Assembly (NCBI GenBank): GCA_009693905.1
Contig: SHWG01000002.1
Span: 1 to 41,116, forward strand
Direction: 5' to 3'
Source of the DNA: Rhodospirillales bacterium
GTDB taxonomy: Bacteria > Pseudomonadota > Alphaproteobacteria > Rhodospirillales > 2-12-FULL-67-15
Length of the DNA stretch: 41,116 bases
Shown here: positions 1 through 41,116 of the stretch, piece by piece
How the letters are laid out: each line of letters opens with the position of its first letter
Position numbering within the stretch: position 1 is the first letter of the stretch
Program-made: the position numbers and the translations under genes
Notes under the pieces: model-generated
The model's input: the letters and a program-made list of their open reading frames with translations, nothing else
Database searches by the model: none
What the model was told of the DNA's origin: nothing

Positions 1-749
1 AAAGCCCGGCAGCCGGCGCGCTCGATCAGTTCCCACGCCTTCATCCCCGGCGGATTTTTGAACGTGCTGCCGCCGGTGGCGGCGCGGGTCGGCTGGCTCG
101 CCTCGCGGGCCTTGCGGATTTCCGCGATGCGCTCCGCGATCGCGCCCGGATCGCCCTTCTCGCCCTTGAGCACGGCGGCGAGGAAAATCCACCCTTCGGG
201 CACGCCCGAGCGGCGGTAGCCGAACCCCAACGCCGCGGCGTCGAGTTCGTGACGCGCCCCTTTCGCGTCGAGCGCCTGGGCTTCGAGGGTCACGTCCTTC
301 ATTTCGCGCCCGAAGGCGCCCGCGTTCATCCGCAGCGCCCCGCCGATCGACCCGGGCACGCCCGAGAGGAATTCGAGCCCGGCGATCGAAGCCGCGCAGG
401 TGGCGAGCGCGACCGAGACATCCAGCGCCGCCGCGCCGGCCCGGACGGTTTCGTCCTGGCAGGCGATCAGGCCGAACGCGCGCCCCAGGCGAATGGTCAC
501 GCCGGGAACGCCGCCGTCGCGCACCAACAGGTTCGATCCGAGCCCGACCACCGTGCGCGGCACGTCCTGGGGAAGGCGGCTGAGAAATTCCGCGAGGTCG
601 TCGGCGTCGGCGGGGCGGAACAGCACTTCGGCGGTTCCGCCGGTGCGGAACCAAGTCACCCGGCCGAGCGGCGCGTTCGCCGTGGTCCGTCCCCGGACCG
701 GCGGCAGACGGGCGAGCAACCCGTCGGGAAGTTTTTTCGCCGCCATCAT
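1..749 (-). CDS. murB: UDP-N-acetylenolpyruvoylglucosamine reductase MurB, 5' part only (runs off the window)
   Basis: My own reverse-strand translation from ATG 749: [21 protein letters not shown]...[12 protein letters not shown]...[12 protein letters not shown]...[15 protein letters not shown]...[12 protein letters not shown] overlap with the murC stop. Not in the ORF track because there is no stop in the window. Confidence 0.9.
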
Positions 750-2203
750 TTCTTCTTCCCCGGGCGGTTGCGCAGGCGTTGCAGCTCGCCCGGCAACGCA
801 GCCGCCCAGGCGGTGATATTGCCGGCGCCGAGGCACACGATCATGTCTCCGGACTTGGCGAGCGGGAAAACGGTCTCGGCGAGTTGCTTGGGGTCTTTGA
901 GTGCGATCGCCTGGCGATGCCCGCGCCGGCGCAGCCCCTCGACCAGGGCGTCGCGGTCGGCGCCGGCGATCGGCGCCTCGCCCGCGGCATAGACGTCGGC
1001 GACGACGACCGCGTCGGCGTCGTTGAAGCAGGTGCAGAAGCTTTCAAATAAAGAGTGGAGCCGGGTGTAGCGGTGCGGTTGCACCACCGCGATCACCTGG
1101 CCCTTGGTCGCGGTGCGGGCGGCCTTGAGCACGGCCGCGATTTCGACCGGATGGTGGCCGTAGTCGTCGACGACGACGATGCCGTCCGCTTCGCCGACCC
1201 GGGTGAATCGGCGGTTGACGCCCTTGAAGCCGGAAAACGCCCGCTTGAGCGCGGCTTCGTCGATCCCCATCTCGATCGCGATCGCCGTCGCCGCGAGCGA
1301 ATTTTCGACGTTGTGAACCCCGAACATGGGGAGGTACACGCCCTCGATCGTTTGCTGGCTGGCGCTCTTGCGATCCGAGACATGCGGCGGACTTGCGCGC
1401 GCGGAACGCACGACGATGTCGTAGCGGCAGCCGTCCGGCCCGGCCGTGACGTTAACGGCGCGCACGTCGGCCTGCGGGCTGAAACCGTAGGTGACGATCT
1501 TGCGGTCGGCGATCCTGGGCAGCATCGCCTGGACTTCGGGGTGGTCGATGCACAGGGCGACGAACCCGTAGAACGGGATATTCTCGACGAACGCATCGAA
1601 GGCGGCGCGGAGCGCGTCGAAGGTCTTGTAATGGTCGAGGTGCTCGGGGTCGATGTTGGTGACCACCGCGACCGTCGCCGGCAGCTTGACGAAGGTGCCG
1701 TCCGACTCGTCGGCTTCGGCCACCAGCCAGCCGCCCTTGCCGAGACGGGCGTTGCTGCCCCAGGCGTTGATGATCCCGCCGATGATGACGGTGGGATCGA
1801 ATCCGGCCGCGTCCAGCACCGCCGCGATCAGCGACGTGGTCGTGGTCTTGCCGTGCGTGCCGCCGACCGCGATCGACCACTTGAGCCGCATCAGCTCGGC
1901 CAGCATTTCGGCGCGGCGCACCACCGGGATCAAGCGGGCGCGGGCGACGACGATTTCGGGATTGTCGGGCTTGACCGCCGAGGACACCACCACCACCTGC
2001 GCCTCGCCCAGGTTGGCGGCGGCGTGACCGACCGCGACCGGAATGCCGAGCCCGCGCAGGCGCTTGACGTTGGCGCCCTCGGCGAGGTCGCTGCCCTGGA
2101 CCTTGTAGCCCAGGCTGTGCAGGACCTCGGCGATGCCGCTCATGCCGATGCCGCCGATGCCGACAAAGTGAATGACCCCGATGGACAGCGGAATGGCGAT
2201 CAT
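746..2203 (-). CDS. murC: UDP-N-acetylmuramate--L-alanine ligase MurC
   Basis: Internal ATG of ORF 746..2647. [28 protein letters not shown]; P-loop [12 protein letters not shown]. 485 aa. ATGA overlap with the murG stop. The upstream part of the track ORF is an R/P-rich read-through. Confidence 0.95.
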
Positions 2204-3381
2204 GGCTGGTCTCTTTCGGCGGCGGTCGCGGGGATGAGGGCGGCAACGGCGTCGGCCAGCGCGCGCGCCGCGTCGGGGCGGGCCAGGGTCCGGGCGAGGT
2301 TTGCGGCGCGGGCGAGCCCGCTTGGGTCGGCGAGCCGGCGGACCAGAAGCGAGGCTAGGTTTTCGGGCGTGAAGTCGGCTTCGGCGATCGTCCAGGCGGC
2401 GCCGATATCCGCGAGCGCGCGGGCGTTCGCGCTCTGGTGGTCGTCGGCGGCGTGCGCGTAAGGGACCAGGAAAGCGGGCCGGCCGAGGGCGGCGATTTCG
2501 GCCACCGTCGAGGCCCCGGCGCGGGCGATGACCAGTGCGGCCCGCGCCATGCGCTCCGGCGCGTCGGCGAAGAAGGGCGCGAGTTCCGCCGCGACGGCGA
2601 TGGCGGCGTAAGCCGCGCGGGTCCGTTCCAGATCCTCGGGCCGGCACTGTTGCGCGACGCGAAGATGCCGGCGCAAGTCCTCGGGCACCCGCGCGATGGC
2701 CGCGGGGACGACGTCGGCGAAAATCCGCGCCCCCTGGCTGCCGCCGAGGATCAGCAGCGCGACCGGATTTCCCGCCTCGGGAGCCCGGTAGGGTTGTCCC
2801 GCCAAGGCCGCCACTTGGGGACGCACCGGCATGCCGGTGCGCACGGCGCCGGCCGCCGTCGCCCGAGGCAACCCTTGGGTCGCGGCAAACGAGGTGGCAA
2901 CGCGGCCCACGCCGCGCGCGAGCAGGCGGTTGGCGCGGCCGAGCACGGCGTTTTGTTCGTGGATCGCGGTCGGGAGTCTTCTAAGCATCGCGGCGAGCAC
3001 GGTCGGAAACGAGGCGTACCCGCCGAAGCCGACCACGGCGCTGGGCCCGAGCCGGCCGAGCAGCGCGAACGCCTGGACCGTGCCGAGGCCGAGGCCGAAC
3101 ACGGCGCCCGCCCGCGCCCACGGGCTTTTGCCGGCAAGCGGGCCTCCGGCGATACGATGCGTGCCCATATCGCCGCCCGCGCGCGCAAGCGAATGTCCGC
3201 GCGCGTCCGTGACCAGGGCGAGCTTGAACCCGCGGCTTGAGAGTTCGGCGGCGAGCGCCTCGGCCGGGAATAGGTGGCCGCCGGTGCCCCCGGCCGCGAG
3301 AACGACGAGCCCGCCGGTCGTGCACTCGTCGTGCGAATGCACGCCTGCCGGCGTGACGCGCGCAAACCCTTGTGTCGTCAT
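2200..3381 (-). CDS. murG: Undecaprenyl-PP-MurNAc-pentapeptide GlcNAc transferase MurG
   Basis: [16 protein letters not shown] motif. ATG 3381 overlaps the ftsW stop (ATGA). The first ~20 codons are encoded by a palindromic mini-element (3326-3360). Confidence 0.92.
3326..3360 (-). repeat. Palindromic mini-element, 'HSHD' module, copy in the murG 5' codons
   Basis: TCGTCGTGCGAATGCACGCC-TGCC-GGCGTGACGCG (CACGCC/GGCGTG stem). Encodes [13 protein letters not shown]. Confidence 0.85.
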
Positions 3382-4523
3382 CGCGGGAGCCTTTTGCTTT
3401 GGTGCGTGGTCCGCTCGCCCGGCCGCTCGCGGGTCAGCGCCAACACCATCCCGATGCCGAGCGCGATCCCCAGCGTGGACGAGCCGCCGTAGGAGACGAA
3501 CGGCAGGGTCATGCCCTTGGGCGGCATCAGGTTGATGGCCGAGGCCATGTTGATGATCGCCTGCAGGCCGAACTGGACGAGCAATCCCGCGACCGCGATC
3601 ATCACGAACAAGTCCCAGTCGCGGAAGGCGCGGGAGAATCCGCGCAGAACCAGGAACAGGAACAGCCCGATCAGGATCAGGCCGGTGATCGCGCCGAATT
3701 CCTCGCCGACGACGGCGAAGATGAAGTCGGCGTGCGCGTCGGGCAGCACGCGCTTCACTTGCCCTTCGCCGGGACCGCGACCGAGCAGGCCGCCGTTGCG
3801 CAGCGCGTCCAGCGCGCGCGCGACCTGGAAGCCCTCGCCGCCGGAAGGATCGAAGAAACGGTCGACCCGCGTCTGGACGTGGGAGAACGCCAAATAAGCG
3901 CCGACGCTCGCGCCGATGAAGCCGATCCCGATCGCCGCCACCAAAATCAGCGGCAATCCGGCGAGGAAAAACTGCACGCCCCAGACGGCGGCGATCAGCA
4001 GCGTCTGGCCGACGTCGGGTTGCAGGAGCAACAGGGCGGCGATCAGGGCGAATAGCCCGCTCGCGAGCGCGAAGCCGGGAAAGTGCTCGTCCGTCCGGCG
4101 CCGCGCGAACAACCAGGCCGCGACCACCGCGAACGCGGGTTTCGCAAATTCGGCCGGCTGCATCGAGACGCCGGCGATTTGAATCCAGCGCGCCGCGCCC
4201 TTGATCTCGACCCCCATGAACAGCACGGCGACCAGAAGGACGACCGACGCCGCGAGCACGGCGGCGCCGAGGCGTTTCACGCCCTCGGGCGAGAGGAACG
4301 AGACCGCGAGCATCAACGCGATGCCGAGGGCGAGGAACACGAACTGGCGGCGGACGAAATGGAACGGATCGAGGCCGAGCCGTTCGGCCACGGCGGGCGA
4401 GGCCGCCATGGTCAAGATCGCGCCGAGCGCCAGCAGAATCACGACCGCGCCCAAGGTCCAGCGATCCACCGTCCACCACCAGCGGGCGAGCAAACTGGTA
4501 TCGGTGCGGGCAAACGGGGTCAT
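3378..4523 (-). CDS. ftsW: SEDS peptidoglycan polymerase/division protein FtsW
   Basis: Internal ATG of ORF 3378..5786. Multi-TM protein with QPAEFAKPAF and SYGGSS motifs. 381 aa. ATGA overlap with the murD stop. Confidence 0.92.
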   Translation of the reverse strand: MTPFARTDTSLLARWWWTVDRWTLGAVVILLALGAILTMAASPAVAERLGLDPFHFVRRQFVFLALGIALMLAVSFLSPEGVKRLGAAVLAASVVLLVAVLFMGVEIKGAARWIQIAGVSMQPAEFAKPAFAVVAAWLFARRRTDEHFPGFALASGLFALIAALLLLQPDVGQTLLIAAVWGVQFFLAGLPLILVAAIGIGFIGASVGAYLAFSHVQTRVDRFFDPSGGEGFQVARALDALRNGGLLGRGPGEGQVKRVLPDAHADFIFAVVGEEFGAITGLILIGLFLFLVLRGFSRAFRDWDLFVMIAVAGLLVQFGLQAIINMASAINLMPPKGMTLPFVSYGGSSTLGIALGIGMVLALTRERPGERTTHQSKRLPR

Positions 4524-5965
4524 GCTTGGCCCCCGCCCCGCTTGGGCGCAACCGAGATTTCCTCGGGCTCGGACCGCCGGCCGGGCAGCGCCTGGACCAA
4601 TTTCCGGAAGGCTTCCCCGCGCGCCTCGAAATTGGCGAACTGGTCGAACGAGGCGCACGCCGGCGAGAGTAGCACCACCCCGCCCTCGCCCTCGGCCAGC
4701 GCGGTTTCGTGCGCGGCGGCGACCGCCGCCGCGAGATCGCCAGAGCGGGTCGTCTGGACCGAACCTTCGAGGATTTTGGCGAACGCGGGCGCCGCTTCGC
4801 CAATCAGGAAGGCGCGGCGGACGCGGTCGAAGTAGGGCGCGGCGGCGGCAAGCCCGCCCTCCTTGGCCCGCCCGCCGGCGATCCAGTAAACGCGCGGATA
4901 ACAGGCGAGCGCGCGGGCCGCGGCGTCGGCATTGGTCGCCTTGCTGTCGTTGACGTAGGCGATTCCGTCGATGGTGGCGATGGTCTCCTGGCGATGGCGG
5001 AGACCGGGAAAGCTTCTGAGGCAGGCGATGGCGACGCTCGGGTCGATCCCGGTCACGACGCACGCCGCATAGGCCGCGGCCGCGTTCTGGGCGTTGTGGG
5101 TTCCGGGCAGGGTGCGGAACGCCGCCAGGTCGGCGACGGCGACGTGGCGTCCGGCCGGTCCGGCGACGAAAGCGTCGTCGTGGAGCGTGCCGCCCTGGGC
5201 GTAGATTCCGCCATCGACCCTTCGGGTCGAAGAGATCGGGATCACCATCTGTTCGTCGGCGACCTTGAGTTCCTGGTAAATCTTTTCGCACCGAGGATCG
5301 TCCACGCCGATCACGGCGGTGCGCGGCTTGGTCTGGCGGTGGAAGATCAGGCGCTTGGCGGCGATATAGCCCGCCATGTCGCCGTGACGGTCGAGATGGT
5401 CGGGCGTGATGTTGAGCAGCACGGCGATGTCGAACGTGATCGAGAACGTGAGTTCGAGCTGGTAGGACGACATCTCCAGAATGTAAGCGCCGTCCGCCCC
5501 GAGCGGATCCAGGTCCAGCGCCGCACGGCCGATGTTGCCGCCGACCTGGGCGGGCCGGCCCGAGGTCCTGAAGACGTGGCCGATCAGCGCGGTGGTGGTC
5601 GATTTGCCGTTGGTCCCGGTGATCCCGATATACGCCGCGTCGCGCTGGGTGCGGGCGAGCAGCTCGATGTCGCCGATCACCTCGCAGCCGGCGGCGCGGG
5701 CCAGCATCACCACCCGGTGCGGCGCCGGATGATGCAGCGGCACGCCGGGACTCAGCACCAGGGAGGTCAGCTCCCGCCAGTTGCAAAGATACAAGTCCAC
5801 CAGCGGAACGCCGGCGGCGCGGGCCCGCGCCCGCGCGTCTTCGCTGTCGTCCCAGGCCCAGACCTCGGCTCCGCCCAGCTTGAGCGCATTGGCGGCGGCG
5901 ATCCCGGACGTGCCGAGCCCGAAGACCGCGACCGGCAAGCCGGCGAAGGGGAATACCTCGATCAT
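4520..5965 (-). CDS. murD: UDP-N-acetylmuramoylalanine--D-glutamate ligase MurD
   Basis: VFGLGTSGIAAANAL Rossmann-like N-terminus; ITGTNGKSTTT P-loop; 481 aa. Confidence 0.95.
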   Translation of the reverse strand: MIEVFPFAGLPVAVFGLGTSGIAAANALKLGGAEVWAWDDSEDARARARAAGVPLVDLYLCNWRELTSLVLSPGVPLHHPAPHRVVMLARAAGCEVIGDIELLARTQRDAAYIGITGTNGKSTTTALIGHVFRTSGRPAQVGGNIGRAALDLDPLGADGAYILEMSSYQLELTFSITFDIAVLLNITPDHLDRHGDMAGYIAAKRLIFHRQTKPRTAVIGVDDPRCEKIYQELKVADEQMVIPISSTRRVDGGIYAQGGTLHDDAFVAGPAGRHVAVADLAAFRTLPGTHNAQNAAAAYAACVVTGIDPSVAIACLRSFPGLRHRQETIATIDGIAYVNDSKATNADAAARALACYPRVYWIAGGRAKEGGLAAAAPYFDRVRRAFLIGEAAPAFAKILEGSVQTTRSGDLAAAVAAAHETALAEGEGGVVLLSPACASFDQFANFEARGEAFRKLVQALPGRRSEPEEISVAPKRGGGQA

Positions 5966-5975
5966 CGCGCGTGTC

Positions 5976-7064
5976 TCACCTGAGCTTGAGGGTGGCGAGC
6001 CCGGCCAGCGCCAGGATCGCGGCGATGATCCAGAAGCGGATGACGATGGTCGGCTCGGCCCAGCCCTTCTTTTCGAAATGATGATGCAGCGGCGCCATGC
6101 GGAAGACCCGCTTGCCGGTCAACTTGAAAGACACGACCTGGACGATGACCGAGACGGTCTCGAGCACGAACAGGCCGCCGACCACCGCCAGCACCAATTC
6201 ATGCTTGGTCACGACCGCGACGGTGCCGAGCGCGCCGCCGAGCGCGAGCGCGCCGGTATCGCCCATGAACACCCGCGCCGGCGGTGCGTTGAACCACAGG
6301 AATCCGAGCCCGGCGCCGATCAGGGCGCCGCAAAAGACCGCGAGCTCGCCGGCGCCGGGGACATAGTGGAGCTGGAGATAGTTGGCGAACACCGTATTGC
6401 CGACCAGATAGGCGACGAGCGCGAACACCCCGGTGGCGATCATCACCGGAACGATGGCCAGCCCATCGAGGCCGTCGGTCAGATTGACGGCGTTGGAGGT
6501 GCCGACGACGACGAGGACGGCGAAGACGACGAAAAATCCGCCGAGCTTGAGCAATACCGTCTTGAGGAACGGCACCGCCACCGCGGTCGCCAGCGCCGGC
6601 GGCGCGATCGAAACGATCCACAGCACCGCCACCGTGGCGATGGCGATTTCGAACAGGAACTTGATTCGCGCCGAAAGGCCGCGGCTGTGCTTTTGCACCA
6701 CCTTGATGTAGTCGTCGATGAACCCGATCAGGCCGAACGCGGCGGTCACGCCCAGCGTGGCCCAGACGTAGCGGTTGCGCAAATCCGCCCACAGCAGCGT
6801 CGCCGACACCATCGCGATCAGGATCAAGAGCCCGCCCATGGTCGGCGTCCCTTTTTTGGTCAACGGGTGGGTCTCGGGACCGTCGTCGCGGATCGGCTGT
6901 CCGTCGGCTTGCTGCTGGCGCAGCATCCGGATCATCGCCGGCCCGATCAGAAAACTGATCGCGAGCGCGGTGATGACCGCGCCGCCGGTCCGGAACGTGA
7001 GGTAGCGGAAGACGTTGATCACGCCGAACTGGTCGCTGAGCGGAACGAGAATGTGATAGAGCAT
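5976..7064 (-). CDS. mraY: Phospho-N-acetylmuramoyl-pentapeptide transferase MraY
   Basis: 362 aa polytopic membrane protein with [19 protein letters not shown] and PLHHHFE motifs. Confidence 0.96.
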
Positions 7065-7075
7065 GGAAGGTCCCC

Positions 7076-8605
7076 TCAGGCGCCGTTGTTCGCGGGCGGT
7101 ACGAGCAGAGCCTGGACGATCGTGCCGGTCCGGCTTCCGGCCGATCCCTTGACCAGCACGACATCGCCCGGACGCAAGGCCGCGACCACCACCGGCGCGA
7201 GGCTCGCGGCGCTTTCGGCGTGGCCGCCCCGCATCGCCGGCGGCAGCGACTTCGCGAGCATGGCCATGTGCGGGCCGGTGGTAAAGACAAGATCGAAGCG
7301 GGCCTCACGCAGCGGGCCGCTCAAGGCGGCGTGGTGCGCGGCGCTTTCGCCCCCGAGCTCCAGCATGTCGCCGAGCACGGCAATCCGGCGCCCGCCCGGC
7401 CCCGGCGCGACCGCGCCCGCGGCGGCCAGCGCCGCGGCCATCGAGGCGGGCGAGGCGTTGTAGCTCTCGTCGATCAGGAGAAACGCGCCGGCGCCGATGG
7501 CGACGCGATGACGCTCGCCGCGGCCCTTCATCGCCGGCACGTCGGCCAAGCCGGCGGCGGCGGCGGCCACGTCGGCGCCCAGCGCGTACACGGCGGCGAG
7601 CACGGCGAGGCTGTTCGCCACCCAATGCCGGCCGGCGAGGCCGAGCCGGTATGCGATCCGCCGGCCCGCGACCTCGGCTTCCACGTTCGAGCCGTCGGCG
7701 TGAAGCTCGAAGTTGCGCGCCCGGACGGTGACCTCGGGCCGATCCACCGCGCCGAAGGTGACGATGCGCTCTACCCCCGCGGCGCGGGCGGAAGCGACGA
7801 GCCGGGCGTAATAGGGGTTTTCGGCGGGCAGCACCGCCGCGCCGCCGGTCTCGACGCCGAAAAAGATTTCGGCCTTGGCGTCGGCGATCGCCTCCAGGCT
7901 GGGAAAGAACTCGATGTGCACCGGCGCGATCGCGGTCACGACCGCGACGTTCGGCCGGACCATCTTGACCAGCGGCGTGATCTCGCCCGCGTGGTTCATG
8001 CCGATTTCGAACACGCCGAAAGCGGCGTCGCTGGGCATCCGCGCCAGGCTCAAGGGCACGCCCCATTGGTTGTTGAAACTGCCGACGCTCGCCGTCGTCG
8101 AGCCTTGGCGGGAGAGAACATGGCGGAGCGCCTCCTTGACCCCGGTCTTGCCGACGCTGCCGGTGACGGCGACGACGCGCGCGTCGGCACGGGCCCGCGC
8201 GGCGCGACCGAGACCCTCCAGCGCAACTTGGGTGTCGGCGACGCGAACCAGGGCGGCATCGGGGCCCAATCCTTCGGGCACGCGCGCGGGCTTAACCCCG
8301 CGCGCATCGAATGTCGCGCCCCTACCGTGGCGGGCGACCACGGCCGCCGCCGCGCCGCGCTTGAAGGCATCGGCGACGAAGGCGTGGCCGTCGAGCCTGG
8401 GGCCTTTGAGGGCGACGAATAAATCGCCCGCCTGGATCGTGCGCGTGTCGATCGAGACGCCGCTTGCCTGCCAGTCAACGGAACCCACGTCGCCCCCGGT
8501 GGCGAGTGCGACTTCGGCCGCGGTCCAGAGAATGGGGCGCCGCGCGGGCGAATCCCCGCGCGCATTGAATGACGCGCCCCTGCCGGGGCGCCTGGGCGCG
8601 ATCAT
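7076..8605 (-). CDS. murF: UDP-MurNAc-tripeptide--D-Ala-D-Ala ligase MurF, carrying two in-frame repeat insertions
   Basis: [13 protein letters not shown]-loop. 509 aa, longer than usual. ATG 8605 overlaps the murE stop (ATGA). Inserts encode [17 protein letters not shown] (N-terminus) and [17 protein letters not shown] (internal). Confidence 0.93.
8283..8330 (-). repeat. Palindromic mini-element, 'GRGA' module, internal to murF
   Basis: The reverse complement CCACGGTAGGGGCGCGACATTCGATGCGCGCGGGGTTAAGCCCGCGCG matches the cofC copy at 42/48 positions (hand alignment). Encodes [16 protein letters not shown]. Confidence 0.9.
8541..8590 (-). repeat. Palindromic mini-element, 'GRGA' module, murF 5' codons
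   Basis: The reverse complement CCCCGGCAGGGGCGCGTCATTCAATGCGCGCGGGGATTCGCCCGCGCG matches the cofC copy at ~41/48. The CGCGCGGG/CCCGCGCG stem is kept while the loop differs. Encodes [16 protein letters not shown]. Confidence 0.9.
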
Positions 8606-10083
8606 GGTTTGGCCTCGCCGAGCGCCGCGCGGGCCTCGGCCGCGTCGTCGAAAGGGAGGGCATCCGTCCCGACGATCTGAACCCGCTCGTGCCCCCTGCC
8701 CGCCAGGACCAGAACGTCGCCCGCCTTCAAGCGCGCGACGGCGGCGCGGATGGCCTCGCGCCGGTCGGCGATTTCAACAGCGCCGGGACAAGCGGCAAGA
8801 ATCGCGCGGCGGATGGCGACGGGGTCTTCGCCGCGCGGGTTGTCGTCGGTGACGATCGTGGCGTCGGCGAAGTGGGCGGCGATGCGGCCCATCTCGGCGC
8901 GCTTGCCGGGATCGCGCTCGCCACCGCAGCCGAATACGAGGGAAAGTTTTCTCCGCGCGTGCGGGCGCAACGCGCCGAGCACGTGGACGAGGGCATCGGG
9001 GGTGTGGGCGTAGTCGACATAGACGGCGGCGCCGGTTTTCGTTTCGCCCGCTTTCTCCAGACGGCCGGGGACGCTGCCGAGGTGTTCGAGCGCGGCCACC
9101 GCCGCCCGCGCATCGGCGCCGCAAGCAATTGCCAAGCCCAGCGCGCAAAGCGCGTTCTCCGCCTGGAACAGGCCTACGAGGGGAAATTCGACCGCGCGCC
9201 GGGCCCCGAACAGAGAGAGATCGAGTTTCCGCCCGCCCGGCGTCGCTTGGTCAAAGCGCAGCGCGATATCGGTATCGTCCTCGCCGTAGGTGATGACCTT
9301 CAAGCGCCGCGCGCGGCAGGCATCGAGGATCGTATCGGCGCCGGGGGCGTCGAGGTGAATGACGGCCGTGGCGCCTTCGGGCAAAAGCTCGGCGAACAGG
9401 CGGCGCTTGGCGACGAGATAGGCGGCCATGTCGCGGTGATAATCGAGATGATCGCGGGTGAGGTTGGTGAACGCCGCGGCTTTCAACCGCACCCCGTCGA
9501 GGCGATATTGGTCGAGGCCGTGGCTCGAGGCTTCGAGCGCGAGATGCTCGATGCCGGTCTCGGCAAGCTCCTTAAGTGTCTGGTGCAGCTCCGCCGGATC
9601 GGGGGTGGTCAGCCCGCCCGCGCGCAGCGTCTCTCCTTGAGAGCCGACGATACCGAGGGTGCCGATACCGGCCGCGCGAAGCCCGAGGCTCGTCCAGATC
9701 TGGCGCAGGAAGTGGACCGTCGAGGTCTTGCCGTTGGTGCCGGTGACGGCGGCCACGGTTGCCGGCTGGCGGGCGAAAAAGCGCGCCGCCAGCAGGGCGT
9801 AGGCGCGGCGGGGATTGGCGGCGGAAAGAAAAACGGCCTTGGTTTCCGGCGCCAGCGGCTTGCTTTCCGCCGGCCCGAGCACCGCGACCGCGCCCCGGGC
9901 CAGCGCATCGGCGATGAATGCGCGCCCGTCGGTCTTGGTTCCGGCGAGCGCGGCGAACAGAAATCCGGGCGCCATGGCGCGCGAATCGGCTCCGATTCCG
10001 GCAATCTCGAGTTCGGGAGGGATCGCAACCGCGTTCACCTCGGTCAGTCCTTTCACAAGATCAATGAGACGCAACGCCGCCAC
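8602..10083 (-). CDS. murE: UDP-MurNAc-L-Ala-D-Glu--2,6-diaminopimelate ligase MurE
   Basis: VTGTNGKTST P-loop; TDDNPRGEDP (DNPR) motif. A GTG start at 10083 overlaps the ftsI 3' end by 23 nt; a TTG at 10074 is an alternative. Confidence 0.93.
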   Translation of the reverse strand: MAALRLIDLVKGLTEVNAVAIPPELEIAGIGADSRAMAPGFLFAALAGTKTDGRAFIADALARGAVAVLGPAESKPLAPETKAVFLSAANPRRAYALLAARFFARQPATVAAVTGTNGKTSTVHFLRQIWTSLGLRAAGIGTLGIVGSQGETLRAGGLTTPDPAELHQTLKELAETGIEHLALEASSHGLDQYRLDGVRLKAAAFTNLTRDHLDYHRDMAAYLVAKRRLFAELLPEGATAVIHLDAPGADTILDACRARRLKVITYGEDDTDIALRFDQATPGGRKLDLSLFGARRAVEFPLVGLFQAENALCALGLAIACGADARAAVAALEHLGSVPGRLEKAGETKTGAAVYVDYAHTPDALVHVLGALRPHARRKLSLVFGCGGERDPGKRAEMGRIAAHFADATIVTDDNPRGEDPVAIRRAILAACPGAVEIADRREAIRAAVARLKAGDVLVLAGRGHERVQIVGTDALPFDDAAEARAALGEAKP

Positions 10084-11941
10084 CTACGCCCACGATGGCC
10101 GCGGCCACACTTTCGATCGGGCGCGGGCGCGCGGGAGAATCGTCATGCGAATGCATGCCTGACGGCATGACGTGCGAAGGCGCGCCTAACGGCGTGACGC
10201 GCGCGCTGTCTGTCGCGCCCCTACCGGGGCGCGGTGCCGGCATCGGCGGATTCTCGATGGCGTCGTCGGGCGCGAGGCCGACGAGCGGCCCGAGCCGCTC
10301 GACGATGCGGCGCACCACGGGCGCGGCGATCCAGCCGCCGGTGGCGAGGCCGTGGGTCGAGGCGTTGCCCTTGGGTTCGTCGATCATGGCGAGCACGACG
10401 AAGCGGGGCTCGTGGATCGGGAACGCGCCGACAAAAGACGCTATGCGCGCGTCCCGGCGATAAACGCGACCCATCTGCTTGTCGGCGGTGCCGGTTTTGC
10501 CTCCGACCGTGTAGCCCTTGGCGTCGGCGTTCTTGCCGGTGCCGTGGACGACGGCGAGGCGCATGAGCTCGCGCATGGCGCGCGAGGTTTCGGCGCCGAT
10601 CGCGGCGGTGCCTTCGGGCACATGGCCGGGTTCGCGCTTCAAGATCGTGGCCGGGCGAAGCTGGCCGCCGTTGACGATCGCGGCGACGCCGGCGGCGAGT
10701 TGCAACGGGCTGACGGCGAGGCCGTGACCGTAGGCAATGGTCATGGTGTTGATCTCGCGCCAGCGCGCGGGCGCGAGCGGCGCGCCGGTTTCGGGCAGTT
10801 CGACCGGTGGGACCTTGAGCATCCCGAAGCCGTCGAGATATTCCCGCTGCAACCGCGTGCCGACATCGAGCGCCATCTTCGCCGCGCCGATATTGGAGGA
10901 AAAGGCCAGGATTTCGGGCACCGACAACCAGCGGTTCTTGCCCTTGTAGTCGGTGATGGTGAAACGGGCGATCTGGATCGGGCGGCTGGCGTCGTAGCCG
11001 TCGCGCAAGCCCACCGTTCCGGAATCGAGCGCCATGGCGACGGTGAACAGCTTGAAGGTCGAGGCCATTTCGTAGACGCCCTTGGTGACGCGGTTGAACG
11101 CGGATTCGGTTCCGGCGACGGCGGAAGAGTCGTTGGCGTCGAAGTCGGGCAACGAAACCATCGCCAGCACCTCGAAGGTCTGGACGTCGAACACGACCCC
11201 GGCGGCGCCGATGGCGCGGAACTCCTTCATCTGGAGGGCGAGCTCCTCGCGCAGGATATCCTGGATGCGAACGTCGAGCGAAAGCGCGAGCGCGCCTGAG
11301 CCTTCGGCGAGGCGGGCGTCGAACATCCGTTCCACTCCGGCGATGCCGCGCCCGTCCACGTCGGTGAGGCCGAGCACGTGCGCCGCCGCGCGTCCCTGCG
11401 GATAGACGCGGCGCTCGGCAACCTGGAACTCGAGGCCGGGAATGCCGAGGCGGTTGGCTTCGTACTTCTGGCGCGGGGTCAAATTGCGCTTGATCCAGAC
11501 GAAGCGGGCGCGGGAAGCGAGCTTGGCCTCGATCTGCTCCCGGTCGAGATCGGGAAACACCAGGGCGAGCTTGGCGGCGGCCTCGGCCGCGTCCAGAACC
11601 TCGCGCGGGTTGGCGTAAAGCGAAACGACCGGCAGGCTGGTGGCCAGCAGCACGCCGTTGCGATCGACGATCTCGGCGCGCGCGGTCGCCGCGTGGGGAG
11701 GCGTCGAGCGGGCGATGCGCGGCTCGCCGCCCTTGAGGACGGCGACGTCAACCAGGCGCACGGCGACGGCGACGAAAGCGAAGGCGATCACCGCGCCCGC
11801 CACCAAAAGACGATTGCGGCCGGTTTCGAGGGCCTGCAAGCCCTGGCCCTCGAAGGCAAAGGTCCGGCTGGCGGCCGCGGCAATAATGCCGGGGACAGGC
11901 GTTTCGTTTCCTCGGTTCCTAAACCACGCACGGCGGATCAC
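10061..11941 (-). CDS. ftsI: Division transpeptidase FtsI (PBP3), C-terminal tail encoded by a repeat
   Basis: ASTFK, SSN and KTGT penicillin-binding motifs, with an N-terminal TM helix. Start chosen at GTG 11941, which forms a GTGA overlap with the ftsL stop. The track's longer ORF (to 12106) would overlap ftsL by 168 nt. Confidence 0.88.
   Translation of the reverse strand: MIRRAWFRNRGNETPVPGIIAAAASRTFAFEGQGLQALETGRNRLLVAGAVIAFAFVAVAVRLVDVAVLKGGEPRIARSTPPHAATARAEIVDRNGVLLATSLPVVSLYANPREVLDAAEAAAKLALVFPDLDREQIEAKLASRARFVWIKRNLTPRQKYEANRLGIPGLEFQVAERRVYPQGRAAAHVLGLTDVDGRGIAGVERMFDARLAEGSGALALSLDVRIQDILREELALQMKEFRAIGAAGVVFDVQTFEVLAMVSLPDFDANDSSAVAGTESAFNRVTKGVYEMASTFKLFTVAMALDSGTVGLRDGYDASRPIQIARFTITDYKGKNRWLSVPEILAFSSNIGAAKMALDVGTRLQREYLDGFGMLKVPPVELPETGAPLAPARWREINTMTIAYGHGLAVSPLQLAAGVAAIVNGGQLRPATILKREPGHVPEGTAAIGAETSRAMRELMRLAVVHGTGKNADAKGYTVGGKTGTADKQMGRVYRRDARIASFVGAFPIHEPRFVVLAMIDEPKGNASTHGLATGGWIAAPVVRRIVERLGPLVGLAPDDAIENPPMPAPRPGRGATDSARVTPLGAPSHVMPSGMHSHDDSPARPRPIESVAAAIVGVGGGVASH
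10140..10231 (-). repeat. Composite mini-element (GRGA head plus duplicated HSHD module) forming the ftsI 3' tail
   Basis: TCGTCATGCGAATGCATGCCTGACGGCATGACGTGCGAAGGCGCGCCTAACGGCGTGACGCG followed by ...GTCGCGCCCCTACCGGGGCG. Encodes PGRGATDSARVTPLGAPSHVMPSGMHSHDDS. Confidence 0.85.
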
Positions 11942-12288
11942 GGCTTTTCCTCCTCGGGCGCAAGGCGTGATTGTGCGCTCGGCGCGCGCAAGTCCGCCGT
12001 GGGCAACGCCGGCAGCGTTCCGAACTGGGCGCCGGTGGCGGACGTCATGCCGAGGTGGCGCCCGGCGAGATCGCGCAGGCGCGCGGGTTCGTTGAGATAG
12101 CTCCATTCCGCCCGCAGCACGTGGATCGCCTGCTGGTCGCGGGCGATGCCGCGGTTGATTTCGGTCAGCCGGCCTTCATGCTCGACCACGCGATGCTTGA
12201 CGACGTAGAGACCGAGGCTGAGCGCGCCGGCGAGCGCGACCGAGAGCGCGGTCGCGGCGCCGCGGAGCGCGATTCCGTGCCGCCTCAT
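11938..12288 (-). CDS. ftsL: Cell-division protein FtsL (small bitopic protein)
   Basis: Internal ATG 12288 (ATGA overlap with the rsmH stop). 116 aa, one TM helix (ALSVALAGALSLGLYVV). Canonical position between rsmH and ftsI. Confidence 0.8.
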   Translation of the reverse strand: MRRHGIALRGAATALSVALAGALSLGLYVVKHRVVEHEGRLTEINRGIARDQQAIHVLRAEWSYLNEPARLRDLAGRHLGMTSATGAQFGTLPALPTADLRAPSAQSRLAPEEEKP

Positions 12289-13349
12289 GCCGCTCTCCGT
12301 CGGCGGGCTTGCGCGCGTCGCGCCGGAAGGCGCGCCATCAAATAATGCCGGCTTCGCCGGTGGGCGCACGACTTCGCGTCGTTCCACGGGGGCGCATCGG
12401 TGCGTTCGGCCGCGCGCAAGCGGGCCGAACGCGCGCGCGGATTGGCGGCGACCTCGGCCTCCGACGGACGCTGGATCCCGGCCATGAGCCTGAAGGTCGG
12501 CGGGCGCGCGGGCCCCTGGGGAACCGGGCTGTGGCGCGACGGCCCCGGAACGCGCCCGGAGCGTTCGGCAAGAAACGTCTTTACGATCCGGTCTTCGAGG
12601 GAATGGAAGGAAACGACGGCCAACCGTCCGCCCGCCTTGAGCAGGGTTTCGGCGGCGGCGAGGCCGCGCTCGATCTCGCCCAACTCGTCGTTGACGTAAA
12701 CGCGCAGCGCCTGAAACGTGCGGGTCGCCGGGTCGATGCCGTCGCGCGCGCGCGGCACGACCCGGCGCACGATCTCGGCCAATTCAAAGGTACGCTTAAG
12801 CGGCGCCACGGCGCGCGCCGCGACGATGGCCCGCGCGATGCGTCCGGCCAGGCGTTCCTCGCCGAAGCGGCGAATGATGTCGGCGAGTTCCGCCTCGGGC
12901 AGGCGGTTGACGGCATCGGCGGCGGTGGCTTGGGTGGAATCGGCGGCGTTCATGCGCATATCGAGCGGTCCGTCGGCGCGAAACGAAAATCCCCGCTCCG
13001 GATCGTCGAGGTGCCGCGACGAAACGCCGAGATCGAAGGCGATGCCGTCCACACGCTTCACGCCTACGCCGGTTAAAAGGCCGACCATGCCGCCGAAGCG
13101 ACCGGAGACGAGGGTGAGGCGGCCTTTGAACCGGCGGGCGAGCGGCGCACCCGCGGCCAAGGCTTCGGGATCGCGATCGATGCCGAAAATCTTTGTCCGC
13201 GACCGGGCTTCGAGGAGCGCGGTGGCGTAACCGCCGCCGCCGAAGGTCGCATCGACGTAGATCGCGCCGGCCTTGGGCGCGAGTCCCGCAAGCACTTCGG
13301 CAAGCATCACCGGGACGTGGCGGGGCGGGGCGGAGCTGGGCGCGGTCAT
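12285..13349 (-). CDS. rsmH: 16S rRNA (cytosine1402-N4)-methyltransferase RsmH/MraW
   Basis: HVPVMLAEVL, DATFGGGGY and DLGVSS motifs. Start at ATG 13349 preferred over ATG 13430 (a 27-aa non-homologous extension); the start is uncertain. Confidence 0.9.
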   Translation of the reverse strand: MTAPSSAPPRHVPVMLAEVLAGLAPKAGAIYVDATFGGGGYATALLEARSRTKIFGIDRDPEALAAGAPLARRFKGRLTLVSGRFGGMVGLLTGVGVKRVDGIAFDLGVSSRHLDDPERGFSFRADGPLDMRMNAADSTQATAADAVNRLPEAELADIIRRFGEERLAGRIARAIVAARAVAPLKRTFELAEIVRRVVPRARDGIDPATRTFQALRVYVNDELGEIERGLAAAETLLKAGGRLAVVSFHSLEDRIVKTFLAERSGRVPGPSRHSPVPQGPARPPTFRLMAGIQRPSEAEVAANPRARSARLRAAERTDAPPWNDAKSCAHRRSRHYLMARLPARRAQARRRRAA

Positions 13350-13516
13350 TGCGAGTATCCGTTTTGCCGCCAAGGGGTCTGTCCCGATCCCGCGCGATCC
13401 CCCGTTGCGGCGGATGTTGTGGAATATCATGGGACTACAAGGTTCGGCGGCGACCGCAACAATATGGGAGCAGCAAAGTAAACAAAGTCTTAGGGAAGAT
13501 GATTAAGGAAGCATGG

Positions 13517-13548
13517 ACCCCGGCTCTCCGCTTCGCTTCGGCCGGGGT
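13517..13548 (-). terminator. Hairpin downstream of rnpB, upstream of rsmH (candidate rnpB terminator or REP-like hairpin)
   Basis: 8-bp stem ACCCCGGC/GCCGGGGT around a 16-nt loop. On the minus strand it is followed by a moderately T-rich stretch (CCATGCTTCCTTAATCATCTTCC), with no clean U-tract. Confidence 0.3.
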
Positions 13549-13595
13549 GACGATCGGGGGGGTATTTTTGAACCCCGGCACTAGTTCGAATAAAT

Positions 13596-13990
<395 letters not shown>

Positions 13991-14008
13991 GAAAGGGAAG
14001 GTATGCCG

Positions 14009-14698
14009 CTAAGCGACGAGGCGCAACAGCGCCTTGATCCGGCCCGCGGTTTCGGCGCAGGCGACGCCATCGCGGCGGGTGGCGTGGAAGTGGCGCTGAA
14101 ACGCCAAGATCGCGGCCTGGGGCTCGGCCGTGTCGTAACCGTACTCGCCGAGCATCGCGACAACCTCGGACTCGGGCGCCGCGACGGGCTCGACCTTGTT
14201 CGGCCAGAGCCCGATGCCGCGTTGGCTGAGCCTTGGCCAGTCGAACAACTCGCCCGGATCCTGCTTGCGCGCCGGCGCGACGTCGGAATGGCCGACCACG
14301 TTGCGCGCCGGGATCGGATGCCGCGCGACGATATCCTGGCCGAGTTCGAGCAACGCCTGCATCTGCGCCTCGGGGAACGAGCGGTAGCCGAACTCGTGGC
14401 CGGGGTTGACCAGCTCGATCCCGAGCGAGCGCCCATTGACGTCGCGCTCGCCCCGCCAGAACGACACGCCGGCGTGCCAGGCGCGGCGATCTTCGGCCAC
14501 CAGCGCGTAGGTCGTGCCGTCTTCGTCGATCAGATAATGGGCGCTGACCTTGGCGGCGGGATCGCACAAGCGGTCCAGGGCATCCGTGCAGGTCCTGAGG
14601 CCGGTGTAATGCAGGACCAGCATGTCCGCCGCACCGTTCGTGGGCCGGGCGTCGTGATTGGGAGAGGGACGGGAAACGGCCGAGGAAACGCGCGTCAC
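14009..14698 (-). CDS. ampD: N-acetylmuramoyl-L-alanine amidase, AmpD/amidase_2 type
   Basis: PSPNHDARP...MLVLHYTG...AWHAGVSFWRG...GHSDVAPARKQDPG, with a C-terminal peptidoglycan-binding-like repeat. GTG 14698 forms a GTGA overlap with the upstream gene's stop. The rest of track ORF 14009..16441 is read-through. Confidence 0.85.
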   Translation of the reverse strand: MTRVSSAVSRPSPNHDARPTNGAADMLVLHYTGLRTCTDALDRLCDPAAKVSAHYLIDEDGTTYALVAEDRRAWHAGVSFWRGERDVNGRSLGIELVNPGHEFGYRSFPEAQMQALLELGQDIVARHPIPARNVVGHSDVAPARKQDPGELFDWPRLSQRGIGLWPNKVEPVAAPESEVVAMLGEYGYDTAEPQAAILAFQRHFHATRRDGVACAETAGRIKALLRLVA

Positions 14699-15582
14699 GA
14701 GCCTTCGCCCGCGCGCGGCGGCGCGGGCCGCCAATCCGAAAGACCGGGGGCGGCGGGCGATTCTGTATTTTGCCCGCCTAGCGGCGGGACCGCGCCCCCG
14801 ACCAAGCCCCGCGGCCGGTCGACCGGCGGGCTCGGCGCCAGGCGCCCAACGATCGGGAGCTTGAGCGCGAAATCGAGAGGGTCGATGCCGAAAACAAGAC
14901 CGAGAATATTGACCTCGACCCCCTCCTCCACGCCGGCGAGAACGCCGAGGAGCCCGAAGAGCGAGACCTGCATGCCGGTGCCCGACGGCGCGGACGCGAG
15001 CACGCCGCCGTTCGGGAGATAGTCCTTGCCGATGGCGGTCGGCGGCAAATCGAGGCGAAGCTCCGGCACCTCGCGCGCGACGTGGGCGACGAAGGTGTTG
15101 CTGTTGGGCCCCGGCCACAGGCCGTAATCGCCGTTGTGGGGATAGCCCCTGGCCGCCGTGTCGATCTTGGCGATCACCGCGTCCACGCCCGGTCCGCGCA
15201 AATCCACGAGCAGTTCCGGCGTCGCGCCGAACCAGCGCTGGTCGGCGGGCCGCTTGTCGATCACCAGGCCTTCGCCGCCGCGCGCCACGCGCCAGCCAAT
15301 GAGTTGATAGACGGTGAAGCTGTCCGCGTCCGTCGGCTTGACCGCGATCCAGGTGTGCACGCCGAACGCGCCGCGCCAGCCGTAGGCGCGCGCGGCATAG
15401 ACCTGGGCCACCGCTTCGCGCACGATCCCGGGGTCGGGGGCGATGCCGGCGGACTCGCGGTTGGCCGTGCGCCAATCGGCGCCGACCGTGCGCGAAACCG
15501 CGACCACGGCGACCGCGATCAGGCCCACGGCGACAATCCAGGTTCCGATGGTTGCCATAAGCCGAACTTTCCCACGCTTCAT
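14695..15582 (-). CDS. Membrane-anchored DUF3750-like protein
   Basis: 295 aa with an N-terminal TM helix (IGTWIVAVGLIAVAVVAV). The GYPHNGDYGLWPGPNSNTF motif is recalled as typical of DUF3750. Family assignment is from memory, not searched. Confidence 0.6.
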   Translation of the reverse strand: MKRGKVRLMATIGTWIVAVGLIAVAVVAVSRTVGADWRTANRESAGIAPDPGIVREAVAQVYAARAYGWRGAFGVHTWIAVKPTDADSFTVYQLIGWRVARGGEGLVIDKRPADQRWFGATPELLVDLRGPGVDAVIAKIDTAARGYPHNGDYGLWPGPNSNTFVAHVAREVPELRLDLPPTAIGKDYLPNGGVLASAPSGTGMQVSLFGLLGVLAGVEEGVEVNILGLVFGIDPLDFALKLPIVGRLAPSPPVDRPRGLVGGAVPPLGGQNTESPAAPGLSDWRPAPPRAGEGS

Positions 15583-15705
15583 GACGCGATTCTCGTCCGC
15601 TCTCCGCCCGCCGGCGAAGCCGGCTTGACATTTTGCGCGCGAAGCGCGCGGGGGGGGGAACCCCTTTAAGGTAGCCGAGAGAGGGGCGAGTGCAAGGGGG
15701 TGTTT

Positions 15706-16597
15706 TCAGCGGCTCCCCCGGCGGGCGAGTTCGATTCCCGCAAGCACGATCAGCCCGCCCAGAATCTGCGTCCAGGACAACGGCTCGGCGAGCAGCGCCC
15801 AGGCGAGCAAGGCGGATACCGCCGGCGCGAACAAAAGAACGACCGAGCCGAACGCCGCCGGGAGTTGCGCCAGGCCATAGGCGACCAGCCCTTGCCCGGC
15901 GACGTGGGAGACGAGCGCGAGCCCGATCAAGAGCGCAAGTCCATTGGCCGTTTGCGGGATTACATTTTCGCCCGAAATCCAGACGACCGGGATCAGCGCG
16001 AGCGCCATCGGCGCGGTGGTCCAGAGCATGATCGTCGCGGTCGAAAACCGCGGCCGCAGTCTTCCCACGATCAAGATGTAACCGGCGTAAAAAAGGGCCG
16101 CGAGCAAGCCGAGCGCGTCGCCGCCGAGTTGCCGCGCCGAGAGATTCAAGCTCTCGCCCATCAGCACGCCCGCGCCTGCGAGCGCGGTCGCCAGGCCGGC
16201 CAAGAACACGGCCTTGGGCCGCTCGCGGAACAGCATCCACGCGCCGAGGGTGACGAAGATGGCCATGAAGTTCAACAGCAGCGCCGCGTTGGCGACCGAG
16301 GTGGTGACGATCGACCAATGAAAGGCGGCGAGATCGCCGGCGAAGCAAAGTCCGGCGAGAATCAATTTGGCGATGTCGCCCCTTTCGGCCGGGCGAAGGA
16401 CTTCGGGATGGCGGCGGCGCTCGAGAACGCACCACAGCCACAGCACCGGAACCGCGAGAAACGCGCGATGAAAGGCGGTCGCGGTCGGCGCGAGCTCGGA
16501 GACGCGCACGAAGATCGGCGCGAACCCGATCCCGACCGCGCCGAGCAGCAGCGCCGGCAGCGCCAACCGCGCCAGGCGTCCGGCGCCCGGGTTCCCC

Positions 16598-16608
<11 letters not shown>
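15706..16608 (-). CDS. EamA/DMT-family transporter
   Basis: 300 aa with ~10 predicted TM segments and two EamA-like halves. The TTG start overlaps livF by 11 nt, so the start is uncertain. Confidence 0.8.
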
Positions 16609-17288
<680 letters not shown>

Positions 17289-17302
<14 letters not shown>

Positions 17303-18101
17303 GTTTGTATCCCTGTCCCAGATAGGCGCGGATCACTTCGGGATCGCGCTGCACCGCCTCGGGCGGACCCTCGGCGATGATGACGCCGTTGTTGAGCACC
17401 ACCACCGTATCCGAGATCGACATGACCAGGCGCATGTCGTGCTCGACCAGCAGAATCGTCACGCCGCGCTCGCGGATGCGCCCGACCGTGCGCATGAATT
17501 CCTCGGTCTCGGACGGATTGAGGCCGGCGGCCGGTTCGTCGAGCAGCAACAGCTTCGGATCGGCGGCAAGCGCGATGGCGATGCCGAGCCGCCGTTGCTC
17601 GCCATAGGCGAGGTTGCCGGCGAGCTCGCCCGAGCGCGCGCCGAGCCCGACGAAATCGAGAATCTCGCGGGCGTGCCCGGCCAGCGCCTGCTCCTCGGCG
17701 TCCACGCGGGCCGAGCGCAGCAACGCACGCCAGGTTTCCGTTCGCCCGCGCAAGTGCGACCCGATCAAGACGTTCTCGAAGACGGTGCAGCCGCCGAAAA
17801 TGCTGGTGCGCTGGAAGGTGCGCACGACCCCGAGGCCGGCGATCTTGTCCGCCGCCAGCCGGGTCAGGTCGTGGCCGCGGTAGAGGACATGGCCCGCCGT
17901 CGGCTTGAGAAAACCGGTGATGACGTTGAAGGCGGTGGTCTTGCCCGCGCCGTTCGGGCCGATCAGGCTCAAGATGCGCCCTTCGGGCACGCGGAAATTC
18001 AGGTCCGCGATCGCCACCAGCCCGCTGAAATGGACGGCCACATTGGCAACCTCGAGCAGCGCCCCCGGCGGCGAAAGCCGCCCAGACGAATGACCGGTCA
18101 T
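17289..18101 (-). CDS. livG: Branched-chain amino-acid ABC transporter ATPase LivG
   Basis: Internal ATG 18101 of ORF 17289..19316 (ATGA overlap with the livM stop). GPNGAGKTTAFN Walker A; LAYGEQRRL; LLLLDEPAAG. Confidence 0.9.
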
Positions 18102-19123
18102 GGCGCACGCGCCTCCGGTTCCGGCTTCGCGCCGGGACCGCGGCGGGCGGCGAAGCGGGCGGCGAGCGCGGGCACGATCCCCTGGGGCAGGAAGAACACG
18201 ATCGCGATCATGGCGATGCCGTAGAGGATCCATTGGACCTCGGGGCTCGCGACCTCGCGCAAAAGTTCGGGTAATGCTCCGAAGATGAACCCGCCCACCA
18301 CTGGCCCGGCCAGCGTGCCCTTGCCGCCGGTGACGACCATGATGACCATCGTCACCGTGTAGATGAACAAGAACACGTCCGGATCGACGATCCGGATGTA
18401 ATGGGTGTAGAGCGCGCCGGCCATGCCGGCCATTCCCGCCGAAACCACCGTCGCCACCACCAGATAGCGGGTCACGTCCACGCCGACCGAGAGCGCGAGC
18501 GGCTCGTTCTCGCGCAACGCGATCATCGCCCGCCCGACCCGGGAGCGGACGATCCGCTGCACCAGAAGATAGGAGAGAACCGCAAGCACGAGGACGAGGT
18601 AATAGTTGTATTCCTTCTTGAAAAACCCGACCACGCCTTCGCCCGGAATCCAGAGCGAGAGCGGCGGAATGTTGTTGAGCGCCATCGGCCCTTCGGTCAG
18701 GTCGACCCAGTTGAGCGCGATCATGCGCATCACCTGGGCGAAGCTGATGGTGACGATGACGAAATAGGCGCCGCGCACCCGGAAGGCGAGCTTGCCGATC
18801 AGAAGGCCGAAGCCGCCCGCGACCAAGATCGCGGCGAAAAATCCGACCCACACCGGCTGGCGGGGGAATACGAACCGCGCCGAGCCGAACTCGAGATCGA
18901 AGCCGAGCGTCGAGAGCGCGGCCACATAGGCGCCGATCCCGAAGAACGCGACGTGGCCGAGGCTGAGCTGCCCGGTGAAGCCGAGCAGCAGATTGAGGCT
19001 GATCGCGGCGATGATGAAAATACCGGCCGAGGTCAGAATATAGAGAAAGTACTGGTTGCCGATCCACAGCGGCACCGAGGCGAGAAAGGCGACGAACAGC
19101 CAAGGATATATCCTTGCGCTCAT
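18098..19123 (-). CDS. livM: Branched-chain amino-acid ABC permease LivM
   Basis: 341 aa polytopic protein with LSLGHVAFFGIGAY typical of LivM. Confidence 0.88.
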   Translation of the reverse strand: MSARIYPWLFVAFLASVPLWIGNQYFLYILTSAGIFIIAAISLNLLLGFTGQLSLGHVAFFGIGAYVAALSTLGFDLEFGSARFVFPRQPVWVGFFAAILVAGGFGLLIGKLAFRVRGAYFVIVTISFAQVMRMIALNWVDLTEGPMALNNIPPLSLWIPGEGVVGFFKKEYNYYLVLVLAVLSYLLVQRIVRSRVGRAMIALRENEPLALSVGVDVTRYLVVATVVSAGMAGMAGALYTHYIRIVDPDVFLFIYTVTMVIMVVTGGKGTLAGPVVGGFIFGALPELLREVASPEVQWILYGIAMIAIVFFLPQGIVPALAARFAARRGPGAKPEPEARAP

Positions 19124-19992
19124 CCGATCCGTTCCTTGGCCGCGAACAGCCCCTGGGGCTTGAACGCCAGCACCACGATGATGAGGAGAAAGCCCATGGC
19201 GTCGCGATAGCCCGACGAAATGTATCCGGCGCCGAATTCCTCGACGATGCCGAGCACGAACCCGCCGATGGTCGCGCCGACGATGTTGCCGAGCCCGCCG
19301 AGAATGACGATGGCAAAGGCCTTGAGCGCGACCAGATCGCCCATGGTGGGCGTGACGACGAAGATCGGACCCAAGAGCGCGCCGGCGATGGCGGCGAGGC
19401 CGGAGCCGAGCCCGAACGTCAGCGTGCGCATGAGCGGGATATTGACGCCCATCAGGGCGGCGACGTCGGGGTCCTGGAACGAGGCGCGCATCGCCACTCC
19501 GATCCGGGTGCGGTTGATGAGCAGATAAAATCCGATCAGCAGGGCGATGGCGACGATAATCACGAAGATCCGGATCGGCGCGACCGAAACCGGCCCGAAC
19601 ACCAGCGGCAGGTTGGGAAAGGGATGGTTGATGGACTTGGCGACGCCGCTGAACGCCAATTGCCAGAAATTCTGGAGCGCGATCCCGGCGCCGATCATCA
19701 CCAGCATGACCGTGTCGATGTCCGCGCCGCGCAGTCGCCGGAGCAGCACGAATTCGATCAGCGCCCCGAGCGCGACCCCCAGCGCCGCGGCGAGAACGAG
19801 GGAAAGAAAGAAATTCACCTGGAGCACCTGCACCAGCAGATACGCCATGTAGGCGCCGAAGGCATAAAGCTCGCCGTGGGTGAAATTGACGACGCGCATG
19901 ATGCCGAAAATCAGCGTCAGCCCGATCCCGAGCAGGGCATAGGTGCCGCCCAGGATGGTTCCGTTCACGATGTGCTGGAGAAACTGGTCCAT
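19120..19992 (-). CDS. livH: Branched-chain amino-acid ABC permease LivH
   Basis: 290 aa polytopic protein. MDQFLQHIVNGTILGGTYALLGIGLTLIFGIMRVVNFTHGE is typical of LivH. Confidence 0.9.
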   Translation of the reverse strand: MDQFLQHIVNGTILGGTYALLGIGLTLIFGIMRVVNFTHGELYAFGAYMAYLLVQVLQVNFFLSLVLAAALGVALGALIEFVLLRRLRGADIDTVMLVMIGAGIALQNFWQLAFSGVAKSINHPFPNLPLVFGPVSVAPIRIFVIIVAIALLIGFYLLINRTRIGVAMRASFQDPDVAALMGVNIPLMRTLTFGLGSGLAAIAGALLGPIFVVTPTMGDLVALKAFAIVILGGLGNIVGATIGGFVLGIVEEFGAGYISSGYRDAMGFLLIIVVLAFKPQGLFAAKERIG

Positions 19993-20031
19993 CGCGCCCC
20001 CTTAGCCCTGGATCAAGCCCTAAAGCGAATT

Positions 20032-20219
20032 GCGATCATACGGCACACCTCCCCCTCACCCTCCCCTCTCCCCCCGCAAGTGGCGGGGGGAGAGGGTTGC
20101 CCCGCCGGCTTTGCCGGCAACCGTTTTTCGCGCGCGAAGAGCGCGCGAGGGGGGTTGGCGCGGCGCTCGGGCCGCGCCTTACCCGGAGCTGGGTGAGGGG
20201 GGCGATGCCAATCGATCGC
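20032..20219 (+). repeat. Mosaic BIME/MITE-like intergenic repeat, copy A (livK-livH spacer)
   Basis: Terminal inverted CCCCCTCACCC (20051-61) and GGGTGAGGGGG (20191-201), with imperfect outer arms GCGATC...GATCGC. Internal hairpin cassettes: CTCTCCCCCCGC-loop-GCGGGGGGAGAG, GCCGGC-TTT-GCCGGC, CGCGCG-AAGAG-CGCGCG, GGCGCGGC-loop-GCCGCGCC. Confidence 0.85.
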
Positions 20220-20234
20220 AACCTACCCTGGTCG

Positions 20235-21392
20235 TTACGGCTTCGCGACTTTGCCGTCCTTGATCTGGACGATATAGACGTTGGGCACGCTCTGGCCGCT
20301 TTCCTGGCCGGCCGGGCCGCCGTGCTTGATGAAGGCGATGTTGCCGTTGACGCCCTTGACCTTGGTTTTCCAGAGCGCTTCCTGGATCGCCTTGGGTTCG
20401 GCCTTGCCCGCGATCTTGATCGCTTCGACGATGGTGTGGATGCCATCCCAGCCGCGGAAGCCCTCGGTCAGGCCCGCGAACTCGTAGTTCTTCTTCTTCC
20501 ACTCGTCGACGAAGGCCCGAGCGACGTCGGCGTTGGACGCCATCTCCGGGAACCACGGCGCGAAGAAGAGGATGTGCTGGCTGCCGTTCGCCGCCGCGCC
20601 GGCCTGCGCGATCAACTGATCGGGCGAGGATGAGCCGCCGGTGGTGATGATCCGGTGCGCCAAGCGCTGCTCGGCCGCCTGCTTGAGCACGAGCGTGATC
20701 TGCTCGACGCCGGAGGTGACGAACAGGGTGTCGCCGCCCGATTGCTTGATCTTGGCGAGCTGGGCGGAAAGATCGGTCGCGGCGGGGTCCATGACCTCGG
20801 TGATTCCGACCGTGACTTTCTTGCCGTCCAGCATCTTGCGGAACTCGTCCGAAGCGCCGCGGCCGAAGTCGTTGTTGACGGCGAGGAAGTCCGCTTTCTT
20901 GATCGCGGGCTTGAATTCGTCGAGCTTGCCGCCGAACACCTGGGCTTCCATTTCCGAGGTCGGGCTGATGCGGAATATCCACGGATTGCCCGAGGTGGTG
21001 ATCTTGCCCGAAGACGACGTCTCGACCAGCATCGGCACGCCGTACTCGATCAGCTTCGGCATGATCGCCAGCGTGTAGGTCGAGCTCCACGCTCCCATCA
21101 TCACCGGCACCTTGTCGCGGACGATGAGCTTCTCCGCGGTGGCGACGGCTTCCTTGGGATTGCTTTTGTTGTCCTCGATGATCAGTTGTATTTTACGCCC
21201 GAGTACGCCGCCCTGGCGATTGATCGCCTCTTCGGCGATCCGCGCGCCGTTGGTGACGTAGTTGCCCGACGCCGCCACCGCTCCGGTGAGCGGCTGGGTG
21301 ACGCCGATCTTGATCGCTTCCTGGGCCGCCGCGTCGCCGGCGGCGAACGCCGCCAGAGTCAGGGCCAGGATCGTGGAACTTTTCCTCAACAT
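20235..21392 (-). CDS. livK: Leu/Ile/Val-type periplasmic substrate-binding protein LivK
   Basis: 385 aa with a signal peptide (MLRKSSTILALTLAAFAAGDAAAQ) and type-1 PBP features. Strong SD AAGGAGGA 7 nt upstream of the ATG. Confidence 0.88.
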   Translation of the reverse strand: MLRKSSTILALTLAAFAAGDAAAQEAIKIGVTQPLTGAVAASGNYVTNGARIAEEAINRQGGVLGRKIQLIIEDNKSNPKEAVATAEKLIVRDKVPVMMGAWSSTYTLAIMPKLIEYGVPMLVETSSSGKITTSGNPWIFRISPTSEMEAQVFGGKLDEFKPAIKKADFLAVNNDFGRGASDEFRKMLDGKKVTVGITEVMDPAATDLSAQLAKIKQSGGDTLFVTSGVEQITLVLKQAAEQRLAHRIITTGGSSSPDQLIAQAGAAANGSQHILFFAPWFPEMASNADVARAFVDEWKKKNYEFAGLTEGFRGWDGIHTIVEAIKIAGKAEPKAIQEALWKTKVKGVNGNIAFIKHGGPAGQESGQSVPNVYIVQIKDGKVAKP

Positions 21393-21441
21393 GATGGTTA
21401 TCCTCCTTGGTTTTGAAGTCGTCGGTTGGGCTAAACGCGCG

Positions 21442-21458
21442 GCCCTGGTGCCCAGGGC
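21442..21458. terminator. Short GC hairpin between coxG and livK (candidate terminator)
   Basis: GCCCTGG-TGC-CCAGGGC. The T-run (TCCTTGTTGTTTTCG) is on the plus-strand side, and only CGCGCGTTT follows on the minus strand, where the genes lie. Orientation and function are therefore ambiguous. Confidence 0.25.
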
Positions 21459-21537
21459 TCCTTGTTGTTTTCGTCCTCTTAAGTCCAGGCTAGCATCCGT
21501 TCCCGGGATGGGCGAGTCCGTCCCGGCCCGTTCCCGG

Positions 21538-22131
21538 TCACGATCCTCCTTCGCGGCGGCCGAACAGGCGGGCGAAAAATCCCTTGATCCAATCGCGGAT
21601 CATGGCGAAAGCGAGCGCGCCCGCGTTCAAGGCCTCGCCCGTCTTCGCTTCGGCGGGCTGGCCAGCCGGCACCGGGGCCCCGGCGGCGGCGAGCCGGGCC
21701 TCGAGATTGCGGGCGAATTCGGCGCCGAGGCGCCGCGCGATCTCCTCGACCAGCGCGCCGCGGCTGAACTGGGCGAGCGTTCCGGTGAGCGAAAAATCGA
21801 CCGCGATGTCGACTCGGGTCGCCGCGCCTTCGTCGCTCGCCTTGAACTCGACCTCGGCGCGGACGCGCGAATTGTTCTTGCGATCCATGCCCTGGCCGCG
21901 AATGGTCCCGGTGTAGGTCGCGTCGTTCATGGCGAGTTCGCCCTCGCCGGCGAAGGCGGCGACGATCGGGCCGAGCTTGACCCACATCTCGCCCGCGATC
22001 TTGCCCCCTTCGGGCGGCTGGGTGAGCGCCGCGCCGGGCATGCACGTCACCACTCGCTCGACGTCGGCGAGCATCCGCCACACAACCGCGAGCGGGAATT
22101 TAATGTTGAAGCTTTGCGCGATCTGGGGCAT
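21538..22131 (-). CDS. coxG: CoxG/SRPBCC-family accessory protein of the molybdenum hydroxylase
   Basis: Internal ATG 22131 of ORF 21538..22632. MPQIAQSFNIKFPLAVVWRMLADVERVVTCMPGA is CoxG-like, with a hydrophobic/amphipathic C-terminal tail. Confidence 0.8.
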   Translation of the reverse strand: MPQIAQSFNIKFPLAVVWRMLADVERVVTCMPGAALTQPPEGGKIAGEMWVKLGPIVAAFAGEGELAMNDATYTGTIRGQGMDRKNNSRVRAEVEFKASDEGAATRVDIAVDFSLTGTLAQFSRGALVEEIARRLGAEFARNLEARLAAAGAPVPAGQPAEAKTGEALNAGALAFAMIRDWIKGFFARLFGRREGGS

Positions 22132-22148
22132 GGCTCGGATGTTTCCCT

Positions 22149-22625
22149 TCAGGTCTTTGTTTTCTTGCGCGCGTCGAGCACCCGGCGGATCGCCCGGACG
22201 ATGCCGCCGTAGCCGGTGCAGCGGCAAAGGTTCCCGCTCATCTCGATCCGTACCGCGCGATCGTCGGCGGCGGGCTTGCGCAGCACCAGGTCGCGCGCCG
22301 AGACCAGCATGCCCGGCGTGCAGAAGCCGCATTGCAATCCGTGTTCGGCGGCAAACGCCTCGCGGAGTTCGATCATCACCGGATCGTTCACGAGTCCCTC
22401 GAGCGTCGTGACCTGGCCGCCCTCGCAGGCGACCGCCAAGGTGATGCAGCTTCGCACCGGCCGGCCGTCGAGCAGCACCGTGCACGCGCCGCAGACGCCG
22501 TGCTCGCAGCCCAAGTGGGTCGCGGTGAGCAACTGCTGCTCGCGCAGGAAATCGCCGAGATGGGTGCGCGGCTCGACCGAGGCCGCGATCTTTTTTCCGT
22601 TCACGCCGAGCGCGAGGTTTTTCAT
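22149..22625 (-). CDS. [2Fe-2S] small subunit of a xanthine-dehydrogenase-family hydroxylase (CoxS-like)
   Basis: 158 aa with CEHGVCGACTV and CGFCTPGM cluster motifs. ATGA overlap with the coxM-like stop. Confidence 0.9.
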   Translation of the reverse strand: MKNLALGVNGKKIAASVEPRTHLGDFLREQQLLTATHLGCEHGVCGACTVLLDGRPVRSCITLAVACEGGQVTTLEGLVNDPVMIELREAFAAEHGLQCGFCTPGMLVSARDLVLRKPAADDRAVRIEMSGNLCRCTGYGGIVRAIRRVLDARKKTKT

Positions 22626-23437
22626 GGCGCACGGGCTTCCGCGATGGCGCGCTTGAGCGCGACGTGATGGATGCGGATTTGGTAGGCGTCGTCGCCCAAA
22701 GGCGTGCCCGCGAATAGGGCGGAGACCCAGGCCTCGCCCGGGTCCCGCTCGGCGATCTTGGCGTCGTCGACGACGATCGGGGGGCCCGAGACCGCGCCGA
22801 TCACCGCGCGCGCGAATTTGCGCGCCGGGTCGATCAGAACCACCCCGGTGGCGTGCGAGAACTCGCCCGCCTTGCGGCATATTTTTGCGTAGCCCCAGCG
22901 CGCGTTCGCCGACAGCGCCGGAATCCGGATTTCAACGACCAGTTCGCCGGGCCCAAGCGCGGTCTCGAACGTACCCCGGATAAAGTCCTTGGCCGGCACG
23001 GTTCGCCGCCCGCCCGTTCTCGCGACGACCACGTCGGCGCCGAGGGCGGCCAAAACCGAGACCCAGTCGGCGGCGGGATCGGCGTGCGCCAAGCTCCCGC
23101 CGACGGTGCCGCGGTTGCGGACCGCGCGATAGGCGATCCCGGCGGCCACCCGCGCGAGCACGCCCCGGGTGGGATCGGGAGTGCCGCCGTCCTCCAGCGC
23201 CGCGTGGGTGACGCAGGCGCCGAGGACGAGAAAACCTTTTTCTTCGCGGATCGACGCCAACTCGGGGATCGCGGTGATGTCGACCAAGAGTTCCGGCTGG
23301 ACCAGGCGCAAATTCAGCATCGGCCCGAGCGACTGGGAGCCGGCGAGCGGCTTGGCGTTCAAGTCCTCGCGCCCGAGCAATTTGAGCGCCGCATCGAGGG
23401 TCGCCGGCCGCTCGTAATCGAAATCGACCGGTTTCAC
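22622..23437 (-). CDS. FAD-binding medium subunit (CoxM-like)
   Basis: 271 aa with AGSQSLGPMLNLR and a CO-dehydrogenase flavoprotein C-terminal domain. The GTG start forms a GTGA overlap with the large-subunit stop. Confidence 0.88.
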   Translation of the reverse strand: MKPVDFDYERPATLDAALKLLGREDLNAKPLAGSQSLGPMLNLRLVQPELLVDITAIPELASIREEKGFLVLGACVTHAALEDGGTPDPTRGVLARVAAGIAYRAVRNRGTVGGSLAHADPAADWVSVLAALGADVVVARTGGRRTVPAKDFIRGTFETALGPGELVVEIRIPALSANARWGYAKICRKAGEFSHATGVVLIDPARKFARAVIGAVSGPPIVVDDAKIAERDPGEAWVSALFAGTPLGDDAYQIRIHHVALKRAIAEARAP

Positions 23438-25863
23438 GGTTTATTCCCCGCCGCGAGCGAATCGTCGTGCGAATGCACGCCGAGCGGCGTGACGCGGCGA
23501 CCGTTTGTTGGCCCGCCTACCGGCGGGACGGCCGCGGCGATCGCCGCGAACACGCGCTTGGGCGACATCGGCGTATCGGTGAGCGTGGCGCCGAGCGGCT
23601 TCAGCGCGTCGTTGATCGCGTTGCAGATCGCCGCCGGCGGCGCGATGGCGCCGCCCTCGCCGATGCCTTTCTGGCCGAACTCGGTCAAGGGCGACGGCGT
23701 GGTCATGTGCACGATTCGGATCGGCGGAATCTCGGGGAATCCGGGCACCAGATAGTCGGCGAAGGTGGAGGCGAGCGGCTGGCCCTCGGCATCGAAGGGC
23801 ACCTCTTCGTACAGCGCCGTTCCGATTCCTTGCGCGATGCCGCCCAGAACCTGCCCTTCCACCACCATCGGGTTGAGCATGACGCCGGCATCCTCGACCA
23901 CCACGTAATCGAGAATCTCGACCGCGCCGGTTTCCGTGTCCACCGCCACGACCACGGCGTGACTGGCGTACGAAAACGTGCCCTGGTCCGACTTCGGCTT
24001 GTAGCCGGCGGTGACGTCGAGGCCGCCCGGGTCCACGTCCGACGGCAGAAGCTGCGGCGCCCGGTACCAGACCCGCGCGATCTCGGCCAACGGCACGTGG
24101 CCCAAGCCGGCGCGCACAAAGCCGTTCTCGAATTTGGCGTCTCCCGGTTTTGCCTGGAGGAGATGGGCGCCGATCTTCGTCGCGCGCTCGACCAGAACCT
24201 TGCACGCCGCCGCGACCGCGCCGCCCCCCATGACCGCCGCGCGCGAGCCCCAGGTGCCGGTCGAGAACGGCGTCAACCCCGTATCGCCGTGCACCACCTT
24301 GATCTTGGAAATATCGACGCCGAGAACCTGGTGCGCGACCTGGGCCAGCGTCGTTTCCATGCTCTGGCCGTGGGATTGCAGGCCGACGCGGATCTCGATC
24401 CCGCCGTCGGGAGTGATGCGCGCCTGGGCCAGCTCGTGTCCGGGCACCATGGGAATGCCCCAGCCGTGATAGACGGCGGTGCCGTGCCCGGCCTGTTCGC
24501 AGTAGATCGCCAAGCCAAGCCCGATCCGGCGCCCGTCCGCCTCGCCTTTCTTTTGGCGCTTGCGGATGCCGGCGAGGTCGATGGCGGCGACGGCCCGGCG
24601 CATCGATTCGGGGTAATCGCCGCTGTCGAAATGCTTTTTGGTGACGTTGACGAACGGCATCTTCTCGGGCGGAACGAGATTGAGAAGCCGGACCTCGTGC
24701 GGCTCGCGCCCGACCGCACCCGCGATCGCGTCCATGATCTGCTCGATGGCGAAGCAGACGCCGGTGCGCGCGACCCCGCGATAAGGCACGATCGGCGGCT
24801 TGTTGGTGCACACCGAAACGGCGTGGCAGCGATAATGAGCGAAGTCGTAGGGCCCGGGCAGGATGCTGCCGACTTGGCCCACCTCGAGGCAGGCCGAGAA
24901 GGGATAGGCCGAATAGGCGCCGGCATCGACGAGGACCCGGGCGTCGAGCCCGAGCAGGCGGCCCGTTGCGTCGGCGTAAGCGGTAATGTCGTAGCGGTGC
25001 TCGCGGGCGTTCGCCGCCGCGACCAGGTGCTCGCGCCGGTCCTCGGTCCAGCGCACCGGATGGTCGAGCGCCCGGGCGAGCCAGGCGGCGATCACCTCCT
25101 CGGCCTGCAACAGCCCCTTCCAGCCGAAGCCGCCGCCGACGTCGGGCGCGATCACCCGGATCAAACCCTGATCGACGCCGAGACACTCGGCCAGACCCTG
25201 GCGGACGATGTGCGGCATCTGGGTCGAGGTATGAACCGTGAGTTGTTCCGCTTGACGCTCCCACACCGCGACCACGCCCTTGCCTTCCAGGGGCACCATG
25301 CACTGGCGGGCCATGCGGATCTGGCGCGAAACCTTGATCGGCGCGCTGGCCGCGATTGTCTCGATGTCGCCCACGACCGTATCGGCTTCGAGAAAGAGGT
25401 TGTCGCTCCAATGATCGTGAATTTTGGACTTGGGCGCGCGCGCGGATTCGAGCGTGTCGGCATTGACCGGCAATTCCTCGAAGTCGATCTCCACCAGGGC
25501 GGCGATATCCTCGGCTTCGGCGCGGGTGCGCCCGACGCAGGCCGCGACCGGCTCGCCGACGAAGCGGACCTTGCCGTCGGCCAACGGCGGCTGGTCGGAA
25601 ATCTTGAATCCGGGAAGGCCCGAGACGGCGCGGATCGGCTTGACGCCCCCCTTGGCCAAGTCGGCCCAGGTAAAGACCGCGCCTTGGTGTTCGGGCGGAA
25701 CACGGATCGCGCGGATGCGGGCGTGCGCGAGCGGGCTCCGAACCAAGGCGATATCCTTCATCCCGACCAGCGCGATGTCGCCCGTGAAGCGGCCGCGCCC
25801 CTTGAGCAGGCGCTCGTCCTCGCGCCTGCGGACCGCCGCGCCCACGCCCATGCCCTCGGCCAT
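23434..25863 (-). CDS. Molybdopterin-binding large subunit (CoxL-like, not the CO-dehydrogenase signature)
   Basis: ATG 25863 is preceded by GGAGGAGG. 809 aa aldehyde oxidase/xanthine dehydrogenase fold. The active-site loop reads VPYRGVART, not AYXCSFR (form I) or AYRGAGR (form II). The C-terminal tail (RRVTPLGVHSHDDS) is repeat-encoded. Confidence 0.88.
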   Translation of the reverse strand: MAEGMGVGAAVRRREDERLLKGRGRFTGDIALVGMKDIALVRSPLAHARIRAIRVPPEHQGAVFTWADLAKGGVKPIRAVSGLPGFKISDQPPLADGKVRFVGEPVAACVGRTRAEAEDIAALVEIDFEELPVNADTLESARAPKSKIHDHWSDNLFLEADTVVGDIETIAASAPIKVSRQIRMARQCMVPLEGKGVVAVWERQAEQLTVHTSTQMPHIVRQGLAECLGVDQGLIRVIAPDVGGGFGWKGLLQAEEVIAAWLARALDHPVRWTEDRREHLVAAANAREHRYDITAYADATGRLLGLDARVLVDAGAYSAYPFSACLEVGQVGSILPGPYDFAHYRCHAVSVCTNKPPIVPYRGVARTGVCFAIEQIMDAIAGAVGREPHEVRLLNLVPPEKMPFVNVTKKHFDSGDYPESMRRAVAAIDLAGIRKRQKKGEADGRRIGLGLAIYCEQAGHGTAVYHGWGIPMVPGHELAQARITPDGGIEIRVGLQSHGQSMETTLAQVAHQVLGVDISKIKVVHGDTGLTPFSTGTWGSRAAVMGGGAVAAACKVLVERATKIGAHLLQAKPGDAKFENGFVRAGLGHVPLAEIARVWYRAPQLLPSDVDPGGLDVTAGYKPKSDQGTFSYASHAVVVAVDTETGAVEILDYVVVEDAGVMLNPMVVEGQVLGGIAQGIGTALYEEVPFDAEGQPLASTFADYLVPGFPEIPPIRIVHMTTPSPLTEFGQKGIGEGGAIAPPAAICNAINDALKPLGATLTDTPMSPKRVFAAIAAAVPPVGGPTNGRRVTPLGVHSHDDSLAAGNKP
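23462..23527 (-). repeat. Palindromic mini-element, HSHD module plus degenerate head, coxL-like 3' tail
   Basis: TCGTCGTGCGAATGCACGCC-GAGC-GGCGTGACGCG is identical to the murG copy except for the loop, followed by ...GCCCGCCTACCGGCGGG. Encodes PPVGGPTNGRRVTPLGVHSHDDS. Confidence 0.85.
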
Positions 25864-26003
25864 TTCGCCTCCTCCCTGGCGGGAAGAAACAACTATTGCG
25901 CCGGGGTTTGATTTTATCAAGTCGTTATATTGATGCATTTTTATTGCCCTGTTTTCCTAATGTAGATATCATTCAAAAAACCCAGTTGGGAGAGCGCGTT
26001 TCC
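25864..26003. promoter_or_regulatory. AT-rich divergent control region between the hydroxylase operon and the PLP/CoA-transferase/LLM operon
   Basis: The only markedly AT-rich spacer in the block. Perfect palindrome TTGAT-TTT-ATCAA at 25908-25920. An extra TTGAT half-site at 25930-25934 overlaps an ATGCAT palindrome. Confidence 0.4.
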
Positions 26004-27482
<1,479 letters not shown>

Positions 27483-27498
27483 ACGGAGAGACCGGACC

Positions 27499-28470
27499 TT
27501 GCCCCAAACCCCGCCCGTCAAACCCTACGCCCAGCTCCGCGCCGAAACCGCCGGGCGCGACCGCAGTTTGCACGACAAGGTCGTGACGCTCGACGCCGCC
27601 GCCGCGCTGATCCGTGACGGCGAGCACGTCGCCATCGGCGGCTGCATGATGTCGCGCACGCCGTCCGCCCTGATCTGGGCGCTGGTCCGGGCCAGGCGCC
27701 GGAACCTCACCTTTTCGCGCAGCATCGTTTCGTCCGACGGCGATATCGTCTTCGCTTCCGGCATCGCCAAGAAAGTCATTACGTCCTGGTTCAGCCAAGG
27801 CATCGTCTGGGGCATCTCGCGGGTCATGCGCGCCTGGACCGAATCGGGCCGGGCCGAGTTCGAGGAATGGAGCCACATGTCGATGGGGCTCCGCTACCGC
27901 GCCGGGGCCATGGGGCTGCCCTTCATGCCGACCCGCTCGATGATGGGTTCCGATGTCGGCCGCCTTCGCGCCGGCACGACCAAGGACTTCGTCTGCCCGT
28001 TCACCGGCGAAAAATTATTGCTCCTTCCCGCCCTCAACCCCGACGTCGCCATCATCCACGTCCAGCGCTGCGACCAGTTTGGCAATCCACAAATCGACGG
28101 CCTGCCGTTCATGGACCACGACCTCGCGCTGGCCGCCAAGCGCGTGATCCTGACCACCGAGCGCATCGTTTCCAACGACCAGATCCGCCGCCAGCCGGAC
28201 CAGACCGCGTTTCCGTTCTTCACCGTCGAGGCGGTCGCCGAAGTTCCTTACGGCTCGGCCCCGCACGAGTGCTACGGGCTCTACGAGCCCTTCTTCAAGC
28301 ACATGGACCTGTTCGCCGAGATGACCCGCGCCGACGTCGAAAAGGGCGTCGAGGATTATCTCAAGCGCTTCTACTTCGAGCCGAAATCCTGGACCGAGTA
28401 TCTCGATCGCCTCGGCCTGAACGATCTGTTGGTCGCCACTCGCGCCGGCAGGAGCATCTACGATGACTAG
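27499..28470 (+). CDS. CoA-transferase subunit A (glutaconate-CoA-transferase-like, family I)
   Basis: 323 aa with LDAAAALIRDGEHVAIGG and GLPFMPTRS motifs typical of GctA-like alpha subunits. TTG start with GGAGAG 8 nt upstream; the start is uncertain. Confidence 0.8.
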   Translation: MPQTPPVKPYAQLRAETAGRDRSLHDKVVTLDAAAALIRDGEHVAIGGCMMSRTPSALIWALVRARRRNLTFSRSIVSSDGDIVFASGIAKKVITSWFSQGIVWGISRVMRAWTESGRAEFEEWSHMSMGLRYRAGAMGLPFMPTRSMMGSDVGRLRAGTTKDFVCPFTGEKLLLLPALNPDVAIIHVQRCDQFGNPQIDGLPFMDHDLALAAKRVILTTERIVSNDQIRRQPDQTAFPFFTVEAVAEVPYGSAPHECYGLYEPFFKHMDLFAEMTRADVEKGVEDYLKRFYFEPKSWTEYLDRLGLNDLLVATRAGRSIYDD

Positions 28471-29239
28471 TTTGTTGCAACGCAACTACACCTCGTCGGA
28501 ACTGCTCGCGGTGATGGCGAGCCGCACGTTGGCCGACGGCCAGACCGTGTTCGCCGGGGTCGGCATCCCGCTGCTCGCCGCCACGCTGGCCCAGCGCCTG
28601 CACGCCCCCGGGATCACGCTGTTGTTCGAGGGCGGCGTGCTCGGGCCGTTCATCGTGCCGGGCGAGCTGCCGCCCTCGACCAACGAGCAGCGCTGCACTC
28701 GCCGCGCCAATATGATTCTCCCGATCACCGACGTATTGCTGCTGCTCCAGCGCGGCTACGTCGATATCGGATTCCTCGGCGGCGCCCAGATCGACCGTTA
28801 CGGCAACATCAACACCTCGTTCATCGGCGATCCCGCCAAGCCCAAAACCCGATTGCCCGGCACCGGCGGCGGCAACGATATCGCCAGCCTCGCCAAGATC
28901 GTCGTCGCCATGAAACACGAAAAACGCCGCTTCGTCGAAAAAGTGGACTTCATCACCAGCCCCGGATTCCTCTCCGGCGGCGACAGCCGCGCGCGCGCCG
29001 GGTTGCCGACCGGAGGCATGCACAAGATCGTCACCGACTTGGCGATTCTCGGCGTCGATCCGGCGAGCAAGAAACTCCGGGTCGAGGCGCTGCATCCGGG
29101 CGTCGCCGCCGACCAGGTGCGCGCCAACACCGGATTCTCGATCGACTTCGCGCCCAACGCGACCGTCACCGACTTGCCGACCGGACGGGAGCTTGAAGTT
29201 TTGCGCCAGCTCGACCCGGCGCAACTTTACACCGCCTGA
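28463..29239 (+). CDS. CoA-transferase subunit B
   Basis: 258 aa with YTSSELLAVMASRTLADGQTVFAGVGIP and LPGTGGGNDIAS. Overlaps subunit A by 8 nt. Confidence 0.8.
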   Translation: MTSLLQRNYTSSELLAVMASRTLADGQTVFAGVGIPLLAATLAQRLHAPGITLLFEGGVLGPFIVPGELPPSTNEQRCTRRANMILPITDVLLLLQRGYVDIGFLGGAQIDRYGNINTSFIGDPAKPKTRLPGTGGGNDIASLAKIVVAMKHEKRRFVEKVDFITSPGFLSGGDSRARAGLPTGGMHKIVTDLAILGVDPASKKLRVEALHPGVAADQVRANTGFSIDFAPNATVTDLPTGRELEVLRQLDPAQLYTA

Positions 29240-29270
29240 CGCTTTCACATCTTCGCCCGAGGTAAACCCC

Positions 29271-30224
29271 ATGCCCAACACGACCGTCATGTCCGGCATC
29301 GCCATGCGCAACTTCACCCGGTTCCCGGAAATCCCCGACGCGCGCGCGCTGCTCGAATACGGCGTCTGGGTCGAGCAACTCGGATTCGAATCCCTTTGGG
29401 TGTGGGACCACATCTTGCTCGGCACCGATCCGCATTTTCCGATCTGCGATTCGCTGACCATGCTGACCGCGGTCGCGGCGCGCACCACCAAGATAAAACT
29501 CGGCACCGGAATCCTCGTTTTGCCGCTCCGCAATCCGCTGTTGCTCGCCAAGCAGGTTGCGACGCTCGATCAGCTTTCCGGCGGCCGCGTGATCCTCGGC
29601 ATGGCTTCGGGCTGGTACAAGCGCGAGTTCGACGCGGTCGGCGTGCCGTTCGAGCAGCGCGGCAAGATCATGGACAAGAACCTCGAAATCCTCACCCGGC
29701 TCTGGACCGAGCCCTCGGTCTCGGCCGAGATGCCGCCCTACAACATGCGCAGCGCGGTGATGTACCCGAAGCCGGCGTCGAAGCCGCGCCCGCAGATTTT
29801 GATCGGCGGCTACGTCGAGGCGGTGCTCAAGCGCGCGGGCGAGAAGAGCGACGGTTGGCTCACGTATTTTTACAAGCCCGAGGGATTCACGACCGGCTGG
29901 AAGAAGGTCTGCGACTACGCGCGCGCGGCGGGGCGCGACCCGGCCAAGATGCAAAGCACCAACCAGCTTCCGATCATGATCGGCAAAAGCCGCGAGGCGG
30001 TGAAGCCGAAAATGATGGAGTGGCTAAGCACCGAGTGGGACATCGCGTCGTGGAGCGAATCGACGCCCGAGAGCGCGATCATCGGCACCGTCGACGATTG
30101 CCTCGCCCAGCTTAAGGAACACGTGGCGGCGGGAGTCGACCGGATTATCTTCGTCCCCTACCGCTACGAACGCGAGCAGATCGAAATCATCGCCCGCGAG
30201 ATCGTGCCCAAGCTCGGGAAGTGA
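29271..30224 (+). CDS. Luciferase-like (LLM class) flavin/F420-dependent oxidoreductase
   Basis: Internal ATG 29271. FESLWVWDHILLG...LGTGILVLPLRNP...LDQLSGGRVILGMASGW is a typical LLM TIM-barrel. The cofactor cannot be determined from sequence by eye. Confidence 0.8.
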   Translation: MPNTTVMSGIAMRNFTRFPEIPDARALLEYGVWVEQLGFESLWVWDHILLGTDPHFPICDSLTMLTAVAARTTKIKLGTGILVLPLRNPLLLAKQVATLDQLSGGRVILGMASGWYKREFDAVGVPFEQRGKIMDKNLEILTRLWTEPSVSAEMPPYNMRSAVMYPKPASKPRPQILIGGYVEAVLKRAGEKSDGWLTYFYKPEGFTTGWKKVCDYARAAGRDPAKMQSTNQLPIMIGKSREAVKPKMMEWLSTEWDIASWSESTPESAIIGTVDDCLAQLKEHVAAGVDRIIFVPYRYEREQIEIIAREIVPKLGK

Positions 30225-30270
30225 GCCGCGGGCGATGGGGGTGGGCGATGGGGCGATGGATCAGGGATTC

Positions 30271-30389
30271 GGGTGAGTAAAGTTCCCTCTCCCTTGCGGG
30301 AGAGGGAGTCTTATGTAGGCCCCGCACACCTCGCTCCACCCCTCACCCGGCCGCTAGCGCGGCCACCCTCTCCCGCAAGGGGAGAGGGA
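30271..30389. repeat. Diverged relative of the mosaic repeat, copy D (LLM-gntR convergent spacer)
   Basis: GGGTGAG and CCCCTCACCC ends. Two hairpins, CCCTCTCCC-TTGC-GGGAGAGGG (30285-30306) and CCCTCTCCC-GCAAG-GGGAGAGGG (30366-30388), plus GGCCGC-TAGC-GCGGCC. Preceded by three GGCGATGG direct repeats (30231-30259). Confidence 0.7.
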
Positions 30390-30394
30390 CTTTC

Positions 30395-31216
30395 TTACCG
30401 CCCCACCCCCGCCCCCTTCAACAAATCCACATCGAGCCGGACGCAGTCGCCGCGATAGACCATATCGGCGACGTAGATCGCCAGCCCTGAGCGGTTGACG
30501 ATGGCGCAATGGACCTCGGCGGTCGGCGCGTTCAAGGGGACGCGCAGGTATTCGGCGACTTCCGGGTCGGCACCGCCGATGGTCACGGTGTTGTAGGCGT
30601 GGGCGATCCGGGCGCGCTCATGGTGGACGAGAACCGGCAACGCGGTGTGGGCGAGAAATTCCTCCGGCGCGCGGTCGTAGACGGCGCGGTCGATGTGCAC
30701 CGAGACGACCGCGAACGGCACGCCATCGCGGTACTGGACGCTGCGCAGATACCGGTAGCCGGCGGGCGAATGGCGGCCGTCGCCCGGGCCCAGGCGCGGC
30801 AGCGGCGGCGGGCTCGCGACCGTCACGAACTTTGGCACGTTGACGGCGACGATGCTTGCGAGCGAGTCGAGATCGTTGGCGAGCCGGAGCCAGCGCCGCT
30901 CCGGCACCGCGCGGGCGACGAAGGTGCCCTTGCCCTGCTGGCTCCACACCAGCCCTTCCTTCACCAGGAGATCGACCGCCTGGCGCACGGTCACCCGCGC
31001 CACCTGAAACTCGCGCTCCAATCCTTCGAGGGTCGGGAGTTTTTGCCCAGGGCCAAAGGCCCCGTCCTCGATCCGGCGGCGAAGCAGGCCGGCGAGCTGG
31101 ATGTAAAGGGGAACGCGGCTGCGTCCGAAGGCGCGGGCGAGAGAGGCATTTTTCGTCCGCTTACGCGCATTATTCGATGCGCCCCTATCGGGGCGACGGC
31201 GCTTGGCGGGGATCAT
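30395..31216 (-). CDS. GntR-family transcriptional regulator (HutC/UTRA-like effector domain probable)
   Basis: Internal ATG 31216 (ATGA overlap with the pxpC stop). PLYIQLAGLLRRRIEDG...LPTLEGLEREFQVARVTVRQAVDLLVKEGL is a winged HTH. The N-terminal codons RPDRGASNNARKR are repeat-encoded. Confidence 0.85.
   Translation of the reverse strand: MIPAKRRRPDRGASNNARKRTKNASLARAFGRSRVPLYIQLAGLLRRRIEDGAFGPGQKLPTLEGLEREFQVARVTVRQAVDLLVKEGLVWSQQGKGTFVARAVPERRWLRLANDLDSLASIVAVNVPKFVTVASPPPLPRLGPGDGRHSPAGYRYLRSVQYRDGVPFAVVSVHIDRAVYDRAPEEFLAHTALPVLVHHERARIAHAYNTVTIGGADPEVAEYLRVPLNAPTAEVHCAIVNRSGLAIYVADMVYRGDCVRLDVDLLKGAGVGR
31164..31195 (-). repeat. Palindromic mini-element, GRGA module (short), gntR 5' codons
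   Basis: CGCGCATTATTCGATGCGCCCCTATCGGGGCG; compare CGCGCATTGAATGACGCGCCCCTGCCGGGGCG at 8559-8590. Encodes PDRGASNNARK. Confidence 0.75.
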
Positions 31217-32259
31217 CGGGCCTGTCCTCCTTCTTCGTCGGGCTCGCCGGCGACGACCCCGCTCACCAGGTTGGTGTCGTAGAGCCGGGCGGGATCGAAT
31301 TCGCCGCCCGCGGCCTTGAGATTGGAGGCCAAGGCCTCGATCTCGCCCGAGCGGCGGCGAGCCAAGATTTGCGCTTCGGCCACGGTGACGGCGGCAAAGC
31401 GCACTTTGTCGCCGGGGCCGAGCCGGCCGGCGCGGGGCAGATCGCAGGTCGCAACCGCGCCGATCTTGGGATAGCCGCCGGCGGTCTGGCGATCGGCGAT
31501 CAGCAGCACCGGGCGGCGGTCGCCCGGCACCTGGATCGCGCCGGTGACAATGCCGTCGGAAACGATGTCGTGGCCGCGAAGATGGGGCAATTCCGGACCT
31601 TCGAGGCGCAGCCCCATGCGGTCCGAGTTGCGCCCGACGGTGTAGGTGGAGGAACAGAGAATTTCGAAGGCCTCGGGCGCGAACAGGTCCGCTTGCGGCC
31701 CGGGGACGACGCGCAGGGGTCCGGATTCGTTTTTGGGGGCCGAGGACAAACACATGTCGGCGCGATCCGAGGCACCCGCGCGCTTCAAGGGAATCCGATC
31801 TCCACTTTTGAGGGCGCGGCCCTCGAAGCCGCCGAAATGGCCACGCACGTAAGTCGAGAGACTCCCGAGCACGGTTGGCAAATCGAACCCGCCTTCGATC
31901 GCGAGATAGGCGCACACCGACTGGCCGGTGCCCTTGACGAAAATACGCTGGCCGCGTTTCAACGTGACGCTCCGCCAGGGCGGAATTGTCCGGGCTCTCT
32001 CGCCTTCGACTTGAAGCGAGCCGCCAAAAGCCGCGAGCGCGACGCGCGCGCTTTCCGCTTCCACTTCCAGCGCCGGGCCGGCGTGGATGATTTCGAGGCC
32101 CGCCTCATAGGGCCCGTTGCCGACCAGGGCGTTGGCGAGCCTGAGCATCTCGGGATCGAGCGCGCCCGAAACCGGAACCCCTTGGGCCTGGAAGCCGAAC
32201 CGGCCCCGGTCTTGGACCGTGGTGTGGACGCCGGCCTGGCGAACGAGAAGCGCGCTCAC
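31213..32259 (-). CDS. pxpC: 5-oxoprolinase subunit C / KipA-type (allophanate hydrolase subunit 2 family)
   Basis: GTG 32259 (GTGA overlap with the pxpB stop). LLVRQAGVHTTVQDRGRFGFQAQGVPVSGALD is typical. Confidence 0.85.
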   Translation of the reverse strand: MSALLVRQAGVHTTVQDRGRFGFQAQGVPVSGALDPEMLRLANALVGNGPYEAGLEIIHAGPALEVEAESARVALAAFGGSLQVEGERARTIPPWRSVTLKRGQRIFVKGTGQSVCAYLAIEGGFDLPTVLGSLSTYVRGHFGGFEGRALKSGDRIPLKRAGASDRADMCLSSAPKNESGPLRVVPGPQADLFAPEAFEILCSSTYTVGRNSDRMGLRLEGPELPHLRGHDIVSDGIVTGAIQVPGDRRPVLLIADRQTAGGYPKIGAVATCDLPRAGRLGPGDKVRFAAVTVAEAQILARRRSGEIEALASNLKAAGGEFDPARLYDTNLVSGVVAGEPDEEGGQAR

Positions 32260-32993
32260 GCCACCGCCTCCTCGATCTCGATTTTGCCCCGCCCCGCGAC
32301 CCAATCGGCGCGGATGGCGTCGAAGGATTTCCGCTCGATGGGATGGAAGCGCACCAGATCGCCGGGGCGGAGCAGCGCCGGGGGCGATTTGGTCATGTCG
32401 CACATCTCGACCGGCACGACCCCGATCAGGCGCCAGCCGCCCGGGCTTTCGAGCGGATAGATGCCGGTCTGGCCGAAAGCGATGGCGAGCGAGCGCGCCG
32501 GCACCCGCACCCGGGGGGTCTCGATCCGGGGCATGCGCAGCGCATCGGGCACGTCGCCCATGTAGGCGTAGCCGGGCAGAAATCCGAGCATATAGACGTG
32601 GTAATCGACCGAAGCATGGAGCCGGATGGCGTCGGCCCGCGACAGGCCGGCGTGGGCCGCGACTTCGGCGAGATCAGGCCCGAAGTCCTCGTCGTAGCAG
32701 GCGGGCATATGCACGCGGCGTACTTTGCGGCCCGCACCGGCGCCTGAGCCGAGCAGCCCGCGCACCCCGGCGATCGCGCCGTCGAAATCGAGGACGAGCG
32801 GGTCGTAGAACACCAAGAGCGAGCGGAACGTCGGGACGACCTCGGAGATTCCGGGAACGGCGGCGGCGCGGACCGCGTCGGCCAGGCGGTTGACCCGCGC
32901 GCTGACGGCGCGATCGATGCGATCGCCGAATTCGACCACCAAGGCGGCATCGCCCTGGGCCAGGAACCTGGGCTCGATGGTTTGGGCTTCCAT
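32256..32993 (-). CDS. pxpB: 5-oxoprolinase subunit B / KipI-type (allophanate hydrolase subunit 1 family)
   Basis: 245 aa with GDAALVVEFGD...VPTFRSLLVFYDP...GFLPGYAYMG. Confidence 0.85.
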   Translation of the reverse strand: MEAQTIEPRFLAQGDAALVVEFGDRIDRAVSARVNRLADAVRAAAVPGISEVVPTFRSLLVFYDPLVLDFDGAIAGVRGLLGSGAGAGRKVRRVHMPACYDEDFGPDLAEVAAHAGLSRADAIRLHASVDYHVYMLGFLPGYAYMGDVPDALRMPRIETPRVRVPARSLAIAFGQTGIYPLESPGGWRLIGVVPVEMCDMTKSPPALLRPGDLVRFHPIERKSFDAIRADWVAGRGKIEIEEAVA

Positions 32994-33129
32994 GGGCCGC
33001 CTCGACCTGCTGGGACTCCCTCGAACTTCGTTGTCCGAAAAGGATAATGCGACTTTGTTGTTCTATACTTGATAAAAGTTTTCCGGGCAATTACCCTTTC
33101 GCTTCGCGCCCCATCCCGAGGATCGTCGC
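32994..33129. promoter_or_regulatory. Divergent pxpBC-gntR / pxpA-npdG control region
   Basis: 136-nt spacer with an AT-rich core: TTGTTGTTCTATACTTGATAAAAG. GTTCTATAC loosely resembles a GT..TA..AC HutC-type half-palindrome. No search was done. Confidence 0.3.
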
Positions 33130-33906
33130 ATGACCCGCATGATCAACCTCAACGCCGACATGGGCGAGGGCTTCGGCGCCTGGGACATGGGCAACGACGA
33201 GGCCCTGCTCGGGATCGTCACTTCCGCCAACGTCGCCTGCGGCTTTCACGCCGGCGACCCCACGGTCATGCACGGTTTGGTCACCCGCGCCAAGAAACGC
33301 GGCGTCAGCGTCGGGGCGCATCCCGGCTTCAACGACATTTGGGGCTTCGGGCGGCGACGGATCGACATGAAGCCGGCCGACCTCGAATACATGATCGCCT
33401 ACCAGATCGGCGCGCTGCAGGGGATCGCCGCCTACGCCGGAACCCGGGTCACCCACGTCAAGCCGCACGGCGCGCTCTACAACATGGCGTCCGAGAACGA
33501 GGACTACGCGCTCGCCATCGGCCGGGGGATCAAGACCGTCGATCCGAAGTTGATCTACGTGCTGCTGTCGGGCTCGGTGATGGAGAAGGCGGCGGAGAAA
33601 CTCGGGCTCACATACGCGCGCGAAGGCTTCGTCGATCGCCTCTACGAGGACGACGGCAATCTGACCTCGCGCAAGATCGAGGGCGCGGTGATCCGCGACC
33701 CGAAGCTCGCCGCCGAGCGGGTGGTGCGCATGGTGCTCGACGGCGAGCTGACCTCGCGCCAGGGCAAGAAAATAAAGTGCCGGGTCGATTCCCTGTGCGT
33801 CCACGGCGACGAGCCGACCGCGGTCGCGGTCGCCACCGCCGCCCGCGACGCCCTCGTCGCCGCCGGGGTCCGGGTCGTGCCTTTGCCCGAGATGAATCTT
33901 GGCTGA
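33130..33906 (+). CDS. pxpA: 5-oxoprolinase subunit A (LamB/YcsF family)
   Basis: 258 aa with LNADMGEGFG and ACGFHAGDP motifs. Confidence 0.9.
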   Translation: MTRMINLNADMGEGFGAWDMGNDEALLGIVTSANVACGFHAGDPTVMHGLVTRAKKRGVSVGAHPGFNDIWGFGRRRIDMKPADLEYMIAYQIGALQGIAAYAGTRVTHVKPHGALYNMASENEDYALAIGRGIKTVDPKLIYVLLSGSVMEKAAEKLGLTYAREGFVDRLYEDDGNLTSRKIEGAVIRDPKLAAERVVRMVLDGELTSRQGKKIKCRVDSLCVHGDEPTAVAVATAARDALVAAGVRVVPLPEMNLG

Positions 33907-34570
33907 ATCTTCAAAACCGACGATCGCGGTGATCGGCGGCACCGGCGCGCTCGGTTCGGGCCTCGCCAAGCGCCTCGCCCGGGCCGGCTATCCCATCGTT
34001 ATCGGCTCGCGCGATCCGGCCAAGGCGAAGGCCGCGGCCGCCGGGTTCGAGCAAGGTTCCGTTCGCGGCGCGGGCCAGGCCGACGCGGCTGGCGAAGCTT
34101 CGGTGGTGATCCTCGCGGTGCCTTTTGCCAGTCAAGCGGAGACCCTTGCCGCCATCGCGCCCGGGTGCGCGGGCAAGCTCGTCATCGACACCACCGTGCC
34201 GCTGGTGCCGCCCAAGGTCGGCACCGTCCAGTTGCCGGCGGACGGCGTCGCGGCGGCGCGCACCCGCCGCGCCCTCGATCCCTCTGCCCGGGTGGTGTCG
34301 GCGTTCCACAACGTTTCCGCCGCCAAGCTCCAGGGCGACGGCGAAATCGAATGCGACGTGCTCGTTTTCGGCGACGACGCCGAAGCGCGCGCGACCGTGA
34401 TCGGGCTGGTCGAGGCGGCGGGCTTGCGCGGCTTTCACGGCGGGCCGCTCGCCAATTCGATCGCCGCCGAGGCGCTGACCTCGGTTCTCATCACCATCAA
34501 CCGCCTCTACAAGGTGGACGGCGCCGGCATCCGCATCGTCGGCAAGAAAACCGACGGCACCGCGCTTTAG
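33899..34570 (+). CDS. npdG: NADPH-dependent F420 reductase (NpdG/Fno type)
   Basis: 223 aa. IAVIGGTGALGSGLAKRLARAGYPIVIGSRD is a Rossmann N-terminus. The TTG start overlaps the pxpA 3' end by 8 nt. Confidence 0.8.
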   Translation: MAESSKPTIAVIGGTGALGSGLAKRLARAGYPIVIGSRDPAKAKAAAAGFEQGSVRGAGQADAAGEASVVILAVPFASQAETLAAIAPGCAGKLVIDTTVPLVPPKVGTVQLPADGVAAARTRRALDPSARVVSAFHNVSAAKLQGDGEIECDVLVFGDDAEARATVIGLVEAAGLRGFHGGPLANSIAAEALTSVLITINRLYKVDGAGIRIVGKKTDGTAL

Positions 34571-34578
34571 GGGGGTGA

Positions 34579-34781
34579 GATCGAATGGAATCATCCCCCC
34601 TCACCCGTCAGAACCGCTTTGCGGTTCGACCGGGTAAGGCGCGGCCCGAGCGCCGCGCCAACCCCCCTCGCGCGCTCTTCGCGCGCGAAAAACGGTTGCC
34701 GGCAAAGCCGGCGGGGCAACCCTCTCCCCCCGCGAGTAGCGGGGGGAGAGGGAAGGGTGAGGGGGGTGGTGCCATTCGATC
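34579..34781 (-). repeat. Mosaic BIME/MITE-like repeat, copy B (npdG-cofE spacer), inverted relative to A and C
   Basis: Outer inverted arms GATCGAATGG (34579-88) and CCATTCGATC (34772-81). 34631-34733 is a 103-nt perfect match to the reverse complement of copy A. Carries an extra hairpin cassette GTCAGAACCGC-TTT-GCGGTTCGAC. Confidence 0.9.
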
Positions 34782-34806
34782 GCTATCCACTCCGGGAGAG
34801 TGACTC

Positions 34807-35568
34807 GTGCCCGCCGTCACCCTGATCCCGGTTCCCGGCCTGCCGCTGGTCCGGGCCAACGACGATCTTTCCCAACTGATCGCCGCCGCGCTGGAGCGCG
34901 AAGGACTCGGCCTCGAAGACGGCGACATCGTCGCGGCAGCCCAGAAGATCGTCTCCAAGGCGGAAGGGCGGCAGGTCGCGCTCGCCACCGTCGCGCCCGG
35001 ACCCCGCGCCCGCGAAATCGCCAAGACCGTGGGCAAGGACCCGCGCCTGGTCGAATTGATTCTTTCCGAATCGCGGGCGGTGGTGCGAACCGCCCCCAAC
35101 GTCCTGATCGTCGAGCACCGGTTGGGGTTCGTGATGGCCAACGGGGGCGTCGATCAATCGAACGTCGACGCCAAAGGCGGCGAGGCGGCGCTGCTGCTGC
35201 CCCTCGACCCGGACGGGTCGGCGGCGCGCCTGAAAGTATCGCTCGAAGTGCGTTATGCCTGCCGGCTCGGCGTCGTCGTCACCGACAGCTTCGGCCGGCC
35301 GTGGCGGAACGGGGTCGTGGGCGTTTGTCTCGGCGCCGCCGGAATCCCAGCGCTCCGCGACCGGCGCGGGTCGCCCGACTTGTTCGGCCGGGCCTTGCGC
35401 GTGACCGAGATCGCGATGGGCGACGAGATCGCCGCCGCCGCGTCGCTTTTGATGGGCGCGGCCGACGAGGGGATTCCGGTCGTGATCGTGCGCGGGTTCA
35501 AACTCGAAGGCCCGGACGCTCCCGCGGCGGCGTTGATCCGCGACCGCGCCCTCGATCTGTTCCGCTGA
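34807..35568 (+). CDS. cofE: Coenzyme F420-0:L-glutamate ligase CofE (stand-alone, no nitroreductase domain)
   Basis: 253 aa with KIVSKAEGR and ANGGVDQSN motifs. GTG start with GGGAGAG 6 nt upstream. Confidence 0.88.
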   Translation: MPAVTLIPVPGLPLVRANDDLSQLIAAALEREGLGLEDGDIVAAAQKIVSKAEGRQVALATVAPGPRAREIAKTVGKDPRLVELILSESRAVVRTAPNVLIVEHRLGFVMANGGVDQSNVDAKGGEAALLLPLDPDGSAARLKVSLEVRYACRLGVVVTDSFGRPWRNGVVGVCLGAAGIPALRDRRGSPDLFGRALRVTEIAMGDEIAAAASLLMGAADEGIPVVIVRGFKLEGPDAPAAALIRDRALDLFR

Positions 35569-35590
35569 GACGGCATCAACTTGACTGGAC

Positions 35591-35711
35591 CCCCCCTCAC
35601 CCTTCCCTCTCCCCCCGCGACTTGCGGGGGGAGAGGGTTGCGCAGGGCTGGCGCGGCGCGAGCCGCGCCTTATCCGGTCGAACCGCAAAGCGGTTCGACG
35701 GGTGAAGGGGG
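35591..35711 (+). repeat. Mosaic repeat, copy C (cofE-cofD spacer), short variant
   Basis: CCCCCCTCACCC...GGGTGAAGGGGG ends. Contains the CTCTCCCCCCGC/GCGGGGGGAGAG hairpin, the GGCGCGGC/GCCGCGCC hairpin and the GTCGAACCGC-AAA-GCGGTTCGAC cassette. Lacks the central cassettes of A and B. Confidence 0.85.
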
Positions 35712-35750
35712 AACGGTTCCGGTCGGTGCTAAAATATTCCGGACTGGCCC

Positions 35751-36719
35751 ATGAGCGAGTCTTCCGTTTTTCTTTCCGGCCACGTCGTTGTCCTATCGGG
35801 CGGGGTCGGCGGTGCGCGCATGGCGCGCGGGCTCGCGCGCGCGCTCGGCAATCCCGCCCGGCTTACGGTCGCGGTCAACACCGCCGACGATTTCGTTCAT
35901 CTCGGGTTCGCCGTCAGCCCCGATCTCGACACGGTGCTCTATACGCTCGCCGGGATCGAAAACCCGGTCGAGGGCTGGGGCCGCGCCGACGAAACCTGGT
36001 CGTTCATGGCGACGCTCGATCGGCTCGGCGGCGAAACCTGGTTCCAGCTCGGCGACAAGGACCTCGCGCTCCACGTGTTCCGCACCCAAGCCCTGGCCCA
36101 AGGCCGCACCCTTTCCGCCGTCACCGCCGAGCTTTGCCGGCGGTTCGATATCAGCGTCGAGATTCTGCCGATGACCGACGATCGCGTCACGACGGTGGTC
36201 GAGACCGAAGAAGGCCCGCTCGCTTTCCAGGATTATTTCGTTCGCCGGCGCTGCCAGCCCAAGATCAAGGGCTTCCGCTTCATCGGCTCCGACGACGCGA
36301 GGCCGTCCGCGCGCCTGATCGAGCGCCTCAAGGACACCGCCCTCGGCGCCGTCGTCCTCGGGCCGTCGAACCCGTTCGTCAGCATCGCCCCAATACTCGC
36401 CGTGCCGGGGGTGCGGGCGGCGCTCGAAGCCTGTCCGGCGCCGATCGTCGCCGTTTCCCCCCTGGTCGGGGGCGCCGCGGTCAAGGGCCCCGCCGCCAAG
36501 ATGATCGCCGAGTTGGGCCAAACCCCCTCGGTCGGCTGGGTCGCCGAACACTACGCCGGGCTCATTGACGGGATCGTGGTCGACGAGGCCGACCGGGCGG
36601 CGGCGGGAGCGATCCGGGGCCCCCGCGTCCGGGTCGCGAAAACGGTGATGCGGAGCGACGCCGATCGCGCCACACTGGCCGCCGAGGTTCTCGGCTTCGC
36701 CCTGGAGATCGGTTCATGA
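35751..36719 (+). CDS. cofD: 2-phospho-L-lactate transferase CofD/FbiA
   Basis: 322 aa with VVVLSGGVGGARMARGL, plus typical CofD motifs. Confidence 0.9.
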   Translation: MSESSVFLSGHVVVLSGGVGGARMARGLARALGNPARLTVAVNTADDFVHLGFAVSPDLDTVLYTLAGIENPVEGWGRADETWSFMATLDRLGGETWFQLGDKDLALHVFRTQALAQGRTLSAVTAELCRRFDISVEILPMTDDRVTTVVETEEGPLAFQDYFVRRRCQPKIKGFRFIGSDDARPSARLIERLKDTALGAVVLGPSNPFVSIAPILAVPGVRAALEACPAPIVAVSPLVGGAAVKGPAAKMIAELGQTPSVGWVAEHYAGLIDGIVVDEADRAAAGAIRGPRVRVAKTVMRSDADRATLAAEVLGFALEIGS

Positions 36720-37471
36720 GCCGCGCGTTTCCCGTTTTCGCCCTGGTTCCGGTTCGCGCTTTTCCCGAAGGCAAAAAGCGGTTGGCGCCGCTCATGTCAC
36801 CCGAAGAAAGGGCCATGCTTGCGAAAACCATGCTCGAAGACGTGCTCGATTGTCTCGGCCGTTCGCCCGCCGTCGAGGGGATCGCGGTCGTGACCGACGA
36901 CGCGGACGCCGCCGCGCTCGCCCTCGACCATGGCGCGCGGGTGCTGCCCGATGCGCCGGAACCGAACGGCGGCCTCAACGCCAGCCTCGCCGGCGCCGCC
37001 GCCTGGCTTCGCGCGACGCACCCCGGCAGGGGTGCATCATTTGATGCGCGCGGGGTTAAGCCCGCGCGACCCGGACGGGCGACGCTCATTATCCATGCCG
37101 ACCTGCCCGCCGCGACCCCCGAAGACATCGCCGCGTTGGTCGCCGAAGACGCCGAAATCGTGCTCGCCCGCGCCCACGACGGCGGGACCAACGCGATGCT
37201 GCTCCGCCCCGGCGTTTCGCTCCCGTTCGCGTTCGGGCCTGAGAGTTGCGCCCGCCACCAGGCCGCCGCCCGCGCCGCCGGGCTTTCGGTCGCCGTCGTC
37301 GAGCGCCCCGGACTTTCCCTCGACCTCGACCGGCCGGAAGACGTCGCGGCGTACCTCGCCCGAGCCGGGAACTCGCGCACCCTTGGCCTGTTGCACCGGC
37401 AGGGCATCCCGGCCCGGCGGCGCGCATTAAATGATGCACCCCTACCGGCGCGCGCGAGGACGGATTCATGA
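36716..37471 (+). CDS. cofC: CofC/FbiD-type guanylyltransferase of F420 biosynthesis, with two repeat insertions
   Basis: ALVPVRAFPEGKKRLAPLMSPEERAMLAKTMLEDVL and IIHADLP motifs. 251 aa versus roughly 210-225 for characterised homologues (from memory). ATGA overlaps at both ends. Confidence 0.85.
   Translation: MSRAFPVFALVPVRAFPEGKKRLAPLMSPEERAMLAKTMLEDVLDCLGRSPAVEGIAVVTDDADAAALALDHGARVLPDAPEPNGGLNASLAGAAAWLRATHPGRGASFDARGVKPARPGRATLIIHADLPAATPEDIAALVAEDAEIVLARAHDGGTNAMLLRPGVSLPFAFGPESCARHQAAARAAGLSVAVVERPGLSLDLDRPEDVAAYLARAGNSRTLGLLHRQGIPARRRALNDAPLPARARTDS
37021..37068 (+). repeat. Palindromic mini-element, GRGA module, internal to cofC
   Basis: CCCCGGCAGGGGTGCATCATTTGATGCGCGCGGGGTTAAGCCCGCGCG, with sub-palindromes GCATCA-TT-TGATGC and CGCGCGGG-GTTAAG-CCCGCGCG. 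Encodes [16 protein letters not shown]. Confidence 0.9.
37421..37448 (-). repeat. Palindromic mini-element, GRGA module (short), opposite orientation, cofC 3' codons just 5' of the fbiC SD
   Basis: CGCGCATTAAATGATGCACCCCTACCGG is the reverse complement of the head of the 37021 copy. Read on the other strand it gives [12 protein letters not shown]. Confidence 0.85.
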
Positions 37472-39855
37472 CCGATCTTCGCGCCGCCGCCGAAGGTACG
37501 AGGCTTGCCGACGAAGCCCTTTTCGCCCTCGCCGCGACCGCCGACACCGAATCTCTGCTCGCGAGCGCGCGGCGTCGGCGCGACCTCGGGCACGGCGCGC
37601 TGGTCACCTATTCGCCCAAGGTGTTCATTCCGCTGACCAAGCTTTGCCGCGACGTTTGCGCCTATTGCACCTTCGCCGAGGCGCCGCGCGCGGGGAAAGA
37701 CCCGTACTTGTCGCCCGACGAGGTTTTGGCGATCGCGCGGGCGGGCGCGGACGCCGGCTGCCGCGAGGCCCTGTTCACGCTTGGCGACAAACCTGAGCTG
37801 CGTTGGGCGGCGGCGCGCGAATCGCTCGCCCGGCTCGGCCACCCCAGCACCCTTTCCTATCTCGCGGCGATGGCCAAGCTCGTCCGCGACCAAACCGGGC
37901 TCCTGCCGCACCTCAATCCGGGCGTGCTGACCGAGGACGATTGCCGGAAACTCCGGCCGGTATCGGTTTCCATGGGCGCGATGATGGAGAATCTCTCGGC
38001 CCGTCTTTGCGCCAAGGGCGGGCCGCATCATGGCTCGCCCGACAAGCAGCCGGCGGCCAGGCTCGCGACCCTCGAAGCCGCCGGAAGTGCCCGCGTCCCC
38101 TTCACCACCGGGCTCCTGGTCGGGATCGGCGAGACCGAAACCGAGCGCATGGAGACCCTTCTCGCCATCCGCCGCGCGCACGAGCGCTTCGGCCACGTCC
38201 AGGAGATCATCGTCCAGAACTTCCGCGCCAAGGCGCGGACCCGCATGGCGGAGAGTCCCGACGCCGCCTTCGATGCCCACGTCCGCGCCATCGCGCTGGC
38301 TCGGCTCGCCTTCGCGCCGGACATGAGCATCCAGGCGCCGCCCAACTTGAGCCCGGGCCGGCTCGAAGACCTGATCGGAGCCGGGATCGACGATTGGGGC
38401 GGCGTCTCCCCGCTCACCCCCGATTACGTCAACCCCGAGGCGCCGTGGCCGGACTTGCGCGAGCTCGAAGTTCGCACCGAGGCCTGCGGCAAAACCTTGG
38501 CGCCCCGCCTCGCCATTCGCCCCGCTTACGTGCGCGCGGCAACGGAATGGCTCGACCCGGAAACGAGACCCGCGGTGCTCAGGCTCGCGGACGCCGACGG
38601 GCTCGCCCGGGACGATTGGACCGCGGGCAAAACCGAAATGCCGCCTTCCATGCCCGCGCCCGCGCTCGGGCCCTCGGGGCTGGCCGCCATCCTCGCCCGC
38701 GCCCGCGACGGGCGCTTGCTCGCCGAGGCCGAGATTTGCGCGCTGTTCGCCGCGCGCGGGCCCGAAGTCGCGGCCGTCCGGCGCGAAGCCGACGGGTTGC
38801 GGCGCGAGGCCGTGGGCGACGCGGTTACTTACGTCGTCAATCGCAACATCAACTACACCAATGTTTGCACCTATCGCTGCAAGTTCTGCGCTTTTTCCAA
38901 GGGCCGCACGGCGCCGGCGCTGCGCGGGCCCGCCTACGATCTGCCGTTGGCCGAAATCGAGCGGCGCGTCCGCGAAGCCTGGTTGCGCGGCGCGACCGAG
39001 GTCTGTTTGCAAGGCGGCATCCACCCCGACTACGACGGGCACACCTATCTCGCCATCCTCGCCCAGGCAAAGCAGGCGGCGCCGGATATCCACGTTCACG
39101 CCTTCTCGCCGCTCGAAATCCACCACGGTGCGGCCACGCTCGGGCTTTCGGCGGCGGAATTTCTCGGCCAACTCAAGCGCTCTGGCCTCGGCTCGCTCCC
39201 CGGCACGGCGGCGGAAATTCTCGACGACGAGGTTCGCGCCGTGCTGTGTCCCGACAAGATCGCGACCGCGCGATGGCTCGAAATCATGGCCGCCGCCCAC
39301 GACCGCGGGCTCAGGACCACCGCGACCATCATGTTCGGCCACGTCGATGCGCCTGAGCATTGGGCCCGGCACCTGATCCGGGTGCGCGATCTGCAGCGCC
39401 AAACCGGCGGCTTCACCGAGTTCGTGCCGCTGCCGTTCGTGCCGATGGAAGCGCCGATATTTCGCAAAGGACTTTCCCGCGCCGGCCCCACCTTCCGCGA
39501 AGCCGTGCTCATGCACGCGGTCGCCCGTCTTGCCCTCAATCCGTGGATCAAGAATATCCAGACTTCGTGGGTGAAGATGGGCCCGAACGGCGCCGCCGCC
39601 GCGCTCCAAGCCGGGGCCAACGATCTCGGCGGAACGCTGATGAACGAAAGCATCACCCGGGCCGCCGGGGCGTCGTTCGGCCAGGAGATGGCGCCCCAAG
39701 CGATGGCCGCGCTGATCCTTGGGATCGGCCGCACCCCCCGCCCGCGCACCACCCTTTATGGCAAGCCGCCCGAGGAGCGGACGCTGCGGGCCCAGGGCGC
39801 GCCGCCGCTCGAAGAAATATCCAACACGCGCCCTGCCCGCGCCAGCGCGGCGTAA
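37468..39855 (+). CDS. fbiC: FO synthase FbiC (fused CofG+CofH radical-SAM domains)
   Basis: 795 aa with two CxxxCxxC motifs: CRDVCAYCTF and CTYRCKFCAF. Confidence 0.93.
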   Translation: MTDLRAAAEGTRLADEALFALAATADTESLLASARRRRDLGHGALVTYSPKVFIPLTKLCRDVCAYCTFAEAPRAGKDPYLSPDEVLAIARAGADAGCREALFTLGDKPELRWAAARESLARLGHPSTLSYLAAMAKLVRDQTGLLPHLNPGVLTEDDCRKLRPVSVSMGAMMENLSARLCAKGGPHHGSPDKQPAARLATLEAAGSARVPFTTGLLVGIGETETERMETLLAIRRAHERFGHVQEIIVQNFRAKARTRMAESPDAAFDAHVRAIALARLAFAPDMSIQAPPNLSPGRLEDLIGAGIDDWGGVSPLTPDYVNPEAPWPDLRELEVRTEACGKTLAPRLAIRPAYVRAATEWLDPETRPAVLRLADADGLARDDWTAGKTEMPPSMPAPALGPSGLAAILARARDGRLLAEAEICALFAARGPEVAAVRREADGLRREAVGDAVTYVVNRNINYTNVCTYRCKFCAFSKGRTAPALRGPAYDLPLAEIERRVREAWLRGATEVCLQGGIHPDYDGHTYLAILAQAKQAAPDIHVHAFSPLEIHHGAATLGLSAAEFLGQLKRSGLGSLPGTAAEILDDEVRAVLCPDKIATARWLEIMAAAHDRGLRTTATIMFGHVDAPEHWARHLIRVRDLQRQTGGFTEFVPLPFVPMEAPIFRKGLSRAGPTFREAVLMHAVARLALNPWIKNIQTSWVKMGPNGAAAALQAGANDLGGTLMNESITRAAGASFGQEMAPQAMAALILGIGRTPRPRTTLYGKPPEERTLRAQGAPPLEEISNTRPARASAA

Positions 39856-39864
39856 GAAAATTCG

Positions 39865-40992
39865 ATGGACACGCTTGAGACGGCGGTGATCGGCGCGGGC
39901 GTCATCGGGCTCGCGATCGCGCGCCGCCTCGCCCTCGCCGGGCGCGAGGTGGTGGTGCTCGAATCCGAAGACGCGATCGGAACCGCGAGCAGTTCGCGCA
40001 ATTCCGAGGTGATCCACGCCGGAATCTATTATCCCCAGGGTTCGGCGCGGGCGCGGTTGTGCGTGCCGGGCAAGCGGGCGCTGTACCGCTACTGCGCCGA
40101 GCGGGGCGTCGGGCACCGTCGCGCCGGCAAGCTGCTCGTCGCCGCCGACGCGGACGAAATCCCGGCCCTCGACGCCATCCGCGCCAAGGCCGCCGCCAAC
40201 GGCGTAACCGATCTCCGGCGGCTCGACGCCGCCGAAGTGCGCGCGCTCGAGCCCGCGCTGCGCTGCCACGCGGCGCTGCTCTCGCCCTCGTCGGGCATCG
40301 TCGACAGCCACGGGTTGATGCTGGCGCTCCGGGGCGAAGCCGAGGATCGGGGCGCGGCGCTTGCCTTTAAAAGCCCGGTCGCGGGCGGCGAGACGCATCC
40401 CAAGGGCGTCGTCCTCGATGTCGGCGGCGATTCTCCCACCCGGATTCTCTGCCGCACGGTCGTCAACTCGGCCGGGCTCGGAGCGCAAAGGCTCGCCCGC
40501 GCGCTCCGAGGCGCCCGGTCCGACACCATCCCGCCGCTCCATTGCGGCAAGGGCAGCTATTTCACGCTTTCAGGCCCAACCCCGTTTCGCCACTTGATCT
40601 ATCCGGCGCCGCTGGCCTCGGGCTGGCTCGGCGTGCACGTGACCCTCGATCTCGCCGGCCGCGCCCGCTTCGGTCCCGATCTCGAATGGGTGGCGGCGCC
40701 GAATTACGACGTCGACCCGGCCCGGGCGGAGCGGTTTTATCCCGCCATCCGCCGTTACTGGCCGGAGCTTCCCGACGGCGCGCTCCAGCCGGGCTACGCA
40801 GGGGTGCGCTCGAAGCTCGCCGGCGCCGGCGCGCCGGAGCGGGATTTCGCGATCGTGGGGCCCGAAGACACCGGCATTCCGGGGCTGGTCAACCTGTTTG
40901 GGATCGATTCGCCGGGGCTGACCTCGTGCCTGGCGATCGCCGATGAAGTCGGGCGCATGTTGGGCCTGCCGCCTGACCCAATTCTCAGCTAG
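39865..40992 (+). CDS. FAD-dependent oxidoreductase (DAO family, L-2-hydroxyglutarate-oxidase-like)
   Basis: 375 aa with AVIGAGVIGLAIARRLA dinucleotide fold and SSRNSEVIHAGIYY. Confidence 0.8.
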   Translation: MDTLETAVIGAGVIGLAIARRLALAGREVVVLESEDAIGTASSSRNSEVIHAGIYYPQGSARARLCVPGKRALYRYCAERGVGHRRAGKLLVAADADEIPALDAIRAKAAANGVTDLRRLDAAEVRALEPALRCHAALLSPSSGIVDSHGLMLALRGEAEDRGAALAFKSPVAGGETHPKGVVLDVGGDSPTRILCRTVVNSAGLGAQRLARALRGARSDTIPPLHCGKGSYFTLSGPTPFRHLIYPAPLASGWLGVHVTLDLAGRARFGPDLEWVAAPNYDVDPARAERFYPAIRRYWPELPDGALQPGYAGVRSKLAGAGAPERDFAIVGPEDTGIPGLVNLFGIDSPGLTSCLAIADEVGRMLGLPPDPILS

Positions 40993-41020
40993 CGCTAAAA
41001 ACCCCCTTCCGTTGCACCGC

Positions 41021-41070
41021 CTTCCCGCCTACTACTTCCCGCCTACTATATGTAGCGTACGCTAGGCGGG
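41021..41070. repeat. Tandem 14-nt duplication plus inverted copy downstream of the FAD oxidoreductase
   Basis: CTTCCCGCCTACTA occurs twice in tandem (41021-41048). CCCGCCTA (41038-45) is inverted as TAGGCGGG (41063-70), around the TAGCGTACGCTA palindrome. Local G+C drops. Confidence 0.5.
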
Positions 41071-41116
41071 ACGGGCGCAAGGGTATGATTCGCAAACCAC
41101 CAATCATAAACCCCAA

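Follow-up and report, generated by a model that had tools for sequence, protein, structure and literature searches.

The REP and BIME elements of enterobacteria and the REPINs, which are mobilized by RAYT (Y1) transposases, are overwhelmingly extragenic, carry a GTAG tag and typically occur as inverted pairs, and they can affect the mRNA stability and translation of neighboring genes. REPs that lie inside genes are reported to encode 20–30 residues; >10% of them are at the ends of ORFs, N-termini being the commoner site (PMC3733652). The CGTC REPs of Alphaproteobacteria (Di Nocera, De Gregorio & Rocco 2013, PMC3733652) are not known to have a transposase of their own. Rickettsia palindromic elements (RPEs) are repeats that sit in frame within unrelated housekeeping genes and are translated with them (Ogata et al. 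2000, summarised in PMC10969869 and PMC3733652). MIRUs form a small ORF between two genes that is coupled to both (Supply et al. 1997, summarised in PMC12548453).

The stretch of DNA analyzed here (the window) is the 41,116 nt contig SHWG01000002.1 of the Rhodospirillales MAG GCA_009693905.1. It is 96% genic and comes from an uncultured, free-living freshwater Rhodospirillales lineage with high G+C (68%). We found nine copies of one repeat family in the window. Two diagnostic patterns gave 5 + 3 matches, compared to 0 expected from shuffled sequences, and a covariance model (CM) recovered the same copies. An earlier note on this DNA had counted eight, overlooking a copy in the RsmH tail at 12317-12362; the six junction copies that it listed were all where it had placed them, and the flanking genes, whose identities we checked with Pfam and called genes, were as it had named them. 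All of the copies lie inside ORFs and not between them. Rfam at gathering thresholds returned a sole match in the window, RNase P RNA, and the repeat matched no family. Two GNRA-type hairpins at 13667 and 13785 turned out to be part of the RNase P RNA, and a weak CM match (15 bits) at 15616-15652 resembles a promoter-region hairpin and was left uncounted. Across loci of related MAGs and metagenomes we collected ~60 non-redundant copies, and the column-by-column identity among 16 full copies from three genomes was 92%. About two thirds of the 60 matches from a scan of a genome collection were chance or gene matches, for example to a conserved Paraburkholderia gene, and scan matches lacking the hairpin arms were discarded.

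The basic unit is 48 nt long and consists of two G+C-rich hairpins, hairpin A (CGCCCC-GNNA-GGGGCG) and hairpin B (CGCGCGGG-GATTCG-CCCGCGCG), joined by the A+T-rich linker CATCATTTAATG. One or two hairpin units of 27 nt (CGTCAYGCC-GNNA-GGCRTGCATTCGCAYGA) may be nested in a 48-nt unit, and composite CM matches exceed basic ones by exactly 27 nt; at one locus (L096), the 48-nt unit is triplicated in tandem. Stems measure 5–7 bp in hairpin A and the nested unit and 8 bp, with a 6-nt loop, in hairpin B, and one compensatory change was found (GCACCCC/GGGGTGC vs. GCGCCCC/GGGGCGC). Full copies are predicted to form a pair of hairpins with energies of -34 to -36 kcal/mol (z = -3.2 to -5.4), whereas several eroded junction copies fold no better than shuffles (murG, z = -0.3; cofC 3' copy, z = +1.1; rsmH, z = 0.0). 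Since the length of each unit is divisible by three and half of the six reading frames through it are free of stops, an insertion will often add 16 (or 16 + 9n) codons and leave the frame intact; net inserts were indeed all multiples of three (48, 48, 24, 57 and 102 nt, where 102 equals 48 + 2x27). Both strands encode hydrophilic peptides with a high content of Gly, Arg and Pro, and the 16-residue peptide of the forward frame contains RGD; a full-text literature search gave no match to the element-encoded peptides. Neither a target-site duplication nor a clear target motif was seen. The unit ends share only CGCGC/GCGCG, and CGCG microhomology between flanks and ends blurs the insert boundaries, so that no duplication is resolved.

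Like the CGTC REPs, the repeat forms small G+C-rich stem-loops with 4-nt loops, and its nested 27-nt unit opens with CGTC adjoining the stem (CGTC-AYGCC-GNNA-GGCRT; CGTCACGCC.. and CGTCATGCC..). The 48-nt unit, however, has no terminal CGTC; the motif is confined there to the linker, and to some copies, and this main unit is made of two unlike hairpins plus an A+T-rich linker. In this REP superfamily an unpaired CGTC (or TGTC/CCTC) adjoins the stem, and the stems are 8–9 bp long with A-T pairs first, have loops of 4–5 nt and are accompanied by a CCA tail, whereas hairpin A and the nested unit have stems of 5–7 bp, an AT-first stem is found in one of four nested units in the window and the tail is GCA; the 4-nt loop does agree. 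The units are also single or in direct arrays, not in head-to-head dimers. With REP, BIME and REPIN elements the family has in common that it consists of hairpin repeats, present in tens to hundreds per genome and co-transcribed with operons, but all nine window copies are inside ORFs, no GTAG lies by the stems, and no RAYT or other mobilizing gene was found in the genome fragments covered. The likeness to RPEs extends to an alphaproteobacterial host, tolerance at termini and surface loops and the occasional presence of several copies in one gene. The two differ in size (about 100–150 bp for RPE-1 vs. 48 nt plus nested 27-nt modules), in host (the reduced genome of an obligate intracellular Rickettsia vs. 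a free-living freshwater bacterium of 68% G+C) and in that many copies here are right at the overlapping junctions of essential operons. In this last respect they recall MIRUs, which likewise occur at operon-internal starts with 4-nt stop/start overlaps and coupling kept, an arrangement thought to minimize the effect on the downstream gene. Unlike a MIRU, the window element is fused into the flanking gene without a separate ORF, leaves the ATGA outside itself and is also found in C-terminal tails and in mid-gene, and MIRUs are not hairpin pairs.

In murG, a degenerate copy (3310..3375, minus strand), comprising one 27-nt-type hairpin unit and the remnant of a hairpin B arm, occupies codons 3-24. 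It begins 6 nt past the ATG of the ftsW/murG ATGA overlap (3378-3381) and adds a net 57 nt; in two related loci (L001 and L003), murG reads ATGAC(G/C) plus 3-4 codons and then passes into the conserved (L)AAGGTGGH. A full unit (8541..8592, minus strand; CM 77.7 bits) fills murF codons 5-22, starting 13 nt past the ATG of the murE/murF ATGA overlap (8602-8605). This site varies among relatives: P0002 has a copy, L001 and P0006 have half of one, P0005 and P0007 have none, and L003 has a different hairpin, while the murE/murF ATGA overlap is kept in all DNA loci compared. The second murF copy, a full 48-nt unit (8283..8332, minus strand; CM 65.6 bits) at about codons 91-107, separates the N-terminal Mur ligase domain from the central one. 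It is missing in all 16 aligned MurF homologues, including some that are 85–88% identical, and in DNA alignments it is a clean 48-nt insert relative to L001 and L003. The AlphaFold model of MurF is poor in its N-terminal domain (pLDDT below 50 for residues 1-123) and is therefore uninformative on both inserts.

The C-terminal tail of ftsI carries a composite copy (10132..10237, minus strand) made of a 48-nt unit and two nested 27-nt units and encoding PRPGRGATDSARVTPLGAPSHVMPSGMHSHDDSPARP; what the earlier note had described as a triple hairpin is one element. Its end is some 65-70 nt (68 nt) upstream of the stop codon of ftsI, and L003 has just CCAA in its place (net insert 102 nt); the copy is supported by CM matches and is fixed in four metagenomes. 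The RsmH tail holds a diverged unit (12317..12362, plus strand; CM 21.6 bits, E = 4e-4; ..HRRSRHYLMARLPARR..) that is antisense to rsmH and stops 29 nt short of the rsmH stop codon, itself part of the rsmH/ftsL ATGA overlap. RsmH is 354-381 aa in the window compared to 335-338 aa in L001 and L003.

Outside the dcw genes, a variant unit with one nested 27-nt unit (23447..23527, minus strand), encoding VPPVGGPTNGRRVTPLGVHSHDDSLAAG, lies in the C-terminal tail of a CoxL-like large subunit and ends 10 nt, or three codons, before the stop in the coxM GTGA overlap (23434-23437). When this CoxL was compared to 150 representatives, the match stopped near query residue 800-803, 4–10 residues before the homologue's end, and the window protein had 31 residues more; sequencing depth over the coxL repeat is 50x that of the flanks, and its identity is also backed by the pattern match. 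In gntR, an eroded unit (31145..31197, minus strand) that has kept hairpin A and the linker and lost hairpin B occupies codons 7-24 (MIPAKR-RRPDRGASNNARKRTKNA) and begins 19 nt past the ATG of the pxpC/gntR ATGA overlap (31213-31216). The nearest GntR homologues (P0196 and P0197) are without the insert, and full or eroded copies are present at the same site in P0198, P0200, P0199, P0203 and locus L097. A full 48-nt unit (37018..37068, plus strand; CM 74.6 bits) lies inside cofC at codons 102-117, where it cuts the Pfam CofC match in two; it is missing in 15 CofC homologues and is a 48-nt insert relative to L097. The insert sits in a loop that connects a helix to a strand, and residues 102-120 of the AlphaFold model are low-confidence coil with a pLDDT of 56–58 (mean of the whole model, 83.7), so it is predicted to be disordered. 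The C-terminal tail of CofC contains a half unit, hairpin A plus linker (37419..37454, minus strand; CM 33.3 bits), antisense to cofC; 14 nt separate its end from the stop codon, which is part of the cofC/fbiC ATGA overlap (37468-37471). The half unit amounts to a 24-nt insert relative to L097, in which the ATGA overlap is already there, and the tail of CofC exceeds that of its homologues by 8 aa.

At the level of sequence, these comparisons show each copy to be a lineage-specific in-frame insertion. Upstream of the inserts, the N-termini of MurG (M-T), MurF (M-I/T) and GntR (MxPAKR) are conserved. With the starts ahead of the 5' copies conserved in this way, these copies are expected to be translated, as the earlier note had argued; the conserved protein resumes directly after the inserts. 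We also confirmed its statement that, past the element, murF and gntR have no ATG, GTG or TTG in frame until the conserved residues are reached (in murF, the invariant L-W-x-A), and that murG offers one candidate start only, a GTG within the element. The genes murF, murG and ftsI are essential. Given this essentiality and the lack of alternative starts, we infer that the proteins, as expressed, contain the inserted segments.

For seven of the nine copies, the nearest gene boundary is no more than 65 nt away (distances of 6–61 nt), compared to a mean of 1.9 in 100,000 random placements (P = 0.0005). They are at the 5' ends of murG, murF and gntR and at the 3' ends of rsmH, ftsI, coxL and cofC; the other two are deep inside murF and cofC, in frame. 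Seven of nine are sense to the host gene. A bias in orientation relative to replication was considered as a sign of single-strand transposition, and the split of 7 vs. 2 in one window is not significant. At ftsW/murG, murE/murF, rsmH/ftsL, cofC/fbiC and pxpC/gntR, the ATGA overlap is present without any spacer in element-free loci of relatives and of a co-occurring strain. This makes the overlaps ancestral; it was into the first or last codons of the genes that the elements inserted. That two window copies and many copies in relatives lie deep in genes indicates that a junction is not required.

In the MAGs of relatives, the element is found in frame inside PyrD, Tgt, PriA, a GlpD-like protein, MurE and other genes. 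In-frame inserts fall within the Pfam domains DHO_dh, TGT, DAO, Glycos_transf_2 and PNPOx, and in PriA the element lies between domains; the coding context of these copies rests only on hand-checked Pfam cases, and the census is small. An automatic census by two methods (GC3-based, then codon log-odds) was noisy, with ambiguous and double assignments, since a high-G+C gene is coding-like in its antisense shadow frame as well. Some genes were entered separately at other positions, namely MurF of P0003 (a second site) and CofC of P0140 and P0142.

Presence and absence also vary within one population. In three of four metagenomes, an empty murG allele, in which 3310 is joined to 3376 with GCCGGGGC between, accounts for ~27–31%, and the depths of the two alleles sum to the flank depth. 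Depths of the empty allele were 12.6/40.8 in X1, 95.3/~320 in X2, 100.4/~371 in X3 and 0 in X4. The flanks of this allele carry 4 SNPs relative to the filled one, and the murG copy is degenerate; the polymorphism could reflect deletion or recombinational allele replacement instead of recent insertion. The six other copies tested are fixed in the four samples.

The best reading of the family is that it consists of lineage-specific, small, non-autonomous hairpin repeats like REP, RPE or MITE elements. We consider it likely that it is a selfish REP/RPE-like repeat that selection has filtered to tolerant protein termini and loops. Copies would persist only where the extra residues are tolerated, that is, in the first or last few codons and in surface loops, and in a window that is 96% genic, with operons whose stop and start codons overlap, such tolerance-limited survival at gene ends would produce the apparent siting at junctions. 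Mobility is probably conferred by an enzyme acting in trans, perhaps a tyrosine (Y1) transposase working on single-stranded hairpins. Coupled junctions may put up with 5' copies because the hairpin would be melted by ribosomes that finish translating the upstream gene.

One feature does not follow from pure chance insertion: the validated sense coding inserts use only one of the two open forward frames, which would need selection on the peptide. The family might be adapted to coding DNA and coupled junctions, with 3n modules, harmless disordered peptides and hairpins melted by ribosomes, and some of the copies that are fixed at junctions of the dcw, cox, pxp and F420 operons might have been co-opted, a scenario that we regard as rather unlikely. 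If true, co-opted copies would make the downstream gene strictly dependent on upstream translation or damp it, and would set enzyme ratios in essential pathways.

A related proposal, already present in the earlier note and to our minds also doubtful, is that selection keeps the hairpins as regulatory RNA that tunes coupling or protects mRNA segments, thereby setting the protein ratios of the dcw, cox, pxp and F420 operons. Intact hairpins of -34 to -36 kcal/mol do lie within 6–20 nt of coupled starts, seven of nine window copies are sense and the six fixed copies would fit. A search for RNA-seq runs returned none. Structure just past an upstream stop is reported to reduce coupling efficiency, and the accepted mechanism of coupling has the upstream ribosome unfold the RNA (PMC12548453), both of which count in its favor. 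However, several junction copies (murG, cofC 3' and rsmH) are eroded and have lost any folding advantage, presence at the junctions is patchy among close relatives, and about 30% of the population dispenses with the murG copy. Identical units in mid-gene, in unrelated genes and in both orientations, also argue against a regulatory role, which is not needed to account for the pattern.

The earlier note had favored insertion into, or survival in, short intercistronic spacers, with the neighboring ORFs later extending through the elements and recreating the 4-nt overlaps. Such a history would suit the seven of nine copies that adjoin operon-internal junctions and the mostly intergenic location of REPs elsewhere, near gene 3' ends (PMC3733652), but it is highly improbable. 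The note had suggested comparing the same junctions in related genomes for a spacer without an element, and that comparison instead returned empty orthologous sites with an ATGA overlap and no spacer at five junctions. Furthermore, the MT.., MI.. and MxPAKR starts upstream of the 5' inserts are conserved in insert-free homologues, two window copies and at least 10 in relatives lie deep in genes, and the true spacers of the window are occupied by a different repeat family. Least probable of all is a selected module, a shared 16-residue RGD-containing peptide spread by recombination for the benefit of host proteins: although the second open frame goes unused, conservation is at the DNA level and includes synonymous positions (the 92% column identity), the reverse strand gives an unrelated peptide in other genes, some copies have no coding frame through them, the hosts are cytoplasmic enzymes with nothing in common and the insert is predicted to be disordered.

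If the family is a selfish repeat filtered by protein tolerance, RPE-like selfish DNA in genes is not confined to reduced intracellular genomes, and a free-living high-G+C alphaproteobacterium tolerates hairpin repeats in MurG, MurF (twice), FtsI, RsmH and cofactor-synthesis enzymes. The inserts flag sites in well-studied enzymes that accept 8–37 extra residues, and the 3n modules with their single preferred frame offer a clean system for studying mobile DNA against coding constraint. The murG polymorphism provides a natural pair of filled and empty alleles bearing on translational coupling. For annotation, such repeats lengthen proteins, split domain matches (as in CofC) and can lead to wrong calls of start codons, and short-read assemblies break at them.

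The depth of the element was 46–59x that of its flanks and was constant over the four samples, which ranged from 40x to 370x in coverage, and these ratios suggest 50–60 copies per genome. Loose ends of the element led into diverse flanks. The copies are clustered, as the window holds 5–8% of the estimated total in roughly 1% of a typical genome.

The window's repeats form a genuine family, picked up by searches for direct and inverted repeats and by two diagnostic patterns, which returned 5 and 3 matches in the window versus none in shuffled sequence. When 16 intact copies, taken from the window and from two related MAGs, were aligned, they needed no gaps and showed 92% column identity, giving the consensus CGCCCC-GRYA-GGGGCG-CATCATTTAATG-CGCGCGGG-GATTCG-CCCGCGCG, in which an A+T-rich linker separates two hairpins (A and B). 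Intact copies are predicted to fold into these same two hairpins, at -34 to -36 kcal/mol (z = -3.2 to -5.4). One or two additional hairpin units (CGTCAYGCC-GNNA-GGCRTGCATTCGCAYGA) are nested in hairpin B of some copies, each adding exactly 27 nt (model matches of 81 nt versus 54 nt). The triple hairpin in ftsI is a single composite element of this kind, its net insert of 102 nt equalling the 48-nt basic unit plus 2 × 27 nt.

As read off the 16-copy consensus, two forward-strand frames are open and the third meets TAG or TAA; on the reverse strand one frame is open and the other two meet TAA or TGA. Every validated coding insert in sense orientation is read in the first forward frame, and all antisense inserts but one are read in the open reverse frame. 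The RsmH copy departs from this and is read in a frame whose stop codons were lost by mutation. The favoured element peptides are rich in Gly, Arg, Ser, Asp and Pro. In L096, a related metagenome contig, three head-to-tail 48-nt units (10871-11020) lie within a hydratase-like ORF and encode AHP(N/D)RGASFDARGDSP three times, which shows that tandem amplification of the unit can preserve the reading frame; this ORF had no Pfam match at 1e-5.

The window has 68% G+C, is 96% genic and matches a stretch of contig SHWI01000014.1 (MAG GCA_009691085.1) with full identity; its nearest relatives carry the label "MAG: Rhodospirillales bacterium". Pfam matches and gene calls placed in it a minus-strand dcw cluster (rsmH, ftsL, ftsI, murE, murF, mraY, murD, ftsW, murG, murC), a coxL/coxM-type molybdoenzyme, pxpCB-gntR and an F420 operon (cofE, cofD, cofC, fbiC). 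Trained on the 16 copies, a covariance model recovered all eight elements described in the earlier note and a ninth that it had missed, at 12317-12362 in the RsmH C-terminal tail. Seven of the nine are found at junctions within operons, 6-61 nt in from the end of a gene: at the 5' ends of murG, murF and gntR and in the 3' tails of rsmH, ftsI, coxL and cofC; the other two lie ~270 nt inside murF and ~300 nt inside cofC. Under random placement, 1.9 of nine copies would be expected ≤65 nt from a gene boundary, versus the seven observed (P = 0.0005). The earlier observation on start codons also held up: in MurF and GntR there is no in-frame ATG, GTG or TTG between the element and the conserved residues (in MurF, invariant L26 and W27), and in MurG the sole candidate start is the GTG within the element itself. 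Five elements fall within 9 kb of the dcw cluster. A bacterial class A RNase P RNA (13595-13987, minus strand; Rfam, 302 bits), flanked by rsmH/mraZ-side DNA and an amidase gene, contains two GNRA-type hairpins that are superficially element-like and belong to that RNA, outside the repeat family.

Compared with homologues, every copy in the window is a lineage-specific in-frame insertion. The 16-residue insert within MurF is missing from 16 of 16 aligned homologues, including those 85-88% identical, and corresponds to a clean 48-nt insert in the DNA. The 16-residue insert within CofC is missing from 15 homologues and amounts to 48 nt relative to the related locus L097; it was modelled as a low-confidence coil (pLDDT 56-58) with a helix on one side and a strand on the other, within a model that is confident elsewhere (mean pLDDT 83.7), and the CofC tail is 8 residues (24 nt) longer through a reversed half unit. 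MurG has 19 extra codons following codon 2, and ftsI has a 102-nt insert versus four bases in the related locus L003. The match of the CoxL-like protein to 150 representatives stops near residue 803, 4-10 residues from their ends, and 31 residues, the element among them, extend beyond it. Presence at a given site is patchy. The GntR copy follows a conserved MxPAKR and is missing from the two closest homologues; others, including that in L097, carry it full or eroded at the same site. At the MurF N terminus, the homologue P0002 has the copy, P0006 and the related locus L001 have half, and P0005 and P0007 have none; P0003 carries the same element peptide at a second site. The murF 5' end of L003 holds another hairpin (CCCGCC-TACC-GGCGGG, 10008-10060), so this site is occupied by different elements in different lineages. 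Other CofC homologues (P0133, P0140 and P0142) have different inserts at other positions: that of P0133 is 24 residues long, and that of P0140, SCEGTPSGVTRASIDAPL, is what a composite element encodes in the reverse frame.

The earlier note had proposed that elements probably target, or survive in, short intercistronic spacers and that ORF extension then recreated the 4-nt overlaps, and had suggested looking for element-free spacers in related genomes. What we found at these junctions was the overlap itself, already present at ftsW/murG, murE/murF and rsmH/ftsL in L001 and L003 and at cofD/cofC, cofC/fbiC and pxpC/gntR in L097. Because genes in loci lacking the element already overlap, there never was a spacer for elements to fill; the overlaps are ancestral and the elements were inserted a few codons within the genes, which contradicts the proposed sequence of spacer insertion and ORF extension. 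The murE start is ambiguous at 10061-10083 (478, 487 or 493 aa depending on the gene caller); by homology to L003 it is likely a TTG, so that the overlap with the ftsI end would be ~14 nt instead of 4.

Among 185,579 species-representative genomes scanned by pattern, true copies turned up in just two MAGs, Rhodospirillales bacterium RIFCSPLOWO2_12_FULL_67_15 and a MAG with the label Hyphomicrobiales; the remaining matches lacked the hairpin arms and were discarded. A metagenome scan added 31 loci, and covariance-model searches of related loci gave ~60 non-redundant copies. Since an automatic coding census was noisy and gives no reliable fraction, in-gene cases were checked by hand for Pfam domains spanning or flanking the insert. 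In-frame hosts in relatives included dihydroorotate dehydrogenase, tRNA-guanine transglycosylase, a GlpD-like FAD oxidoreductase, a family-2 glycosyltransferase (two copies), PriA, a YgfZ-like protein, an AmiC linker, a PNPOx-like protein, MurE and the hydratase with three tandem units; some other copies have no coding frame through the element. The family therefore does not generally need a junction position. Family members also occur elsewhere in the dcw genes of relatives: the L001 copy inside MurE is 51 nt long (8707-8763).

The window was present in six freshwater metagenome runs. In four of them, depth was 46-59x flank depth over the nested unit and hairpin B and ~30x over hairpin A. These ratios stayed constant while coverage ranged from 40x to 370x, so the extra copies reside in the same genome, at roughly 50-60. 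By these depth estimates, 3 of ~55 hairpin-B copies and 4 of ~50 nested units fall in the window, or 5-8% of element copies in probably ~1% of the genome, an excess that could reflect local clustering or how the window was selected. The murG locus is polymorphic within the population and formed a bubble in the assembly graph: filled and empty alleles had depths of 28.2 and 12.6, ~233 and 95.3, and ~273 and 100.4 in three runs, together equalling flank depth. The empty allele (window 3310-3376), which reads ATG ACG GCC CCG GCG CTC… and whose haplotype carries 4 SNPs in ~130 nt of flank, made up ~27-31% of depth in these runs and 0% in a fourth. No empty allele was seen for the murF (two), cofC (two), ftsI, coxL or gntR copies.

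Most simply, the element can be read as selfish DNA, a mini-element of the REP/RPE kind that forms hairpins. A length of 3n and frames free of stops would allow it to persist within genes, and selection would have filtered copies to tolerant places, which in tightly packed operons are the codons at either end of a gene. Where genes are coupled through an ATGA, a ribosome finishing the upstream gene would already have opened a hairpin starting 6-19 nt downstream, a step resting on coupling models reviewed in PMC12548453, and this may explain the tolerance of 5' copies. A regulatory role is possible for some fixed copies. As a general explanation it fits poorly with the erosion of several junction copies, which fold no better than shuffled sequence, with the patchy presence among relatives, and with a murG copy that part of the population does without.

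REPs inside genes and Rickettsia RPEs are already documented (PMC3733652, PMC10969869), and CGTC-tagged REPs predominate in Alphaproteobacteria (PMC3733652). The nested unit likewise begins with CGTC adjoining its stem, but the element departs from CGTC REPs in stem length, the AT-first rule and the CCA tail, and its main 48-nt unit is built on another architecture. MIRUs also keep -4 overlaps between operon genes, but achieve this by forming mini-ORFs of their own (PMC12548453). Given these mismatches, we class the element outside the CGTC, GTAG/REPIN and MIRU families, as a new family among the already known gene-internal REP/RPE-type repeats.

The true intergenic and intercistronic spacers of the window hold a second, unrelated and larger repeat family (core CCCTCTCCCCCCGC-NNNN-GCGGGGGGAGAGGG, up to 136 nt) at 20051-20186, 30284-30390, 34630-34765 and 35591-35725, two copies of which are 97% identical in inverted orientation. 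This second family has enlarged the npdG-cofE gap to 236 nt, versus 18 nt in L097, and the cofE-cofD gap to 182 nt, versus 11 nt.

Follow-up and report, generated by a model that had tools for sequence, protein, structure and literature searches.

A 48-nt repeat in unrelated genes

The same short GC-rich string lies within the genes of several unrelated proteins on one alphaproteobacterial contig, raising the question of whether the shared residues form a protein motif or are the translation of a dispersed DNA element and, if the latter, how such an element comes to lie in frame. We addressed this question in the window, that is, the whole 41,116-nt stretch of DNA analysed, together with related loci from other genomes and metagenomes. 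The host is an uncultured soil or groundwater alphaproteobacterium, represented by a Rhodospirillales-like metagenome-assembled genome (MAG) of 68% GC that is of free-living type and carries a complete dcw cluster as well as an F420 operon.

The window holds six copies of a 48-nt unit with the consensus CCCCGGTAGGGGCGC-ATCATTTAAT-GCGCGCGGGGATTCGCCCGCGCG. The exact string ATGCGCGCGGGG-N5-CCCGCGCG matched three times, at 8283–8307 (−), 8541–8565 (−) and 37044–37068 (+), against 0.01 matches expected from shuffles. A fuzzy search of the window with the 31-nt core found six copies (8300–8330 (−), 8558–8588 (−), 10199–10229 (−), 31163–31193 (−), 37021–37051 (+) and 37420–37450 (−)), and a covariance model recovered the same six at 33–75 bits. 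The dispersed repeat is thus confirmed: a sequence-only reading of this DNA had reported five sites, all of which were recovered, and had overlooked the copy at 10199. Direct reading reproduced what was claimed there for the two murF copies against the cofC copy, namely identities of 42/48 and 41/48 together with loops that differ (GTTAAG versus GATTCG). The reported peptides, including PDRGASNNARK, appear as stated in the translations, and profile annotation agreed with the named hosts, MurF, CofC and a GntR-family regulator. Being short, GC-rich and imperfectly palindromic, with a stem-loop and many loci (6–7 copies in the 41-kb window), the unit is a REP in the broad sense.

Modules related to the 48-nt unit lie in rsmH, murG and ftsI. 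The covariance model found a diverged relative in the C-terminal tail of rsmH (12316–12368 (+); 22.6 bits, E = 0.0015), which keeps the order of hairpin, AT-rich linker and hairpin with different stems; RsmH has 354 aa in the window versus 335 and 338 aa in two relatives (L015 and L017). Modules of a second repeat family, D1, have the form CGTCACGCC-GGYA-GGCGTGC-ATTC-GCACGACG and are stem-loops ending in CGTC, as in the CGTC-tagged REPs that are frequent among Alphaproteobacteria, at 3316–3358, 10130–10199 and 23452–23494. The first (−), CGTCACGCC-GGCA-GGCGTGC-ATTC-GCACGACG, is translated in the N-terminus of murG; the last (−) sits at the 3′ end of the open reading frame (ORF) at 23434–25938 (−) and is accompanied by a CCCGCC-TACC-GGCGGG hairpin at 23511–23528.

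Two hairpins conserved at the DNA level

The unit consists of hairpin A (7-bp stem GCGCCCC/GGGGCGC, loop GGTA) and hairpin B (9-bp stem GCGCGCGGG/CCCGCGCGC, loop GATTCG), separated by an AT-rich hypervariable linker of ~10 nt, with an overall GC content of about 75%. These two hairpins are the minimum-energy DNA fold (−24.7 kcal/mol, z = −4.2). In the stem alignment, 95.7% of cells are paired and five pairs have changed on both sides, a level reached by none of 500 shuffles and by none of the slid controls, which were all lower. Divergence is concentrated in the linker (21.8% versus 2.7–2.9% in the stems) and equal across codon positions: in frame f1, mismatches number 25, 26 and 25 at positions 1, 2 and 3. 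Units also occur head to tail, in an array of 5.1 units with a 48-nt period, and form mosaics and head-to-tail arrays with CGTC-type modules. An Rfam search with the element returned no matching family.

A middle hairpin, GTAG followed by GCGCAT-loop-ATGCGC in the classic REP layout, was considered as the REP body and rejected, since compensatory changes are lacking and the minimum-energy fold is a different one. Most copies contain GGTAGGGG, whose GTAG falls across loop and 3′ arm of hairpin A; only relative to that alternative middle hairpin, which shows no covariation, is GTAG a 5′ tag.

Reading frames and distribution

Three of the six frames of the consensus lack stop codons, and genes make use of every one of them. 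MurF, CofC, FtsI, MurE, PyrD and an MGMT-type methyltransferase contain the peptide of frame f1; a glycosyltransferase and a TauD-like enzyme contain that of frame f2; and the reverse frame is translated in the CofC tail, at a second CofC site in relatives, and in an epimerase, a YgfZ-like protein and RecG. The proposal that the element persists in a single tolerated frame therefore fails. Five of the six window copies are in f1; with relatives included, the three open frames account for about 9, 3 and 8 cases, which are not clearly unequal, and we dropped the idea of a strong f1 preference. We likewise dropped the idea that the unit is designed to be stop-free: by our own estimate, a 48-mer of ~70% GC would have roughly 4.4 of six frames open by chance, versus the three seen.

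That one DNA sequence is translated in three different frames and in either orientation, and is found at gene boundaries as well, marks it as a DNA-level repeat. Together with the compensatory stem changes and equal codon-position divergence, this upholds the earlier view of a structured DNA repeat, and we conclude that the feature is very probably a short, non-coding, dispersed palindromic repeat of REP/RPE-like type and not a protein motif.

Copies beyond those first listed turned up in the window, in at least three other MAGs and in several metagenomes, with exact-pattern scans yielding 11 genome loci and 19 metagenome loci. The unit, with its related CGTC-type modules, is found in a narrow clade of uncultured high-GC Alphaproteobacteria. 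In other MAGs, units lie inside recognised domains (MGMT DNA_binding_1, Epimerase, GT4 and TauD) and also inside PyrD, the YgfZ-like protein and RecG. All six window copies overlap called ORFs, at odds with the mainly extragenic location of REPs, and four of the six are true in-frame insertions into or extensions of MurF, CofC and FtsI. Over all loci, we count about 20 independent in-ORF cases, a small and pattern-selected sample.

Protein-level searches added little. A word-indexed search with the three frame peptides concatenated gave one word-sharing candidate and no scoring match. A profile of six f1 peptides, searched against 1.84 billion representative proteins, gave 250 matches, among which only P0254 is clearly element-encoded. 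This search cannot serve as a census, since insertion variants disappear from view once proteins are clustered at 50% identity. Its top matches were translated CRISPR arrays (FQFTHPGRGAT / VSIHAPREGCD), the sole link to CRISPR being that hairpin A is identical to a CRISPR repeat stem in a way that looks like chance.

In-frame insertions in MurF, MurE and FtsI

The murF gene (7076–8605 (−), 509 aa; NCBIfam PRK14093, 563 bits) carries two full units. The internal unit (8283–8330 (−); 64 bits in the covariance model) forms codons 93–108 and encodes a 16-residue peptide. This block is absent from 19 MurF orthologues, some of them 82–88% identical, and in DNA alignments with the empty sites of two relatives (L013 and L014) it is an exact 48-nt insertion. 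As the sequence-only reading had stated, Escherichia coli MurF (1GG4) lacks counterparts to these residues; the block falls between ...LLVSR and PLDIDLPQLIVKDT.

The other unit, at the murE-murF junction (8541–8588 (−); 74.5 bits), encodes MurF residues 7–22, and by direct reading there is no in-frame start codon between it and the conserved LWT motif. It varies among relatives: P0002 shares it, L013 and L015 have it truncated by 21 nt, and P0005, P0007 and P0010 lack it. In an AlphaFold2 model of MurF (mean pLDDT 92.6), both inserts are low-confidence coil without structure, with pLDDT below 50 for residues 1–18 and about 66 for residues 91–110, which hold the internal insert.

Relatives carry their own insertions: P0003 has an independent copy at a different MurF site, and L015 has a 17-residue insert of its own in MurE. 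Taken together, murF, murE and cofC of relatives contain independent copies at sites other than those used in the window. In ftsI (PBP3; 10061–12106 (−), 681 aa), the Pfam Transpeptidase domain stops at residue 602, and the C-terminal tail contains a 102-nt, 34-codon composite of one main-type and two CGTC-type modules (10136–10237 (−); translation APRPGRGATDSARVTPLGAPSHVMPSGMHSHDDS; repeat family D1). DNA alignment with two syntenic relatives, L015 and L017, shows it as an exact 102-nt insertion.

Copies in CofC and a GntR-family regulator

In the cofE-cofD-cofC-cofGH operon, cofC (36716–37471 (+), 251 aa) matches TIGR03552 (145 bits) in two stretches. A full unit (37021–37068 (+); 72.6 bits) occupies codons about 103–118; its 16-residue block is unique to the window, being absent from 19 CofC homologues. 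Relatives have a reverse-orientation copy at a second CofC site, confirmed in the DNA by the covariance model. At the 3′ end of cofC, at the cofC-cofGH junction, a partial unit in the opposite orientation (37420–37450 (−)) is translated as part of a C-terminus that is unlike the ...LRAKAGAQP type and 8 aa longer. The predicted lineage-specific in-frame indels were thus borne out: both MurF blocks and the CofC block are missing from close orthologues or variable among relatives.

The copy at 31163–31193 (−) is translated (PDRGASNNARK) in an N-terminal extension of the GntR-family regulator, as the sequence-only reading had it, and is a partial, degenerate unit comprising the 31-nt core only. 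The helix-turn-helix profile match begins at about residue 32–34, and the regulator has 273 aa versus 240 aa in the syntenic GntR of L037.

Across the clade, independent hits amount to at least four sites in Mur ligases and, in CofC, two internal sites and the 3′ tail. These copies are recent, recurrent in-frame insertions, and the intact ORFs suggest that the inserts are translated.

Alternative explanations

Could GRGA(S/T)F(D/N)ARG nevertheless be a protein motif under selection, for instance a site of binding or modification, that arose by convergence or domain shuffling? Five of six window copies share one frame, as this explanation would predict, but elsewhere two further frames of this DNA are translated, codon position 3 is conserved as much as positions 1 and 2, and the block is missing from close orthologues, is predicted to be disordered and is covered by no Pfam or NCBIfam family; we regard a protein motif as scarcely credible. 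Equally far-fetched is an assembly or binning artefact, an explanation that the metagenomic origin of the genome invites. MurF with both inserts occurs on three contigs (NCBI, ENA and the window) and CofC on five, analogous in-frame copies occur in independent ENA, JGI and NCBI samples, and the insert lengths are exact multiples of three in otherwise collinear genes.

A further possibility is that the hairpins serve the host in operons, as an mRNA stabiliser, attenuator, RNase site, gyrase or nucleoid-protein site or in translational coupling, with translation a side effect. Such roles have been proposed for REPs (PMC3733652), compensatory changes keep the stems, and many copies sit exactly at co-directional junctions in tight operons (the rsmH tail, ftsI-murE, murE-murF and cofC-cofGH). 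However, the same junctions vary in presence or absence between relatives 80–88% identical, copies in either orientation also lie mid-enzyme in unrelated proteins, Rfam offers no match, and the needs of a mobilising enzyme would explain the compensatory changes equally well, so that a host function seems improbable. Somewhat less remote, though still unlikely, is a mode of spread that needs no transposase of its own: units could be copied between CGCG-rich sites by template switching, gene conversion or microhomology-mediated copy-paste, or a circular or tandem intermediate could recombine at junction-like targets. Consistent with it are targets that resemble the tandem-unit junction CGCG|CCC, exact 48-nt insertion with no unambiguous target duplication, the head-to-tail arrays and the CGTC-type REPs without associated transposase in the literature (PMC3733652), whereas the high uniformity of copies across MAGs fits enzyme recognition.

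Proposed mode of insertion

New copies of the REP/RPE-like repeat arrive as exact 48-nt blocks, a length taken from two insertions compared with empty-site DNA, and composites as other multiples of three. In the flanks of 21 copies, CGCG occupies positions −4 to −1 in 14–20 of 21 and CCC positions +1 to +3 in 15–17 of 21; landing sites are CGCG|CCC-like and resemble the junction of two tandem units. As target and element ends are both CGCG-rich, with boundaries ambiguous by up to about 7 nt, a short target duplication is indistinguishable from duplication-free insertion. Because 48 nt equals 16 codons and three frames are free of stops, an insertion can keep the host frame. The 16 residues that it can add to a gene product, with abundant Gly, Arg, Ala, Pro and Ser, are probably a passenger without function of their own. 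Copies would survive only in tolerant places, presumably N- and C-termini, operon junctions and surface loops, and selection or repair would be expected to work on the DNA or RNA hairpins. By analogy with REPs, our best guess for the mobiliser is a tyrosine (HUH/Y1) transposase of RAYT or IS200-IS605 type that works on hairpins in single-stranded DNA; the genes annotated in the 41-kb window and the 8–20-kb loci included no transposase or RAYT gene that we noticed.

The exact 48-nt insertion at mimics of the CGCG|CCC tandem junction, the head-to-tail arrays, the lack of inverted dimers and the GTAG in the loop could also suggest a coding-tolerant mobile element that is active at present, integrates in a manner not yet described and repeatedly remodels loops of essential enzymes. 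We think this doubtful; if true, the repeat would amount to insertional scanning in nature and might drive protein evolution instead of being neutral baggage.

Significance and comparison with known repeats

The locus offers a natural case of selfish palindromic DNA translated in essential genes (murF twice, ftsI, murG, rsmH and cofC) of a high-GC, free-living-type alphaproteobacterium, for which empty-site alleles exist in close relatives. The repeated independent hits in MurE, MurF and CofC provide filled and empty pairs from which the effects of a 16-residue loop on enzymes, and also the target rule of the element, could be read; the added 16-residue loops look harmless. Such repeats also affect annotation, lengthening ORFs, moving predicted starts and stops and splitting profile matches, as in CofC.

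The unit differs from several families of short repeats. MITEs have 15–30-bp terminal inverted repeats, a length of 70–300 bp and a fixed target-site duplication, whereas here the ends are different hairpins, the length is 48 nt and the flanking direct repeat is ambiguous; nor do the copies, dispersed or head to tail without spacers, form a CRISPR array. Tandem mosaics of different REP-type modules at operon junctions, such as the three-module ftsI-murE cluster, recall enterobacterial BIMEs. BIMEs lie outside genes and are built from inverted REPs and defined linker motifs, unlike the head-to-tail, translated modules found here. The mycobacterial MIRUs of Supply et al. (1997) are reportedly roughly 40–100 bp long and are said to lie between operon genes in tandem arrays, with open frames overlapping the stop and start codons of their neighbours. 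Going by such descriptions, they share with our unit a short repeat in a high-GC genome, operon junctions, open frames and tandem arrays; unlike it, they are not two-hairpin palindromes and are intergenic, not inside enzyme domains.

The closest parallels are REPs and RPEs. Intragenic GTAG- and CGTC-tagged REPs have already been catalogued in many free-living bacteria, for example Opitutus terrae (GTAG-17/18/19), Thauera and S. maltophilia (Di Nocera, De Gregorio and Rocco 2013, PMC3733652). As in that catalogue, the repeats described here are short GC-rich stem-loops that occur singly, in dimers or in clusters, frequently at the ends of ORFs, with a fraction wholly inside ORFs of known proteins (roughly 7–50 extra residues, sometimes twice per gene) and with GTAG and CGTC types side by side in Alphaproteobacteria; our RecG, MGMT-type methyltransferase and epimerase hosts echo its list of DNA-repair genes. 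The 48-nt consensus does not appear in the text of PMC3733652, and the unit departs from catalogued REPs in being a fixed 48-nt pair of two different hairpins with an AT-rich linker between them, in forming arrays with a strict 48-nt period where head-to-tail dimers are rare in the catalogued families, and in overlapping an ORF in nearly every copy of the sample. In GTAG-tagged REPs, moreover, GTAG stands at the foot of the stem (Nunvar 2010; Di Nocera 2013), whereas in our unit hairpin A carries it in its loop and 3′ arm.

RPEs are described as elements of about 100–150 bp in AT-rich, obligate intracellular Rickettsia, according to the summaries of Ogata et al. (2000 and 2002) in PMC10969869 and PMC3733652, and RPE sequences of R. 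conorii end in CGTC according to Di Nocera et al. (PMC3733652). Compared by description, not by sequence, our unit is shorter, at 48 nt, with about 75% GC and in a free-living-type genome. It shares with RPEs in-frame, lineage-specific insertion of palindromic repeats into ORFs of unrelated, functional housekeeping proteins of an alphaproteobacterium, with predicted compatibility with the host fold. The likeness to RPEs drawn by the sequence-only reading therefore fits, while the novelty it implied for a high-GC free-living genome gives way to the catalogue of intragenic REPs (PMC3733652). The 48-nt unit is a new example of a phenomenon already known from Rickettsia and other bacteria, and leaves the concept established by the RPE work and the 2013 REP survey unchanged.

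Results

The repeat is real. The string that the sequence-only reading had placed in murF (twice), cofC and a GntR-family gene, ATGCGCGCGGGG-N5-CCCGCGCG, has three exact matches in the window (68% GC) versus 0.01 expected from shuffles. Fuzzy search with a 31-nt core, CCCCGGYAGGGGYGCRWCATTYRATGCGCGC, at up to five mismatches returned six copies: 37021-37051 on the forward strand, and 8300-8330, 8558-8588, 10199-10229, 31163-31193 and 37420-37450 on the reverse strand. All places listed earlier thus carry the repeat, but the copy at 10199 had been overlooked. Direct reading of the DNA reproduced the 42/48 and 41/48 identities between copies and the preserved stem with differing loops (GTTAAG versus GATTCG).

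A pattern scan located the element in Rhodospirillales bacterium RIFCSPLOWO2_12_FULL_67_15 and one Hyphomicrobiales genome, both metagenome-assembled, and in 19 metagenome contigs, with the consensus cgcg-CCCCGGTAGGGGCGCATCATTTAATGCGCGCGGGGATTCGCCCGCGCG-ccc. Unit length is defined by tandem arrays that repeat every 48 nt exactly, one of 5.1 head-to-tail units (locus L023, 6750-6995) and one of two (L032, 47-146). As single-stranded DNA, the consensus folds into two hairpins (-24.7 kcal/mol, z-score -4.2). Across 22 distinct copies, 95.7% of cells were paired and five pairs were altered in both partners: examples are GCGGCGGG/CCGCCGC in L021, G-C to A-T in L024 and L034, and, in the cofC copy of the window, GCACCCC/GGGGTGC. 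None of 500 shuffles matched this, and slid controls were all lower. An alternative middle hairpin, in which GTAG would be a classic 5' tag, lacked covariation and was ruled out as the main structure. Copies diverged by 21.8% in the linker versus 2.7-2.9% in the stems, and mismatches were spread evenly over codon positions (25, 26 and 25) of f1, the forward frame giving GRGA(S/T)F(D/N)ARG, contrary to expectation for a selected peptide. Covariation of both hairpins and this even divergence bear out the earlier view of a DNA repeat rather than a protein motif. An Rfam search gave no match to the element.

A further hairpin family, CCCGCC-GGTA/TACC-GGCGGG, replaces the main unit at the murF N-terminal site of L017 (10020-10045) and also occurs at window 23511-23528 and L012 4201-4218. 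The GGTA loop is common to several stem variants (CGCCCC, CACGCC, CATGCC and CCCGCC), which is compensatory variation at the family level.

Profile search assigned the host genes to the dcw cluster (reverse strand: murF, 7076-8605; murE, 8602-10083; ftsI, 10061-12106), the F420 operon (forward strand: cofE, cofD, cofC at 36716-37471 and cofGH at 37468-39855) and, as a third type, a GntR-family regulator. An identical MurF protein is encoded on contig SHWI01000014.1 of metagenome-assembled genome GCA_009691085.1. The F420 biosynthesis operon of this alphaproteobacterial metagenome-assembled genome is complete at 34807-39855 (cofE, cofD, cofC, fused cofGH), and the syntenic locus L037 has an F420-dependent-type oxidoreductase gene upstream. 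A bacterial class A RNase P RNA (302 bits; 13595-13987, reverse strand) adjoins the dcw cluster.

Judged by sequence comparison, the in-gene copies are genuine, recent, in-frame insertions. When the window's MurF was aligned with 19 orthologues, the 16-residue block at residues 93-108 proved lineage-specific, being present in the window protein only and missing even from relatives of 82-88% identity; in E. coli MurF (1GG4) no residues align with it, in keeping with the sequence-only reading. The N-terminal copy is full in P0002, truncated in P0003 and P0006, degenerate in P0008, and missing in P0005, P0007 and P0010. A third copy, independent and again of 16 residues, lies at a different site in P0003, and at the DNA level both internal MurF insertions measure exactly 48 nt against empty sites. 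The stretch from the N-terminal unit to the conserved LWT motif contains no in-frame start codon, so translation of MurF most likely begins at the ATG overlapping the murE stop.

The window's ftsI contains a 102-nt (34-codon), three-module block missing in syntenic L015 and L017. MurE of L015, whose MurF is 82% identical, has its own in-frame 17-residue insert (8707-8765), missing in the window and L017; Mur ligase N-terminal domains seem to be recurrent insertion sites. The RsmH tail (12316-12368) and the MurG N-terminus (3316-3358) include translated modules related to the unit.

The CofC block of 16 residues was likewise unique to the window protein among 20 homologues. P0138, P0139 and P0141 have an independent 17-residue insertion at a different CofC site, read in the reverse frame, and a covariance model identified the reverse-frame insertions of L037 and L038 as minus-strand copies of the unit. 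The C-terminus of the window's CofC is replaced by a reverse-orientation copy. Homologues P0132 and P0134 have other lineage-specific inserts (24-residue PGGAGRSTIGPGADLAAGSFVSGASA and a 12-residue block), unlike this unit, which may come from other repeats.

In other genomes, the unit lies within an MGMT DNA-binding domain, an NAD-dependent epimerase, a GT4 glycosyltransferase, a TauD-like enzyme, PyrD, a YgfZ-like protein and RecG (L032), where two tandem units add 32 residues just ahead of the MTATPIPRT motif. Read directly, the consensus is stop-free in two of the forward frames and one of the reverse frames; the remaining three contain TAG, TAA or TGA. Real proteins use all three open frames (roughly 9, 3 and 8 independent cases), so the idea of a single tolerated frame fails: f1 is used by five of six window copies, a pattern not general beyond the window. 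Open frames as a design were rejected, three of six being open versus our estimate of about 4.4 by chance for a 48-mer at ~70% GC. Gly, Arg, Ala, Pro and Ser abound in the encoded peptides. In an AlphaFold2 model of MurF (117 sequences, mean pLDDT 92.6), the low-confidence segments predicted without secondary structure are its two inserts: residues 1-18 (pLDDT <50) and 91-110 (pLDDT ~66), the latter flanked by strands 87-91 and 119-122.

In the cofC copy, hairpin A (GCACCCC-GGCA-GGGGTGC) encodes HPGRGAT, as do translated CRISPR repeats (FQFTHPGRGAT), and because of this common peptide our profile search of representative proteins (P0173-P0322) was dominated by spurious CRISPR-array ORFs; the match is probably a coincidence between GC-rich hairpins. 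A second, longer repeat (~110-175 bp; 20051-20203, 34595-34767 inverted, 35591-35700) looks like a MITE. Its ends are the inverted repeats CCCCCCTCACCC...GGGTGAGGGGGG, which enclose a hairpin, CCCTCTCCCCCCGC-loop-GCGGGGGGAGAGGG. Two of the copies share 97% identity across 136 nt, and the repeat is located in intergenic spaces either side of cofE.

Discussion

Insertion lengths are exact multiples of three, and the flanks are biased to CGCG at -4 to -1 and CCC at +1 to +3, so that the target resembles a tandem-unit junction; the unit itself occurs in head-to-tail arrays and combines into mosaics with CGTC-type modules, a related repeat family. We propose that the element is non-autonomous and would be copied by a hairpin-recognising enzyme, with selection leaving survivors at termini, operon junctions and loops. 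No transposase was seen among annotated genes of the window and the 8-20-kb loci, and a RAYT-type enzyme as mobiliser is only an analogy. Transposase-free copy-paste is a live rival as the means of spread; insertion boundaries, ambiguous by up to 7 nt, fit either a short target duplication or targeted insertion without one. Another live rival reading is that the hairpins serve the host within operons.

Most of the earlier interpretation, a selfish or structural element behaving like Rickettsia palindromic elements (RPEs), stands, except for its single-frame claim. In Rickettsia, RPEs of ~150 bp insert into genes in frame (PMC10969869). GTAG- and CGTC-tagged REPs within known-protein ORFs of many free-living bacteria were described by Di Nocera et al. 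(2013), including ~70 such ORFs in Opitutus terrae; certain genes carry two, and N- and C-termini are frequent sites (PMC3733652). The 48-nt family behaves in the same way, and its companion modules end in a CGTC tag, like CGTC-tagged REPs. Its unit is too short for an RPE and fits MITEs in neither size nor terminal repeats. Translated palindromic repeats being already known, this family is a further example, and it differs from RPEs and REPs in its fixed 48-nt two-hairpin unit, its placement of GTAG in a loop and its strict head-to-tail arrays.

Follow-up and report, generated by a model that had tools for sequence, protein, structure and literature searches.

Genes and repeat elements of the window

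The window, i.e. the whole 41,116-nt stretch of contig SHWG01000002.1 of a Rhodospirillales bacterium, carries short repeats within ftsI, murG, a coxL-like gene, murF, mraW and cofC (Table 1). Module B, module A, their A+B composite and the C-type repeat are 27, 48, 75 and 72 nt long, all multiples of three. A 28-nt pattern (up to three mismatches) matched exactly four 35-nt copies of module B in the window, against an expectation of 0.00 in 100 shuffles. All of them lie on the plus strand and, as proposed in the first-pass annotation, are read in one frame, by translation of the minus strand, in MurG, FtsI (where the peptide is RVTPLGAPSHVMPSGMHSHDDS) and the CoxL-like protein (RRVTPLGVHSHDDS). 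The sole difference between the murG and coxL copies is the loop, TGCC in the former and GAGC in the latter.

Table 1. Positions of repeat elements and associated features in the window
Feature	Position	Strand	Description
murG insertion	3313–3375	+	63 nt, in frame after codon 2; murG on the minus strand
Module B copy	3326–3360	+	35 nt; core within the murG insertion
murG/ftsW overlap	3378–3381		ATGA, overlapping the ftsW stop
Module A without B	8283–8332	+	48-nt in-frame insertion inside murF, between AAAAVV and RVPEG
Module A without B	8541–8590	+	51-nt in-frame insertion after murF codon 3
Direct repeat, ftsI	10125–10131		GGGCGCG
Composite element	10132–10233	+	102-nt in-frame insertion, FtsI C-terminal tail; ftsI on the minus strand
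Module B, unit 1	10140–10174	+	A-T-A haplotype (CGTCATGCGAATGCATGCC-TGAC-GGCATGACG); extra 27 nt relative to locus L048
Module B, unit 2	10167–10201	+	G-type (GAAG, loop TAAC); orthologous to the single B unit of L048
Module A right half	10198–10231	+	Spacer and hairpin GCGCCCC-TACC-GGGGCG; adjoins B in ftsI
Direct repeat, ftsI	10227–10233		GGGCGCG
C-type repeat	12300–12371	-	In-frame insertion of 72 nt, four codons short of the mraW stop
coxL-like insertion	23449–23529	+	81 nt, in frame, C-terminus; gene on the minus strand
Module B copy	23462–23496	+	35 nt; core within the coxL-like insertion
Variant hairpin	23512–23527		CCCGCC-TACC-GGCGGG
Module A right half	31165–31195	+	CGCGCATTATTCGATGCGCCCCTATCGGGGCG
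Module A in cofC	37018–37068	-	cofC on the plus strand; read in the usual frame of module A
Module A right half	37419–37452	+	Immediately before the cofC stop

The ftsI composite consists of a left arm CGGGAGAATC, two B units, a spacer and the A hairpin GCGCCCC-TACC-GGGGCGC, and is flanked by a 7-nt direct repeat. The starts of the B units are 27 nt apart. What was earlier taken for a partial duplication is a pair of distinct units of the A-T-A and G-C-G haplotypes, only about 20/27 identical. The murG insertion holds the B core and a C-type flank (CGCGCAAACCC), and the coxL-like insertion comprises an arm GCGAGCGAATC, the B core, a spacer and a variant hairpin that is a recurrent subfamily of its own with seven copies. 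The joining of B to the head of the GRGA-type element was correctly recognised for ftsI, where the right half of module A is 82% identical to the murF copies and the hairpin GCGCCCCTACCGGGGCG is exact, whereas the coxL counterpart is a stem variant. This similarity exceeds the G+C-rich background: CCGGTAGGSGSG (up to one mismatch) occurs nine times against 2.77 ± 1.66 expected, a number reached in 0/100 shuffles.

Sequence and hairpin structure of module B

The 27-nt unit has a 32-nt conserved core, CGTC-[G/A]TGC-GAAT-GCA[C/T]GCC-TACC-GGC[G/A]TGACG. It is built of two small opposed hairpins with a common central arm, each having a 4-nt loop and an outward CGTC tag. The stems are 5–6 bp (CA[C/T]GCC/GGC[G/A]TG) and 4–5 bp ([G/A]TGC/GCA[C/T]) long; one hairpin has TACC, TAAC or TGAC as its loop, its partner GAAT or GAAG. 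The 5′ tag, read from the four bases upstream of the search pattern, which the pattern left unconstrained, is CGTC in 49 of 52 distinct copies and TGTC, GGTC or CTTC in the remainder; the 3′ end bears the inverted tag GACG. The bases following the stems are GCA or GCC, not CCA. No minus-strand frame of the module contains a stop.

Stem covariation and folding had been suggested as checks on the hairpins, and the structural evidence from them is slender. Both hairpins are about 99% paired, and position 16 covaries with positions 5 and 27 (G-C-G in 35–36 copies, A-T-A in 14), the covariation being limited to this one position and two haplotypes. The 14 A-T-A copies read CGTC-AT...AT and 36 copies read CGTC-AC...GT (GT...AC on the opposite strand); only some 25% of copies have A-T at the start of the stem, in its first two positions. 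Single-sequence folding is hardly better than that of shuffles (z = -0.3 to -2.2). Around B, the register-free pairing excess of the flanks is weak (3.9 versus 3.46 ± 0.19 in permuted controls, about 2 sd), and B lies at the apex of a host hairpin in a subset of copies only. A column-wise test for such a host stem failed, the register being variable. Among Rfam covariance models run against the window, RNase P RNA was the sole match, with nothing near significance over the element.

Distribution and composite architecture

The window and 120 further loci contain 95 distinct B copies, mostly from three related uncultured alphaproteobacterial MAGs. The core is carried by 47 genome loci and 68 metagenome loci, and the MAGs with B copies are mostly labelled Rhodospirillales or Hyphomicrobiales. 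A 7.3 Gb plasmid collection yielded no B copy and no composite relative. B often adjoins or nests within other repeats; the C-type repeat is one host palindrome, with B nested inside it at loci L009 and L023. B, module A and several other palindromes form a lineage-specific mosaic repeat family.

The module-A left arm GCG[G/A]GCGAATC is carried by 23 of the first 55 B copies. In 13 of the 55, B lies between this arm and the right hairpin of module A (AL-B-P1), with the A hairpin at a fixed +15/16 nt. Since B sits between the A arms at fixed spacing in these copies, the ftsI composite is the canonical form, and the first-pass view of it as a composite linking both modules into one family is borne out. 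The cassettes also co-occur beyond the loci described above, 12 of the 13 AL-B-P1 composites lying outside the window in several MAGs.

Module A is 48 nt long in 18 of 25 copies, and A+B, the commonest composite, is 75 nt long in 20 of 24; lengths not divisible by three occur only outside ORFs. At the transition from A to A+B, CCC becomes GTC. The presumed empty form, a B-less A with GAATCGTCGCGCG, was not found among the A copies; because every B-less copy reads GAATCCCCGCGCG, A+B is not simply A plus 27 nt.

In-frame insertion within genes

Where orthologous sites are empty, the inserts measure +102/+75 nt (ftsI), +63 nt (murG), +81 nt (coxL), +51/+48 nt (murF) and +72 nt (mraW), all multiples of three, and orthologues without elements keep identical flanking residues and stop/start overlaps. 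The placement of the modules inside ORFs in the first-pass annotation therefore stands, with conserved sequence on both sides of the in-frame insertions. They do not form the termini of MurG, FtsI and the CoxL-like protein, as had been supposed, but lie 2–20 codons inside ancestral termini, which are retained.

The recommended comparison of these termini with those of relatives supports this. The ftsI site is empty in loci L049 and L050 and holds a 75-nt version in L048; FtsI orthologues without the element retain RPIESxA...GGGVASH-stop beyond it, and the transpeptidase domain ends at about residue 602–615 of 681. MurG of L048 and L049 begins MTA(PG)L[V/I] without insertion, and the ATGA overlap with the ftsW stop is kept despite the insertion in the window. 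The MurG model match begins at about residue 19–25; the protein could start at an in-frame GTG within the element. The CoxL-like protein keeps its terminal GNKP-stop and the GTGA overlap with the coxM-like gene, whereas its orthologues P0122–P0127 (81–88% identical) end in AAIAAAGRKP-stop or similar and are 27 aa shorter; the CoxL model match ends at about residue 800 of 834. MraW retains the RRAA-stop end relative to orthologues without the element. The CofC model matches are split around residues 100–117, and the cofC stop overlaps the start of the gene that follows.

In relatives, in-frame copies are found inside ExoIII, DnaX, PlsC, UbiG, Tmk, LivF-like, inositol monophosphatase (IMPase) and Ogt-like ORFs. 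Coding was called by open-frame and GC1/2/3 criteria; GC-phase in 120-nt windows was dropped as too noisy. Among copies deep in ORFs, eight are read as V[T/M]PxG[V/M][H/P]SHD, three as SCEGTPxGVT and none in the other two open frames. In this genome, the units lie within the coding sequence of tightly packed operons with overlapping stop/start codons, either near gene ends, at a distance of a few codons, or where the protein tolerates them.

Gain and loss of units

The cassette behaviour suggested at the outset is seen at orthologous sites. The FtsI tail occurs empty, with A only, with A+B and with A+B+B. A 27-nt B unit is present or absent at one site (L023/L085), and two others (L114/L101 and L016/L047) differ by an additional A unit, 48 or 49 nt long. 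The latter two pairs had been considered as a switch between A and A+B at a single site, and a fuller alignment showed that the match was to an A unit lying next to it in tandem.

The direct repeats at the junctions have lengths between 0 and 8 nt, with 7 nt at ftsI (two genomes) and 8 nt at the N-terminal murF site, and their sequence matches the G+C-rich ends of the element itself. On a crude tree, the ftsI site is occupied in non-sister lineages.

Comparison with known repeat systems

The CGTC-tagged REP superfamily (Di Nocera, De Gregorio and Rocco 2013, BMC Genomics 14:522; PMC3733652) is mostly alphaproteobacterial. It is defined by an unpaired terminal CGTC (TGTC and CCTC variants allowed), an 8–9 bp stem with complementary A and T at the first two positions, a 4–5 nt loop and a 3-nt tail with the consensus CCA (PMC3733652). 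Copies inside genes encode peptides such as VIPAKAGI, VMPAEAGI and ...IPASAGMT; some REPs are nested in other palindromes, Rickettsia RPE-4 and RPE-6 are included, and a dedicated transposase is not known (PMC3733652). According to the authors, shorter-stem families may have escaped their detection (PMC3733652, Discussion).

Judged by this published description, module B has in common with CGTC REPs the unpaired tag, the short G+C-rich hairpin with a 4-nt loop, the pairing of opposed units, dispersal in many copies mainly in Alphaproteobacteria and occasional nesting. In-frame copies are likewise read from the tag, as V-[I/M/T]-P...G in the REPs and V[T/M]PxG[V/M]H in B. Module B resembles two CGTC-tagged REP sequences paired in ultra-compact form. 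It differs in its 5–6 bp stems (8–9 bp in the REPs), in its tail of GCA or GCC instead of CCA, in the overlap of the opposed units, which have one arm in common and so yield a 27-nt unit, and in being regularly part of a 75-nt composite with module A, an untagged two-hairpin element.

Rickettsia palindromic elements (Ogata et al. 2000, 2002; summarised in PMC10969869 and PMC3733652) lie in frame in many unrelated housekeeping genes, encode a conserved peptide and are apparently tolerated. Like the cassettes described here, which have empty and occupied sites and 3n lengths, they are palindromic repeats placed in frame in protein genes. Their length is about 100–150 nt, compared with 27–102 nt for the present units, which are modular, nested cassettes. 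By inspection only, RPE families have no sequence relationship to B. The RPE host is an obligate intracellular organism, whereas this one is a free-living, high-G+C, uncultured alphaproteobacterium; since host and base composition differ, the relation is one of analogy and not of membership.

As the first-pass annotation noted, the likeness to BIME mosaics concerns the logic of assembly and not the position. In E. coli BIMEs and Neisseria mosaic repeat arrays, as in the fixed-spacing mosaics described here, a few hairpin motifs and linkers are recurrently combined and clusters grow by units. However, BIMEs, which combine REPs of alternating orientation with defined linkers, lie outside genes, are GTAG-tagged and RAYT-linked, while the present mosaics are often inside ORFs and tagged with CGTC. 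The GTAG REP/REPIN-RAYT system is distinguished by GTAG as the 5′ tag and by repeats on either side of a gene for RAYT, a Y1 HUH transposase; copies of B contain GTAG solely inside some of the loops. A search of about 0.4 Mb of loci with an approximate query gave no ORF resembling RAYT, a negative that is uninformative. Mycobacterial interspersed repetitive units (MIRUs), reportedly described by Supply et al. in 1997, are short repeats at junctions of co-translated operon genes that preserve stop/start overlaps. The placement is similar, but MIRUs form small ORFs of their own between genes and are not hairpin cassettes, whereas the units described here extend the flanking genes. The literature on RIME and small dispersed repeats yielded nothing useful.

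Origin of the elements

The 27-nt hairpin repeat and its partner repeats are probably small selfish DNA elements of the REP/RPE type, making up a mosaic family and residing in frame inside genes. The cassettes are gained and lost unit by unit, and might be mobilised in trans, via single-stranded hairpin DNA, by some nuclease or transposase, with ectopic recombination or slippage possibly contributing to unit gain and loss. Lengths that are multiples of three and stop-free frames suggest that the inserts are translated as short, probably neutral peptides, e.g. RVTPxGxHSHDD. Host protein and downstream translational coupling would remain intact, and purifying selection may account for the frames and 3n lengths. 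That the cassettes are, beyond this, palindromic selfish elements adapted to life inside coding sequence is a tentative and rather unlikely extension. It would take in the unit lengths divisible by three and the benign, stop-free frames, an apparent preference of insertion for repeats already present and for tag-like (C/T)GTC^G sites, and seemingly recent activity, since populations in related metagenomes differ by one unit at a time where their sites are orthologous.

Among the alternatives, the one that survives best dispenses with present transposition: the mosaics would have arisen from copies dispersed long ago, through ectopic recombination, gene conversion and replication slippage. Tandem units with common arms fit this, as do the change from A to A+B, which is a replacement and not a clean insertion, the flanking direct repeats, which would permit precise loss, and the non-sister distribution of the occupied ftsI site on the crude tree. 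Yet such processes offer no route to copies at new unique sites (murG, coxL, ExoIII, UbiG); these sites are empty in relatives 81–88% identical, and the cores are near-identical across genomes. This explanation is considered improbable.

A cis-acting RNA or DNA structure has a slightly smaller, still slim chance of being the explanation. It could be a hairpin for mRNA stabilisation or processing, it could modulate the translational coupling of operon genes, or it could be a binding site for gyrase or IHF-like proteins as at E. coli BIMEs. The elements do lie at coupled-gene junctions in the dcw and cox operons, their hairpins are conserved with compensatory change, their orientation in ORFs is biased 8:3, and such roles are known for REPs elsewhere (PMC3733652). 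However, close relatives have the same junctions without elements, which are hence dispensable; the Rfam and folding results give little sign of a structured RNA, and copies also occur deep within unrelated ORFs. Secondary co-option for a cis function is compatible with the data and is not needed to explain them.

Classical MITEs, moved by a DDE transposase and having terminal inverted repeats and target-site duplications, are very improbable. The direct repeats at ftsI and the murF N-terminus could be read as duplicated targets, but the variable length of such repeats and their match to the element's own ends speak against this; apart from the hairpins there are no terminal inverted repeats, the 27-nt unit is far under MITE size, and the units nest and multiply singly.

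It is also scarcely credible, and a little less likely than a MITE origin, that the elements are intergenic and that, with few stops at 68% G+C, long ORFs merely read through them. In MurG, FtsI and the CoxL-like protein the modules do fall beyond the conserved cores and, as noted, no minus-strand frame of B has a stop; however, orthologues without the element share both the residues beyond it and the stop/start overlap (FtsI; CoxL, G[N/R]KP-stop with GTGA/ATGA; MurG, ATGA; MraW, RRAA-stop), and the internal copies in murF, ExoIII, UbiG, Tmk and others cannot be run-ons.

Least probable of all is a functional peptide module, in which proteins would exchange RVTPxGxHSHD[D/E] and selection would act on the peptide itself, for example as a tag for metal binding or targeting: one frame recurs in unrelated proteins and the peptide has an H-x-H-D motif, but the same DNA is also found in intergenic positions, in either orientation and in a second frame, it is the nucleotide sequence that is conserved, hairpin covariation included, and the hosts are unrelated, with the sites being tails and linkers. 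An exhaustive phmmer search with the element-encoded ORF P0241 against 1.84 billion representative proteins, these being 50% cluster representatives, which rarely carry the insert, gave only one other true carrier, P0245. The candidate P0244 proved to be an unrelated repeat protein. A profile of the doubled 27-aa peptide against an index of 5.8 billion proteins, a word index ill-suited to such a query, returned only 63 candidates and 3 small ORFs.

Significance

CGTC-tagged REPs and RPEs were already known to place palindromic repeats within genes (PMC3733652), and the B family, as a probably selfish mosaic repeat, is a new example. Short hairpin repeats routinely give rise to predicted peptide insertions in this lineage, even in the essential cell-division and cell-wall genes for FtsI, MurF, MurG and MraW; this bears on how gene boundaries are called, how orthologues are aligned and how protein lengths are counted. 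The known range of in-frame palindromic insertion, of which Rickettsia is the best-known case, is extended to a free-living organism. Where stop and start codons overlap, operons appear to accept such elements only in frame and close inside the ends of genes. Population differences of one unit provide clean occupied/empty pairs, which could help to find how CGTC REPs move, a question left open by Di Nocera et al. (2013). If the cassettes are adapted to coding sequence, the lineage would lend itself as a natural system to the search for the machinery that mobilises CGTC REPs, which has long been missing.

Module B and its composite with module A

Module B (TCGTCGTGCGAATGCACGCC-loop-GGCGTGACGCG), a 27-nt repeat unit with a 32-nt conserved core, occurs four times in the window, always on the plus strand. 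These copies are all the matches of a 28-nt pattern with up to three mismatches; none is expected (100 dinucleotide shuffles). The host genes, murG, ftsI and a coxL-like gene, are on the minus strand. Translation gives the copies one common reading frame; the peptide is located near the MurG N-terminus and in the tails of FtsI (RVTPLGAPSHVMPSGMHSHDDS) and the CoxL-like protein (RRVTPLGVHSHDDS). The presence of module B at three gene sites, on one strand and in one frame, as described in the first-pass annotation, was thus borne out. The ‘head’ resemblance noted there concerns the right half, or hairpin, of the 48-nt palindromic module A; it exceeds the G+C-rich background, the motif CCGGTAGGSGSG being over-represented (nine matches versus 2.77 ± 1.66 expected).

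When each species was represented by a single genome, scanning located the B core in 47 loci, almost all from three uncultured alphaproteobacterial MAGs: MIAC01 (‘Rhodospirillales bacterium RIFCSPLOWO2_12_FULL_67_15’), CAYPQV01 and CAYIQU01 (both ‘uncultured Hyphomicrobiales’). With a further 68 B-carrying loci from a scan of metagenomes, the total is 95 distinct copies. The module-A left arm, GCG[G/A]GCGAATC, is present on 23 of the first 55 B copies, and in 13 of these 23 the hairpin of A, GCGCCCC-TAYC-GGGGCG, is located at +15/16 nt, which supports the modular reading of the two repeat types. The family is dispersed, and its canonical form is the composite with B inside module A (consensus GCGCGCGGGCGAATC-GTCGTGCGAATGCACGCC-TACC-GGCGTGACG-CGCGCATTAAATGATGCGCCCCTAYCGGGGCG); in ftsI the composite carries two B units. 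B is also placed between the arms of other palindromes, namely C-type (the type whose B-less copy sits in mraW), E-type (CCCTCTCCC...GGGAGAGGG) and D-type, next to a second arm type (GCGAGCGAATC, e.g. in coxL), or alone; C-type repeats with a nested B unit occur at the relatives’ loci L009 and L023. The ‘head’ in coxL, CCCGCC-TACC-GGCGGG, has a variant stem and an unchanged loop; this form occurs seven times with its own conserved flanks. An Rfam search gave no match to the element, and a search of 72,556 plasmids found no relative.

The B core has two possible hairpins with a common arm, GCA[C/T]G, and loops GAAT and TACC; pairing is about 99% in each. Covariation links position 16 to positions 5 and 27 (G-C-G in 35–36 copies, A-T-A in 14), and each haplotype is present in several flank contexts. 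The covariation is limited to one position, and single-sequence folding is weakly better than that of shuffles.

Insertions within genes

Conserved protein cores stop short of the modules or begin beyond them. ORF run-on in 68% G+C DNA is excluded as an explanation by orthologue comparison, since flanks and termini are kept in relatives without an insert; the elements therefore lie inside genes. The location within ORFs proposed in the first-pass annotation holds; the modules do not form the ends of MurG, FtsI and the CoxL-like protein, as element-less orthologues have their own terminal residues beyond the site.

Repeat elements, inserts and other features of the window
Feature	Position (strand)	Length	Context	Basis
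Module B	3326-3360, 10140-10174, 10167-10201, 23462-23496 (+)		murG, ftsI (two), coxL-like	Pattern search
Module A, right half	10198-10231		Adjoins ftsI B copy	
ftsI insert	10132-10233	102 nt	...PPMPAPRP[GRGATDSARVTPLGAPSHVMPSGMHSHDDSPARP]RPIESVAAAIVGVGGGVASH-stop (insert bracketed); bordered by 7-nt direct repeat	Orthologue comparison
murG insert		63 nt relative to L048	After initial MT	Orthologue comparison with L048, L049
coxL-like insert		81 nt	...AAIAAA[27 aa]GNKP-stop	Orthologue comparison
murF insert, module A		51 nt	After codon 3	Orthologue comparison
murF insert, module A		48 nt	Internal	Orthologue comparison
mraW (MraW/RsmH) insert, C-type	12300-12371	72 nt, in frame	4 codons before stop	Absent from L048, L049, L050
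cofC, module-A right half	37419-37471		Just ahead of stop	
RNase P RNA, bacterial class A	13595-13987 (-)		Just upstream of dcw cluster	RF00010, 302.5 bits, full length
Variant hairpin CCCGCC-TAGC-GGCGGG	14773-14788		Conserved flanks of variant-hairpin family (GATTCTGTATTTTG...ACCGCGCCC)	
E-type G/C-rich palindromes (CCCTCTCCCCCCGC...GCGGGGGGAGAGGG)	20051-20186, 34630-34765, 35591-35641			
Overlapping ORFs	34783-35705 (opposite strands)	301 aa each	Bracketed by the last two E-type copies	No Pfam hit

The FtsI orthologues P0003, P0004, P0006 and P0010 (82–88% identical) lack the insert and keep both flanks and the terminus; in P0002 (locus L048) the insert is 75 nt long and contains a single B unit, and P0008 (L051) has A without B. 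Among loci with orthologous operon genes, L048 and L049 have murG without an insert, its start codon overlapping the ftsW stop in the same ATGA. Six CoxL-like orthologues without an insert (81–88% identical) end in ...AAIAAAGRKP-stop or similarly, with the coxM start overlap retained. The internal murF insert is absent from L048 and L049 and the N-terminal one from L048; the codon-3 site of L049 (13243–13258) holds a different element, CCCGCC-TACC-GGCGGG. In mraW, the terminal RRAA-stop is conserved, as is the ATGA in which the gene overlaps ftsL, and the C-type repeat is 97% identical to L044 6082–6151. All eight insert lengths determined against orthologues (seven in the window and the 75-nt ftsI version of L048) are multiples of three.

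The cofC TGA overlaps the ATG (37468) of the next gene (radical-SAM CofH/CofG-like, 795 aa), and the placement of the module-A right half just inside a coupled junction is as in ftsI, coxL and mraW. The two 136-nt E-type copies are 97% identical and lie in inverted orientation 14 kb apart.

In relatives, at least 11 of the 95 B copies are deep in ORFs, with a coding GC1/2/3 signature on either side. The hosts can be recognised as enzymes, namely ExoIII, DnaX, PlsC, UbiG, Tmk, a LivF-like ATPase, inositol monophosphatase, a methyltransferase and an Ogt-like protein. Eight of these copies read V[T/M]PxG[V/M][H/P]SHD, the frame noted in the first-pass annotation, and three read SCEGTPxGVT on the other strand; the other two open frames, arginine-rich, are used by none. 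This bias arises in part because the AT-rich A spacer (CATTAAATGATG) of composites puts stop codons into several frames. Canonical lengths prevail in all contexts (A is 48 nt in 18/25, A+B is 75 nt in 20/24); the few lengths not divisible by three are found only outside ORFs.

Gain and loss of units

The two ftsI B units, previously described as an internal partial duplication, differ in loop sequences and haplotype and do not stem from a recent duplication. The only B unit of L048 has its orthologue in unit 2 (GAAG, loop TAAC, G-type), while unit 1 (GAAT, loop TGAC, A-T-A haplotype) represents an extra 27 nt directly behind the (C/T)GTC tag, the outward end motif of B. An extra A unit stands beside A+B in L114 (48 nt) and L016 (49 nt, a non-coding site), where the orthologous L101 and L047 have A+B alone. 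The Ogt/MGMT-like ORFs of L101 (5540–5780) and L114 (1040–1320), from two different populations, carry A+B (75 nt) and A then A+B (123 nt), respectively, both in frame, with the sense-strand peptide ...SSCEGMPIGMT.... The L047 contig, binned as ‘Myxococcales’, is probably mis-binned, given flanks nearly identical to those of the Hyphomicrobiales MAG locus L016. Between L023 and L085 the difference is a single 27-nt B unit and one tag substitution. Copies of A without B always read GAATCCCCGCGCG; A+B is therefore a separate lineage, and its origin as A plus a clean B insertion is ruled out.

Occupied ftsI sites fall in non-sister lineages of a crude FtsI tree, so the site is either a hot spot or has undergone repeated precise loss. 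The FtsI tails of P0007 and P0012 contain other repeat types, including an E-type repeat that encodes the peptide PSPPPQGGREFKK...GEGWGGG. Both this tail and codon 3 of murF have the look of hot spots for insertion.

Relation to known repeats and possible mechanism

CGTC-tagged REPs were defined by Di Nocera et al. (PMC3733652) by an unpaired CGTC tag, 8–9-bp stems usually starting A-T, 4–5-nt loops and a 3-nt tail. Most come from Alphaproteobacteria, pairs of opposite orientation are frequent, and some copies are nested in other palindromes; some lie in frame inside genes (peptides VIPAKAGI, VMPAEAGI, IPASAGMT), Rickettsia RPE-4 and RPE-6 belong to them, and no transposase for them is known (PMC3733652). 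Module B resembles them in having the tag at both outer ends, though the tag was outside the search pattern, in its 4-nt loops and in its reading from the tag, GTC A[T/C]G CCG, as V-M/T-P; however, its stems are only 5–6 bp and its two units overlap. Weighing these features against the published description, B is a probable divergent member of the CGTC-tagged REP superfamily, working like RPEs and organised like BIMEs. Assignments as a GTAG/RAYT REP or a MITE were rejected on comparison with known systems. In an Acidocella sp. MAG (Acetobacteraceae), three loci (L004, L014, L030) have a B core that, CGTC tag included, is 100% identical, and the flanks are conserved among them and distinct; for Acetobacteraceae, no CGTC REPs were reported by Di Nocera et al. 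(PMC3733652), and these copies may reflect horizontal spread or mis-binning.

The units are dispersed and near-identical, are gained and lost one by one, and are inserted in frame with stop/start overlaps kept. They could be mobilised in trans by some enzyme, via hairpins in single-stranded DNA; a RAYT-like search of a sampled 0.4 Mb gave no match and was uninformative. Junction repeats vary from 0 to 8 nt, so microhomology fits better than a fixed target duplication. Recombination or slippage may add to unit gain and loss. Purifying selection, including that keeping translational coupling, would let only stop-free multiples of three persist in ORFs, where the inserts are presumably translated. 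The observation thus stands, with support for the modular interpretation, and the elements are of a kind that is already known.
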